Positions 1 to 64,000 of a stretch of DNA of 64,000 nt are shown here, piece after piece (positions within the stretch are counted from its first letter, which is position 1; every line of letters starts with the position of its first letter). A model generated the notes under the pieces. That model saw nothing but the letters and a program-made list of their open reading frames with translations. It searched no databases and was not told the DNA's origin. The position numbers were made by a program, and so were the translations under genes. Origin of the DNA: Malacoraja senta (Eukaryota); assembly GCA_038087875.1 (NCBI GenBank), contig CM075989.1, forward strand, positions 8,558,001 through 8,622,000. The letters run 5' to 3'.

Positions 1-297
1 TGTTATAAGAGTTATAATAGAGCGATTGTTCCTTCTTTCTTTCTCTTTCTTTTCTAGGGTCTATTTTCTAACTTTACTTCCTTCTCTAACTTCTTTTCTA
101 AGGGGCTTTCTTTTCCCAACACTCTTTTGCACTTCACAACCTTTGCGCACTTTCTTCACTTTTCTTACTTCTTTCTTTTTCTTTCTTAAAGTTTAAAAAA
201 GTGAAGCGGTACAAAAAATGTATTAATATATACGTGTTGTACATTACTGTAATCTACCGTACTTCTATTAAAAAAATTATTTAAAAAAAAAAAGAAA
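1..297 (+). mobile_element. L1 3'UTR and A-tail, same subfamily as the 49.3-kb copy
   Basis: Positions 1-190 are essentially the reverse complement of ~49331-49520; ends in an A-rich tail. Confidence 0.8.
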
Positions 298-1675
298 GAT
301 GCTGCTGGCCAATCTCACTCAACATTCATGGACGGAGAAAAAAACCAACAACCTATCAGTTCTGGGCCAAACATCGCCAATGTTTCTTAAAGACCATGAC
401 CCTCAAACAGAAATGGACATAGTCTGGACATTGTACAGATGGTGGCGAATCTCTGAAATTCTCTACCCAGAGAACTATGGAAGTTAAAGAGGAAGTAACA
501 AAAAATGTTTGTAAAATCAGTGAATTGAGGGCTATGAAGAACTGGCACAGAAGAGGAGATGAGGTTTGGTGCAGATCAGCCATGATCATGTAGAAAGGTG
601 CGGCAGGTTTGAGGGACAGAGTAACCGACTCCTATTTTCTTATGTTCTTATGATGCAGGCAAGTTTCTAAGTGTCAATATTGTCAACAATTTGTCCAGGT
701 CCATCCACATTGACCACAAGAAGGTGCTCCAATGCCTCTACTTCCTCAAATTTGGCAAGTATCTAATGACTCTTTCCGATTTCTACAGAAGGATTATAGG
801 AAGCATCTTATTTAGATGCATCATAGCCTGGTATGGCAACTGTTCTGCCCCAAACTGCAAGAAAATGAGGAGAAATGTGAATGCAGCCCAGTCCACGTAA
901 AGCTGCCTCTCCATACCACCAGATTAAGAACAATTTCTTCCATGTTGTTATCGGACTCTTGAACGGACCTCTCACATGTTATGGGTGAATTCCTGATCTT
1001 CCAATCTACTTTGTTGCTGCCCTTGCACATTTTACAGCTGCATTTCTCTGTAGCTGTAACACTATATTCTGTACTCTGTTTCTTTTCTCTGCATTACCTT
1101 ATATACATGTGTGTATGATTTGCCCGATAGAATATGAAACAAAGTTTTCCATTTTATCTTGGAACACATGACAATAATAAGAAACCCAACTAAACCATTG
1201 GAATGGGAAATATAGCAGAGCTTAGCAAAGTAAAAGGAAAGAGTAGAAGAAAGTGATTGGGTGCAAGGTAAGGTGGAATGTTAGAATGTAGTTGGCGACA
1301 GGGCATCTTGGAGGGAGTTTTCCCATGGGATAACCAGGAATTGACATTGGTCCAACAGAAAGTTGAGCCAGTGAGTCAGGTGTTGGTCTATTGGATTAGG
1401 TTTGATTACACAAGCACATTTCAGCTGGATCCCCACATTGTTAGCAGTTAATCATGGACTTACTGCTAATAGTGGCATTGTTGCTGGCTGCCATTGTTTG
1501 CAAAGGAAAAGTAACAATATGGTTGTCAGAGATAACTCTTAGTACAACGGCAACCAAGTAGGATTACTTCAATCGTAAAAAAGTTGGAAAATTGGCAACA
1601 GTATAGATCTGCGTGCAAAGGACTCATTTTGCTTTGGCAAGGAACTGGGAAACGGCACGAAGGGGGAGGGCAGAC

Positions 1676-1818
1676 CTGTGCACATTTCTGGTTCTTTTTG
1701 TTCCTCAGGTTTCTCGTCAGCCTCTTTGGCTCGTTGCCCGGTTGTCCCGGTAGACGGAAGTATTCATACAGTTGGTTGGTCCACTGGCCAAGGGACCTGA
1801 TGTGAAGCCAGATAGTGT
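1676..1818 (-). CDS. NOX5: NOX5 coding exon 9 (FAD domain, C-terminal polybasic region); gene continues beyond window start
   Basis: Translates DTIWLHIRSLGQWTNQLYEYFRLPGQPGNEPKRLTRNLRNKKNQKCAQ. Acceptor catccacag; the donor CAG|gtctgc is weaker, so the 3' boundary is less certain. Confidence 0.9.
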
Positions 1819-4274
1819 CTGTGGATGAAAGTAACCGCAAACATCAAAATTACCATCGCTCTTCTTTCCAGCAACAGCTCAGATTCAATGGATAGACACA
1901 ATCCGCCACTAGGTGTTGCTCATTGCGCATGGTTTGAAGCAAGCTTGGCACACCATAACCCACACAACCTTCTATGGATTATCCACGCCTTCCCTCAGAC
2001 ACTCAGGAATGAGGCAGCGGGATGGGTCACATTTTCATATCTATATTATTTTCAATCTTATTACAGATTTACCAAATGTTCAGTGAACTCTTGTAACTTT
2101 GTCAGCACCAGGCACGTGGCGACTCTTGTGTACTGTCCAGGTGAAGTTTAGTTTAGTTTAGTTTAGAGATACAGCACGGAAACAGGCCCTTTGGCTCACC
2201 AGGCCCTTCGGCCCACCGACCAGCAACCCCGCACATTAGCAGTATTCAACTGAGAGTTAGATTTAGCTCTTGGGGCTAAGGGAACCAAGGGATATGGGGG
2301 AAATGCCAGAACGGGGTACTGATTTTGAATTATTTTAAGAAGGAACTGCAGATGCTGGAAAATCGAAGGTACAGGTTTCGGCCCGAAACGTTGCCTATCT
2401 CCTTCGCTCCATAGATGCTGCTGCACCCACTGAGTTTCTCCAGCATTTTTGTGTACCACTGATTTTGAATGATCAGCCATGATCATATTGAATGGCGGTG
2501 CTGGCTCGAAGGGCCGAATGGCCTACTCCAGCACCTATTTTCTATGTTTCTATGTATAACCATATAACCATATAACCATTACAGCATGGAAACAGGCCAT
2601 CTCGGCCCTTCAAGTCCGTGCCGAACACTTTTTATTTTTTTATTTTTATTTTATTTTTAATTTTTAATTACTTCCCCCTAGTCCCATCTACCTGCACTCA
2701 GACCATAACCCTCCATTCCTTTCCCGTCCATACACACACTAGGGGCAGTTTACATTTATACCTAGCCTATTAACCGACAAACCTGCATGACTTTGGGGTG
2801 TGGGAGGAAACCGGAGATCTCAGAGGAAACCCACACAGGTCATGGGGAGAATGTTCAAACTCCATACAGACAAGCAGCCATAGTCAGGATCGAACCGGGA
2901 TCTCTGGTGCTGTCAGGCAAAATCTCTACTGTTGCGCCACTGTGCCCCCCTTCGTACAGATCGACTGTAAGATTTTACCAGATTGTATGCAAAATAAATC
3001 ATTTCACTGACCTAGGTACATGTGAAAATATAATATAATTGAATCATTGAATAAGCTGAGCTTCCCCATCCACACTGCTGAGAAGCATCGACCTGCTTGA
3101 TCTTATCCAAGTGCCAAACATTTTGTGGCCAGGTTCTGTGTTGGAGAATGGCGGGTTTTTGCTACCTACTGTACCTGCTGATAAAGATCAAATGCTTGGC
3201 TAAAATATTCTGGCTGACAGATTTGCTTTCATTTACTACTGACAATAAGGCAATCACAGCCCACAGTACGCGCTCAAAAGGTGAGAAGAAGTTGAGAGTA
3301 CACCTGCAGTATTGTGATTGCTCATCAGTAGAATAGATTATAGTAGCAAATCCGCACACATGCCCACAGGAAAGACCCGAGCCAAACAGACCCACGCGAT
3401 CCAAGGTCAATTCTAATGCATTCGAGAAAACAGAAATTGCTGGAGGTTCTCACAGAGCATGTGAAGAGAGAAATAACAAGTAAAAGATTCAGATTGGTGT
3501 CCTTTCATCAGACTTTTTCCCATTCTGATTGATGTTTATCAACCTGAAGTGTTACAGGTTTCATTCTCTGCACATGCTGCTCAAATCATTCAACCCAGAA
3601 ACTGCTCCTTCAACCCAACTTGCCGATGCTGGCCCTGATTCCCAAACCTATGCTAGTCCCACCTGCCTGCATTTGGCCCATATCCCTCTCATCTTTCCTA
3701 TCCACGTATCTCTCCAAATGTCTTTTAAATGTTGTTATAGTGCCTGCTTCAACTCGCTCATGGCAATTAATTCCATATATCCATCAATCTCTGTGTGAAA
3801 AAGTTGCCTCTCAGGTTCCTATTAAATCTTTCCCGTCTCATGTAAATCTATCTCCTCTGGTTCTTGATTCTCCTACTCTGTGTGAAAGACAGTGCTTTCT
3901 CCCTATCTACTGTATTTCCCTCGTGATCTCTGTAAGATCAGCCTCCTATGCTCCAAGGAATAAAGCCCTAGCCTGTCCACCTCTCCCTACAGTTTAGGCC
4001 CTCAAGTGCTGACAACATCCTGGTAAATCTTCTTTGCACTGTGTCCAGCTTAATAACGCCCTTCCCATAGCAGCACTTTACTTCATTTTCAAGATTTCTT
4101 ACATCTGCAGATATGGCTTTTTTATTTCATGCTTTGTTTTAAGTTGAAATTAACTTAATTGAAGTCAAGTTAAAATGTTGTCTGAAGAAGGGTCTTGACC
4201 CGAAACATCACTCATTCCTTCTCCCCAAAGATGCTGCCTGTCCTGCTGAGTTACTCCAGCTTTTGTGATATACA

Positions 4275-4765
4275 TTTTTTATTAGAAGCAAACATATTAC
4301 AGTGTAGAGTAACATATTATAATAGAATAGAAGAAAAAACTTTTCATATACATCAATCATTCATACATTATTAAATTTGTCAATTGTCAGTTAATTCTGC
4401 TTCTAGTGTTTTTTTTATATAGATAGAAAAAGAAAAATAGAGAGAAAGAAGAGAAAGAAAGAAGAATTTCAATATCAAAAAAGAAAAAAAGGTGGAATGA
4501 ATAACTTATAATACGTCATAGGAGATAAGTTCGTAGGTTATGAAATATAATTACATCTAATCCTGAGTTCAAGCTTCAGTCGGGCTTTCGCGCTGGGCCA
4601 CTCTATCCCTTCAAATAGGTAATGAATGGAGCCCATATTTTAACAAAAAGTTCTTGCTTGCCCATTAAGACGAGTCTAATTCTTTCTAGATGTAGGGTCT
4701 CCAACATTTCCACAATCCACATTTTAATTGTGGGGGTTGTAGGGCCTTTCCAGAATTTTACTCCA
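4275..4765 (-). mobile_element. L1 3' fragment (third subfamily)
   Basis: Translates KFWKGPTTPTIKMWIVEMLETLHLERIRL..., similar to the C-terminus of the 17-kb L1; 3'UTR ends in ctaataaaaaa. Confidence 0.8.
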
Positions 4766-4769
4766 GCGT

Positions 4770-5612
4770 TTAAGGACAAAGGACATTTATTGTCACGTAC
4801 ACCAATTGGTGCGGTGACATTTGAGTTACCACGCAGCACACAGATAAGATAAACACAACACTATAGAATTTAACATTAAACATAAAAAACATCCCCCCCC
4901 CCACCACTGCGGAAACAACGTTTCCCACTGTGAGGGAAGGCAACAAAGTCCAGTTTTCTTTCTCTTGTTCACCCGTGGTCGGGGCCTATTGAGGCCTCCA
5001 CAGTCGCCGCAACGGCGGCCCGATATTTCAGGCCCTCTCACCGGATGATGGTACTCTGGCGACAGAAGAACACTCTCAGCGGCGTGGAGTTCCAAATCGG
5101 CCGCTTCCTACCGGAGACCGCGGCTCCCGGAGTTCACAGGCCGAGCTGGGCGGAGCTCCAACACTGGCGGCCTCGGCGAAAGATCCCAGGCCTCCGCGAT
5201 GTTAAAGTCAGCGCCGCCCTCGGCTGGAGGCTCCGCGGACCGCAGCTGCACGGTGTTAGAGTCGGTAGTTGCAGCTTCCAACACGGCGACCCTAGTAAGG
5301 TATCGGCCGCTCCACGATGGTACTTCAGTGCTGCGCTGCTGTAGAAGCTGAAGCTCTGGCCGGTCTCCGGCAGGGAAGGCCGCGCCAATCCAGATGGTAG
5401 GACGCGAGGAGGGGGCGAAGATGCGTCTCGGAGGAAAGACGCATCCTCGACCAGGTAGCGACTGTGAAAAACAGTTTCACCCCCCCCCCCCCCATCCCCC
5501 ACATTAAAAGATTAAAAGACCACCAAAACAAAACTTTTTGACAGACTAAAATGTTTTTTAAAGGATGAAAGGACAAACAGCTGCAGGCGAGGCGGCCACA
5601 CTCGAAAGACAC
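4770..5612 (-). mobile_element. GC/CpG-rich non-coding retroelement fragment; a related piece lies at ~53385-53597
   Basis: Shared segment aaggacatttattgtcac...accaattggtgc...gtttcccactgtgagggaaggcaacaaag; AATAAA plus a short tandem tail on the minus strand. Confidence 0.55.
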
Positions 5613-6022
5613 TCTATCTTTTGTTTTACATTATTTGAGCTCAGTTGCAATGGTAGAAAATTAACCATAGGTGAGTCAGAGGAAAACAAATGAATTGTCA
5701 TCATGAATATTGCCCAATGTTACATTGGGTACCAGGGTGGAGCCAGGATGCAAAACAATGATGTGACCATTCCAACGAAACATCTAACTCACGGGAATCA
5801 TTTTCCCTTTGGTGTTGTGTGTCGAAGGAGGCTGGAAACACTAGATACTTCTGATGTTGAAACCTTGAACAAAAAAAAGTGCTGGAGGAACTTAGCAGGC
5901 CAGGGATTACCTGTGAAGAAAATGGACAAACTGTGCTTTGGGTTGGGATCAGTCTGAAAAAGGATCCCGACCCAAAATGTTGCCTGTCCGTTTCACTCTA
6001 CGGATGCTGTGTGACCTGTGCT

Positions 6023-6333
6023 GGGCGGCACAGTGGTGCAGCGGTAGAGTTGCTGCCTTACAGCGTCAGAGACCCAGGTTTGATCCTGAATACGGGTGCT
6101 TGTCTGTCCAGAGTTTGTATGTTCTCCCCATGACCTGCATGGATTTTCTCCAAGATCTTCAGTTTCCTCCCACACTCCAAAGACGTACAGGTTTGTAGGT
6201 TAATTGGCTTGGTATAAATATAAATTGTCCCTACTGTGTGTAGGATAGTGTTAATGTGCGGGGATCGCTGGTCGATGCGGACTCGGTGGGCCGAAGAGCC
6301 TGTTTCCCCACTGTATCTCTAAACTAAACTAAA
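6023..6333 (+). mobile_element. tRNA-derived V-SINE (HE1-like)
   Basis: A-box/B-box-like head, central tttcctcccacactccaaagac and (ctaaa)n tail. Other copies at ~2148-2245/2730-2950(-), 10556-10700(-), 14821-15090(-), 21705-22003(+), 26147-26454(+), 41130-41570(+), 52130-52425(+), 52661-52951(-), 54750-55250 and 58770-59340. Confidence 0.85.
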
Positions 6334-7276
6334 CCTGCTGAGTTGCTCCAGGATTTAAGGGTTTATGAGATGAAGTGAAGGCAGACAAGGAAGTAGTTGT
6401 CACAGTAGTTGCTGTGAAAGTAATGTTCATAGCTCAGCCCAGTTCAAGTGTTTAAGGTCAGAGTTACAGAGCTTCCTATGTTCACCACTTCAGGATTGAG
6501 AGACCAAATGCAAATCTAATTGGATAATTAAGGCCCGGTGCCTCAATGATGTATGTGCCACTCATAGTTTTCAATAGGCTGAGAACCAAATAGAAAGGTA
6601 ATTAGCATAAGATTTACTTCAGACTAAAGAGCCTGTCCCACGGGTGTTATTTGTGCGTCATTTACGCGACATCATTTACTCGCCACGACGCATGGCGTGC
6701 ATTACGCGCACATGGCACGTGGTGAGACGTGGTGGTGTAGGCAGTCACGAGCGGCGCCCCAAGATTTTGGGATTCTCAAAATCCTCGCGCGCCACCTGCG
6801 TGACGCGCAAATGATGCCCAAGTGGGACAGCTCCTTAAAAGGCACTTCAGGGACTGGAAAACATTCCTTTTTCATCACATCGTCTTTCCCTCTTACTAAA
6901 GATACATCCAATTTCCCATGAACCTGTTTCATTGGCTCTTCCAGACAAATTATTGCAGTTTATAATCCTTTGGGTAAAAACTTCAATTTGGCATTGAGCC
7001 CAGGTGTTTCTCTTTTAATCATGCGTCTAGAAAACCCTTGCATGAAACTTGCGATAAGAAACTTTGGAGCGTATAACCTTCAAAATGCCTCCTTTGCTCA
7101 TTAATCTATTCCAATTTACTTTATCTGCTATCAAAATACGATGGAGGCACAGCATATTTGCACATCATCACAAGAAAAACAGAACATGCTGTAAAAACTC
7201 ATCAGGTGAGGCAGCATCAATTGAATTAGGAGCAGTCAATGTTTTGGGTCGGAGACCCTCTGTTGGAACTCCATAC

Positions 7277-7409
7277 CTTGTTGTTCTGGAGCACTGCTGA
7301 TCGTAAATGGATGCCACTCATACTTGGCAATCTCTGGGATGTTGAGATATACATAGTCTCCTGGCTTGTAGTTGAAGAATGCCGACCTCTTGATAACAAG
7401 ATGGGTTAC
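7277..7409 (-). CDS. NOX5: NOX5 coding exon 8 (FAD-binding HPFT motif); not in the ORF track
   Basis: Manual translation gives VTHLVIKRSAFFNYKPGDYVYLNIPEIAKYEWHPFTISSAPEQQ. Acceptor atattcag, donor G|gtatgg; 133 nt, phase 0 to 1. Confidence 0.96.
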
Positions 7410-7488
7410 CTGAATATTAAGAAGGGAATGTTAAAAATGACATTTCCATGAAAGCAACACAAACAAAGGTCTGAGCTCTGGTATCTAC

Positions 7489-7687
7489 AGGGCCTGTCCC
7501 ACTTGGGCGTCATTTGCATGTCATTTACGCGACATCATTTACGCGTCGTGATGCACACGTGGTACGCATTACGCACGCATGGTGCGTGGAGACGGAAGCA
7601 GTGACGCGCCCCAGGATTTTGGGATGTACAAAATCTTTGCGCGCCATCTGCATGACGCGCAAATGACGCCCAAGTGGGACAGGCCCT
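7489..7687. mobile_element. Palindromic MITE, CpG-rich subfamily; other copies at ~6629-6834 and ~21150-21375
   Basis: Arms GGGCCTGTCCCACTTGGGCGTCATTTG ... CAAATGACGCCCAAGTGGGACAGGCCC. Confidence 0.82.
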
Positions 7688-7828
7688 TACTTGTCACACT
7701 CCCATCGGTCACAGGGCGAAGGGATTTGTTGTTGCTACACTGCGGGCTGGAAGAATCTGCTTCTGTGTTGTACAACTCTGTGATGCTATATATTACTGCA
7801 TTACCTCTGTCAACCTTCTCCAAATCTC

Positions 7829-8121
7829 AAGGGTCTGTCCCACACGCGATTTTTACAGCGACTTGCTGGCACCCTTCATAATTGCAGCAGGTCTCCGAAA
7901 TTTTTCACCATGTTGAATATCCAGCGGCAATCAGAAAAAGTTACGACTCTTTGGGCGACTACTAACGACCATAAAGGCGTCACCCCGCGACATGTCGACA
8001 TGAGATGCCTGTATGGTCGTGATTAGTTGTCCAAAGAGTTGTACCTTTTTCTGGTCACTGCTGCGACTATGACGGGTGCCGGTAAGTCACCGAAAATATC
8101 GCGTAAGTGGGACAGGCCCTT
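7829..8121. mobile_element. Palindromic MITE, third subfamily with the same terminal motif
   Basis: Arms agggtctgtcccac ... gtgggacaggccct, with internal inverted segments. Confidence 0.78.
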
Positions 8122-8725
8122 GAGGTCTAACCACAAGATATCAATCTCGAGCAGATGAACATCTTATCAATAATTTCATTTCATTGCCCTCAGATTACAT
8201 ATTTCACCCCCAACCATCCATTGAAGAACGGTGGTGAAACAGGGTCCTTCAGAAACGATTATTTCAACTTCAATTTCAAAAAGGCAGGCAGTCTCCTCCT
8301 AATGTTGTCACCCTCTCCCTCTTTGATTTATTCAAGCGTCTTTGGAAATAAATACAATTTTGCGTCCAAGGAAAGACACAAACTGCTGGAGTAACTCAGC
8401 AGGTCAGGCAGCATCCCTGGAGAACACGGAGAGGGAATGTTTCAGGTTGGGGCTCTTCTTCAGACTGAAGAAGGGTTCCAACTGGAAATGTAACCTATTC
8501 ATGTTCTCCAGGGTGAGTTACTCCAGCACTTTGCGTCTTTCCTTGGTAAACAAGCATTCACAGTTCTTGTTTGCGTCCAGTTGTACAATGCACTGTCCTT
8601 TGAAGTGTAGGTGATGAGATACACAAAGCAGCATTAACTCCACACTCCATCTCATTTTTTTCTGTATAATGATCCAGTCGACCCATCCATCCCATATCCA
8701 TTGAGAAACATGAAGAGATACTCAC

Positions 8726-8908
8726 CTTAGATGGCAGCAAGTTGACTTCCACGATCTGTGTCCCACCAATGCGCGATACTGTAATTCCGACTATTTTTTC
8801 CATGAGAAACAAGAATCCCGAGGCCACGAACCACTTCCAGAAGTTGGAGCAGTGAAGAATTAACAAACCCCAGACCCAAATGTAGCACAAATGAGTCCAA
8901 TAAAAGAG
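8726..8908 (-). CDS. NOX5: NOX5 coding exon 7 (TM5-TM6, second His pair)
   Basis: Translates LFYWTHLCYIWVWGLLILHCSNFWKWF...IVEVNLLPSK. Acceptor ccttccag, donor AAG|gtgagt; 183 nt, phase 0 to 0. Confidence 0.96.
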
Positions 8909-9762
8909 CTGGAAGGAAAGGGTTAGCAAACTGTTAGCCCTTAGTAACATTAGGGTCAAACATTTGGAGGTGATTCAATGTCAAACCGGCTGCAATTAAT
9001 TTTGTGACTCTTAACAGGATTAAAACAAAAAATCCTGTTCTTAAATAGTGGCTATCATCGTCCTTTGAGAATTCCCAGATGTTTTACTGCTATTATCCAA
9101 GTTTAATCACTGCTAATGATATGAAACAGAGTAGCCAATTTGATAATTGTGAAAATGACAAGGTAATATGTTTTATTTTTAAAAAACAATTAAGAGATAA
9201 ATATTCAGCAGGGCATTGGGAATACTTTCCCTGAATCTTTTCACCGTCGATCTTTAAGTCCCATTAAAGAGGTGAAACAAGGAAGGGTTTACAAATGAAA
9301 AATGCAAGCTGCGGGAGTAACTCAGTGGGTCAGGCAGCATCTGTAGAGGGAAATGGGCAGGCAAAGCCCTCCACAGAAGCTGCCTGACCTGCAAGGTTAC
9401 TCCAGCACTTTGTTTTATTTTTACCTATTAAAGAGACCTTGGTTTCACATGTAATCTCAAAGTCAACGTCACTTATAGTACCGCACCAAAGGTACAAAGG
9501 TACAAAGGACATATATTATCTCATACACCAAATGGTGTAGTGAAATTTGACCAAAGTAGCATCCTTCATTTTTAACCTTTAGTCTCAACCCTACGACCAT
9601 CTGACTCAGAGGTAAAGGTACTCTAGCTTATATAAGCCACTGCTTATATTCAGTACTCATGGAGAGGATGTCTATACTGATTGAAAACTGCCAATTACAG
9701 TGTGTAGTTACATTATTAAGCATCTGCTGTTCAATGCTCTCAGACTGTACAAAAATCATTTA

Positions 9763-10215
9763 CATAGAAACATAGAAAATAGGTGCAGGAGGAGGCCATT
9801 CGGCCCTTCTAGCCAGCACCGCCATTCATTGCGATCATGGCTGATCGTCCCCAATCAATAACCTGTGCCTGCCTTCTCCCCATATCCCTTGATTCCACTA
9901 GCCCCTAGATCTCTATCTAACTCTCTCTTAAATCCATCCAGTGATTTGGCCTCCACTGCCCCCTGTGGCAGGGAATTCCACAAATTCACAACTCTCTGGG
10001 TGAAAAAGTATTTTCTCACCACAGTCTTAAATGGCTTCCCCTTTATTCTAAGACTGTGGCCCCTGGTTCTGGACTCGCCCAACATTGGGAACATTTTTCA
10101 TGCATCTGGCTTGTCCAGTCCTTTTATAATTTTATATGTTTCTATAAGATTCCCCCTCATCCTTCTAAACTCCAGTGAATACAAGCCTAGCCTTTTCAAT
10201 CTTTCCTCATATGAG
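9763..10215 (-). mobile_element. CR1 3' fragment
   Basis: Translates SYEERLKRLGLYSLEFRRMRG and GESRTRGHSLRIKG; (catagaaa)n tail. Similar fragments at ~13599-13965(+), 14130-14435(+), 19430-19905(+), 33935-34250(-), 47968-48210(-), 51083-51295(-) and 3590-4075(-). Confidence 0.85.
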
Positions 10216-10732
10216 CTTGCATTGTTCCATCTGCTAGCCAGCTGACATTGTAATAATGTCAGCATTTTATGACCTGCAAAACACAGACAACACCTTTCAC
10301 AGACAATAGCAGTCATTTGACACAATTTTTCTGAATTCTCTACCCTGCTGTATGGTTTAATGCCAGCAGCTATTATCAATTGTGTTATTATTGTTAGGAG
10401 CTACGTGCTAAGTGTCTAGTTATTTTAACATCACTCAAATTATTGTTTTACCATTGGAAAGTGGCTTCAATATTCCCAGAAGCCACTGCTTGTTTCCAAG
10501 CAACAATTGCAACTAAGCAAACAGAGCAGGAAGCAGCGTACCACCCCACTAGTCGTTAGTTTAGTTTAGAGATACACCACGAAAACAGGCCCTTCAGCCC
10601 ACCGAGTTCACACCAGCCAGCGATCCCTGTACACTAGCACTATCCTACATACTGGGGACAATTTACAATGTTTACCAAAGCCATTTAACCTACAAGCCTG
10701 CAGGTTCTATCCAGTACTTGTTTAACTGTTTC

Positions 10733-11000
10733 TTATGTGCTTGACGGTGCTCGGCTAAAGTGATTCTGCACCCTCTCTGCTACTTCATTCAGTGCAACGT
10801 CTTTTGTCTTGGTTGGAAGCAGGAGGTTTTCTAAAATTCCGTACACATCTAGCATATTTTGTAAGACTGCTTTCATCATGCTCTTGTCTTTGAGCATGAC
10901 TACATTCACCTTCTTTCTCAATTTAATCAATATTGTTTGCCCTGAAGAACACCCTCCATCCTTTCTGGAGAAGAAGTGAAGTGTTCACATGCTTTATGAT
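10733..11000 (-). mobile_element. Degraded Ty3/Gypsy gag-like remnant
   Basis: Frameshifted pieces RVFFRANNID and DVYGILENLLLPTKTKDVALNEVAERVQNHFS resemble the N-terminal gag motifs of vertebrate Gypsy elements; no LTRs seen. Confidence 0.5.
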
Positions 11001-11135
11001 AAATGCCGTTCCTGACACAGGCACATGGGGGACACAAGACATTGCAGAAATGGAATCTGGAGCAAGATACAAGGCACGACAGTCTTGTGTTGCCGTTTTG
11101 CAGCAATTACACCTCAACAGTTTAACGGTCTAACT

Positions 11136-11487
11136 CAGGGGTGGGGAACCTTTTCATGTTGGAATGCCGCATTACGTTAGCTGTAATCTAATAACGTCGC
11201 ATCCAAGAAACTTCAATTAGATATATTTCAAAATGTACATTATTTTGTTAAAATAGCCCTCATGACTTACTAATGTTTTAATTGTGGCCGTCAGTCGGGG
11301 AGGATTATTTCATTGAATCTTCTTTTACTCTTAGGTATTTTAAATACGTTCATTTTAAGATTATAATAAATAATAAAAGATGAACAAAAACATATTAATA
11401 ATAATAAAAAGATTTGTTCCACAAAATTTGGATTCATTCAAAAGGCCGCACTTAATGGCTTAGAAGGTCGCAGGTTCCCCACCCCTG
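11136..11487. mobile_element. Non-autonomous hAT (Charlie-like) DNA transposon
   Basis: 16-bp TIR CAGGGGTGGGGAACCT / AGGTTCCCCACCCCTG; 8-bp TSD gtctaact / gcctaact. Confidence 0.88.
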
Positions 11488-12232
11488 GCCTAACTCAATG
11501 ATACACATGTACTGCCCTTTATTCCTCATCTGAATTCCTGCACCATTCTCTCAAATCTGCAAGCTGCGGTTACCATGACTAATCATGAATTGTCAGACTC
11601 ACCCAATTATCACACGTGCACTGGACACTCAAGAGACTGCCGATGCTGGAACCTTGAATGAAAAACAAAGTACTGGAGAAATTCAGCGGGTCAGGCGACA
11701 TCTTTTGAGGGAAATAGATAGGGGACATGTTTGGGTAGAGACACGTCTTTGGACTCTCTTCTTCTTCAATCTAAAGAAGAGTCTCAACCCAAAACGTCAA
11801 CTGTACATTTTCCTTTCCAGATGCTGCCTGACTCGTTGAGTTCCTCCAGCACTTTGTCTTTTTTACATCACAAGTCGAGAATCAGTCAATGCAATCAATT
11901 ACTTTTCAGTTCCATCCTCGTCATTGCTGTTACATATGCAACCCTCTGGGTTCTTAGTAACAGGTGGTAAAATACAGAGACGAGCAGATTAACACAGGGG
12001 AAATATGGAGCGGATTAAAGAGATGCATCTCGATAATCGAGCACCTGCTCAGATTGCACACAAATGCACAATGATAAGCACACATCAATGCGTCATTCAG
12101 TGATGCCACACTCATTTACACATAGGTTGGAATTCTCTGGCCTGGCATTTTCTGTTGCCTGACCAGTCAGGTCCCAACAGTGCGGGACTAGAGTGAACCC
12201 GTACCACAATGTTGAATTTAATTTTCTTCTAC

Positions 12233-12408
12233 CTCAAAGTGTCCACTCCTGCGAATGAACGTGCTTGAGCAGATTAACATCAAAACGATGAGGAACTGCA
12301 AGATGATGCCAGTGATGGACGCTAATCCATATATCCATCCAATCCCAGGCCTTGACGTAAAGAGATACTCCCACAGCTGGTAGGTTCCATCTGTGTGAGT
12401 CATTTTCA
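12233..12408 (-). CDS. NOX5: NOX5 coding exon 6 (TM4)
   Basis: Translates VKMTHTDGTYQLWEYLFTSRPGIGWIYGLASITGIILQFLIVLMLICSSTFIRRSGHFE. Acceptor tttcttcag, donor GAG|gtagaa; 176 nt, phase 1 to 0. Confidence 0.96.
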
Positions 12409-12874
12409 CTGAAGAAAAATGAAGCAAGCCTCAATAAACATGTAACGAAATACAAAAGAGAGAAACAAAAAGCTGGAGTAACTCAGCGGGACAGGCAGCA
12501 TCTCTGCAGCGAAGGATTGGGTGACGTTTCGGAGGGAGACCCTTCTTCAACTATATACAATGTCTACGGTACGGTTAAGGAGCAGAGAGAAGGGCGAGCT
12601 GAATAGTCTTGGGAGAAGATTGCATGTGAAACATGGGGATTATACACCAAAGGCCTGCTTCTATGATATTAATTTGAGATTAAAATCTGTAATTAATTTT
12701 GAACATTCTACGAAAATTGCTACAGGTGCACAGTCCAGAGAAGTGTCCTTTCAAAAATCTTTTATTGACTGATTATTTATTGCATGGATAACGCTGTGTA
12801 CACACCTCAAAGGGTGGAATTGCATATTTAAGAGGGAAAGGAGAAGAGCAAGTGGGGCATGAGATGTACAGTAA

Positions 12875-13210
12875 AGGGCCTGTCCCACTGTACGAGGTAA
12901 TTCAAGAGTTCTCCCGAGTTCTCTCCCGATTCGAGCTTGTGTAATGTACGTAGCGGGTACATAGCGGCTCGTACGAGTAAAAAGTAACCATTTTTTTCAT
13001 CACGAGTATTTTTTTACTCGTGGACATTTTTCGCAGTGTTCAAAAACACATCACGAGTTTACAGGATTTCCCGAGTACCTACCGTTACTCATACGAGCCG
13101 CTACGTGACATCCACGAACTCCTACGTACCCGCTACGTACATTACACGAGCTCGAATCAGGGGAGAACTCGGGAGAACTCTTGAATTACCCCGTACAGTG
13201 GGACAGGCCT
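12875..13210. mobile_element. Palindromic MITE, probably PIF/Harbinger type
   Basis: Near-perfect inverted arms of about 90 bp or more, starting AGGGCCTGTCCCACT and preceded by TAA. Confidence 0.8.
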
Positions 13211-13308
13211 GCTAGAGTTCTTCAAAAAAGTCTTACTGATTGCAAAACATTGTTTGGTGTTTTGGTGTCCGAGCAATATTTGCCGGTTGCTGTTTCGGAG
13301 CAACTTAC

Positions 13309-13462
13309 CAAAGTTGACAACATGTGCAGCAGCATGAACGATACCCAGTCCACAGATAGCAAATCCCACCAGCTGGTGCAGGAGCACGTGCTGGTCCAGA
13401 GGCAGCACCTTCACCACCCAGGTGGCTCTTAACCAGGTCAGACATCGGCGCAGCATCAGGAC
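13309..13462 (-). CDS. NOX5: NOX5 coding exon 5 (TM3, haem-ligating His pair)
   Basis: Translates VLMLRRCLTWLRATWVVKVLPLDQHVLLHQLVGFAICGLGIVHAAAHVVNF. Acceptor tcttgaag, donor G|gtaagt; 154 nt, phase 0 to 1. Confidence 0.96.
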
Positions 13463-16400
13463 CTTCAAGATGGAAAACCTTCAAACTATAATGTCATCTT
13501 AAATCTTTAGCAAACATAGTAACAAAAACAGAAATCAGTTCACACAAGTTCGCTCCAAGTCCATCGCTTTTTTTTTATACTGCACACTTCACCGAATAGT
13601 GGAAGGCCTGGATAGAGTTGATGTGGAGAGGATGCTTCCACTCGGGGGAGAGTCCAGGACCAGAGGTCATAGTCTCAGAATTAAAGGACGTTCCTTTAGG
13701 AAGGAGATGAGGAAGAATTTATTTCGTCAGAGGGTGGTGATACTGTGGAATTCATTGCCACAGAAGGTTGTGGAGGCTGTCGATGGATAATTTTAAGGCA
13801 GAGATAGATAGGTTCTTGCTTAGTACGGGTGTCAGGGGCTATGGGGAGAAGGCAAGAGAATGGGGTTGAGAGGGAAAGATAGATCAGCCATGATTGAATG
13901 GCGGAGTATGACTTGATGGGCCGAATGGCCTAATTTTGCTCCTTTCACTAATGAACTAATGAACTTATGCTTTTACTTCTCTTGGGTTCAGCTAAAATCA
14001 GTCATAAATGTAATATAGTTATAAATGAATCTGGGAATTGATAAGATCTTTACTGGGAGTGGTGGCACCTGCAATCACCAGGCTAGTTGTGCTGACTGGT
14101 ATTGTTGCAGGAACGAAAAACATGGTGACAGAGACGAGAGGGCATAACTTTAAGGTGAGAAGGGCAAGGTTTAAAGATGATGTGTGGGGCAAGTTTTTTT
14201 TACACAGAGAGTGGTGGGTGTTTGGAGTATGCTCTGATGGCTGGTGGTGAAGGCAGATATGATAGTGGCTATTCAAGAGGCCTTTGAATAGATACATGGA
14301 TATGCAGGGACTGGAGGAATAGGAATCATGTGTGCAGGCAGATGAGATTAGTATATCTTGGCCTCCTATTCGGTAAAGAATTTGAGGGCCAAAGGAACTG
14401 TTCCTGTGCTGTACAATGTTATGTTCTATGTTCTATAAATATATGATCTGATGGACAAAGAAACCAGTGGCCAATGGTCCATCTTCGGACTTTGAACAGT
14501 ATTGTGAATTTTCACCAGATTCAACATTTGGTGTCCTATATAGTCAGCGTATATTATTTTAATAAAGTATTTTACATTTCCAGCAGTCTGGATTGTGAAT
14601 AATGTTCAAAGCCAGCAGTCACAGCCATTCTCCAATGGTTCTCTTGAGTTGGCCGGGTGGGTCAGACGCTGCCCCATTGGAAGGGCAAATTCCTATCTAT
14701 ATTTGGTTTTACTCTTTGATGTTCCAGAGGTTCAAATGTGTTTTCAAAATAGTAAATTTCTTTAGCCTTGGAAACTGCCTTTCTTGAGCCACACCATTTC
14801 ATGTTCATTTCCCTTCTCATTTAGTTTAGTTTATAGATACAGCGCATAAACAGGCCCTTCGGCCCACCGAATCTGCACCAACCAGGAATCCCCACACATT
14901 AACATTATCCTTACATTTATACCGAACCCATTTAACCCACAAACCTGTACGTCTTTGGAGTGTGGGAGGAAACTGAAGATCTCGGAGAAAAGCTACGCAC
15001 GTCACAGGGAGAACGAACAATCTCCGTACAGACAACAGCCGTAGGTAGGATCAAACCCGGGTCTCTGGCGCTGTAAGGCGGCAACTCAACTCTACGCCGC
15101 AAATGTTCTCATATCATGAGAAAGTGTCATTTCACAGAATGAAATCACTTGGTCCATTGTGTGATATCCAATTAATGCTGCTCTCTTGCTGTTTCTCCAT
15201 AATCCTGTACATTGTGCCCCTTAAAGTGGTTTCTGAAAATTGCAGCTGATTTTCCCACTAACCTTTCATTGAGCATCGTACCAACTTCCTGTATCTAAAA
15301 AAAAACTTTATTTCTCCTCTGCTTTTATTGCCAATTAATTTTGTATTATTGTATATTTATTAGTCATGTTGTTGTGTTAATGTGCCTGTAAAAGGTGCTA
15401 CAAGTAAGAATGTCAGTGTTCCATTCCCAGTACATATGATAATTAAACACTCTTGACAATTACAGTAAGCTCCTTTAACCTGAGACACTCGGGACTTTTG
15501 GATGTTATCCTACAAAATACTTCTCATTCATTTTGATTTAGATGTTACATCGTCAAATATTTTTTTCAGTAAACCAAGTAAGTTTAAAGGAAACAGGATC
15601 CCAGTGAGTTTAACAGGAATACAGGAAACAGAACCAGGTGAGTTTCAAGCGAGCACAGGAACTGGGACCATGTGTGTTACGGGGAAACAAGGGCACTGAA
15701 GTCCCAATGAGACAGACAACAAAACATCAGGAGCTCTGGATGTGTAGGAAGGATTCTGCAGCTGCTGGTTTATACCAAAGGTAGATACAAAGTGCTGGAG
15801 CAACTCATCGGGTCAGGAAGCCTCTCTGGAGGAAAGGAACAGGTGATGTTTCAGGTCAGAACCTTTCTTCAGACTGGAGTTCTGAATAATCAGATGGTGG
15901 ATTTGTGAGTTTTACCTCCTTTTTAAACTACAAATTGTGACTCTCCCATCCTCCCATTCCAAGTGGAGATAAGAAGGTAAGTTGAGTCAATCACGGTTGT
16001 TATAGTTGGCTGAGACTGACTTTATGCACGTAATAATCATGCAACTATCCTTCACTCACTGCTCTCATTCTGGAGAATTAACCCTGTTTTTATGAGAAGA
16101 AATTGCTGCAGTTTCTGCTCTTCCAGTAGCCCTTGTTTTCTGATTAAATTGACTGTTTGTTGCAGAATAGACTACTTGTTGTGAGTTATGCACTCTGACC
16201 CTTCCCCACTTCACAGCCTGGCACAAAATTATCAAACTACAATATGTAATAAAAAGGAACTGCAGATGCTGGTTTATACCACTGATAGACACAAAATGCT
16301 GGAGTCACTCAGGGGGTCAGGCATCATCTCTGGAGAGAAGGGTCAGGACCCTTCTTCAGAATGATGATTGCTAAACTACACTTGGTCTCTTTAATCTGTG

Positions 16401-16494
16401 CCCTTTGCTTACCAACTCTCCTGCCGCAGAGAACAATAGAAATGCACCCTCAATCCTCCACAGCAGCAACATTGCAAATAACTAAATAGTTGTA

Positions 16495-16725
16495 TTGTTT
16501 CCTTCAATAAACTAGTTCACGGCACCCCTGCCATTGCGTACAGGACAACACTTTGTGTTTACATCCCGTAAACTATTTACTTTAGTTAGGTTTGTAAATG
16601 GGTGATAACTGATGATGTGTTACCATTAAGTAAATGAATAATATTCTTTGTTATGAAAACTGTGGTTTTACATTTACTTTTGATTATTTGTTAATAGAGT
16701 ACATTTTGAAATTAAAATAAGAGTT

Positions 16726-16774
<49 letters not shown>

Positions 16775-19316
16775 ATTTATTAGAAGTACATTACATCACA
16801 GCCACATACATTAATACTCGTCATTTATATCTTCTTACAATTAATGTACTCCCTTTATTTTTTTTTTACGCTAAAGAAAGAAAAGATTGAAAGAGAGAAG
16901 AAAGTGAAGGAAAAAGTGCAAGTGTAGAAAAGTGTAGAAAATGTAACAACAAAAAAAAAAAGGACGAGGACCCTATGAAAGCGAAATTAAAAACAAAAAA
17001 AAAAAGAGTTAAGAAATAGGCCCTAAGAAAAGAAAAGAGAGAGAGAAAAAAAAGAAAAACAAATGTTTTTTTTTTGAGCATCACGTAAATAGGACATACC
17101 AACTCTTCAACTATCATCCCCCCTTACCCGACCTCAATTTTTTATTTTTTTAAAGTACTTTTGCACCCTATGTTTGTAATAATTCTATAAATGCAGACCA
17201 CGTCAGGTGGAAGTGATCTGGTTTACCTGCTAGGAGGAGTCTTATCTCTTCAAGGTGTAGTGTTTCAAACATATTTGAAATCCACATATTTATAGTTGGT
17301 ATTGGAGCCTTCTTCCAAAATTTTAGAATTAGCTTTTTTCCAGTTATTAACCCATAATCCATTAATTTCTTTTGAAACACATTTAGTTCTGGATCATCTT
17401 CCGTTATTCCGAAGATAATCCATTCTGCTTTGGGTATCAGTCTTGTTTTAAATAACTTTGTAAAGATTTCAAAAATTTCATTCCAAAATTTTTGAATTTT
17501 TGTACAGAAGACAAATGAGTGCGCTATAGTTGCTTCTTGGGATTGACATTTATCACAAATAGATGATACGTTTGGGAAAATTTTATGAATTTTAGTTTTC
17601 GAATAATATAATCTATGTAAAATTTTAAATTGTATTAAAGTGTGTCTTACATTAATCGAGCATTTATGTACTTTTAATAAGTATTCATTCCAACTTTCCT
17701 TTGAAATTTTAATAGCTAACTCTTGTTCCCAGTCTCTTCTGATACCCTCCGTAGATGGTATTTGTACATTTAAGATAATATTGTACAAATATGATATTAA
17801 GTTTGCTGATTCCGCTTTTGTCTGCATTGCCTCGTCCAGTACATCTGCTGGGTTATTATGATGATCTTTTATATATTTTTTCAAATAGTCGCATATTTGA
17901 AAGTATTTAAAATATTGATTATTTCCGAGTTTATATTTTATTTGTAATTGTTGAAATGAAAGTAATTTTCCAGTTTCATACAAGTCACCAAGCGTTTTAA
18001 TTCCTAGTCTATCCCATTGTGTATAAGCTTTATCTATAATAGAAGGACTAAACGAAGGGTTATTGACTATAGGTAATAAAAGTGATAAGTTTCTTAATTT
18101 TAAATTTTGTTTTATTTGTTTCCAAATACGGATTGTACTATGAATAATTGGGTTCTTATTATAGTTTATGTTATTCAATTTCATTGGAGAGAGGAGGATC
18201 GCTCCAATGTTTCTAGAGGAGCAATCCTCTTTCTCCATTACAATCCAGTCTACTTGCTGGGCGGAGTTATCCATCAGTTGAATCATGTTTTTAATATTTA
18301 CTGACCAATAATAATACATAAAATTGGGTAGTGCTAGACCTCCCAATACTTTAGATTTATTCAGATGGGTTTTTTGTATTCTATGTGATTTATAGTCCCA
18401 TATAAAATTAGTGATATCTGAGTCGAGTTTTTTAAAAAACTTCTTAGGTAAGTATATAGGAATTGATTGAAATAGGTATAAAATTTGTGGTAAAAAGATC
18501 ATTTTTATTGCGTTTATTCGGCCTATTAAAGACATCGGAAGCGTTTTCCAGAATTTAATTAATGTATTCAGTTTATTAAGTAGGGGGTCAAAATTTGCCC
18601 TGAGCATACCTTGATATGCTCTGGTAATTTCGATTCCCAAATATTTAAATTTTTCTGTAGCTATTTTAAAAGGGAATTTTAAAAGATGTGTTGAATCTTT
18701 CGGTTTTATTGACATAATTTCACTTTTATTCCAATTTATTCTATATCCAGAAAAAGATCCGAAGTCTTCAATTAAATTTAATATATTTGGTATAGTGATT
18801 TGAGGTTTTGTAATATACAATAATATATCATCCGCGTATAAAGATATTTTATTATATGAGTCTTTAGTATTATATCCATGAATATCAGGGTGTATTCTAA
18901 TTTTTTCTGCTAGCGGTTCAATAATGAGAGCAAACAGCTGTGGTGATAATGAGCATCCTTGTCTATTTCCCCTTGATAGTTGAAATTTCGAGGATAATAT
19001 GTTATTAGTAAGTATTCTAGCTGTAGGTTTGTTATATAGTAACTTAATCCATAAAATAAAATTCTCTCCCAGTTGTTTCCTTCAATAAACTAGTTCACGG
19101 CACCCCTGCCATTGCGTACAGGACAACACTTTGTGTTTACATCCCGTAAACTATTTACTTTAGTTAGGTTTGTAAATGGGTGATAACTGATGATGTGTTA
19201 CCATTAAGTAAATGAATAATATTCTTTGTTATGAAAACTGTGGTTTTACATTTACTTTTGATTATTTGTTAATAGAGTACATTTTGAAATTAAAATAAGA
19301 GTTTTTTTTTTTTTTT
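16495..19316. repeat. ~231-bp direct duplication (16495-16725 = 19073-19303) flanking the L1
   Basis: The two copies read identical by eye at offset 2578. The right copy runs on into a T tract ending in TTTT/AA, an L1 endonuclease-type site. Confidence 0.93.
16727..19072 (-). mobile_element. 5'-truncated young L1-clade LINE (ORF2 RT C-terminal half, CCHC knuckle, 3'UTR, polyA)
   Basis: Frame is open from 19072 to 17168 and includes RGNRQGCSLSPQLF, YADD, FKYLG and CDKC...H....C. AATAAA is followed by about 40 A, and the element is flanked by a long direct duplication. Confidence 0.95.
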
Positions 19317-20056
19317 AAGCAGCATATTTGCTAGTACTTTGCTTCCAAACCTTGGTTCTTTTGCGGAAGTGAATTTAAATACCGGAGTTCAAGTGTGTCC
19401 TATATCATTGTCCATAAGGTTGGTCTCGTATACTGAAGGAAGATGTTCGTGCCATGGAGGGAAATGAGTTTATTAGACTGGTTTGCAGGGTGGCAAGACT
19501 GATGTACGAGCAGACATTGGGTTGATTAGGTCTGTATTCATTAAAGTTTAAAAGAATGAAAGGGGATCTGATATAAACGTATAAGACCGTACCAGTACTG
19601 GGCAGACTAGATACAAGGAGAATGCTCCTGATGATTGGGGAATCCAGAACCAAGCGCTACAGACACAGGGAATGCCGCTTAGAACTGAAATCAAGAGAAA
19701 CTTCTTCATCTGGAGAGTGGTGAACTTGTGAAATTCTCTACCACAGAAGACAGTGGAAGCCAAGTCACGAATAATATTCAAGTAATAAAAGGAATGAGGG
19801 AATTAAGGGGAGAGCACGAACCGTATTGAATTGAAGGATCATCCATGGTCATATTGAATGGTGGAATAGGCTTGAAGGGCTGAAAGGCCTTCTCCTGTTC
19901 CTATTTTCTGTGCTTTCAATTTGCACAGTTGTGTACCAATTTGAATGAGACTTTGAGCATCTAAGCCAACATGAAAATCCCCACAGTTTTTGTTTCCGCA
20001 ATGTAAAGTCACAGTGAAAAGCTTTACTTTGAATAGAAACACGTGCCATCACTCAC

Positions 20057-20294
20057 CACGATGAAGGTGCAATTGAAGTTAAGGCACTGACCACAGCCTT
20101 TTGCCAACATATACCATTCACTAAAGCTGCTGTGGTTCACTGCCGCAAATGCAAAAAGCAAGATGTTGACCAGAAGGTAGCAGCACATGAAGAGCAGCTT
20201 GCGGCTGTTATTGTGCCAGTAGGCTGGAGTCAGATAACGGGGGGGTTTTCTTGTGTATTTCTCCGCAATCGGTGGTTTTAACCAGTTGGCAGCG
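20057..20294 (-). CDS. NOX5: NOX5 coding exon 4 (polybasic region, TM1-TM2)
   Basis: Translates SAANWLKPP...YWHNNSRKLLF...AKGCGQCLNFNCTFIV. Acceptor ctcctctag, donor GTG|gtgagt; 238 nt, phase 2 to 0. Confidence 0.96.
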
Positions 20295-22239
20295 CTAGAG
20301 GAGATTGAACATATCACCAAGTTAGCTTCTGTTAGGACGTACTCACTGGAGATATCCTCAAGGGTATTATTAATCAGCCATAATCATCATTGCATTCAAT
20401 ATCTCACAGAGGGTTCTGCTAATCCCAATTAAATCGCTCAATCCACCCTTTGTTCCTCTACTTTTCCCACTGCCAACTTATTTTTGCTTTTTTTTTTTAA
20501 TTCGTTTTTTAGGATGCAAGAGTCACGGGGAAAACCTGCATATATTGCCCAATATTAAACGGAGCAACAGTCCAAATGGTAGAAATCAATCTGCAATAAA
20601 ATTGAAAGTAGTCCCTTTAATATCACTGGTTTGAAAGAGTGGTCAGAGAGTCACAAGGCACAGAAACAGCCCCTTCGGCCCAACTACTCCATGCCAACCA
20701 GTGGTGCGCGGTGGGGATGGAGGGATGTGTCTCCTTGTCCCCAAGCATTCAGAACAATGCATGAGTAAGTAGTGCCACTGGCTGGAGCTCCAAATTGGCT
20801 GTGCTGGCATCATTTCAGCACTACAGACTGATCAAGGTCAGCCCATATTTACAATGGGCATCAACTCACCCAGACTAATCCCCAAGAATATCCCACTAGT
20901 GGTAAATCACTCAACAAATATGAATTCTTCCTCTAGAAACTAACCGCACACACTTCTATTGCTGGTCCACAACACATGTGCTTTGAACCACAAAATGCCC
21001 CAGTAACAAATACAGAATTGATACCTCCAGGTCTGCTCTTTAAATAGTTATTTTAATGTTAGGCGTGACACATAGGCTATCTGATTTGAAAATCAGTTTT
21101 TAAATGTCTGCATTTAAAACTTCACAATTTCAGGATCAAATATCAGTTTGGCCTGTCCCACTTGGGCGTCATTTGCGCGTAATTTGCGCGACATCATTTA
21201 CGTGTCACGACGCACGACGCGCGCATTGTGACGCACACGTGATGCATGCATTACGCGCACATGGTGCGCGGTGCTGTAGGCAGTGACGCGCGGTCGCGCG
21301 CGGCGCCCCAGGATTTTGCGGTGTACAAAATCTTCGCGCGCCATCTGCGTGATGCGCAAATGACGCCCAAATGATGCCTTAACTCTACACGGCTCCACAT
21401 TAACCAACAAGAAGTCTCTGAATACACATAAGAGTGCAGGCCCTTCCTGTCAAAGACGTTTAAATATAATTAACTGTCAAAGTCAAACATAGCCTCTGGT
21501 TTACATTTAATTAATCAACCTATAGCAGAAGGCAATTAGAGATTGTGTATTCAAGGAGCAGCATGAAGCTCCTTAGCAAATTGCAATCAATCCTTCCTCC
21601 TTTCTGGTTTAATATGATGGTGAGGTTGGAGCACGATTCTGGTGGAACTGAGAGTGGATGCAATGAATTTACTACAAAAGGACAGAGTCAGTCGAGAAGG
21701 TAGCTGGCACAGCGGTACAGTTGCTGCTTTACAGCGCCAGAGACCCAGGTTCAATCCTGACTACAGCTTCTGTCTGTAGGGAGTTTGTAAGTTCTCCCCG
21801 TGACCTGCGTGGGTTTTCTCCGGGATCTCCGGTTTCCTCCCGCACTCCAAAGACATACAGGTTTGTAGGCTAATTGGCTTGGTAAAATTGTAAACTGTCT
21901 CTCGTGTGTGTAGGATAGCGTTAGTGTGCGGGAATCGCTGCTCGGCCTGAACTCGGTGGGCCGAAGACCCTGTTTCCATGGTGTATGTCTCAATTAAACT
22001 AAAGGGTCTGAGATGCAAGCCCAGTGCAGAGACAGGGATTCTCACGGAACTGTCACTTACAATGTGCTTGTTGTTCTTGTACTCAGGAGAGGAATAATTG
22101 ATCAATATTCCTGTGTCTGTGACCCTATGTGGGAATGATCTGGGGTTTGCTGCGTGACTTTCGGATATATAAGGAAACTGGAGCTTCTGGAGAAAACCTA
22201 CACAATGACAGGAGAATGTGCAGACTCCATTCAGAGTCC

Positions 22240-24153
22240 AGCAGAGGAGGACAAAGGGTTTAATTAGGAAAGGGAAAATAGATTATGAAAGAAAACTGGC
22301 AGGGAACATAAAAACGGACTGCAAAAGTTTTTATAGATATGTCAAGAGAAAAAGATTAGTCAAAACAAATGTAGGTCCCTTGCAGTTAGAAACAGGTGAA
22401 TTGATCATGGGGAACAAGGACATGGCAGACCAATTGAATAACTACTTTGGTTCTGTCTTCACTAAGGAAGACTTAATTAATCTGCCGGAAATAGCAGGGG
22501 ACCGGGGGTCAAATGAGATGGAGGAACTGAGTGAAATCCAGGTTAGCCAGGAAGTGGTGTTAGGTAAATTGAATGGATTAAACGCCGATAAATCCCCAGG
22601 GCCAGATAGGCTGCATCCCAGAGTACTTAAGGAAGTAGCCCCAGAAATAGTGGATGCATTCGTGATAATTTTTCAAAACTCTTTAGATTCTGGAGAAGTT
22701 CCTGATGATTGGAGGGTAGCTAATGTAACCCCACTTTTTAAAAAGGGAGGGAGAGAGAAAACGTGGAATTACAGACCAGTTAGTCTAACATCGGTAGTGG
22801 GGAAACTGCTAGAGTCAGTTATTAAAGATGGGATAGCAACACATTTGGAAAATGGTGAAATCATTGGACAAAGTCAGCATGGATTTATGAAAGGTAAATC
22901 ATGTCTGACGAATCTTATAGAATTTTTCGAGGATGTAACTAGTAGAGTAGATAAGGGAGAACCAGTGGATGTGTTATATCTGGACTTTCAGAAAGCTTTC
23001 GACAAGGTCCCACATAAGAGATTAATATAGTATAATTCAGTATTGATGTGGATATAGAACTGGCTGGCAGACAGGAAGCAAAGAGTAGGAGTAAACGGGT
23101 CCTTTTCAGAATGGCAGGCAGTGACTAGTGGGGTACCGCAAGGCTCAGTGTTGGGACCTCAGCTATTTACAATATATATTAATGATTTGGACGAGGGAAT
23201 TGAATGCAACATCTCCAAGTTTGCGGATGACACGAAGCTGGGGGGCAGTGTTAGCTGTGAGGAGGGTGCTAGGAGGCTGCAAGATGACTTGGATAGGCTG
23301 GGTGAGTGGGCAAATGTATGGCAGATGCAGTATAATGTGGATAAATGTGAGGTTATCCACTTTGGTGGCAAAAACAGGAAAGTAGACTATTACCTGAATG
23401 GTGGCCGATTAGGAAAAGGGGAGATGCAACGAGACCTGGGTGTCATGGTACACCAGTCATTGAAAGTGGGCATGCAGGTGCAGCAGGCAGTGAAGAAAGC
23501 GAATGCTATGTTAGTATTCATAGCAAAAGGATTTGAGTATAGGAGCAGGGAGGTTCTACTGCAGTTGTACAGGGTCTTGGTGAGACCACACCTGGAGTAT
23601 TGTGTACAATTTTGGTCTCCTAATCTGAGGAAGGACATTCTTGCCATAGAGGGAGCACAGAGAAGGTTCACCAGACTGATTCCTGGGATGTCAGGACTTT
23701 CATATGAGGAAAGACTGGATAGACTCGGCTTGTACTCGCTGGAATTTAGAAGACTGAGGGGGGATCTTATAGAAACTTACAAAATTCTTAAGGGGTTGGA
23801 CAGGCTAGATGCAGGAAGATTGTTCCCAATGTTGGGGGAGTCCAGAACAAGGGGTCACAGTTTAAGGATAAAGGGGAAATCTTTTAGGACTGAGATGAGA
23901 AGAACATTTTTTACACAGAGAGTGGTGAATCTCTGGAATTCTCTGCCACAGAATGTAGTTGGGGCCAGTTCATTGGCTATATTTAAGAGGAAGTTAGATG
24001 TGGCCCTTGTGGCTAAAGGGATCAGGGGGTATGGAGAGAAGGCAGGTACGGGATACTGAGTTGGTTGATCAGCCATGATCATATTGAATGGCGGTGCAGG
24101 CTCGAAGGGCCGAATGGCCTACTCCTGCACCTATTTTCTATGTTTCTATGTTT
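22240..24153 (+). mobile_element. 5'-truncated CR1 LINE (RT ORF2, disrupted near 23030)
   Basis: Motifs KSPGPD, NYRPVSLTS, YLDFQKAFDKV, GVPQGSVLGP, FADD and RTRGH; 3' tail (tttctatg)n. Confidence 0.95.
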
Positions 24154-25057
24154 CCATAAGACAACACTGGAAATCAGGATTGAACCCTCGTTTTGGAGTA
24201 GGAGATTGTTGCACTACCTGTAGTTTCACTACACTGATCATAATGCAATTGAAAAAAATGGTGCTCAGTATCCACAAACAAATGTCACCAGGATAGATGA
24301 TCATCTGCCTCTTACTATTTGTGGCAAAATCTGAACCCTGTGTTAGTCACAGTGTGGGTTTCCATATTTCCTTATGACATAGGGTACTATTTTGGGGTAT
24401 TGAGTCTTAGCCAACTGAGTGAGCAATCCCACTCCTCACTAGTTTTCCCCATCACAAATTCTCTTCACATTGGCATCAACTCTCTCTCCCCAACTACACG
24501 TTCGAGGAAATTTACAACTGCCAATTAATCTGCAAACTCATTGTCTTTGAGATTTGGGAGGAAACTGGAGCACTCTAGTTCAATTCAGACGGTCACAGGG
24601 ACAACGTGCAAACTTCACGCCAAGAGCACCCAAGGTCAGGATTATCCCCAGGTCAGGGGTTCAGACGTTCAATGGCTCTTTATTTTCACGTATGCACAGC
24701 ACCGTGAAATTCTTTTGCACAACCACAAATGCACAGTTGCCATATTTTGGCACCATTTGCAAAGGAAAAGAAACAGTCAAAAGTCCAACCTCCTGTCCAC
24801 ATGTTTGAAGTACAGGACGCCCCCTATCCATGTAAGCCCAGGTAGGCCCCAGGCTGCTAAAGGGCCGCGGTTAGGGGTTGGATGCAAGTTTAAGTTCCTT
24901 CTTTTCTCCCCAATAATGAACAAAACATGAAGCCAAACCAATCAACTTGATCTGTTGCTTTTATCAAATGTATCAAGCGAAATGAAAAATGTTGTTCCAG
25001 TCAATTTTGTCACAGCCAAGAGCGGGCTAAGAACTGGATTCGTTTCAAACCGATTAC

Positions 25058-25268
25058 CTGATTGTTAAGTTCTCCATTACTTCTGGAAAGTTTTCTAGCT
25101 CCTCCTTAAGCTCCTCAAATGTAATGGTGCCACTGTTGTCTTTATCAGCAGATTCAAAGAGCACCAGAGTGAGGTCATCCAACTTCTCCTCCGGCAACGA
25201 TATGGCACTTTCCCGCAAGCAGGATTTGAGGACCGTGCGCAGCTCATCAGGGTCAATGGAGCCGCTGC
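25058..25268 (-). CDS. NOX5: NOX5 coding exon 3 (EF-hands 3-4)
   Basis: Translates GSGSIDPDELRTVLKSCLRESAISLPEEKLDDLTLVLFESADKDNSGTITFEELKEELENFPEVMENLTI. Acceptor aaccacag, donor AG|gtaatc; 211 nt, phase 1 to 2. Confidence 0.96.
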
Positions 25269-26146
25269 CTGTGGTTAGATTCAATGTCAACACTGGTAAA
25301 CTGTGGCTATCTTGATTAGAACAGAGAGTTGCAGCATGGCTTAACATGGATGGTAAGAAAGAGAGACCAAAGGGTTCAATTGCTGTCAGGCGTTAACTAG
25401 AGAAAATAATGTCTTTCTTATTTTCAAATCCTTCGATGGCCTCCAACGTGCGTCTTATTTGTGACCTCCTCCAACCTCCAAGGGCACGCCGCACCTCCAA
25501 TTAGAGTCATACAGCATGGAAACAGGCCCTTCAGCCCAACATGCCAACCAAGATGCCCCATCTACACTAGTTCCACCTGCCTGCGTTTGGCCCATGTTCC
25601 TCTAAACCTTCCCTCTCCATGTACCTGTCCAATCCTCGCAATCACTTTCCAGAAATAACTTTGCTGCACTTCTGACCATTGTGACAAAATATTCCTGGGC
25701 CCTTAGATCTGAAACTATTTCTCCAAATCTTTCCTTAAAAACTTATATTTTTCCGATTAAGTGTTTGTTGTAACAGCTCTTTGGATAGTTCAGTGTCACA
25801 TTTCAATTGATTCCACTTCTGTGCGTTTGATCCAAATTGTAAACGATTTAGAACAGAAAAGCAGAAGGGAGTGCACTATTGGAGGTTCTGATCAAAGCCG
25901 AAATCATGCCAATATTGTGGAATATATTACATACAAGAGTTATAAAAAGATAGAGAAGAAGGGAGGTGCATGAGATGAAGACTGGTGCTAGTAAATGAAT
26001 TGCTGGGTCAAATGCTGTGCTGTAACCTTGTACTTTCCACATGATTTTAGAAAAAAACAAGTAAGATTATGGGGAGAAATTCATCTTTATTCATCAGCAT
26101 CCAAGGTGAGTGTAGCAATTGGCAGCTGATGATACGCCTGATGTAG

Positions 26147-26454
26147 GGTCGGCATGGTGGCGCAGCGCTAGAGTTGCTGCCTTACAGCACCAGAGAACCG
26201 GGTTCGATCCTGGACTACGGATATTGTCTGTACGGAGTTTGTACGTTCTCCCCGTGACCTGCATGGGTTTTCGCCAAGATCTTCGGTTTCCTCCCACACT
26301 CCAAAGACGTACAGGTTTGTAGGTTAATTGGCTTGGTATAAATGTAAATTGTCCCTAGTATGTGCAGGGTAGTGTTACTGTGTGGGGATCGCTGATCGGT
26401 GCGGACTTGGTGGGCCGAAGGGCCTGTTTCCGAGCTATATCTCTGAACTAAACT
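26147..26454 (+). mobile_element. tRNA-derived V-SINE (HE1-like), near full length
   Basis: Head ggcatggtggcgcagcg...ggttcgatcc; body matches the 6023 copy. Confidence 0.85.
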
Positions 26455-27156
26455 ACCCCTGAGCATTCTACCCTTTGAAGGTGACAAAGATGAGTGTGTG
26501 GAGCAGCTGAACCAGCCAACAGTGTGTATTCACATATCTAGTGCTGACGTTCAAAGACTAATATCACCCTCTAATTTTGCAAAGATGGGGGTATTGAGCC
26601 TTTGCAATCTGAGGGAGCAATCTCACTCCTCACTCCCTGCAACAGATTCTCTCCACATTAGCATCAACTCTGTTGAGACGAAGGAGATCTTTAGGTTCCT
26701 CAAATCTTCATTTTGGTAGGTCCTGTCTGAAGGCCAATCCCCAACTCAATACCTTTGTGTCTGGAGAAGTATTGACCACAGCCGTGTACACACACATTGA
26801 CTGAGCATTGGCAACCTTCTGGCCTAAAGAATTCCAAAAATTCCAAACCCTCTAAATGAAGATATTTCTCCTCAGAGCTGTCCTAAGTGGCCAATCTATG
26901 AAGTGTGTTTCCAGTTCTCAACTCTCCAGGTACAGGAACTAATATTCAACGTTTACCCTGAGAATCAACATCAGATTTACAGCTCAATGAGATCACTTTT
27001 CATTATTCTATAAAGTAGAGGACAACGTTTCTTCAGTCCTGAGTGTGGCATTAGAGTAATGATTATAATTTTATCAGAAGACATAGGAGCAGAATTATGC
27101 CATTCAGCGCATCAGGTCAGCTCCACAAGGGTACGTCATGAAGTAAAGATTATTAC

Positions 27157-27307
27157 CATCGACATCATAGACTTGGAAGAGGAAGTGTAGCTTGTCTGTT
27201 TCACTCCCGTGCGTGAGGAGATTTAGAGCCTTCAGCAATTCATCCAGGCTTATGCTGCCACTCCCATCAGAGTCAAACAGAGCAAAAAACCTTTCTGCAA
27301 AGAAGGA
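27157..27307 (-). CDS. NOX5: NOX5 coding exon 2 (EF-hand 2, start of EF-hand 3)
   Basis: Translates SFFAERFFALFDSDGSGSISLDELLKALNLLTHGSETDKLHFLFQVYDVD. Acceptor tattttgccag, donor G|gtaata; 151 nt, phase 0 to 1. Confidence 0.96.
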
Positions 27308-29152
27308 CTGGCAAAATAGACAAAGAAACAAAAATAAAATTAAGCCTTCCTGGAATCAATAGCACAAATCCCAGCCCATCCTGCAATCACAGTAAAGTCG
27401 CAACATGTCCTCATTGATATATTCTAGACCCTATCTCCTCATTACAATTTTATTTCAGGTAACATTTGTTTCTTTATCCAATCACTTAGTTCTGTGTCCT
27501 CTGGTTCTTGACACTTGGGAAACATTACTCTTTCTGTTGTCGGGCCCTTCATAGCAGATGCATCAGATCTTTGAAAGGACTATTTAATTAGATTCTTTCA
27601 CCTCTTCATTGTCCAAAGCATTACAAACCCTTACATTTCAATTTCTTAACCATGTCCCTTTTTAAGGTTATGTTTTAATCTGCCTCCAGTAACCTTTTCT
27701 GGAATGGTATTACTGGTCTTAACAATGACGATAGCTGGTCAGAACTTTCCTGGTCCGAACAACATTCTCCATTAAAAGGCATACTCGTGTTTCTCTCTCG
27801 TTCTTGATTTTGAAATATTACCCTTTGTATAATTTAAGTGTTAGGAAACAGATTGAAGTCGAAGCTTCAGTGCAAAATTTGAGCGTGCAATGGAAGATTT
27901 GAAAAGAGTGCAGGGGAAAGGGAACAATAAGGAGAGTAAGAATTGGAATCTCCAGCAAGAACACAGAAACAGTGTTGATGACGAGATAATGATTATCCTG
28001 GCTGGGATCAGTGGACTCAGGACTTCAACAGGAAAGAAGACTTACTTTGCTTATTGAACTATCTAAGAGGAATTCAACTGGGGTATTAAACATTGTAACC
28101 ATGCCCATTGGTTGGATGACACCTCTTTGGATCCATGTGTGGGCAGATGTGTCCTAATCTTCAACACAAAGGGCTGGAGTAACTCAGCGAGTCAGGCAGC
28201 ATCTCTGGTGAAAAAGGATGGGCGACGTTTCGGATCATAACCCTTCCTGATCTTTATTGGTTTGATATGATGATCTATCAATACAAACATCAACAGTTTT
28301 ACCCTGGCGCACTGTCAAAATAACCAGGTAACTTCAGCTCCGACCAAGTCCAGATCATGTGGTAGAGTTGAATGGGGGTAGGGGGTGGGGAAGGAGGCAC
28401 ATTAGAATTGAGTATTAGTAAGGGGTTGGGTCTTGTTTAGCTCAATGAGTAAGTGGGTTGGGGGCAGGTTGTAGCAGGAAGTTGATAGTCAAGTTTGTAG
28501 TGGGGGGGGGGGGCATGGATAGGGCTAGTGATTGTAAAGGCAGAAGGGATCTTATTGGGGAGGGTGATGGCTCTATGTGAAGTTTAAGGGGGTTAGGCTA
28601 CAGATAGGCAAATGTGAGGGGAAGCCAAGCAAAGGTTCTGCTGGTAGATGGATGTGCGGAAGGGGAGGTTTGTCCAAATGAGAGCCGTCATGACGGGTCA
28701 GTACATATCCAAGAGTTGCTGGTCCCCAATGCTGGAGTTGTCAACCTGCGGCTCCCACAGGTAGGGTCTCTAGTGATATCAAAGCAGTTTGCAAAGATTT
28801 TATATCAAGTTTTATAAAAGCGTCTGCATGAGTGGCCACCCTGTCTGTGATTCAAAATCATAATGGTTGCATTCAAATGTTTCTAATTCAGATGCTACTA
28901 TTTATCTCTGTGATCCTCAACATTTGAACATAAAAGAGAGTCCACATTTTACCTTTGCGCTTATTTTCGTTTAAGTTAAATCACACAGCACATAAAAACA
29001 TGGCGTGTGGCAATCTGATTGCCCGCCTACAGTGGTTGTTCACAGGAAAGATATTGCACTTATTCCAGTTTAACTCTAACAAGCTGAGATGACTGAGGTA
29101 TGAAATGGCAGCGGATGTGAAATACTCTCTTAGTGCATGAATTAATGCTTGC

Positions 29153-29266
29153 CTCTTTCACTTTGAGAGCTGTCTTGAATTCTTTCAAATCAATCTCCTT
29201 ATCCTCGCCGGCGATATTTTCGAACTGTTTAGTTACCCACTCCAACCATTTGGCATCATCATCCAT
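29153..29266 (-). CDS. NOX5: NOX5 coding exon 1 (ATG, EF-hand 1)
   Basis: Translates MDDDAKWLEWVTKQFENIAGEDKEIDLKEFKTALKVKE (38 codons). Acceptor ttttgcctgttacag ends at 29277, 10 nt before the ATG. Donor GAG|gcaagc is phase 0 and joins SFFAERFF of the next exon. Confidence 0.93.
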
Positions 29267-32200
29267 GCTGATAGTGCTGTAACAGGCAAAACATGATTCC
29301 GCAACTGATCAATACATGGAAACAGCAAATGGCATTGGAAATAACATCTCAATTCCTCCAACCTTTCTCTCCAAAGTTACCAATCATTCCCTAAAACCTC
29401 ACAAAAGGTTTACTTATCCATTGAAGCCTTCAATACATTTTTCTGAAGGTCCGAGAGATATTGATTATAAATGTTTCTCTCTACTTACTTATAATTCCCA
29501 ACTTGCATTCTGCTGCATTTAGACCTATGTCTATTGTCTATTTTAGACCTGCATTTAGACCATGTCTATTGACCTGTTGTCAAAACAAACAATGAGAAAA
29601 GTATAATTTTGACAGATGTCATTTTAACTTCATCAAGTTATCGGGGAAGTAATATCTGTAACAGTACTTGCAGCTTTATGCTCCAAACCTTCAAGGAAAC
29701 ATTGATGCTTTAAGAAAGATACAGATACAAATGGGGAATCTAACCACATGGAGTCTCAGGTAAACATCTCCCAAAACATATTAATTGATCTATTTTAATG
29801 CTGAGAAACTGACTATATATTTACAACACATATTAAGGAAGATTTTTACTTATTATTGCAGAATATTGTAAATGTGCATAAAACTCAGATACACCTTCCG
29901 GTCAAAGAGACAAGCCACATAGATTGTTATTTATTGAATCTATCAAATCTTCAAATACTCTATTTTGAACTGGCTACATGAATGATATATTCTCTGTCTT
30001 CTGAAGATATGTGACTTGTTTTACTTTGAATGCGTTGTTGAAATGCTCCAAATCCGTTCCCTTGTCCTCACCGGGATTAATTCCAAAATGCTACCAGCAT
30101 TTTTTCCTTCTGCTTCATCTAATTTAATATTATTAAGTTTGGCTCCCCAAAAAAATGGTTTCATTGATGAAACATGGAAACAGTGATCTAAGACATTACA
30201 ATAGTGTAATGCAAAGACAATAATTTAATTAAAGACAGAAGACTGGGATTATAACATAAGCATCTCATTTGAAAAGATGATAACTAATTACAAATAAAGT
30301 CATTTCATTGGTGCTTTATATTGATTTTTGATTCATGTTTAGTTAATTGGTAAAATACGTAATTATTTATTAAAGGTCATATATATACATGGGCAATGGG
30401 AAGAAATAAGATTAAGAACTAACTCCAAAAACAACTCTTCATGGTGAATTCTAAGTTCAATGGAGGCTCAAATATCTGTATTTAAGTTTTAGTAGTATTT
30501 AATATTTAGTTGTATTTAATTGTCGAAGTTCCCATGTATTAGGAGGTTTGAGGACATGGATTACTTTAATAAGATTCAAGCATAATGGTGAACAAAGGGG
30601 TGGCAGGAGCATGAGAACATAATCTCCTTCTGTGCAGACCTACTGTCTGTGAAACAGGTTAGAATATTACAACATGAGAAAACAGAAGCAGGATTACTGA
30701 AGAAACAAGGAACTGCAGATGCTGGTTTACCGAAGACAGACACAAAATGCTGGAGCAACTCAGTGGGTCAGGAAGCATCCTTTGAGAACATGGATAGGTG
30801 ATGTTTCGGTTCGGGTCTGAAGAAGGAACCCCTTCAGAAACATCAGCTAGCCATGTTCTCTCCAGAGATGCTGCCTAACCCGCTGGGTTACTCCAGCATT
30901 TTGTGTCTTCCGCAGGAGCAGGATTGCATTACTCAGCCCCTCAAACCTGCCCTGCTATTCATTGTGGTCATGGCCTCACCTGCTCTTCTGTGCCAGTTCC
31001 CTGTAGACCTCAATGTCCTAATCTTTCCAGTAATTATTTGATTCCATTTTAAATAATCCCAACGGTCAAGTCCCCATAATAACAGGATGCTAGAAATGTA
31101 CTTCTACAAGAAGTTGCTCTAACGCACCCCAACTTTTTAACAATGTCCCCTCGTTCGATTTGCCTCCACCACCACCAGCCCCCCCCCCCCCCCCCCCCCA
31201 CCCCATCACCCTCTGTGTAAAAATAAAAGTTAAAACATAAACTATTACAGATGTGGCCAGACTTGCGGAATATTTCCAACACTTTCTGTTATTATATGAA
31301 ATGCAATGCAACCCGCAGATCTCCATTCGAGATTATCCCTATAGTGCATCTACTCCCTCATGCTCCCTTATATATTTGAAGATTAGCAATTATAGGTTTT
31401 GAGTCAGGGTGTTATATATTTAGTTAGGAAAAACAAAAAAATGCTGGAGCAACTCAGCAGGTCAGGCAGCATCTGTAGAGCCAAGATAAGACACAAAATG
31501 CAAGAGTAACTTAGAGGGTCAGGCCGTATCCCTGGAGCCAAGGAAAGATTGAATCTGCTGGCAACAGTTCGATATCAAAGAGGTTTTCAGTTGGAGGGAA
31601 TGAAAGAAAATGCCTGTGAAGGGGTGGCAGTCAAGAGAGATGCAGACAGATATTTGCTAAGGAAAGGTATGTGTTCCTGCTTAGGATATCCATCGCTCTC
31701 CTCCACCTTGCTCACCCTCAATGACTTCTGCTCTCCTTCTTGTTCTTCCTGAGCTGTTGATTGAAACTCACTTCCATGTCCACATCTCTTTACTTCGCCA
31801 ATGTCTCCAGCTGAGAGTATCTGGCTCTTCCCTCCTTTGGACACATCTTCCAACCCTACCTATTCTGGTGCATGTGGGACTCCAGAGCCATCTCAATGCA
31901 ATTAAAAGGTATCGTGAGAGAAATAGAGGAGAAGCAAGGACCTTCTTCATCCCTCTTCTACTACAGCTGCTGACCTCTTGGGGACAAATGCACCCAGGAA
32001 CTTTCCTGAGTCTCGATCAGTTGACTATCCCTGGGGTCAGTGAGCATTGGCAGGCGGCCCCACTTTGTAAGCCTTCACAGCCAGCACTCATAAATGTCCT
32101 CTGAAATAGCCCAGCAAGACATTAGTTTATGAGGCAATTAGACGGGCAACTAAAACAGGTGGGTGACCCCCCACAACCTGAAAAACGAATGGACAAAACA

Positions 32201-32902
32201 CTTTAAATAGAAATGGATTAAAAGCTATATTTGCATACCACAATGCCATCTTTATTTATCGGCTATCAGGAACACCTGGGCAGCGAGCTTTAATTAAGTG
32301 TGCTTATTTGTTCCTTCTTGGAAAAAGGTGATGTGTGATTACAATTTGTCGTCATTGCTATTGAGATGTCAGAACCAGCAAGCAGGATGTCAAACGATTT
32401 CACGCCGTTCATCTTAGCATTTAATTAAAATCCTAAATAAACACCCTCACACTGCCAACCTCACAGTTAATTTAGAATCACCGGGTGGCGCCCGCAATGG
32501 CCGCCTCGCCAACAGTCTGTCTCGCCCCTTCCTTCCTTCGTTGTTGTTTTTAAGTATGTGTTAAATATATGTTTTAGTGTTCTTTAGCTTGTTTTATGTG
32601 AGAACAGGATAGGTGACATTTTGGATTGTGACCCTTCTTCAGACTAAATTTGATTAGATTTGACGAGAGAGTAGTTGAGAAGAGGCACTATATTCACTTA
32701 TTTATTTACTGCAGAGGTTGACTTTATTTGGGAGGACCCAAGGATGTTTCTGAATCAGATGTCCTTTCTTTAGATATCCCTGCCATCAGTATATCAGTAT
32801 GCATTGGAGTGTTCTCTCAATGTATAAACTATCAAAGCTAAGAGCTATTGAAATCCAAGATAACCAAATGTCTGGACTATAGATGAGTGAATGGTTATGG
32901 GG

Positions 32903-33143
32903 TTCAAGAAGGAACTGCAGATGCTGGAAAATCGAAGGTAGGCAAAAGTGCTGGGGAAACTCAGCGGGTGAGGCAGCATCTATGGAGCAAAGGAAATAGG
33001 CAATGTTTCGGGCCGAAACCCTTCTTCAGTCTTCATCCATTGATGCTTCTGCACCCGCTGAGTTTCTCCAGCACTTTTGCCTACCTTCGATTTTCCAGCA
33101 TCTGCAGTTCCTTCTTGAACCCCATAACCATTCACTCATCTAT
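32903..33143. mobile_element. Inverted (foldback) Penelope terminal pair
   Basis: aagaaggaactgcagatgctggaaaatcgaagg... and its reverse complement. Similar units at 2331-2457 (TSD actgattttgaat 2318-2330/2458-2470), 44125-44380 and 59345-59433. Confidence 0.8.
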
Positions 33144-35319
33144 GGGGAACAGGCAGGAAACAGGCAGAGATCAAGCTCAGATCAACCGTGACCTTATTGA
33201 ATGACTTGAGGCTGCCAGGACTAAATGGCACTTTTAATCAAAAAAAAGTATTGTTTCAAGTTAAACTTTATTTTAAATTTGTGCGTCTGAGCCCTCCTAT
33301 TGCCTCTGATCTTGTGACCTTCTATTTAGTTGGGTAACTGGAGAAGAGTCAGGAGTGGGAGGACTTCCTGACGTGATTTACTTTCCAAACATAAACTGGG
33401 CGCAATAGAAATGATCAACAGGAAGATAAGCCATGAGAGGATGCCAGATACAAACCAACTGCTTTATTTCGACTGTCACCTTCTCCAGGAAAAACTATTG
33501 TCAATGGGTTATGCTGTCGATCAAAAAAAAACTTAGATACAAATCCTTTAAACCAAGCAGCAGTTTGAAGTGAATATCCTACAGCTTTATAAGCTCGTAA
33601 TATATGGTGGTTCTTCTTTGATAATGTATGGGTCGATGTCTTTTGAAGCAGATGATTTGTCCCACGTTCTACATTTTGGAATAGACTCATCGGCAAGAGA
33701 TAAGGATTTGATTTCTGATTTCTGTATTTCTGTACAGAAACTTAATCATGAGGGCATAGATAAGGTGAATTGCCACAATATTTTCCCAGGGTAGGGGAGT
33801 CTTAAATGAGAGGGTAGAGGTTCCTGGGAGAGGGAAGATTTAAAAAGAACCCGAGTGGTAACGTTTTGCTGTTAGCCAAGAATTAGGCAATGGGATAAAG
33901 CCATTTTTGACTGACATGGACATTATAATCTTCATAAATTCATAAGTGGTAGGAGCAGATTTAGGCCATTCGGCCCATCCAGTCTACTCCACCAATCAAT
34001 CATGGCTGATCTATCGCTCCTAACCCCATCCTCCTGCCTTCTCCTCATAACCCCTGACACCCGTACTAATCAAGAATTTGTCTTGAATCTGCCTTAAAAA
34101 TATCCACTGACGGCCTCCGTAGCCTTCTGTGGAAATGAATTCCACAGATTCACCACCCTGTGGCTAAAGAACATCATCCTCATCTTCCTAAAGGAACATC
34201 CTTTAATTCTGAGCCAAGACCTCTGGTCCAAGACCCTCGGACTAGTGAAAACTTCTTCTGTGTTCGACGATTCTAAGGTTCTATGAAGAGAATGCCAAGC
34301 ATAGTCCACTATAATTTTGTATTTTCAGCTGCTGCAGTAATTTGCTTTCTAGATGTTGAGATTTTTTCCATGTGTGCTGCAGGAACAGAGTAACAAATGT
34401 AAAAAGATTAACTAATAAATCCAAAAAGAAATTTAGGAGAAACATCTAGAACCAGAAAAGAGTTAAAATGTGGAACTCGTGGACGGTGGAGTGACTGAGA
34501 TGAACAGCATGGATACATGTTCATGCAGCAGAGATGAGAAAGGAATTGAATGATGGCAGTGGATGGAGATGGTTTGGTGCAGGGACATGTGGAATATAAA
34601 AGCTAGACTGGCTGACATGTTACATTGCTGCATTTACCACATTAAGTTATTTACTAGCATGGTTATTGTATACAATGAGCACCCAAGAGACTTGGTAGGC
34701 CAACGCTTTCTCTCTTCATTTGATCTATTTTTCCACTTTCTTTTCGTTTTTCCATGTAGGTTGTTAGGGCTGTATCCATGCCCTCCGATGAAGGTTATCT
34801 ACAACTTGCAGTCATGCTGTATGTGAAATGAGTCTGACCTGCCCACTGCACTGCCTTAGTGAAGTGGATGCACTTTGCAGAAGTGGAATCGCCAAATGGA
34901 TATCTGACTGAAGACATGGCTCTCATTCAGGGTGTCAGACGAGGGTTTAAAGGAGGAACTTAAATGAAAGAAGAAAAGAAAAACTTAGGGAGGGATTTTC
35001 ATGGGATATTTGGAGAATCCTTTGATCAAATGATCGAACTTACAAAAATCTCTCATACATTAGCAAGTAGTAATAATGATAATATAATGATAACATATTT
35101 CATAGGATCCATTAATAACTGGATATTGAATATATTCTATGAATTTAATTGTGGATATTCCTAGAATGATCATTTACTGGTGAGAGAGTTACTGCGAGCA
35201 TTTGCTGAGTGGTATAATAGAAGCATTTAAGAGGCTTTTGGATAGGCATATGGATGTGCAGGGAATGGAGGGATATGAATTGTGTGCTGGCAGATAAGAG
35301 TTGGTCCCGGCATTATGTT

Positions 35320-35449
35320 GGGGTGTGAAATTGCAACCTTCATGTGGTCTGCCCTGTTTCGCCGAATGCAATCAACCTGGCGTGCACAATCAAATAGAAC
35401 AAGTTGTCCTACAAACTTTAGGCTGTGCACGCCATACGCAAGAAGAAGA
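35320..35449 (+). mobile_element. Second, more diverged copy of the HDV-ribozyme retroposon, inserted in an old CR1 tail
   Basis: Same 5' start (ggggtg), with P2, P3 and CGAA retained and an aagaagaag tail. TSD ggcattatgt at 35309-35318 and 35450-35459. Confidence 0.75.
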
Positions 35450-36915
35450 GGCATTATGTACAGCAGAGACGTCGTGGGCCAAAGGGCCTATTCTTGTGCT
35501 GTACTGTTTTGTATTCTAATATGGGTAGCTGGAGAAAACAGATTTTTATGTCTTACAGAGAAATCAGCAGATGGACAGTTCCCAGGAATGGAAGCCAGGG
35601 ACTCCTTGCATTGTCACCCTGTCATGAGTGCTCAGGCTCAGTATTGGTTTTCGGCCCGAGTAGGATCCGAGGACAACTCCATGAATCCAATGTCACCCAA
35701 ACCAGGCAGAGAAAAAGAAGTCAGTATTCTCACTCCCATTCCTAACTCCTAGTTGGAGCAGAAGAAAGCTTCCCCAAGCCAATGCCAGGAGTGGAAATGT
35801 GATTTGCAACCATCGGCGCTTTCAGGAAAACAAACGGGACAGTTTTTGTAAAAATCCTCAGCACAGTTTGGTGCAGAAATTAGTTGTTGTTTTCAAATAA
35901 ACTCTGCATTTCCTGAATGTTTTCAGTAAAGTGTGGTTACCTGAGGCTCTGTCTTCGCTTGTGTAACTGGACTCCTTCCCTTGATTTGGGTGGCCCCAGA
36001 TGTAATTTGCTCAGATGCCGCCTTCCTGGTTTAATGTCAGAGGAAGAAACAGATTAATTGTTGTTCCTTTCCCACTTGTGATGCTGGTCTGGGTGGAATC
36101 ATCAATTGAAGATAAAGCACACATTACACTTATTTGCAATTGTAAAATTACAACTTAATAACCAGAGAAGAAAAAAAGTCAAAATTAGATTTCTTAAGAC
36201 AAGTTATAAACATTACAGCACCCGATATAAGGTGACCAGACAAACTGCGTTTCACATTCCTACATGCAAACTCTCAAGGCTCCAGAATGTTTCTGAACTA
36301 TGTGGGAGGTAAGAAGGTGTAGGCGTATAAAAAGTGAGTTCCAGAGAATGAGGTTATGATCTTGTAAGGGACATATCACTGGGAAGATAACTGACATCAT
36401 CTGTCAGTGCAGCATTTGAAAGAGGTCAAGGTTAAACCCCAATACGTTTTTTCAATTCAACCAGCAATCCAAGACTTATACCCATCTCGCTGTCGCAAGA
36501 GAGCAACCAATATCATCAAAGACACCACCCACCCAGCACACAAACTGTTCACCCATCCGGCAAGCGCTACCGCAACATGCGGAGCAAAACCACAAGATTC
36601 AAAAACAGCTTTTTCCCTCAGGCAATCAGACTACTCAACACACTCAAGAAAATTCCATGAACATTACACAAAGACCAACTGACTGTCAAATTAACTTTAA
36701 CCCAATGTCTGCAGTATGCTATTTGCACTTTTCTATATTGCACCTTTTATTAATGAATATTTTATATAATGTATATGTCTATTGTCTATTTTTATTGGTA
36801 TATTGTCTGTTATAAATATTACTTGCACATTGGAGTATGGGGAAACACAATTTCAATCCTCTGTGTAACTACTTGTTGCATTATTTGAATTGACAATAAA
36901 GTTACTATTACTAAC

Positions 36916-37630
36916 TTGTGTAAAGTCAATGCCGTGGTAAAAGCTAGCTTCTTTCAGCTTCGGACGATAGCTAAAATAAAACAATTCCTCCAGTTTGATG
37001 ACCTCGAAAAGATCATCCACACATTCATCTCCTCCCGCCTAGATTACTGCAACTCCCTTTACACTGGCATCAGCCAATCTTCCCTGTCCCGCCTGCAACT
37101 GGTCCAAAACGCCGCAGCGAGACTCCTGACGGGCACCCGAAAAAGGGACCACATCACCCCGATCCTGGCCTCTCTCCACTGGCTCCCTGTGCGGTTCCGT
37201 ATAAACTTCAAGATCCTCCTCCATGTCTACAAAGCCCTCAATGGGCTTGCCCCCACCTACATAAAAAAGTCTTCTAACCCACCACTCCACCTCCAGGCCC
37301 CTCAGATCGTCCGACTTGGGGTTGCTGAATATCCCACGGTCTAGGCATAAGCTCAGGGGCGACCGCGCCTTTGCGGTTGCAGCCCCTAGACTGTGGAACA
37401 GCATCCCCTTTCCCATCAGAACTGCCCCCTCCATCGACTCTTTTAAGTCAAGACGAAAGACTTATCTATACTCCCAAGCCTTTCCTGACATCCTCTGAGT
37501 GAGGGCTACATGTATATATGTATGTAGTTTGTTTTGTTTTGTGCTATGCTTATAACAAATGTAAAGCACTTTGGCCAACGAGAGTTGTTTTTTAAATGTG
37601 CTATATAAATAAATGTGACTTGACTTGACT
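36916..37630 (+). mobile_element. L2-clade LINE 3' fragment
   Basis: Translates SRLDYCNSL...LQLVQNAAARLL...HITPILASLHWLPV; AATAAA plus a (gactt)n tail. Confidence 0.88.
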
Positions 37631-38963
37631 AAAGTGCCAACTTGAATCTGTTTCCACCACCGATTAGGCAGTTGTGTCCAGACCATGACAACGTCCTCTA
37701 TAAATCAAATTGCCACATCCCACTTTTAGAGCTGTTGCCAATTAAGCCGAATCTATTCCTTCAGGTTACTGATCCTGCTGCCAAAGTAAACAGTATTCAC
37801 TCTTCATGGTCTATCAAAATCTTCATTGATGTGTATGATCTGTGTAGTTCACGTTACACCAATTGGTTAAAAGGTCGTGTATGATTCAATCAAAGGCACG
37901 TGTCTGATAAGTCTTTTATTAGCGTACAGATCAATATCAGAAAAACAATGCTTCTCGCGCCTTCTTATCGAGTCCACACACACGATTAGAAGTTGTTCAG
38001 CCAGAGTTGAACACACTTCTCGGCATCTGCATACAATGGTGTCTGCCTTGCGCTTCTTGTGCTTCTTGGGCGTGGTGGTGGAAAGATTGGTGAAAACAGG
38101 GGCCGCGACGTGAACGCTCTTTCCTTGACCCCATGCTTCTCGCTATAAATCACATGTTCAGTTCCTCGGGTGTGAGGAACCACAAGGGCAGAGTTAACAT
38201 GATAGTGGGAAACGTGACTGTGGAGAAACGATCAAAGGTGGGCTTTGAAGCGGGCGTCATTTCCACTTCGCCAAATTTCAGACTTTATGGGCAGATACTA
38301 GAAATGTTGTGTTCTTGGAGATACTGAGGCGAGGATGAATTCTGTTCCTCCAGATAGAAATGGACCCGTGTTGGAAGGAACCGCAGATGCTGGTTTGCAC
38401 CGTAGACACAAAATGCTGGAGTAACTCAGCGGGACAAGCAGCATCTCTGGAGTGAAGGAATTCCTTCTTGTGTGGTTGTTTGGATTTAGGTTTATTATTG
38501 TCGCATGTACTGAGGTGCAGTGAAAAACTTTGTTTTGCATGCTATCCGATTGTGGAGGTAATTCTCTTGGACTGATTCTGAGCAGGGTCAGAGAGGAGCT
38601 CCCTCCCACCAACTGGCTTGGGTTTTCATCTGTTATTTCACCCCAAAGTTGTGGACCCTGATGGATAAATATTGCATTTCAGAATGTGACTGACTAGAAG
38701 GTACAGTTGGTTTATTTCTGTTTGACATTCACCTGTCAACATCTGATGTTCACCTGTAAAGCACATGAGGTAAGTCTTATAATAATCTGCATTAGATCTA
38801 TAGTCATTCGTCACAAAAGGAAGATATTCAGGCTATTGCGGAATGTGATGGAATCAAAGGTACACGTTCACCAAGAGATTTAAATGTTACTGTGCAGGTC
38901 AATACCAGAAAGACAGGAACACATCATGTTGGAATTCTAGACAGTCAGCTGTTTTTCTCTTTT

Positions 38964-39568
38964 AAGTCAAGTCAACTTTATTTGTCACATACACATACAA
39001 GATGTACAGTGAAATGAAAGTGGCAATGCCTGCGGGAATGAGCAAAACAACAGAACAGCACCAGTATTTACATTAAAATAAAGACACAACAGTAATTACT
39101 GCCCAGTGAGATCAGTTTACAGTCCTGATGGCCTGTGGGAAGAAACTCCGTCTCATCCTCTGTTTTCACAGCGTGACAGCGGAGACGCTTGCCTGACCAT
39201 AGCAGCTGGAACAGTCCGTTGCTGGGGTGGTAGGGGTCCTTCATGATCTTGCTGGCTTTGGATCTGCACCTCCTGGTGTATAGGTCCTGCAGGGGGGAGT
39301 GTAGTTCCCGTGGTGCGTTTGGACGAACGCACTACTCCCTGCAGAGCCTTCCTGTCCTGGGCAGAGCTGTTGCCAAACCAGATCGAGATGTTTCCAGACA
39401 GGATGCTTTCTACAGCACCAGAGTAGAAGGATTGAAGGATCCTCGGAGACACTCTGAATTTTCTCAGCTGCCTGAGGTGGTAAAGGCACTGCCTTGCCTT
39501 ACTCACCAGTGCGGCAGTGTGTGTTGTCCATGTCAGATCCTCTGCGATGTGGACTCCCAGGTATTTTA
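38964..39568 (-). mobile_element. Rex1/Babar-type LINE 3' fragment
   Basis: Translates KARQCLYHLRQLRKF...FYSGAVESILSGNISIWFGNSS..DRKALQ; (ttgac)n tail. Older copies at ~700-1180, 36460-36915, 47370-47770 and 62740-63320 (+). Confidence 0.8.
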
Positions 39569-42500
39569 AGTTCCTTTCTCTTGATATTTATTGAGAGTAT
39601 GCCGCTTGAAACCAGAGCTAATCCCAAACCCTTAGTGACCAATCATTCTGTAAAACTTATCACATTCTCGGTTGACACCAAATTTACACACAGTGAAGAA
39701 AGAGAACTTGTTCATGATGTAATTGAAACATAGGGCAAAATAAATTTATAACACAGCAGCAGCCATTCCGCTGTTCTTATGAGTGCTAATCATAAATGCA
39801 CAAACCAGCCTTATCTTACAAATATCCCTTCATCTGTATGTTCAATTACTTCTTAAATATGATGAAGGTTTCTGCCCCTCACATCCATTTCACATTGTTC
39901 CCCTTCGGATGTGCAGTCAATGCCAAGACTCGGGGAGGAGGGGGGAGGGGTGACCAGGACATGGGTGACGTTTACGGGTCGAGACCCTTCTTCAGACTGA
40001 AGTCCGTCAACGGTCTAAAGATGGGTCTCGACCCGAAACGTCAGCCATTCCATCTAAACAGAGATGCTGTCTGTCTCGCTGAGTTACTCCAGCATCTGCA
40101 GTTCCTTCCTGCACACAGTCTAGGGTCCTTCCGCTGCCGGACACTGAGGGGCAGGGTCCCTCAAACAAGGGATGGGATATCACCCTGGGGGCCACATGAG
40201 TGGCAAGAGTACTTGGTATAAGGATAGTTTGCAAATGCTACCGAATATAACACTAATAGATGTACAGACTGTGAGGATTTTGGAAGAGATTTGGCACTGT
40301 TCTTGTTTTGTGTATATTTTTTATTCTGATTAAAGTTTGGGGGTTTTTACAAAAAAGACGCTCTTTCCTCAACTTTTCCAACTCCTCCTGTAAATAACGA
40401 TGCCTGCATGAAACAAAGCATTTTGGACTGCAAAGAATCTCTCCCTCATTGCTTTTAACCACAACTGAACTTAAAATCAAATAGCAAGTGACATCAGAAA
40501 AGTCACGCCATCTCTTTATAACTGAAGGAATTAAGACAAGAAAATCTCTGTGCAGCATAACTCATGGTCATTCATCAGTGAAACTGGCATGTTATCAAAT
40601 AACAGTGAAAGAGAAGGCAAGGGTTCTGTGGAATTCTCCACAATAGGAATATCTGGGAATTGTTTGGTCTTTCGGAATTTCATGTGTAAAGCCAGTAGAG
40701 GTGTGAAGCCCCAAATTCCTGATCTTGGCGTGTCATGATCTCAAACACTAGGTGTAGGGAGTAATCGTGAGCTCTGGACAAGTGAAATGCTTTGGGCTTT
40801 CCAGTTCCGATAAAGTGGTTACGGCCAGAAATCTTAGTTCTGTTTATCATCCCACAGATGTGGACTGACCTGCTGAGTATTTTCAGCAGTTTCTGTTTTT
40901 ATTTGACTTTCCCTTCCTGGTTACTACTATTCATGGATATCTAGAGGGAAATATAACTAGGCTTGACTCCCTATTAGCCTCTGAATAGCCTGCAGGGTTA
41001 TTGTCCTATCCAAGTTGCCCAATGTTCAATAGTTCGATGAGTAAGGAGACAGAAGCCTTTCAACATTTGTGTAGCCAAATTGCCAACATGAGCTTTTATT
41101 GCCCAACAAAAGAATAACAGATGGTGGAGCCAGACACCTGGATTTGATCCAGACCTTGAGGGCTGTCTATGTGGAGTTTGCACATTCTCCCTGTGATCAC
41201 ATCGTTTTTTTCTGGGTGCTCCAGTTTCCTCCCACATCCCAAAAGATGTGCAGGTCTGTAGATTAACTGGCCACTGTAAATTGTCCCTTATGTGGATGGG
41301 AAGTGGGATAACGGAGATCCGTGTTCGATCCCAACTACGGGTGCTGTCTGTACAGAGTTTGTACGTTCTCCCTATGACTGTGTGGGTTTTCTCCGAGATC
41401 CTCTCGGTTTCCTCTCACACTCCAAAGACGTACAGGTGTGTAGGTTAATTGGCTTTGTATAAGTGTCAATTGTCTCCAGTGTGGATAGTGCTAATGTGCA
41501 GGGATCGCTGGTCGGTGCGGACTCGGTGGGCCGAAGGGCCTGTTTCCGCACTGTATCTCTAAACTAAACTGGAGTCGAAGGGCCTCTTAACTCTATACTA
41601 TAATTCTAAACAAAAACTAAATGGGAAGCTAAACATATCTTTAACAGAGCTAGAACTAAACTCGGAATGACCCACTGCATACAAATCAAAGCAACAAAAA
41701 AAAGAGGTTCCTCTGTAGATAATGATATTGATGAAATGACTTGGATATCTGCAAATTAAATATATATATTTACATTACGTTAAAAAGATAAAAGGACCAG
41801 GTTTACCTGTCATTGTTCCCGTTCATGTCAGTAGAGCTGTGATAAACATCCAAGCCATCTTGCAAGTGATCTTTTTCCTGTTACCTTTCTGTCCTTTATA
41901 CAAGTAGAATTATCCAAGTAAACATTACCCCGTTCTGGTTTGTGAATTTGGTAGTACAGAATGTTCACAAGTTATGTGCCTGCTTTGATTTGAGCCGTTT
42001 ATGATTGCTCATCCCCCGATTAAAGGATTTTTGAGTGGTTCATCCGGAGGCATATGCTGCTGACAACCTATACTCAAGTTACACCTTTCAAGTGGTTCAA
42101 TTTTCAGATAACAAGATGTTGCTTTCAGCATTGATTCCGTCCACGAATCTTAATGTTGGGTACAAATAAAACTCAAATACGTATTAATCGTGTGCTTAAA
42201 AAACAAAAATGATATTAAATGATTCTTAAATGCCCAATTCAACTACAAAGTAAGTGAGTACCAAAAAAAATAAGGAAATATATCCAGTATCCAAATTCAG
42301 GCAATTCTATTAGATGTACAATTTTAAAGTGTCTTTAATATTCACATTGTCTCCTAAGGCCACGATTCATAGTTTATCAGGAACAGGTGGTTCTGATAGC
42401 CCATTCTCACTTATACCTTTCAAGAGCCCCTTGAAGAGATTGCAATATATAATGCATTTCGCAACCACAACATTTTACAACCACTTTAGTACTTTTGCAG

Positions 42501-45157
42501 CTGTCAGCCAAGAGGCATGGCAACAAATCATTGCACAGCGATGTAGTAACAGTAGATCATCTATTTTAGTGATGCTTTTGTAAGGATAAATGATGACCAG
42601 GACACTGGGGAGCTCTCTCCTGATCTTCCTGCAATATAAAATAAAGGGTGCCTGGGGACTGAAGACAGTGGAGTATATGTGGAAGACAGAGTACAACATG
42701 CTCATGTGAATATACAGCACAATTGGCACCAACATTTGTAACAAAAACTCTTTGTATCCAATTGAGAGGACAGACAGAGCCTTGGTTTATTGTCTGGTCT
42801 TATAGATACAGCGTTGTACAGCATGGACGCACTCACAGACTTTGTTTTGAATATCAAGCACTCGTTAGTTTACCCTAATCCCAGTTTAAAACTCTACCCA
42901 CACTCCCATCAATCTCCCTCCACGTACCACCACTTATCTAAACACTGTGCTCATTTACAGCAAACATTAAACTAATGTGGAGGCAACCAGATAACTGAGG
43001 GAACCCACAGTCATAGGGTAATCGTGCAAATCACACAGAGACAGCAGCTCTGGAGGCAAGGATCGTAACCAGGTTACTACAACTGTGAGGTACCCTTGCT
43101 GCCAGCTGCTTTACCACACTGCAGCACCTACTTCATGTGTGGTTAGATCTCAGGAGTGGGATTTGGAGCCGAGAGCATAGATACTAAAATACTCAGTGTA
43201 ATTTAGTAAATGCCACCATCAAGAGGCAATGATTTAAATTGAAATCACTTGTTGAACCAACTATTGTGAGAAGAAATTGAGGCTGTTTAACACCAGCAAG
43301 CAAGGATGAATGACCATTTTCTGCTGCCCATTCATTTCATTGGGCAACAATTTAATTTCTTGAATCTTGAGTCTGAAGAAGGGTCTCGACCCAAAACATC
43401 GCCCATTCCTTCTCTCCAGAGATACTCAGGCATTTTGTGTCTGTCTTTGGTTTAAACCAGCATCTGCAGTTCCTTCCTACACAATTTAATTTCCCTATCT
43501 AGGTTCCACATACCTTGAGCTGATGCCCTATGGTTAATTGAACCCCACAATCCCACCAACCCCTCCCCACTCTGACATTGTGATCCTAGATGAAATTAGA
43601 ACTTCCCCCTAAACAGGGGAGTTCAGATTAGCAATGCCTGGGGCAACTCATGAAAGTACTGCCTCAACAAAAGACTGAGAGTAAATAGTGGCTGCCACAT
43701 CCAACAACACAGAAATGTTCTGAGAAGAGGTGAAGTGAAAATATGACACCTATACTCATTCATCACTCCTCCAACACCCTACCTTTCCTCCACTGCAGCT
43801 AGAAATGATACATGTTAGAGAGCAGTCAAGCTACTGTACCTCCCTGGAGGCCCTCCGACTATCTTTAATTGGAAATTATTTTAAAAATATTTTTCTCTCT
43901 CTTTCCCCTTATCTAAACCGTAAAACTATTTTATCTTCAAGTTTTCCCATTCTGATGAAATGTCAATTCTGGTTTGGTTTTCTTTATCCACAAATGCTGC
44001 CTGATCTGCTGGGTATTTCTAGATTTTTTTCTGTTTCCAATTTTAAATTACAGAAATGGCTTATAAACATCGTAAAGAATTATTTGGAAATATAGTCTTA
44101 GGAAATGGAAAATGGAAATCCTTGGTAGACAAAAATGCTGGAGAAACTCAGCGGGTGAGGCAGCATCTATGGAGCGAAGGAAATAGGCAACGTTTCCGGT
44201 CGAAACCCTTCAGACAGTTTCAAATTGTTTCAAAAGTCTTCTTCAGATAGTTTGAAGAAGGGTCTCGACCTGAAACGTTGCCTACTCCCTTCGCTCCATA
44301 GATGCTGCCTCACCCGCTGAGTTTCTCCAGCATTTTTGTCTACCTTCGATTTTCCAGCATCTGCAGTTCCTTCTTAAACAAAACAGAAATTCTTGACAGC
44401 TTCTAGCACAATATAGAAACAAGGAACTGAAGATGCTGGTTTACAAAAGAAGACACAGATGCTGAAATAACTCAGCAGGTCAGGCAGAATGCCTGGAGAA
44501 CATAGAGAAGTGAAGAAGGGTCCCGACCCAAAACGTCACCTATCCATGTTCTCTAGGAATGCTGCTTGACCTACTGAGTTACTCCAGCACTTTGTGTCCT
44601 TTTTTCTGGCACAGTATTTTCATAGTTGAATCAGAAATTTGCAATTAAAGTAATCTGTGCTTGAAATTCCACAATTATTTGCCCGCTCTTCCCTTATTCC
44701 ATGTGCTGGAAAAACCAGCACATTTAGCAGGGCTTGTATTCCACGGCCTGTCAACGGAAATAGCTGGCTGTCAAATGTAAGTCATCCCCTTTTAATTACC
44801 TTCATAACCTTCTTTTAGTTGTGGCAATATGTTTCAAACAAATACAACAAATATGATGTCCAACCAGAATTTTAATGCTTTAGCTTAATATTTTAATTTA
44901 ATTATTCAGACATGATAGAAAATGTTTCAAACGTATTCTATTTTGACAGGTTATGTGGCTATATATATATAATAGGCTGTGTGTGGGGTGTGTTTTTGTG
45001 TGTATTTATATATACTGTATTAAACTTTAAAGTACATTTAAACTATTATTGCTTTCAAGTGGCGATTACTTTCTTTTGAAAGTACCTCCTGCATTGCCAA
45101 AGCCTATTGCAGACAGCTCCAATTGTTTAATTTGAAACTCTCTGAATGCTGCTCTCC

Positions 45158-46272
45158 TCAGTTCGATCCAACTCTTGGTCCATGTGGGATCAATTCCACA
45201 TTAGATAGTATTCCTGCAAAGTCTCTCAAAGCTTCCAGTTCAAAGTCTATATAAGAGTTTCTCCCTTTTAGCCATGGGATCTGTTCCAACTGAGTAACCA
45301 CACTGAGCGAATGATCGAGGAGACGTTCCACCATGTCGAGCTTCTCCCCAGTCTTGTAATCTTCCAAAAATATCTTCAGATTGGAAAGGTTTTCTTCCAG
45401 CTGATAAAACATTTGGACGTAGTGATTTAATTGGTCGGCATCTTCCCATTCAGATTCTGCCATGGACAATTCTTTGTCCTCAAAGGAATATTTGTCTGGT
45501 TCAGCATTGTTATCGTTGGGGGACGAGTTTCCGGACAGTTGGCCATTGAGATCCTTTAGTACAGTGCTGCTGAGGTTAAGGATCCGAAGCAAAATGTGTT
45601 CGCTCATCTGAAGTTCTTTCTTTCTGTTGTCTGCAAATTCCTTTGGTGCTGTCGCCACCATTTTATTAAGTTTTTCCATAAGCACTGAGAGCCTGTGCTC
45701 GTGTCCATCCACAGAGGCTGCAGACATTATTTCCGCTGTCTTATTAGCTAATAACTGGTTCTGCAAATAATAATTAATCTCTTCTGCCATCTGGGTAGGC
45801 GAATCAATGGGTTCAGGTTCTCCCTTGGCCGTAATGTTTTTAGGTACACTTTCCGTTACAGCTTTGACTGTAACACTGACATTATTATTAGCCTGTGATG
45901 TGTTAACAATATCCAAAACCCCAACAAGAACAAGCCTTTCATTTGTGGACTTGGTCTCTTTGCCCGAGGATTCTTTTATAGTGACTTTCTGCGGAAGGTG
46001 GTGAAGTAAGGACTTTCCGTTGACTATTTTTAGAATGCTTCCATTTAGATATATTTTTTGCAATATGCTGTTGATTTTGGATGGCTTCTTCAGGTTGTTT
46101 TCTTGTGCTTTATAATTCTGTGTGTCGTGGGTTACTGCACTGGTGGTGTTTAACTCCTCGACATTTTTCATGGGAATGGCCTTCACTAAATTGACAAAAG
46201 TCTTGAACTGCTTTGGCGTAAGTTCTAATACTTCACTTTGATTCTGTGCGGCATCATTTGGCAAAGTATGAT
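45158..46272 (-). CDS. Large terminal exon of a putative secreted glycoprotein, SPESP1 (sperm equatorial segment protein 1)-like
   Basis: 1115-nt non-repetitive open frame after acceptor catatttctgccag (phase 1), with a TGA stop and ATTAAA at 45131-45126. It has 10 N-x-S/T sequons. Motifs NLVKAIP, NNVS..EPEP and ILLRILNLSSTV resemble human SPESP1, and it lies upstream of NOX5 on the same strand, as SPESP1 does in human. Confidence 0.75.
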
Positions 46273-49200
46273 CTGGCAGAAATATGACAATTAAATTCAT
46301 TTTCAGCAAGGGCACAATTAAAATGCAATACATATGATTCACTCAAACAATCAAAAACTATCATGCCATTATATTGCTAATTACTGACTGGTTAAAAGCA
46401 CTGGATGTAAACAGTAGCAACTTGCATTCATATTTCATCTTCAACATTTCTCAATGTTCTTGTCAGAGTGTTATCAGGCAAAAGAATTCCAATGAGGTGG
46501 TCAAGACTTTGGACTAATGATGGAGTTTTCATGGAATATATCATTGGAAGAATGAGAGGTGCAGAGTTTTATGGAGGAAATTCTAGAGTCTTGAAAGCTG
46601 AAAGTACAACCACCTGGGGTGGGACAAAAATAAAATCAGAATGGCATTAGAGGCCAGCTTTGGAGCAATGCCGACTCAGCAGAGAACAAAAAAGATTGCA
46701 GAAGAAAACAGAGATGGACTGTGGAGAGATTTGGAAACAAGAATATAAATTATAAAGTTGTTGGACTAGATGGTACCTAACTAATGGAATAGTAAAAATG
46801 TAGCCTGCTGAAGTTTCACATGCACACATCCATCTATTCGGCGGAGGGAGCCACCAAGAACAAGGAGGGACCCAGCGGGGGTGGGGGATAAGAGTTGTAC
46901 GCCGATAACAAAGAGGGACTATCGGAACTCTAATGAGTACTTTTGTAACTTTGTCAGTGCCAGATATATGGGGACCCTTTGCGTACTTTGTGTATTGTAT
47001 GCAGAAATAAAGAATTTCACTGTACCTAGGTACATATGGCACTAAAGTATTATTGAATTGAACTGAATCGTTGAATCATTGAAGGATGAGATACAAGGGA
47101 CAACACAGTGGTGCATTGGGTGGAATTGGTGCCTCACAGATCCACAATCTGTGTTCTAATCTCCAGTGCTGTCTCAGTCTCAGTGTGCAGTTTGCATCTT
47201 CTTCCCATCACCATGTTGATTCCTTCCCACATTCTAAAAAAAATGTTGCTAGAATAATTGCCTATTGTAAATTGTCCCTAGTGTGGAGGTGAGTAGTAAA
47301 ATCTAAGGAGAGTTGAGGTAAACATGAAGATATTAAGAAGAAGGAACAAGGAACTGCATTACCGGTACATCACTGGTACTATCCTCCCCACCATCAAAGG
47401 GATGGCTCAAAAAGGACCCACACCACCCTGCCCACGTTCTCATTTCACTCGTGCCATCAAGAAGGTTTAGGAATCTGAAAAACTGCAATGCCCAGTTTCA
47501 GGAACAGCTTCTTCTAACAACCAACAGGTTATTGAACATTATGAAACTCCAACTAAACTTTGATCTAGGAACTATCTTGATTGCACTAGGACTTTGGGCT
47601 TTGTTTTGTTTTGCCCAATATTGACGTTTTTATTTATTGAAATTTTATTTTGTTTGTTTATTATGTTATCTATTGGGTACTGCGTTTAGAAACTTGTTGT
47701 GCTGCTGCGGGTAAGAATGTTCATTGTTTCGTGCAGTACATATGACAATTAAAGACTCTTAACTCACTTGACTCTTGACTGAAAAATTAAGATGGAATAG
47801 AGCTGAATTTGTATAGATACATGCTTGATGGTCAGCATGGCCTCGGTGAGCCTGTTTCTATGTGGTGTTAATCTTTGACTGGCTTGGAAAATGCAGGAGT
47901 GCTGGATGAACATGCTCATAGACATTAGAACAGAAGCACCTGAATTTTGGTTGGGTTCAGGCAGAATTAGAAAACATGGAAAATAGGTGCAGGAGGAGGC
48001 CATTTTGCCCTTCGAGCCAGCACTGCCATTCATTGTGATCATGGCTGATCATCCTCAATCAATAACCAGTGCCTGCCTTCTCCCCATATCCCTTGATTCC
48101 ACTAGCCCCCAGAGCTCTATCTAACTCTCTCTTAAATCCATCCAGTGATTTGGCCTCCACTGCCCTCTGTGGCAGGGAATTCCACAAATTCACAACTCTC
48201 TGGGTGAAAATTGTGTGCAGGACTTTACATTTCACAGGTCTTACAGGGCTTGCACGCACAACCTTAATGTTATGGGGTGGATGGATGTATAACCTCAATG
48301 TGTATGTATAACCTGTATGTATAACTTCAACAGGCTACATAGGAGGGATGGAATCCCTGCTTTCCCCATCTGGCGCACACACCTGAGATGTTTATTAAGA
48401 ATAGACAATGAGTGACCAGCAATGCACTGAAATAGTCACATTTAAAGATAAGAGATAGTGATAACATTTTCTGCTGCAAATAAACTGAAGGAAGTGCATA
48501 CAATAATGTACCATACAGGTGGTAATGGAAAGGTTCGAGTTACAAACGTTAGCCCACGTTGTGGCTGTGAAGGAGCTGGTTTGACCTTCAAGAGAGGTCA
48601 GTAAAGATAATAAACCATTGGTTAAAGGACAGAGCTTGAGGCAAGTTACAATGACAATAACTCTGGTCTTCTCAATATTTTATTGGGAAATAGCATCCAA
48701 AAAACAACCAAAGCCTGTAAAATTAACCTTTGGCATAGCTTGCTGACAATGGTCTGAAGTAATTAACTGGTGAACAATACCTTGTTTAACATGTTATGCA
48801 AAGATACTCTGTATTATGGAATTCACTGGTTTTTATTTTTGACAACTAAGCATCTGCTTGCATAACCCCCACGTTTGGTGGCCATTTAGAATCTGTGGCC
48901 TCTCATGGAATTGGCCCGGTTGGAAGACATTGGTGAGATTGGAGCTTCACGACTCCACAAGGGACACTATAGTCAGGGATGAAGGACAACCACAAGTGGG
49001 ATTGGGGTGGGTGGAGTTGCATAGACCAAGGTTACATCTGTGCATTGGCTGATCTTGATTTAACAATGTGTTGATACTGTGGGCATAGGTCACTGGGTCA
49101 AAGGTAAGATTGGTACCAGTGATGGTGGGTCCCAATCTAGCTCTCTACTTTGAAGATCTGGTTGTCCACTGAGTATCTAATGATGGTCATTCCCAGGGCA

Positions 49201-49312
49201 ACTTAGTCTAATTTCTCCCACAGAGCTCTAAAAGCTGAGCTACAGGGAAAAGCATCGATGGATGCCTAAACTACACACAAATCATCGTTTAAAAAATCTA
49301 GTGGAACTTTTT

Positions 49313-49813
49313 TTTTTTTTTTTTTTTCCTTTTTAAGAAAGAAAAAGAAAGAAGTAAGAAAAGTGAAGAAAGTGCGCAAAGGTTGTGAAGTGCAAAAGAG
49401 TGTTGGGAAAAGAAAGCCCCTTAGAAAAGAAGTTAGAGAAGGAAGTAAAGTTAGAAAATAGACCCTAGAAAAGAAAGAGAAAGAAAGAAGGAACAATCGC
49501 TCTATTATAACTCTTATAACATACTTCATAGAGAAGGAACTACCAACCAAGTCTGTTTTTGTTTTACCTCCCATTACCAGGTCCAGATACCTTTTATTTA
49601 TTTATTTGTTTTTCTAAATTACTATTGCACCTCATGCTTGTAATAGGTCCAAAAACGTAGACCACGTCTTTTGAAATTGGTCTACTTTGCCTACTAGGAG
49701 GAATCTCATCTCTTCCAGATGTAATGTTTCCAACATATTTGAGGTCCACATTTTTATTGTTGGTGTGGGCGCATTTTTCCAGAATTTAAGTATAAGCTTT
49801 TTTCCCATTATTA
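49313..49813 (-). mobile_element. L1 3' fragment with TSD
   Basis: Encodes the ORF2 C-terminus (LKFWKNAPTPTIKMW...) and ends in polyA. TSD tagtggaacttttt at 49299-49312 and 49814-49827, followed by AA. Confidence 0.88.
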
Positions 49814-50022
49814 TAGTGGAACTTTTTAAAGTAGTTGGAACTTAGTCCAGAAATAGTTGCAACCTCATTCCCTGCTGAAGAAATCTCTCAGGTGCAATAC
49901 ATTGAAAGCAAAGTGCCATACAGCTGACATTCTGGGTCAACATTTCTATAGCTTGGTGTTACTACGCTATTGCAGTCTTTATGCTACTCATTGTGATTGA
50001 TGTTATAATGAAATAGTTTCAC

Positions 50023-50095
50023 CTTTTTCTTCGTTGAAATCACTTATAGCATGAAGTAATGCCATCTCAAACATCATCGATGAGATATTAATTTC
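50023..50095 (-). CDS. Candidate upstream exon of the SPESP1-like gene
   Basis: Strong acceptor ttttatcttttccag and donor AAG|gtgaaa. The 73 nt are open (EINISSMMFEMALLHAISDFNEEK) and end in phase 1, matching the 46272 acceptor. Confidence 0.5.
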
Positions 50096-53000
50096 CTGGA
50101 AAAGATAAAAAAGTTGCAAGAATTAATGCTATTTTCTAATACCGGAACCATTCTTCTAAGAGCAGAATTGGTGAATAAAAAGTTACACAACAACAAACAA
50201 TCATCCTGAATCTATACAATATATAAACATACAAAGTCCACATATTTTTACAGGCATCCTGTTCAAACATTGATCACAGAAATATACCATGTAGCTAAAT
50301 GTCAATGATACTTTATTGTAATGTGAACCTAGGTACAGTGAAATGCTTTGTTTTGCAAACAACCTGGTAAAATCATGTCACCTTGGCAGTACACAAGGGT
50401 CGTCACGTTTTGGCGCTGACAAAGATACAAAAGGTCACCAAACAGTCCCCATCTACTGCCTGCCGTTGTACGTAGTCAGCATGCTGATCGGTTGAAGGCT
50501 TACAAATGCACTTAACTCGGGAGAGACTTACAGAGATCACATGGAGAAGGGACAATCTTTGGTCCACTGTTTCACTGCTGTGGTAACTTGTTACCTGCAT
50601 CAAACAGCAAAAATGGGCTCAGTCACAGCACGATGTCTTCAACTGTTTATTTTTAAACCAATTATAACCATGCCAAGTTTAACCAACCAAGAGTGGGTGA
50701 AAAGGAAGTGGAGACAGACACAGGCACATGCAGGGAATAGAGGGATACACCCCCATGCAAGATGTCATGGTCAGCATAGTTACAGTGGGCCGAAGGGCCT
50801 GTTCCTGCTTTGTCCTGGTCTATATTAGAGGTGCGAGTTGTATTCTTCCTGGCATGGCAGTGCCCGTCAGCTCCCTTCCCCCTCCTGCATGTCATCCTCT
50901 CAAAGAATGATGGGCTTCAACTTCAATTCAGTCTCTCGTTCTTAGCCGGGTGCAGGTTCTATGGTGTGATGGTCTGTGTGAGTGCCCCACGCCAACTATC
51001 CCCTTACCTTTCAGCAAACCTTTACATTTGCCCGGGTTTACGTAACACCATGGTAAATTCTGGCAAACTGCACATAGTACTAGAAACATAGAAACATAGA
51101 AAATAGGTGCAGGAGTAGGCCATTTGGCCATTTGAGCCAGCACCGCCATTCAATATGATCATGACTGATCTTCCAAAATCAGTACCCCATTCCTGCTTTT
51201 CCCCCATATCCCTTGATTCCGTTAGCCCAAAGAGCAAAATTAACTCTCTTGAAAACATCCAGTGAATTGGCCTCCTCTGCCTTCTGTGACAGAGGAACAG
51301 GAATAAGCCTTTCAGCACTTTGAGCCTGTTCCAAGGGTCCACGAGGTTATGCACTTGGCAACAGATACTCTCCTTTGCCACATAACAAAAACATCAGAAC
51401 TTTTAAGGGAATTGGAAATCTGAGAAATAAAGCATAAAACACTGGAAATCCCCAGGGCAAGAAACTTGTACAGAACGAGATAAAGAGTTAATGTTTCAGG
51501 GCAATGACCTGTCATTACAAGTTCAAGAATTCACACTTCGTATTCAAACCAACTCTTTTCTTTGGAATATTCTACCTCACCTCCAAAAGCTTCTTACTGA
51601 GTTCCCACTTTGACACTCATATCAAACTCCACCTACCTACACTGTGGCAGTCTATGGATCAATTACAGGAATCTACAGCCACTTCCGAACACACAGAACG
51701 GGATTTTAAAAAAATCATTTTTCTGATGGTATTGCCAATTATGAATTTCACCACAATGCAATGTTCAGTAATTCAAAAAAATAGAGAATCATAGTCAAAA
51801 AGCACAGAAACAGACCCTTCAGCCCAACTATTATCTATCAATATTAACCCAATTCCCAGAGTTTGGGCCATAGCCTCATAATCTGAAGAAGGGTCCTTAC
51901 CCGACCTTCTCTCCAGAGATGCTGCCTGTCCTGCTGAATTACTCCAGCTTTTTGTGTCTATCTACATAGTGCTTGTCTAGTTCGCCTTAAATATGGAGAC
52001 ACAAGAAACTGTAGAAGTTGGAATATGGAGCAAAAACATTTTTGGGATGATGCTAGAATCTACAGCAAAGTTCTGATGGAGGGTCTCGACCTGAATCTCA
52101 ACAATTCCTTTCTCTCACAGAGATGGGGGCGCTGTTGCCTCACAGCGCCAGAGAACTGGGTTTGATCCTGCCTATGTGGAGTTTGCACGTTCTCCCTATG
52201 ACCACACGTGTTTGCTCCAGGCGCTCCAGTTTCCAATCACATCCCAAAGACGTGCAGATTTGTACGTTTATTGGTCTCTGTAAAAATTGCCCTTAATGTG
52301 TAGGAAGGGGATAAGTGGGAAAAACATAGAACTAGTATGAACGGGTGATCAATGGTTGGCATGGATTTGGTGAGGCAAAAAACTGGCTTCTCTAAACTAA
52401 ATAAATGTTGTATCGCTAAACTAAATATATGTGGCTCAATCCACTGATTTCCTCCAGCAGATTGTTTTTTGGTTCTTAAAATATGAATATAAAATTTCTT
52501 CTCTCCATCAGAAGTTTTATTAATTTATTACTGCAAATAATGTAATGATTCAAACATAATGTTGCTTTTCTCTAAAACCACTGATCATTTCCCCACAACT
52601 ATTACCCAATTATTTATCCGCTTCCTCTCTTGTTCTCTAATGTTCCCTCTTTACCATTTTTAGTTTAGAGATACAGTGTGGATACAAGTCATTTGGCGCA
52701 CCGAGTCCACACTGACCAGCGATGCCTGCACACTTACACTATCCTACACACACTATGGACAATTTTACATGCGAGCACCCGGTTCACGCAGGTCACGGGG
52801 AGAACGTACCACACAAGTCATGGGGAAAACCCACGCAGGTCACGGGGAGAACGTACAAACTCTGTACAGACAAGCACCCGTAGTCAGGATCGAACCCGGG
52901 TCTCTGCCGCTGTAAGGCGGCAACTCTACCACTGCGCCACCGTGCCGCCCTGTGTTAGGAAGTATAGTACTTCTATATTCAAAAGATGAGAGACATTTGG

Positions 53001-53809
53001 AACTCACTGCCATCAAACAACTAGTGATGCTAGATCAACTACTAATAAATCGGATCGATTTCTGTTAACTAAATACGTTACATAAGTAAGACTAAAATGC
53101 AGGGTTGGGTCATAATGGCAGAGCAAATATAAGCACAAAAATGGTGCTGATCCTGTGCTGATGTTCCCACTATTTTTCTCAGTTTTCACCTCCACTCACA
53201 ATCTACAAGTTATTTAAAACCATCGATACGAAATGCAGTGTCTTTTGATTGAGAATCCTAGGATCCAGTCAAATGCTCAGAAAACTATCAAAAACTTCAA
53301 GAGTCAAGAGTGTTAAATTATCATATGTATCAGCAATAAACCAATTAAATTATTACTTGCTGCAGCTCAGCAGGCCCATAAAAAAGGATAAAGGATAAAG
53401 GACATTTATTGTCACATACACCAATTGGTGCAGTGAAACTTGATTTACCACGCAGCACACAAATAAGATAAACACAACACTATAGAATTAAACATAAAAC
53501 AAAAAAAATACCCCCCCACAGCGGAATCAACGTTTCCCACTGTGAGGGAAGGCAACAAAGTTCAGTCTTCCTCTTGTTCACCCATGGTCGGGGCCTATAA
53601 ATGCAGTAATGTGCAGATAAATACATAATAACCAATAATATAATAAATAACATGTATGTAGATCAACTGAGTGGCCACAAGGGTCTGGCTTGCAAGAGTT
53701 CATTCACAAACAAACATTAATATGGACTCTTGTTGATAATCCAAACTAATATCCGCCCTTCAGCCATCATCACCTGGTCGTCATATCATCGCTACTTTTT
53801 AAACTTAGG

Positions 53810-53900
53810 GGTGCTTAAATTGGCTGCTGCGTTCCCCATGTAACAGTGACTGTAAATCAGAAGGATTGCATTAGCTGTAAACCACTTTGAGATGTCCTGA
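53810..53900 (+). mobile_element. Old Deu-domain SINE (SacSINE1/AmnSINE1-like) remnant; possible others at ~9050-9300(-) and 42460-42800(-)
   Basis: aaattggctgctgcgttcc...aacagtgact...ctgtaaaccactttgagatgtcctga resembles the recalled 3' part of Deu-SINEs. Confidence 0.4.
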
Positions 53901-56900
53901 CTGAATGGCAGGTTTGAACTAGGGTTTGTCAAGAGGTGCCAGGAAGTTAGAACTGATTAGGCAGTGGACTCATGGGAAGGCAGCATTCGAGATAGGTAAC
54001 CTTAATTCACCAAACTCATCTGCTTGCTTCTTCTCCATCCAACCTTACCAAGCGACTGGGAACACCCCTAGTCTCTGAAAACAGGAGTAGACCTTTGATT
54101 CACTGCTTCTTTTGGATGATAAAATTAAACCTTGTCTGTCAGTTCAGGTAATATTAATTATCCAATTGCACTGTTTAGTGAAGACAAGGGAGTCTAATCA
54201 AATGCCAGCACTCTCACCATGAACGGATTCCCAAAACAGACAATTTATGGAATCTTACATATGCAGAATGAATGCAAGCTGTTACTACAGAATGCTCGAT
54301 GTAAATGTGATTAATGTTTATTGTGTTGGCAAGAATGAATCCTGATTTGAGGTCAATCAGTTGGAGCGAATCAGCTCACTGTAACCACTGGATGGCAGTA
54401 AACGCACAAAAATACTTAAACACTGCAACCTCCATGAAGCATTGCAAGCTTTTCAACAGGCTGGTGTACACCTCATTATACAGCATTCAACATTGCTACC
54501 ATCGGAGGCTGTAAAAACAAACAAGCATATTGCGGAACCTCTGTTTCTCCCTTCTGTGCCACCATGAAGTAATGATGGGGAAATGGACTAATTCTGTATT
54601 GCGTGTGCAACTGGAACTAACTAATCCTTCATGCGTTTTAAGTTCTTTAATCTTTTCATAAATTTATATCAAAAAGTGAATTTATTCACCATCACATTAT
54701 ACAGAATCAAAAAGCATAGAGACAAGCCATTTGATTCAATAAGTCTATACATAGTTTGCATGTTCTCCCTGTGATTACGTGGGTTTTCTCCAGGTGCTCC
54801 CACCTTCCAAAACCGTGCAGGTCTGTAGGTTACTTGGCTTCTGTAAAATTGTCCTCAAATGTGTAGGATAGAATTAGTGTATGGGTGATCACTGGTCAGC
54901 GTCAGTGGGCCGAAGGGCCCATTTCCTTCACTGTATCTCTAAACTAAATTAATGCCACAATAACCATGAGGCACCCATTTGTGCTAATCCCATTTTATTC
55001 TCTGCATTCCCATCAATTTCTTTTGGATCCTAACACTGATCCACACCCTTTGTCCAATTTACAATGGTCAGTTTACAACATGCCTTTTGCTGCATGCCTT
55101 TGGGATGTGGAAATTGAGGTTCCTGGGGAAAATCCACACAGTCACGGTAAGAACGTGCAAACTCCACACTGACAGCCAAGAGGCCAAGATTGGACCCGGG
55201 GCATTGGAGCTGTGAGGCAGCAGCTCTACCAGCTACACTACTGTGCTACCCTATGGCTTCATCGTTCAAACATAGTAGTCTAATCTAATTTTCGATAAAA
55301 GATATTTGCCTTGGATCATTTACACTTTTCAAATCCACCCCAGTGCTTCAATTCAGATGATTTAAGTTTCTGCTTACAAAGGTTGTTAGACTGCAGGGAA
55401 ACGAGTTTACTAGCATCACTCTTCTCCCTCCTTAAAAAAACTGGAAAGACTTGCTGAACTAGCATGTTAACCATGAAATATAAACTGTTCAACAATATTC
55501 CCTGGCATTTGTTACACAGCCGGAGAACATGCCAATGCATGTAGACTGCAAGGTGAAGACGAACAAATGATCATAACTAAATGTGATGCTTCTGAGGAGC
55601 AACACTTGTAATGCATCACTGACCTATGAAACGTTTCTCCGAAAAGGAGTATAAATGGCTGTGATTAAAACAAAAAAAATCAGCAACATTTTAAAATATT
55701 GGCAAAAATGTAATAGATACTGATAACCTGAAATAAAAATAAAATTCATATACAGCAACTTCTTCTGTTTAGTTCCAGTATTTCCCAATATCATGTTCTA
55801 TAATTTCTTCAGAAATTTAAAATAATCTATCAAATTTCTAAAGTCATCTCTAAAGTCTAAATGTTTCATTGAACTTTCTTGAGCTACAAAAATACCTCTT
55901 CCACAACGAGTGAAGAACAAAACTTGCCACAAGTTCCAAAATTACATGATAAATACTTTTATCTACTCGAGCCTGTTACACTAGTCAGTTTAATTCTGGA
56001 AGCATTTATCATAGGCAAGTAGTGACCATTTTAGGTTGAATAAACGTCCCAAGTATTTAACATGAGAGGTAAATAGAACAGGAAAGAATTAATAAGTTTT
56101 CATTTTATGATATCTTTCACAATTTGAGGATAGGGCCAAAGTGGAATGAAGTGATTCAGAAATCTATTAATTGTTATAATACAGGAAAAACATATCGCAA
56201 ATAAACCATTGCTTTTTGGGATGTATTATTATCCAGGTTTAAGTCGCTTTGCAGATTCTAAAACAATGAAATGAATGGCTTGTTAATCTGACATTTTTAC
56301 AGTTTGTGAAGACATCAAGGGATCTCTGTCCTAAAATTGTTAACTTCACCCAGAGTTAATGTTAGCATCTTGCAGAGAGAATGACATCTCTGATGGTGTA
56401 GCATTCTATCAGTGCTGTAATGATGGATCAGTCTACACACTGCGATGATAACGTTCCTAGGTTCAATTAAATTACAATCTTATTGTAAGGGAATATTTTT
56501 GTCATGAACATTTTCCATATGAATAGTTTGATTTTATTTTTAGTTTGTCAGAACGTTTGGGTCGGAAAGATAGGGTAAGTGCACATAGGCTTTTTACCCA
56601 GAATAAAGGAATGATGAATGAGAGGACAAAGATTTAATGGGAACCTGAGGGTAATTTATTCACACAGAGGGTAGTGGGTATATGGAACGAGCTGACAGAG
56701 GAGATTGGGACAGGTACATGAATTGTAAAGGTTTAGAAGGATATGGGCCAAATGCATGCAGGTGGGACTAGTGTAGATGGGCCATATTGGTCGGCATGCG
56801 CAAGTTAGGCTGAAGGGCCTGTTTCCATGCTGTATGACTCTATGACTCAATATGGGGCAAACTCGAGCAAATGAGACTTGATCAGAAGGGATATCTTGGT

Positions 56901-58126
56901 CGGCAAAGACGGGATGGGCCGAAGGGACTCTTTCCCTGCTGTATTTTTCTATGACTAAGATTAATACAGAGTAGATGGGGTTGATTTGGCTCAACCAAGA
57001 TCCAGAGCCACAGGACGTGGGCTGATTGCCATAATCCTACTTTTTTGGAGGGGAAGGAAGGTAGGGGGGGGGGGGGGCGGGGGGACTGACACAGTTGATC
57101 AAAGTGCACAGTTGCTAAAAACTGATAAAATCAACAGTGTGGAAGTCATCTTGAACCTGATAACTTCTGAAATGAATTCTGATACACTGTTGATTTCAGT
57201 ATCTTAAATGCACTCTTGATTTCAGTATCTTAATTGCTTCATTAGAGCTGCATTGACTTGCTTTTCCAATTTTCTTCCAGATCCAGGAATTTCTGGAACT
57301 GTGGTGTGAAATGGAAATATGAATACAGCAACAATTGTGGTGGCTGGAGTCTTGCAAATTCCCAATGAATAGTGACACAAAATGCTGGAGTAACCCAGCA
57401 GGTCATGCAGCATGTCTGGAGGAAAGGAATAGGTGACATTTCGGCTCGAGACACTTCTTCAGACTCGCAGTCAGACCCACCGAGTTATTCCAGCATTTTG
57501 TGTCTATCTTCGGTGGAAACCAGCATCTGCATTTCCTTCCAACTCCCAATGAAATAGTGCTTGATTGTGACCTTGAGCTCCGCAACAAAACACAACTCTT
57601 GTGTGATGATTTATTTAAAGTCATAGGGAGCGTGGCGTCAGGCATGATGCCGGGTTCAGCAGTGACCACATTGACACTCGCAGTAGAGTGAACTCACATG
57701 ATTTATTTTATTTACATTGGTAAGAAAGACCAGGACCACATGGGGGCGCTGTCCTTTGCCATCAGGGCACATGTGCCGTGGTGCTGGCGATCTCGGGGTA
57801 GTCCCGGCAACTCAGTCCTGGCCTTTATAATGTGCAAGCCACCTCCCTCTGACCTCTAGCAATCCCAGGCATCATGTTCAAGGAGCCTTCACTACACTGA
57901 TACCCTGTTCCCCATATCAACTCTATTGCTCCCAATGCAATGTCTTACTGAGGTAACTCACAATGTCTTCAACTAGGAAGATTGGACTGCCCCTTTAGAC
58001 AAAGGAAATGAAATCAGCTTATTAAACATCACAACACCAACTCAGGCAAACTAGTCAGGAAGCCCAAGACCCAAATGATAATAATGTGGCTGTTAAAATG
58101 TTATTGACATGGAGCACGGTACTTAC

Positions 58127-58174
58127 ATCCAGGTTTGTTGTGTGGTAGCAGATACCACCTCCCTGTCCTAGCAA
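58127..58174 (-). CDS. Candidate further upstream exon (LLGQGGGICYHTTNLD)
   Basis: Acceptor tttccttcacacag and donor GAT|gtaagt; 48 nt, phase 0 to 0, compatible with the 50095 exon. No independent homology support. Confidence 0.3.
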
Positions 58175-58310
58175 CTGTGTGAAGGAAACTCAGTCCTTTC
58201 ATCTGACTCAAAGGAATTGGTGCTGATATAAGACCGGCATTCTCGATAATAAAAGAGAATTTTAGACAAGTGTCAATATCATGCCTGTCCACAAAACTCG
58301 GAGATAATGT

Positions 58311-58695
58311 GTAGGAAGGAACTGCAGATGCTGGCTCACACCGAAGAGAGATACAAAAATCTGGAGTAACTCAGTGGGTCAGACAGCATCTCTGGAGAGA
58401 AGGAATAGGTGACGTTTCGGGTCGAAACCCTTCTTCAGACTGAGAGACAAGGGAAAGGGAAACGAGATATAGAGACGATGATATAGAGAGATATAGAACA
58501 AATCAATAGAAGATAAGCACGTGAGAACGAGTTGGAGACAGTGAGACTCAATAAGATGACTTTGAATGCAGTAGGACTTGAGTGGGGGAGGGATGGAGAG
58601 AGGGGAGGGGGGGGGATACTAGGGTTAACTGAAGTTAGAGAAATTAATACTCATACCACTGGTTTGTAAGCTGCCCAAGCAAAATATGAGGTGCC
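58311..58695 (-). mobile_element. Penelope-like 3' fragment (second subfamily)
   Basis: The minus strand encodes HLIFCLGSLQTSGMSINFS, like the end of the 61.5-kb endonuclease, followed by CTGAAGAagggtttcgacccGAAAcgtc. Confidence 0.75.
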
Positions 58696-61063
58696 TGTCA
58701 AAATTTGGAGATCAATTTGGAAATGGCTTATGATGTTTCTGAACCTAATTTAAAGAGTGAAAAACAGCAGAGTGGCTCTGCAGGTAATGCTTCCATCTCA
58801 CAGCTCCAGCGACCTGGGTTCAATCCTGACCTCATGTGACAGTTATGTAGATTTGCACATTCTCCAGGTGAATGCGAGAGTTTCAATGGTTGCTCTGGTT
58901 TCCTCCTACATCCAAACTATGTAGTGGTTGGTAGGTTAATTGACTAATATAAGTTATCGCACGTGTAGATGGGTGATAACAGAACTGGGAGTTATAAATG
59001 GGTATGTGAAAGAGCATAGGTTACAGAGAATTAATTGAAAGAATACATTAGTTTAGTTTAGAGATACAGCATGTGGCTTACCAAGTCCACACCAGCCATC
59101 GACCACCCTAATTCTGTATTATCCCACTTTCTCATCCACTCCCTACACATCAAGGGCATGTAGTTGTTTTACAGAGGCCAATTAACCTCCAAACCCACAC
59201 ATCTTTGGGATGCGAGAGAAAACCAGAGCACCTGGAGAAAATCTACGAGGTCACAGGAAATGTGTGTAAACTCCACACAGACAACACCCAAGGTCAGGAT
59301 CAAACCCAGGATTCTGGTGCTGAGAGGGAGCAACTCTACCAGAGGAAGGGTTTCGGCCCGAAACGTTACCTATTTCCTTCGCTCCATAGATGCTGCTGCA
59401 CCCGCTGAGTTTCTCCAGCATTTTTGTGTACCTACCAGTTGGGCTACTGTGCTGCCCTAAAGGGACTCGTGGAATTGCTCAAAGGATCAAAAACATTCGG
59501 TGAGCTAGCTTCCTTCCATGTTGTTAGAAAATATAAAATATGAAGATCTAAATCCAAGCATTTGTCAGCAGTGGGTAAGTTAGGAGCAGAATTATTCTCC
59601 AAACAAACCTTTTAATTCTTCAGTAGTGAAATTACTTGGGAAAGAATGCTTCAGAACAGCGGCAACACTATAAGAGCTTTGCAATGTCTGGTTGTCAGGA
59701 CAATGCTGCTACTGCTGTTATGGTATTTCTACCTCTCTTTTGTTCAATTCCACTATAGATGAAAGGAAAAAATATGATTTGTCAAAGAAATCACTAATGT
59801 CAGTGAGACTGAGGTTGGCAGAAGAAAAAACCCCAACCTGAACAAGCAATGTTTACAAGCATTACTGGTCATCAAGTGCTATGATTAAAAGCACCGTGGT
59901 TTTTTAAAATTTAGACTTTAGACTAAATTCATCTGGTAATTTCTCAAGTAAAAAAGGGTTACACCACAACAACAGGAGTTATATGATTTTAACCATTTTG
60001 ATCCATTATTATTCGGTTTTCATAATTTCTACTTATTAATTTGACAAGATGTTGTCATTCCCGTTGTTAATTGCCCATCCCTAATTGCTCGGAGAAGATG
60101 CTGGTGGGAGCAACTATCTTAAACTGCAGGTGTCTGTCTTCTGAACGTGCTCCCACAGTGCTGTAGGGGAGGGAGTTTTAGGATTTAGACTCTGTGACAA
60201 TGAGGGATCTGATGGTTAAATTAATGGATCGGCAACTGGAATTCTAGATTACCAATTAATGAACGATTTTGAAATCCCACCAAGGCAGGTGGAGAGTTTA
60301 AAGGTAGGAATTTAATCAAGATTTAAAAAAAGATTCAGTATTGGATTGTAAATTACCATCAAACCTATCAAGTTCATTAGTGTTTTGCTGTAAAGGATAG
60401 CCTACAGTACGTGCAACTCCAAAGATGCTGAAATTCTGAAATATAATCCGAAAATGCTGGAAACACTCAGACAGCATTTGGAGAAAGCTTAACAGAGATG
60501 TTGTTTCAGATTTAAGTCCTACTGGGAAAGAGAAAAAACACAAGTTAGATTTCTAAATTACAAAGGTGAGGGGATGGATAGGACACTGGCAATGTCTGAT
60601 AAGGTGCAGGGCAAGGGTTGAAGTTGTGGCAAGGTGTCAATGAGGCAATCTGGTTGATGCATTAATGAGGCCTGTTAGAGAGAGGAAAACTGAGCCTCAC
60701 ACTATCAGGGATATTTCCTTGTGTCCTATCCATCCCTCCCAGATCTTAACTTCAACTTAAAACATAAGGTGTTTTCTCCCTTTCCCAATTCTGACTAAAA
60801 GTCTTTTATCTGAAATGTTAGATCTGCTTCTTTTTCCCCAGATGCTTCCTGACCTGCTGAATGTGTCCAGCACTTTGTTTTTATTTCAATTAAAACAACT
60901 CCTTAGTTCTAGAACAACTAGGGATGGACAATAATTCCATGTCTCATCAATACACACAAAAAAGATAATTTCAGAATTAAAATGCTGCATGACTTGAGGG
61001 CAGTGAGGCTTTAACTAGTATCCCACTGGCACCAGTGCACCTTGCTCTGTCTCCAAACTTGCT

Positions 61064-61211
61064 TCTTCTTCTTCTTCTTCTTGCGTATGGCGTGCACAGC
61101 CTAAAGTTGTAGGACAACTTGTTCTATTTGATCTTATTTGATTGTGCACGCCAGGTTGATTGCATTCGTTGAAACAGGGCGGACCACGTGAAGGTTGCAA
61201 TCTTCCACCCC
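61064..61211 (-). mobile_element. Short non-autonomous retroposon with 5' HDV-like ribozyme and (AAG)n tail
   Basis: TSD tccaaacttgct (61052-61063) / tccaaatttgct (61212-61223); internal stem GGCGTGCACA/TGTGCACGCC; GAA-repeat tail. Confidence 0.8.
61158..61211 (-). ncRNA. Minimal HDV-like (CPEB3-type) self-cleaving ribozyme fold at the 5' end of a short retroelement
   Basis: Reads GGGGUGG(P1) AA GAUUGCA(P2) ACC(P3) UUCACGU(L3) GGU(P3') CCGCCCU(P1') G UUUCAA CGAA(J4/2) UGCAAUC(P2'). All elements are in HDV order, with a G1-U wobble. Confidence 0.8.
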
Positions 61212-61254
61212 TCCAAATTTGCTGCCATTTGCAAACTAGATATAAACTATCTAT

Positions 61255-62133
61255 GTGTTAAAGAAGGAACTGCAGATGCTGGAAAATCGAAGGTACACAA
61301 AAATGCTGGAGAAACTCAGCGGGTGCAGCAGCATCTATGGAGCGAAGGAAATAGGTAACGTTTCGGGCCGAAACCCTTCTTCAGACTGATAGGGGGTGGG
61401 GAGAAGAAAGGAAAAAAGGAAAAGGCGGAGGAGGAGCCCGAGGGCTGGGGGAGGGGAGGAGACAACCAGATGGCTGATGAAGGGGAGGGGACAGCCAGGG
61501 CTAGCAGAATTGGGAGAATTCAATGTTCAGGCCACCAGGATGTAGACTGCCCAAGCGGAATATGAGGTGCATTTCCTCCAATTTACGGTGTTGCTCGCTG
61601 TGGCCATGGAGGAGACCCAGGACAGAGAGGTCAGATACGGAATGGGAGGGGGAGTTGAAGTGCTGAGCCACCGGGAGTTCAGGTTGGTTATTGCGGACCG
61701 ACCGGAGGTGTTCGGCGAAACGATCGCCAAGCCTCCGCTTGGTCTCACCGATGTAGATCAGCTGGCATCTAGAGCAGCGAATGCAATAGATGAGGTTGGA
61801 GGAGATGCAGGTGAACCTCTGTCGCACCTGGAACGACTGCTTGGGTCCTTGAATGGAGTGGAGGGGGGATGTGAAGGGACAAGTGTTGCATCTCTTGCGG
61901 CTGCTCTAGATGCCAGCTGATCTACATCGGTGAGACCAAGCGGAGGCTTGGCGATCATTTCGCCGAACACCTCCGGTCGGTCCGCAATAACCTCCTCCGC
62001 CTTTTCCTTTTTTCCTTTCTTCTCCCCACCCCCTATCAGTCTGAAGAAGGGTTTCGGCCCGAAACGTTACCTATTTCCTTCGCTCCATAGATGCTGCTGC
62101 ACCCGCTGAGTTTCTCCAGCATTTTTGTGTACC
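61255..62133 (-). mobile_element. Penelope-like element fragment with GIY-YIG endonuclease and inverted pseudo-LTR
   Basis: ORF 61501-61827 reads LIYCIRCSRCQLIYIGETKRRLGDRFAEH. Segment 61901-62133 is an inverted copy of two internal parts. TSD tataaactatctat at 61241-61254 and 62134-62147. Confidence 0.9.
62041..62070 (+). ncRNA. Minimal hammerhead ribozyme core in a Penelope pseudo-LTR
   Basis: Reads CTGAAGA a GGGT-TTCG-GCCC GAAA CGTT. Stem III is palindromic (dimer-type) and stem I is weak. Confidence 0.6.
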
Positions 62134-64000
62134 TATAAACTATCTATTCTGGCTTATTGTGGTGAAAGGTGTGAATGGATTTCCAGTGTTCACCATGGTT
62201 GTTGCCTTGAATTACTTTCCACTCTACCTCTCTCTTCACCTTTAAGATAGTTCCGAAAACCTATCAACTTACTTGTCCAAACTTCAGGGCACTCGACCAT
62301 CTGTTTGATTAGATGTCAAAACGGTGAAAAGCTGAAACTCCACCACAAACATCTAGAGTTCACCAATTCACGTCTTATATCCCAACTTGTCTCATACATC
62401 CCAGAAAGTTACCAACCAACCCACGTCACAAGGTTACTGCTAATTCTGTGATTTTTTTTTGCTGGTAATTTCTTCTGGAAGTCCATACAAACATCAGCAT
62501 GGACATTCTACAGTCCTAATGACCTTCTCAGAAAATTCAGCGAGACCGGCTCTTCAAAGAACTGTCCAGGTACATAGATCCATTTGTAATAATGCAATTT
62601 CTACCTTCCACCTTTAGTTAAAAAAAGGCATTTTCCAAACCAACTGTGTAATCTCTCAATATTCTGAATTTGCGATTACAAATTGCGATTACAAATGCAA
62701 AAAAGACCAAGCCTGACATGAATATTGCTTTTTCTGACTGCATGTTTTTACTCACAACAGGCTTACAACAGAAAGCATCCTAAAAAGATTAATCTTCGCT
62801 TGGTATGGCAATAGCTCTGCCCAAGACCGCAAGAACCTCCAGAGAGTAGTCGACACAGCCCAGTCTAACACATAAACCAGCCTCAACCCCACCCCTCCAT
62901 TGACTCCATCTGCACTTCATGCTGTCTTGGGCAAGTGGCCAGCATTGTTAAGGACCAATCACACCCCGATCATTCTCTCTTCTCTGCTCTCCCATCAGGC
63001 AGAAGATCATGAGCTTGAAAGCACGTACCACTAGCTTCAAGGACAGCTTCTTCCCCACTGTTTGTTATCAGACTTTTGAAAGGACCGCTCATATGTCATG
63101 AATGTATTCCTGATCTTCCAATCCATCTCGCTGCGGAGCTTGCAATTTATCTTCACTGCACTTTCTCTGTAACTATAACACCATATTCTGCACTGTTTAT
63201 TTTCTCTTTTCCATTACCTGTATACATGTATGATATGGTCTGATATGGTCTACCCGGATAGCACCCAAAACAAAGCTTTTCACTGTATCTCAGTACAAGT
63301 GACAATAATAAACCAATATTTGAAACACCCAATGGCAAATGGTGAAACATCAACAGAGGGTCATTTTCCTGTTCAACTTTGCAGAATGTAATGGTAAAAA
63401 ATACGAGGCACTTACTTGTTCATTCGGCACTGATCTTCTTGAACGAAGTCTAGGAAATGAGCCTACAAGAAAATTTCTAGAATTATTAAAATGGAACAAC
63501 TTCATTGATGATACCAAATTCTACCCCATCACCCTTCTTCACACTTGCAATTGATGCAAAGGCTTCACTTTTCCATTTCTGAATTTGAAATCCTATGTTG
63601 CACTTTCTATAAACAGAACTGAATTTATTTCTATTTCAACTGGTTGGAAAGCCGTTTGGTACCGAAAGCTAAAGTTTCTGATCTGCTGTCAGTGCGATAT
63701 CCTATCTCTGGGGTGCCATCACTCTTCATCATTAGATTTGTAACACCTTCAAATAAGTGCAGTCTACAAGCTATGGTCAGATGAAACCATTAACCACACC
63801 CTTTTCAAACTTCTTCAAGGTATGGTCAGATGAAATCATTAACTACATCCTTTCTACCCTTCTGTAATGTGTTTCCATTCATCATCTGTCCCTTAACATT
63901 TTCCTATTCACACTTTCCACTATCTCCTGTCTCTCCATGTCCCTTCTGAAGTGCGAGGACATAACGTATGATGGATGATTTGACCGCTACATTATGCAGG

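Follow-up and report, generated by a model that had tools for sequence, protein, structure and literature searches.

Is the long exon that lies upstream of NOX5 in Malacoraja senta the skate counterpart of mammalian SPESP1? The question was raised by the initial annotation of the window (the whole 64,000-nucleotide stretch analysed here), in which this exon was called a probable SPESP1 orthologue. Human SPESP1 has two exons, a signal-peptide exon and one large exon. Its knockout and its role in sperm-egg fusion are treated in passages of PMC5320423 and PMC11673484, its equatorial staining in a passage of PMC9540887, and its O-glycosylation and dimerisation in part of PMC11920050, while the section of PMC12127192 consulted gives N128, S123 and S130 as glycosites of the human protein. 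The horse gene is a pseudogene according to the part of PMC3434135 available, whose sample holds no shark by word count. Chondrichthyans have acrosomes and retain acrosin, as stated in the passages of PMC13762310 that were accessible, in which SPESP1 is not mentioned. SPESP1 in cartilaginous fish is not reported in the literature searched (subscription journals lie mostly outside its scope), it is absent from the shark literature among the matches listed, and six of the chondrichthyan locus identifiers given below are named nowhere in the searched literature.

Exon structure of the skate gene

The frame of the terminal exon (exon C, Table 1) is open from stop to stop for 394 codons, and the canonical AG acceptor that sets its start leaves 370 residues after the split codon. 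The encoded segment is free of cysteine, has no stretch of transmembrane strength (19-residue hydropathy maximum 0.87) and contains 10 N-X-S/T sequons, against 4.5 ± 1.9 expected (10,000 shuffles, P = 0.008). Frame, acceptor and sequon count thus bear out the terminal exon of about 370 codons with a phase-1 acceptor and 10 sequons that had been annotated. The elasmobranch proteins carry seven to 10 sequons each (20/20 proteins), and the one at residue 10 of exon C is retained in all 10 elasmobranch rows of the alignment.

Table 1. Positions of the features mapped in the 64,000-nucleotide window.
Feature	Position	Strand	Description
Exon A (small, coding)	63462-63416	-	47 nt, phase 1 to 0, AG/GT ends; RLRSRR
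GIY-YIG frame	61501-62066		Lies within the A-B intron, beside a partly repeated neighbour; presumably Penelope-like
Exon B (small, coding)	50095-50023	-	73 nt, phase 0 to 1, AG/GT ends; conserved FEMALLHAI segment
Exon C (terminal, coding)	46272-45158	-	1115 nt including the stop at 45158; phase-1 acceptor; 370 codons plus stop
Conserved half, residues about 151-370	45161..45820	-	Two predicted three-helix bundles and an acidic linker
Most conserved stretch of the family, residues about 327-356	45161-45290	-	Q-x-x-x-I-x-W-L ... D-F-x-x-E-x-L
Candidate polyadenylation signals	44796..45131	-	Four ATTAAA hexamers past the exon C stop
Frame matching Pfam ALKBH8_N	39153-39587	-	Between the exon C gene and NOX5; taken by us to be likely a LINE tail fragment and no gene
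NOX5 (part mapped)	13157..29266	-	EF-hand exons ~27.1-27.3 and ~25.1-25.3 kb; first transmembrane exons ~20.0-20.4 and 13.2-13.5 kb
Two adjacent RVT_1 frames	22209-24059	+	One LINE copy, antisense in a NOX5 intron; presumably CR1-like
LINE reverse-transcriptase frame	17168-19081	-	637 codons, RVT_1 and zf-RVT; within a NOX5 intron

The two-exon layout implied by the initial annotation fails, as two further coding exons, A and B, lie upstream of exon C in the window. Exon B was located by tblastn with the stored proteins P0002, P0010, P0015 and P0005; the skate RefSeq models begin at a methionine within it, and both are without a signal peptide. The tblastn match of exon A is weak by itself (catshark P0019, E = 0.028), and the exon is backed by its splice sites and frame. 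Its RLRSRR segment forms a furin-type R-X-R-R site. When joined, exons A, B and C give 411 codons with no internal stop, which align with the N-termini of the long stingray and catshark isoforms. The B-C junction is also present in two Logan records of related skates, on contigs 1334 and 1631 bases long; because the B-C intron measures 3.75 kb here, we infer that these contigs derive from spliced RNA.

The furin-type site recurs as RSKR in both stingray X1 isoforms (P0015, P0016) and as RSRR in catshark X1 (P0019), and these are the only three of the 21 stored proteins that extend N-terminally to such a site. The stingray X1 isoforms start with 16 moderately hydrophobic residues (11-residue hydropathy maximum 1.75), followed by RSKR; judged from hydropathy, a signal-like start of this kind is found in 2 of the 21. 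No exon matching it was found within the 64-kb window, so that the signal exon probably lies past base 64000; counting this predicted one outside the window, the exons number four or more. Taken together, secretion and furin cleavage appear very probable from these features, and the product is likely a secreted glycoprotein. A second isoform, in which an alternative first exon is joined to exon B without signal and furin site, occurs in the stingrays Hemitrygon (P0003) and Hypanus (P0004); kept in two species, it is a possible non-secreted form.

Relatives, rate and conserved regions

The first protein search returned eight matches among 2807 candidates, all from elasmobranchs, with the best at 91% to Amblyraja radiata. 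Cluster look-ups added Leucoraja, two stingrays, Heptranchias, the whale shark, two bamboo sharks and two catsharks, and all of these relatives are annotated as "uncharacterized" or "hypothetical". A profile search of 1.84 billion representatives gave four matches at E 0.001, all chondrichthyan, and newly recovered LOC103173254 of the chimaera Callorhinchus milii (110 bits), which brings the family to 11 named cartilaginous fish species. No relative outside Chondrichthyes was found among these representatives (no coelacanth, lungfish, sturgeon, amphibian or reptile), with a family profile that is shallow (11 rows) and therefore of limited sensitivity. Word-limited searches matched eight of 8000 and one of 588 candidates, none outside Chondrichthyes, the single match being the query itself, which marks the tool as blunt for such a family; a metagenome scan gave 333 pattern matches, of which none was confirmed.

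The same gene is found at LOC116991635 of Amblyraja and LOC129712749 of Leucoraja (91% identity to the exon C protein), at LOC132382367 of Hypanus, LOC125486823 of Rhincodon, LOC122540812 of Chiloscyllium and LOC119974644 of Scyliorhinus (39-52% for these rays and sharks), and at the Callorhinchus locus (34% over 213 columns). All seven RefSeq/GenBank loci are unnamed and without a Pfam family, and the exons for the signal and the furin site are missing from most of their models. The gene of exon C is real and conserved in cartilaginous fish. Each species group has a single cluster, and a midpoint-rooted tree of 12 proteins (P0003/4, P0008/9, P0011-14 and P0018 excluded as isoforms or near copies) follows the species tree: skates pair with stingrays and catsharks with carpet sharks, and the chimaera falls outside. 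The rate is high, with skate and stingray separated by about 0.9 changes per column and the chimaera branch carrying 2.5; fast evolution is common to many reproductive proteins. Single elasmobranch proteins score the chimaera protein at 50-83 bits, which means that the family is still detectable across the elasmobranch-chimaera split. The gene had been proposed to date to the jawed-vertebrate ancestor; sequence comparison supports an age of at least the shark-chimaera split, and no relative was found outside Chondrichthyes for the older date.

Conservation is uneven along the protein. Identity of the non-skate proteins to skate exon C is 12-47% over the variable first 150 residues and 40-67% over residues 271-360. 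The most conserved motif of the family, at residues of about 327-356, is invariant from skate to chimaera and is matched by no library family. The AlphaFold2 model of the full-length protein is unusable (pLDDT 35), and that of the conserved half has a mean pLDDT of 54. With the latter, Foldseek gave no match at E 0.001, and the best VIA-align hits (Z up to 9.2 over 73 residues) are to MIT-type, syntaxin-like and other generic bundles, which we discount as below the meaningful level for helical bundles. An internal repeat of the two bundles was ruled out (hhalign 10.5 versus a shuffled mean of 10.6, n = 60, with the reversed control higher), a short resemblance between the N-terminal region and the first bundle is unconvincing (probability 15%), and two weak matches to C9orf78 in the variable region from a PDB sequence search (E = 0.007) were attributed to composition.

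Comparison with SPESP1 and the NOX5 neighbourhood

NOX5 lies downstream on the same strand, where two of its exons match human NOX5 (6sz5_B) with E-values of 1e-32 and 2e-19. We take its start codon to be likely at ~29266, in an exon located with a sequence pattern and without a database match of its own, which gives 15.9 kb from the exon C stop to the putative NOX5 start and agrees with the annotated position 16 kb upstream of NOX5. In human, SPESP1 and NOX5 start from a common site on the same strand of chromosome 15, as described in the relevant part of PMC2568002, and the adjacency given in the initial annotation is correct in this respect. In the little skate, the searched parts of supplement file 2 of PMC10115646 place Itga11 (15.66 Mb), Coro2b (15.72 Mb) and Anp32a-2 (15.91 Mb) on Leri_33C, with Kif23 on the other side at 14.14 Mb; those parts hold no row for NOX5 or for this gene, and neither does the searched part of the PMC12318234 supplement. 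The linkage to NOX5 was observed in this one genome, with the ANP32A side falling outside the window. The order of Itga11, Coro2b and Anp32a-2 in Leri_33C is presumably that of human.

Like mammalian SPESP1 (PF15754; human Q6UW49), the skate gene is situated just upstream of NOX5 on the same strand, has a similar length, and has a large last exon; a signal exon precedes it in SPESP1 and is predicted in skate. SPESP1 is a glycoprotein, and the skate protein is predicted to be one from its sequon enrichment. The skate gene departs from SPESP1 in its two additional exons, its furin-type site, its sequon number of about ten and its cysteine-free exon C, and its sequence has no detectable similarity. 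Exons A and B together comprise 120 nt (47 + 73) and are entered and left in phase 1, so that their single loss would leave the signal exon joined to the large exon, as in the SPESP1 layout.

Profile similarity to SPESP1, whose absence the initial annotation had listed first among the results that would refute it, came out blank. The PF15754 model (322 positions, cut-off 27 bits), scanned up to E = 10, matched none of 17 full proteins and none of 17 fragments. The scan covered 17 of the 21 stored proteins, the other four being near-identical Logan copies, and most matches above about 0.1 are removed by the HMMER filters. The family profile likewise retrieved neither mammalian SPESP1 nor a bridging bony-vertebrate protein from the 1.84 billion representatives. 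Such negative results count for little in a family that changes this rapidly (see the chimaera branch above), and a faster mammalian lineage could drop below detection. That no coelacanth, lungfish, sturgeon or amphibian matched counts somewhat against the gene being an ancient orthologue.

The colinear motif matches to human SPESP1, on which the annotation had relied, are at chance level. Its six segments reach a BLOSUM62 sum of 116 (summed by hand); the best chain of six segments with matching lengths attains this value in 597 of 600 shuffled homologues (mean 129) and scores 131-140 in reversed proteins (6/6). The motif chain was dropped as uninformative evidence, though homology itself may still hold. 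Among the 10 alignment rows, EPEP is present in only one and NNV-x-VTV is confined to the two skates. Two of the human motifs quoted in the annotation are genuine human sequence, as seen in portions of PMC8253266 and of the PMC12127192 supplement. Human SPESP1 peptide 31-49, taken from the portion of PMC8253266 available, fits the family profile best at skate residues 279-297 (score 24.9, reached by 11 of 1000 shuffles), and the site chosen in the annotation ranks third with 18.3, where the shuffle maximum averages 16.3. The match at 279-297 is a lead only, since the site had been noticed beforehand and is out of order, with the human N-terminus falling on the C-terminal half of the skate protein. 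Human C-terminal SPESP1 peptides are absent from the glycopeptide table of PMC12127192 as far as it was covered, which makes that table uninformative here.

Origin of the gene and what it means

At a probability of about 0.5, we favor the reading that the exon C gene is a diverged counterpart of mammalian SPESP1, with a product that would be a secreted, furin-trimmed, N-glycosylated helical protein serving as a sperm-acrosome scaffold. The signal peptide (present in two stingray isoforms only) would route the protein into the secretory pathway, where a furin-like enzyme would cleave after R-X-[KR]-R and release a short pro-piece. The variable N-terminal half may act as a glycosylated spacer and the conserved helical half may self-associate or bind partners, comparable to the dimerisation reported for SPESP1, and the protein would serve as a scaffold in the acrosome in the manner of SPESP1. 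The two-exon gene of mammals would have arisen by in-frame loss of the 120-nt pair of exons. The proposed orthology and sperm role derive solely from where the gene lies and how it is built. What stands of the "probable SPESP1 orthologue" is thus the position, the strand, the large phase-1 terminal exon and the likely secreted glycoprotein; the sequence matches at chance level, the blank PF15754 scan and the extra exons with their furin-type site speak against it. Because no profile match was obtained and the exon layout differs, the gene is not filed as a member of SPESP1, and we regard it as a positional SPESP1 candidate whose orthology has about even odds. The fuller history, to which we give slightly less than an even chance, would have SPESP1 predate mammals, with this gene as its shark orthologue, the SPESP1-NOX5 pair inherited from the jawed-vertebrate ancestor, and an ancestral pro-protein processed by furin, from which mammals removed both exons of the pro-region together as a single in-frame unit.

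A serious possibility, albeit one that we would bet against, is an unrelated gene restricted to chondrichthyans that sits upstream of NOX5 by chance and encodes a pro-protein that is secreted and cleaved at its furin-type site, resembling a granule-matrix protein or hormone precursor. All four homology searches end at Chondrichthyes without a SPESP1 profile match or any bridging sequence from slow-evolving bony vertebrates, and the differing exon count and conserved furin-type site fit such a gene. Granin-type and other furin-processed secretory pro-proteins have a signal start and an R-X-[KR]-R site and are cysteine-free, partly acidic and helical. The skate protein is similar in these respects, with a signal-like start in its stingray relatives, but it differs in having no Pfam match, no series of conserved dibasic sites and one furin-type site only; no granin or hormone Pfam family was matched, and an internal KK pair is lost in the chimaera. 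Moreover, chance placement requires the independent origin, in the same interval and orientation, of another gene for a secreted glycoprotein whose last exon is 1.1 kb long and in phase 1, and the fast rate again weakens the argument from blank searches.

It is improbable that the product is intracellular, starting at a methionine in exon B or exon C as in most automatic models, with incidental sequons and a cytoplasmic helical half. The rarity of the signal-like start (2/21) and its modest hydropathy, the window's lack of a signal exon and the generic MIT-like and syntaxin-like structure matches would be in line with this, but exon A has clean splice sites and a kept frame, the furin-type motif occurs in skate, two stingrays and catshark, and the sequons are enriched, with the residue-10 sequon kept in every elasmobranch row. 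A chance or repeat-derived frame, suggested by the several retroelement frames of similar length in the window, is refuted by intact relatives in 11 species (25-91% identity, unevenly conserved), by the spliced B-C form in the Logan records and by the absence of a retroelement domain from exon C.

If the gene is not orthologous to SPESP1, cartilaginous fish from chimaeras to skates nevertheless retain an unnamed, single-copy gene for a likely secreted protein, and its model is corrected here. If the favored SPESP1 reading holds, a protein that aids sperm-egg fusion, and whose study has been almost confined to mammals, would go back to the root of the jawed vertebrates, beside acrosin (as treated in the accessible passages of PMC13762310). 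The conserved helical half with its invariant C-terminal motif would then be the functional core, and loss of the gene would be predicted in the acrosome-less teleosts.

What the first reader, a model, noticed from the sequence alone, without database searches (positions are those of the whole stretch)
61052..61223. ~140-nt retroposon headed by a minimal HDV/CPEB3-like ribozyme (ribozyme-headed SINE)
Seen: the minus strand at 61211-61158 folds into the HDV double pseudoknot: P1 GGGGUGG/CCGCCCU with a G1-U wobble, P2 GAUUGCA/UGCAAUC, P3 ACC/GGU, L3 UUCACGU and J4/2 CGAA, with P4 reduced to a few nucleotides. It is followed by a hairpin (GGCGUGCACA/UGUGCACGCC) and an (AAG)n tail, and flanked by a 12-bp TSD. 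A second copy (35320-35449) starts at the same G. There is no tRNA or 5S head. Known: HDV-like ribozymes define the 5' ends of R2, RTE and L1Tc elements. As I recall, the mammalian CPEB3 ribozyme has the same L3 (UUCACGU) and CGAA. Inference: this is a promoterless SINE-like family that cuts itself out of host transcripts and borrows a LINE (possibly RTE) reverse transcriptase. It could bear on the origin of vertebrate CPEB3-type ribozymes.
Basis: partly seen in the sequence, partly recalled or inferred. Interest (0 to 1): 0.9.

Follow-up and report, generated by a model that had tools for sequence, protein, structure and literature searches.

The report
Ribozyme-headed short retroposon family
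A short mobile element present in thousands of copies in this vertebrate-type genome begins exactly at the predicted cut site of a small self-cleaving RNA motif that closely resembles the mammalian CPEB3 ribozyme, which suggests how it frees itself from host transcripts and where that mammalian ribozyme may have come from.

Summary
On the minus strand, 61211-61158 carries every element of a P4-less HDV/CPEB3-type double pseudoknot. It is followed by a very stable hairpin domain, an (AAG)7 tail and an 11-12 bp target-site duplication (TSD). A decayed second copy lies at 35320-35449.

The element belongs to a young family of thousands of copies. A 30-mer at its 3' end has 2475 exact genome hits against 0 for the control. 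Of 20 copies chosen only by that 3' 30-mer, 18 reach within 1 nt of G1, and all 18 have TSDs.

The same genome holds further families with CPEB3-type heads:
- a second P4-less short element, with a copy in this window at 38132-37960 that passes Rfam's CPEB3 threshold;
- a 3.1-kb RTE-like LINE with a full-size head (61-64 bits), the same (AAG)n tail and TSDs.

Across 7 families P1, P2 and P3 covary: 12 of 19 pairs change on both sides, and 94% of cells are paired against 75% in shuffles.

Self-cleavage was not tested and no RNA ends could be read. The element has no pol III head, so it is SINE-like rather than a canonical SINE. Ribozyme-headed non-autonomous retroposons are already known (R2 SIDEs, NARTc). 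What looks new is a P4-less, high-copy vertebrate version and its sequence kinship to the mammalian CPEB3 ribozyme.

The parts
61212..61222 (-). 5' target-site duplication (GCAAATTTGGA; the next G, 61211, is both TSD and G1)
61158..61211 (-). P4-less HDV/CPEB3-type ribozyme head. P1 61211-05 with 61182-76; P2 61202-196 with 61164-58; P3 61195-93 with 61185-83; L3 61192-86; linker 61175-69; J4/2 CGAA 61168-65 with the putative catalytic C at 61168. The predicted cleavage is 5' of G61211.
61083..61157 (-). Body: long stem (arms 61152-43 and 61098-89) enclosing a small hairpin (61119-14 and 61110-05), then CATACGC.
   Evidence: z = -5.08
61062..61082 (-). (AAG)7 tail
61051..61062 (-). 3' target-site duplication GCAAGTTTGGAG (its first G is shared with the tail)
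35320..35449 (+). Older, decayed copy of the same family. TSD GGCATTATGT at 35309-18 and 35450-59, with an extra T at 35319.
37960..38132 (-). Copy of a second P4-less ribozyme-headed family (my label B). Its head is the only Rfam gathering-level hit in the window (CPEB3_ribozyme, 38080-38144, 43.7 bits). TSDs at 38133-44 and 37948-59.

Best explanation
The finding is one copy of a young, high-copy, promoterless non-autonomous non-LTR retroposon of about 150 nt.

Inferred mechanism, step by step:
1. A copy is transcribed as part of a longer host transcript.
2. Its first 54 nt fold co-transcriptionally into a minimal, P4-less HDV/CPEB3-type double pseudoknot.
3. The ribozyme cuts the RNA 5' of G1. 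All of the ribozyme lies 3' of the cut, so it stays on the released RNA and is inherited by every new copy, whatever lies upstream.
4. The released RNA is copied by target-primed reverse transcription from its (AAG)n end, using the endonuclease and reverse transcriptase of an RTE-like LINE of the same genome. That LINE carries a full-size ribozyme of the same type and the same tail.
5. Integration leaves 7-14 bp TSDs.

Shown here: the anatomy, the copy number, the sharp 5' end at G1, the TSDs, the covariation of the helices between families, and the existence of the LINE.

Inferred: the cleavage itself, read-through transcription, and which LINE supplies the enzyme.
For: 1. Motif. Every helix is perfect in the window copy, with 0 hits of the descriptor in 20 window shuffles and in the reversed 356,563 bases.

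2. Family size and age.
- A 132-nt query gave 1366 first-look candidates. All 40 scored were 98-100% identical.
- The 3' 30-mer has 1261+1214 = 2475 exact hits against 0 for the control.
- The core TTCACGT-N5/6-CCCTGT has 7394 hits against 93 for the control. The first 100 listed are mostly this family and family B.

3. 5' end. In 20 copies taken in genome order from the 3' 30-mer hits, 15 start at position 1. One of these has a 6-nt duplication. Of the rest, 1 has T at position 1, 2 are one G short, and 2 are 5'-truncated. TSDs of 7-14 bp (median 12) are present in 18 of 18, and in 16 of 18 they end within -2 to +1 nt of G1. In contigs of four runs from four other coded organisms, depth falls more than 100-fold past 61211. 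Examples are 28,097 to 143 and 447,242 to 266. The loose ends there have no consensus (agreement 0.35-0.48).

4. Covariation. The alignment holds 10 heads of 7 families (A3).
- 94.1% of cells are paired, against 75.3 +/- 1.9 in shuffles (0 of 500 reach it).
- 12 of 19 pairs change on both sides (1 of 500 shuffles reach it).
- Slid controls give 39-49% paired.
- P2 is not part of the Rfam model that found most families, yet 6 of its 7 pairs change on both sides.
- Families A and B share L3, the linker GTTTC-N-A and C-N-AA. They differ compensatorily in 3 of 3 P3 pairs and 5 of 7 P2 pairs.

5. Sister families and the LINE.
- RF00622 on the genome gave 39 of 59 scored candidates over the cut-off, best 64.2 bits, and 0 of 14 control genomes.
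- Four LINE copies share about 3.1 kb at 97% identity.
- Three of the four start at GGGGATC directly after a TSD, and all end in ...ACGAAAAGAAGAAG.
- The ORF has APE and RVT_1 domains.
- Relatives at 86% identity in metagenome contigs carry the same tail.

6. No pol III head.

7. Published knowledge.
- HDV-like ribozymes process the 5' ends of R2, RTE and L1Tc elements (passages in PMC6765202 and PMC7936874).
- P4-less HDV-like ribozymes are reported as functional (passage in PMC6326823 citing Riccitelli 2014).
Against: - No cleavage assay and no RNA 5' ends. No listed run is on record as RNA, and only contigs could be laid.
- The finding's head reaches no Rfam threshold. There is no RF00622 hit even at E <= 10, and the only related hit is HDV-F-prausnitzii at 14.4 bits (gathering 44), E = 4.3.
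- The nested MFE of the whole 150 nt is not unusual (z = -1.28, 22 of 200 shuffles as good).
- P1.1 is 2 bp and nearly invariant, so it gives no covariation information.
- All families begin with a G run, so the 5' ends alone do not exclude a fixed transcription start.
- The covariation rows were picked by me. A, B, C, D and G rows passed my perfect-pairing descriptor, and decayed copies were left out. This inflates the percentage paired, though not the between-family compensatory changes.
- The element shares only the tail and about 12 nt with the LINE found. Its strong 3' hairpin has no counterpart in that LINE's 3' UTR (z = +1.25 and +0.52).
- The copy at 35320 is decayed and probably inactive.
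Confidence: 0.8

Rival explanations
1. The element is a retroposon, but its 5' end is set by transcription initiation from an internal or hitch-hiked promoter. The conserved double-pseudoknot fold then serves another purpose, such as RNA stability, protein binding or translation or template handling, without self-cleavage. L1Tc's first 77 nt is described as acting as both promoter and ribozyme.
For: All families start with a G run. No cleavage or RNA-end data exist. The abstract of PMC3383444, seen in the search listing, describes Pr77 as both internal promoter and ribozyme. The A head is below all Rfam thresholds.
Against: The conserved features are exactly the catalytic ones:
- the G1-U wobble at the base of P1;
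- a C at the J4/2 position in 9 of 10 aligned heads;
- an L3 identical to the CPEB3 consensus;
- compensatory changes in P1, P2 and P3.

Sister heads score 43-64 bits on a model built from a proven ribozyme. No pol III boxes or tRNA-like part were found.
Confidence: 0.1
2. The mechanism is the same, but the partner and origin differ. The short element would be an internally deleted derivative (SIDE-type) of an unsampled LINE subfamily with the same A-type head and 3' hairpin, or it would be mobilised by another LINE clade of this genome rather than by the RTE-like LINE found.
For: Only the tail and about 12 nt are shared with the LINE found. The strong 3' hairpin is absent from that LINE's 3' UTR. 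R2 SIDEs arose by conjoining a 5' ribozyme to a LINE 3' end (abstract of PMC3414825). The window also holds L1-like and CR1/L2-like RT fragments.
Against: - I found no LINE with an A-type head. Of 73 places where the A-type P2' is followed by something other than the usual base, 12 share one other continuation. The one I fetched has no intact head and no ORF over 156 aa.
- The (AAG)n tail, the ACG-N-AAGAAG end and the TSD lengths match the RTE-like LINE.
Confidence: 0.09
3. The fold is a chance resemblance in an ordinary repeat or a truncated LINE tail.
For: The MFE z-score of the whole element is unremarkable. The Rfam score of this copy is insignificant.
Against: - The descriptor gave 0 hits in shuffles and in the reversed control, against 67 real hits.
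- The helices covary.
- The 5' ends are not random: 18 of 20 are within 1 nt of G1.
- The body is unrelated to the LINE interior.
Confidence: 0.01

Closest known systems
HDV-like ribozyme-terminated non-LTR retrotransposons (R2, RTE, Baggins, L1Tc). Sources: Eickbush & Eickbush 2010, Ruminski et al. 2011 and Sanchez-Luque et al. 2011, known to me through passages in PMC6765202 and PMC7936874. The Ruminski paper itself is not held.
   Same: A ribozyme at the extreme 5' end, cleavage site = element start, promoterless co-transcription, and TPRT. The 3.1-kb LINE found here fits this kind directly.
   Different: The finding is a roughly 150-nt non-coding element. Its ribozyme lacks P4, and it is in a vertebrate-type genome at thousands of copies.
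R2 SIDEs and R2/R1 hybrid SIDEs of Drosophila (PMC3414825, abstract read)
   Same: Non-autonomous elements made of a 5' HDV-like ribozyme plus a LINE-recognised 3' end, moved by the LINE's TPRT machinery.
   Different: SIDEs are rare, site-specific (rDNA) and visibly internal deletions of the parent. Here the body has no similarity to the LINE found, insertion is dispersed, and copy number is in the thousands.
NARTc / SIDER elements with the Pr77 hallmark in trypanosomatids (PMC3383444 listing abstract; PMC4035085 abstract read)
   Same: Short non-autonomous partners of a LINE that keep its 5' HDV-like ribozyme. They are abundant and dispersed.
   Different: A different LINE clade (ingi/L1Tc). 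Pr77 is also a promoter. The hosts are protists. The ribozyme is not P4-less or CPEB3-like.
Mammalian CPEB3 ribozyme (Rfam RF00622)
   Same: Same L3 (UUCACGU), C-G-A-A in J4/2, the G1-U wobble, and CUGU after P1. Sister heads in this genome pass the model at 43-64 bits. By my own count on the alignment, one decayed copy (L066) matches the consensus at 52 of 61 aligned positions.
   Different: CPEB3 is a single-copy intronic element with a P4. The finding's head lacks P4, has different P1, P2 and P3 sequences, and does not score on RF00622.
Minimal HDV-like ribozymes lacking P4 (Riccitelli et al. 2014, through a passage in PMC6326823) and theta ribozymes of gut phages (PMC10879173, listing only)
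   Same: P4 is replaced by a short linker and the rest of the double pseudoknot is kept.
   Different: Those come from microbiome or phage sequences with no link to retroposons.
Ribozyme-bearing SINE-like elements with other ribozymes. Schistosome Sm-alpha hammerhead SINEs and retrozymes: passage in PMC6765202. Twister variants in S. mansoni non-LTR elements: PMC8501958, listing abstract.
   Same: A short non-autonomous retroelement that uses a self-cleaving motif to process its RNA.
   Different: Different ribozyme classes and, for some, pol III transcription or circular RNA intermediates.

Membership tests
HDV-like self-cleaving ribozymes | Nested double pseudoknot: P1, P2 and P3 in the canonical order and lengths | tested here: met
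   All pairs are perfect in the window copy. Covariation across 7 families: 12 of 19 pairs change on both sides, and 94.1% of cells are paired against 75.3% in shuffles.
HDV-like self-cleaving ribozymes | P1.1 (2 bp between L3 and the nucleotides after P1) | tested here: inconclusive
   A-C in L3 can pair with G-U after P1. 85% of cells are paired, but the pairs barely vary.
HDV-like self-cleaving ribozymes | G1-U wobble at the base of P1 and a catalytic C in J4/2 | tested here: met
   G61211 with U61176, and C61168 in CGAA. G-U is present in 6 of 7 rows that have letters at that pair. C is at the J4/2 position in 9 of 10 rows.
HDV-like self-cleaving ribozymes | P4 helix | tested here: not met
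   It is replaced by the 7-nt linker GTTTCAA (GTTTCGA in most copies). P4 is reported as dispensable in minimal forms (passage in PMC6326823).
HDV-like self-cleaving ribozymes | Site-specific self-cleavage 5' of G1 | not testable with these tools
   Indirect only: genomic copies begin at G1.
Rfam CPEB3_ribozyme (RF00622) | Score at or above the gathering threshold (35 bits) | tested here: not met
   Finding's copy: no hit at E <= 10. Decayed copy: none. It is met by family B in the window (43.7 bits) and by the LINE and other heads (43-64 bits).
SINE (canonical) | Internal pol III promoter from a tRNA, 7SL or 5S head | tested here: not met
   ARAGORN found 0 tRNAs. No Rfam tRNA, 5S or 7SL hit. 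No B-box match inside the elements (the motif was recalled).
SINE (canonical) | Short, non-coding, dispersed, with TSDs and a LINE-type 3' tail | tested here: met
   About 150 nt, 2475 exact 3' 30-mers, TSDs in 18 of 18 copies, and an (AAG)n tail as in the LINE.
SIDE-type internal deletion derivative | Body made of the parent LINE's own 5' and 3' sequence | tested here: not met
   Against the LINE found, only the tail and short core words match. Another parent is not excluded.
RTE clade (for the partner LINE) | About 3.2 kb, a single ORF with N-terminal APE and RT, short UTRs, and a microsatellite-like tail | tested here: met
   Homologues of 50-63% identity sit on contigs of about 3.1-3.4 kb from many animals.
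RTE clade (for the partner LINE) | Phylogenetic placement with named RTE references | not tested
   No named reference set is at hand. The RTE label rests on architecture.

The most novel reading that the evidence does not exclude
CPEB3-type ribozymes are primarily the 5'-processing module of one lineage of RTE-like LINEs and their short dependents. This lineage is spread among aquatic animals. A protein in the 90% cluster of an 87%-identical relative is named from a teleost, and relatives at 86% identity lie in metagenome contigs. On this reading the single intronic CPEB3 ribozyme of mammals is an exapted head of such an element. The P4-less heads would show that this module can be pared down to 54 nt and still drive families of thousands of copies.
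Probability: 0.5. Interest if true: 0.8.

Novelty: new variant of a known kind. Interest (0 to 1): 0.68.

Why it matters
If the head cleaves, this is a vertebrate-type genome in which a 54-nt ribozyme, rather than a pol III promoter, defines a retroposon family of thousands of copies. That would make it a natural library of thousands of minimal HDV-like ribozyme variants.

The sister heads match the mammalian CPEB3 model in sequence, not only in fold. This makes the origin of that ribozyme directly testable. It is so far described in the papers I could read as a mammalian intronic element of unknown origin.

I found no paper that links CPEB3-type ribozymes to RTE-like LINEs or short retroposons outside mammals. 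However, the key papers (Webb 2009, Ruminski 2011, Webb & Luptak 2011) are not held, and neither Dfam nor Repbase could be consulted, so prior description cannot be excluded.

Tried and rejected
- A 74-nt query from the 3' body found nothing, because very common words are skipped by the genome search. I used exact patterns instead.
- RNA evidence: no RNA holder is listed. The four runs laid are contigs and cannot show RNA starts.
- Metagenome relatives of the LINE (2 loci) are 5'-truncated or cut by the contig end, so their heads could not be read. Only their tails could.
- Search for a LINE with the A-type head. 73 places have the A-type P2' followed by another base. 12 of them share one other continuation. 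The one fetched (L105) has no intact head upstream and no frame over 156 aa.
- The window's own RT fragments (17168-19081, 22209-24059) are unrelated or only distantly related to the RTE-like ORF.
- The MFE of the whole element is not significant.
- The LINE 3' UTR shows no stable fold comparable to the element's hairpin.
- The published RTE insertion signature is a T stretch about 10 nt upstream of the TSD (PMC6007223 abstract). Here there is only weak T enrichment at -11/-12 (17 and 16 of 38). There is clearer T at -2/-1 (20 and 18 of 38) and A or G at +1/+2. This is partly forced by letting the TSD overlap the tail, so it is inconclusive.
- Earlier notes of this scan: nothing.
- Papers not held.
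Full report
**What is at the coordinates**

Read on the minus strand, the stretch from 61222 down to 61051 is a complete retroposon insertion. It consists of:
- an 11-bp TSD plus one ambiguous G (GCAAATTTGGA|G);
- a 54-nt head (61211-61158);
- a 75-nt body that folds into a long stem with an inner hairpin (-23.9 kcal/mol, z = -5.08, 0 of 200 shuffles as good);
- (AAG)7 at 61082-61062;
- the second TSD copy (GCAAGTTTGGAG, one mismatch).

- P1 GGGGUGG/CCGCCCU with a G1-U wobble;
- a 2-nt J1/2;
- P2 GAUUGCA/UGCAAUC;
- P3 ACC/GGU;
- L3 UUCACGU;
- GU after P1;
- a 7-nt linker in place of P4;
- CGAA before P2'.

A strict descriptor of my own (perfect helices, CPEB3-like L3, C-N-A before P2') hits the window twice and 20 shuffles of it never. 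It hits all held sequence (356,563 bases) 67 times and its reversal 0 times.

The copy at 35320-35449 is real but old. It is 87% identical, has a 10-nt deletion, and shows CpG decay in L3 and P1. It has a perfect 10-bp TSD. The window is CpG-depleted (CpG o/e 0.43, GpC 0.96).

**It is a large young family with a fixed 5' end**

The window lies in a 1.94-Gb assembly.
- A 132-nt query gave 1366 first-look candidates. All 40 scored were 98-100% identical.
- A 30-mer at the 3' end has 2475 exact hits and its backward control 0.

The first sample was biased, because its query began at G1. In it, 20 of the 24 loci that matched my anchor start GGGG. I therefore took the first 20 places of the 30-mer list, which are blind to the 5' end:
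- 15 start at position 1. One of these has a 6-nt duplication, and three have a substitution or 1-nt insertion in the first 10 nt.
- 1 has T at position 1.
- 2 are one G short.
- 2 are 5'-truncated, near positions 88 and 98.

All 18 long copies have TSDs of 7-14 bp (median 12). In 16 of them the TSD ends within -2 to +1 nt of G1.

Contigs of four runs from four other coded organisms cover 61090-61211 deeply and stop there. Depth falls from 28,097 to 143, 26,482 to 9.5, 1,434 to 5.9 and 447,242 to 266. There are 41, 26, 8 and 406 loose ends beyond 61211, with no consensus (agreement 0.35-0.48). This shows the family and its boundary in relatives. It says nothing about RNA, because all four runs are contigs and none is on record as RNA.

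**Sister families and covariation**

The only Rfam hit at gathering level in the window is CPEB3_ribozyme at 38080-38144 (43.7 bits, cut-off 35).

It heads a second short family (my label B):
- It is about 173 nt, here at 38132-37960.
- It has 1889 first-look candidates.
- It ends in GATAAG(AAG)n.
- In 13 of 19 analysed copies the TSD abuts G1, and in 3 more it ends 1 nt away.

B is also P4-less. It shares L3, the linker GUUUC-N-A and C-N-AA with the finding's family (A). It differs compensatorily in all 3 P3 pairs and 5 of 7 P2 pairs.

RF00622 run on the whole genome gave 39 of 59 scored candidates over the cut-off, best 64.2 bits, with 0 of 14 control genomes ringing. The tool's rough first-look count was 102,231. 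These hits fall into further families with full-size P4 (my labels C to F). My descriptor found one more type with L3 UCCUCGU (G, L027).

On a MAFFT alignment of 10 natural heads from the 7 families (A3), the named structure gives:
- 94.1% paired cells against 75.3 +/- 1.9 in shuffles (0 of 500 reach it);
- 12 of 19 pairs with changes on both sides (1 of 500 reach it);
- a covariation score of 0.608 against 0.223;
- 39-49% paired when partners are slid.

By helix, the pairs with both-side changes are P1 3 of 7, P2 6 of 7, P3 2 of 3 and P1.1 1 of 2. P2 is unpaired in the Rfam model, so its covariation is independent of how C to F were found.

Caveats on this test:
- I chose the rows. The A, B, C, D and G rows had passed my perfect-pairing descriptor.
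- Decayed or 5'-cut copies (L062, L063, L066, L068, L074, L075, L076) were left out.
- One row (F) is misaligned by one column in P1 and was counted as it stands.

**The LINE**

Family C is the 5' end of a LINE. Four copies share 3.11-3.15 kb at 96.8-97.3% identity.
- Three of the four begin GGGGATC directly after a TSD.
- All four end ...GACACGAAAAGAAGAAGA(A) or ...AAAGAAAAGAAGAAGAA, followed by the TSD.
- One of the four keeps a 940-residue open frame with Exo_endo_phos and RVT_1 domains.
- Homologues of 50-63% identity sit on contigs of about 3.1-3.4 kb from amphioxus, sea urchins, fishes, insects and a lizard.
- The 90% cluster of a relative that is 87% identical contains a protein named from a teleost.
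- Two metagenome contigs at 86% identity end in the same ...AACGAAAAGAAGAAG tail.

Its size, single APE+RT ORF and microsatellite tail fit the RTE clade. I did not place it on a tree with named references.

The short elements are not internal deletions of this LINE. Only the tail, about 12 nt before it and ribozyme-core words match. The LINE's 3' UTR has no stable fold like the element's hairpin. The partner assignment therefore rests on three things: the shared head type, the shared ACG-N-AAGAAG end, and similar TSDs.

**Mechanism**

The whole ribozyme lies 3' of its cleavage site and needs nothing upstream. A copy landing in any transcribed place can therefore release an RNA that starts at G1 and still carries the ribozyme. 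This explains the fixed 5' end with unrelated flanks and the lack of any pol III head. TPRT from the (AAG)n end by the LINE's enzymes explains the tail and the TSDs.

Insertion sites show T at -2/-1 (20 and 18 of 38) and A or G at the first TSD positions. This would fit priming on the AAG repeat, but my TSD routine allowed overlap with the tail, so I count it as weak.

Cleavage, read-through transcription and the identity of the helper are inferred.

**Comparison with what is known**

- HDV-like ribozymes at the 5' ends of R2, RTE, Baggins and L1Tc elements are established (passages in PMC6765202 and PMC7936874).
- Non-autonomous elements that keep such a head are known: R2 SIDEs (abstract of PMC3414825) and NARTc/SIDER (PMC3383444 listing abstract; PMC4035085 abstract).
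- One review passage says that LINEs and non-autonomous SINEs use hammerhead or HDV-like ribozymes in diverse metazoans (PMC6765202).
- P4-less HDV-like ribozymes are reported as functional (passage in PMC6326823).

So the kind is known. What I did not find in print is:
- a P4-less head driving families of thousands of copies in a vertebrate-type genome;
- short elements that are not deletion derivatives of the LINE;
- any link between CPEB3-type ribozymes and LINE or SINE-like elements outside mammals.

Webb 2009, Ruminski 2011 and Webb & Luptak 2011 are not held, and Dfam and Repbase could not be consulted, so prior description remains possible.

**The CPEB3 link**

The LINE head and families D to F align to the mammalian consensus over its full length. 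The match covers unpaired parts (AGAAGCGUUCACGUCGCG, CUGUCA, GCGAAU). In family E it also covers the P1, P2 and P4 sequences. By my own count on the printed alignment, L066 matches at 52 of 61 aligned positions. That is sequence kinship rather than fold convergence. The direction (retroposon head to CPEB3 intron) is inference.

**Verdict**

It is a new variant of a known kind, of good interest mainly for the minimal head at scale and for the CPEB3 origin question.

Noticed in passing
window 37960-38144 (-): A second ribozyme-headed short family (B). Its head is the only Rfam gathering-level hit in the window (CPEB3_ribozyme, 43.7 bits). The window copy has 4 C in P1' where most copies have 3. 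T at -1 in 14 of 20 copies comes from the target (TSD), not from the element.
   Followed up: yes
L081-L084 (G000 C1 and C5): A 3.1-kb RTE-like LINE with a full-size CPEB3-type ribozyme at its 5' end and an (AAG)n tail. A protein named from a teleost sits in the 90% cluster of a relative that is 87% identical. Relatives at 86% identity lie in metagenome contigs. This hints at horizontal spread.
   Followed up: partly
L027:439-526 (-): A different HDV-like candidate found only by my descriptor. It has L3 UCCUCGU, G1-C instead of G-U, an 8-bp P2, a long P4 and CCAA before P2'. It has no Rfam hit at gathering level. What it heads is unknown.
   Followed up: no
window 61256-61350 (-), also L094, L095: Another very abundant repeat (...CCAGCATCTGCAGTTCCTTCTTTAACA) lies 44 nt upstream of the finding. 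In the laid runs its depth is about ten times that of the finding's family. In one run many contigs join the finding's G1 to positions 61256-61264.
   Followed up: no
L105 (G000:C750) and 11 other small contigs: 12 places where the A-type J4/2 and P2' (GACGAATGCAATC) are followed by CACCGACTGTCCCATACGCGA instead of the usual body. The one fetched has no intact head and no long ORF. All 12 are on small unplaced contigs.
   Followed up: partly
L061 around 1384-1544: Partial head segments (GTAGAAGCGTTCACGTCGCGATC) are repeated two or three times just upstream of a LINE head, as if from template switching or repeated priming.
   Followed up: no
window 17168-19081 (-), 22209-24059 (+): RT fragments of other LINE clades. 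One has RVT_1 plus zf-RVT. The other is 32% identical to the RTE-like ORF over 155 residues. Neither is related to the finding.
   Followed up: partly
positions 61167 and 61170: In all four laid runs most copies have G where the window copy has A at element position 42. In two of the runs (X1, X5) about 45% of the depth has U instead of G at the second J4/2 position (CUAA instead of CGAA); in X22 the share is about 39% and in X7 about 13%.
   Followed up: no
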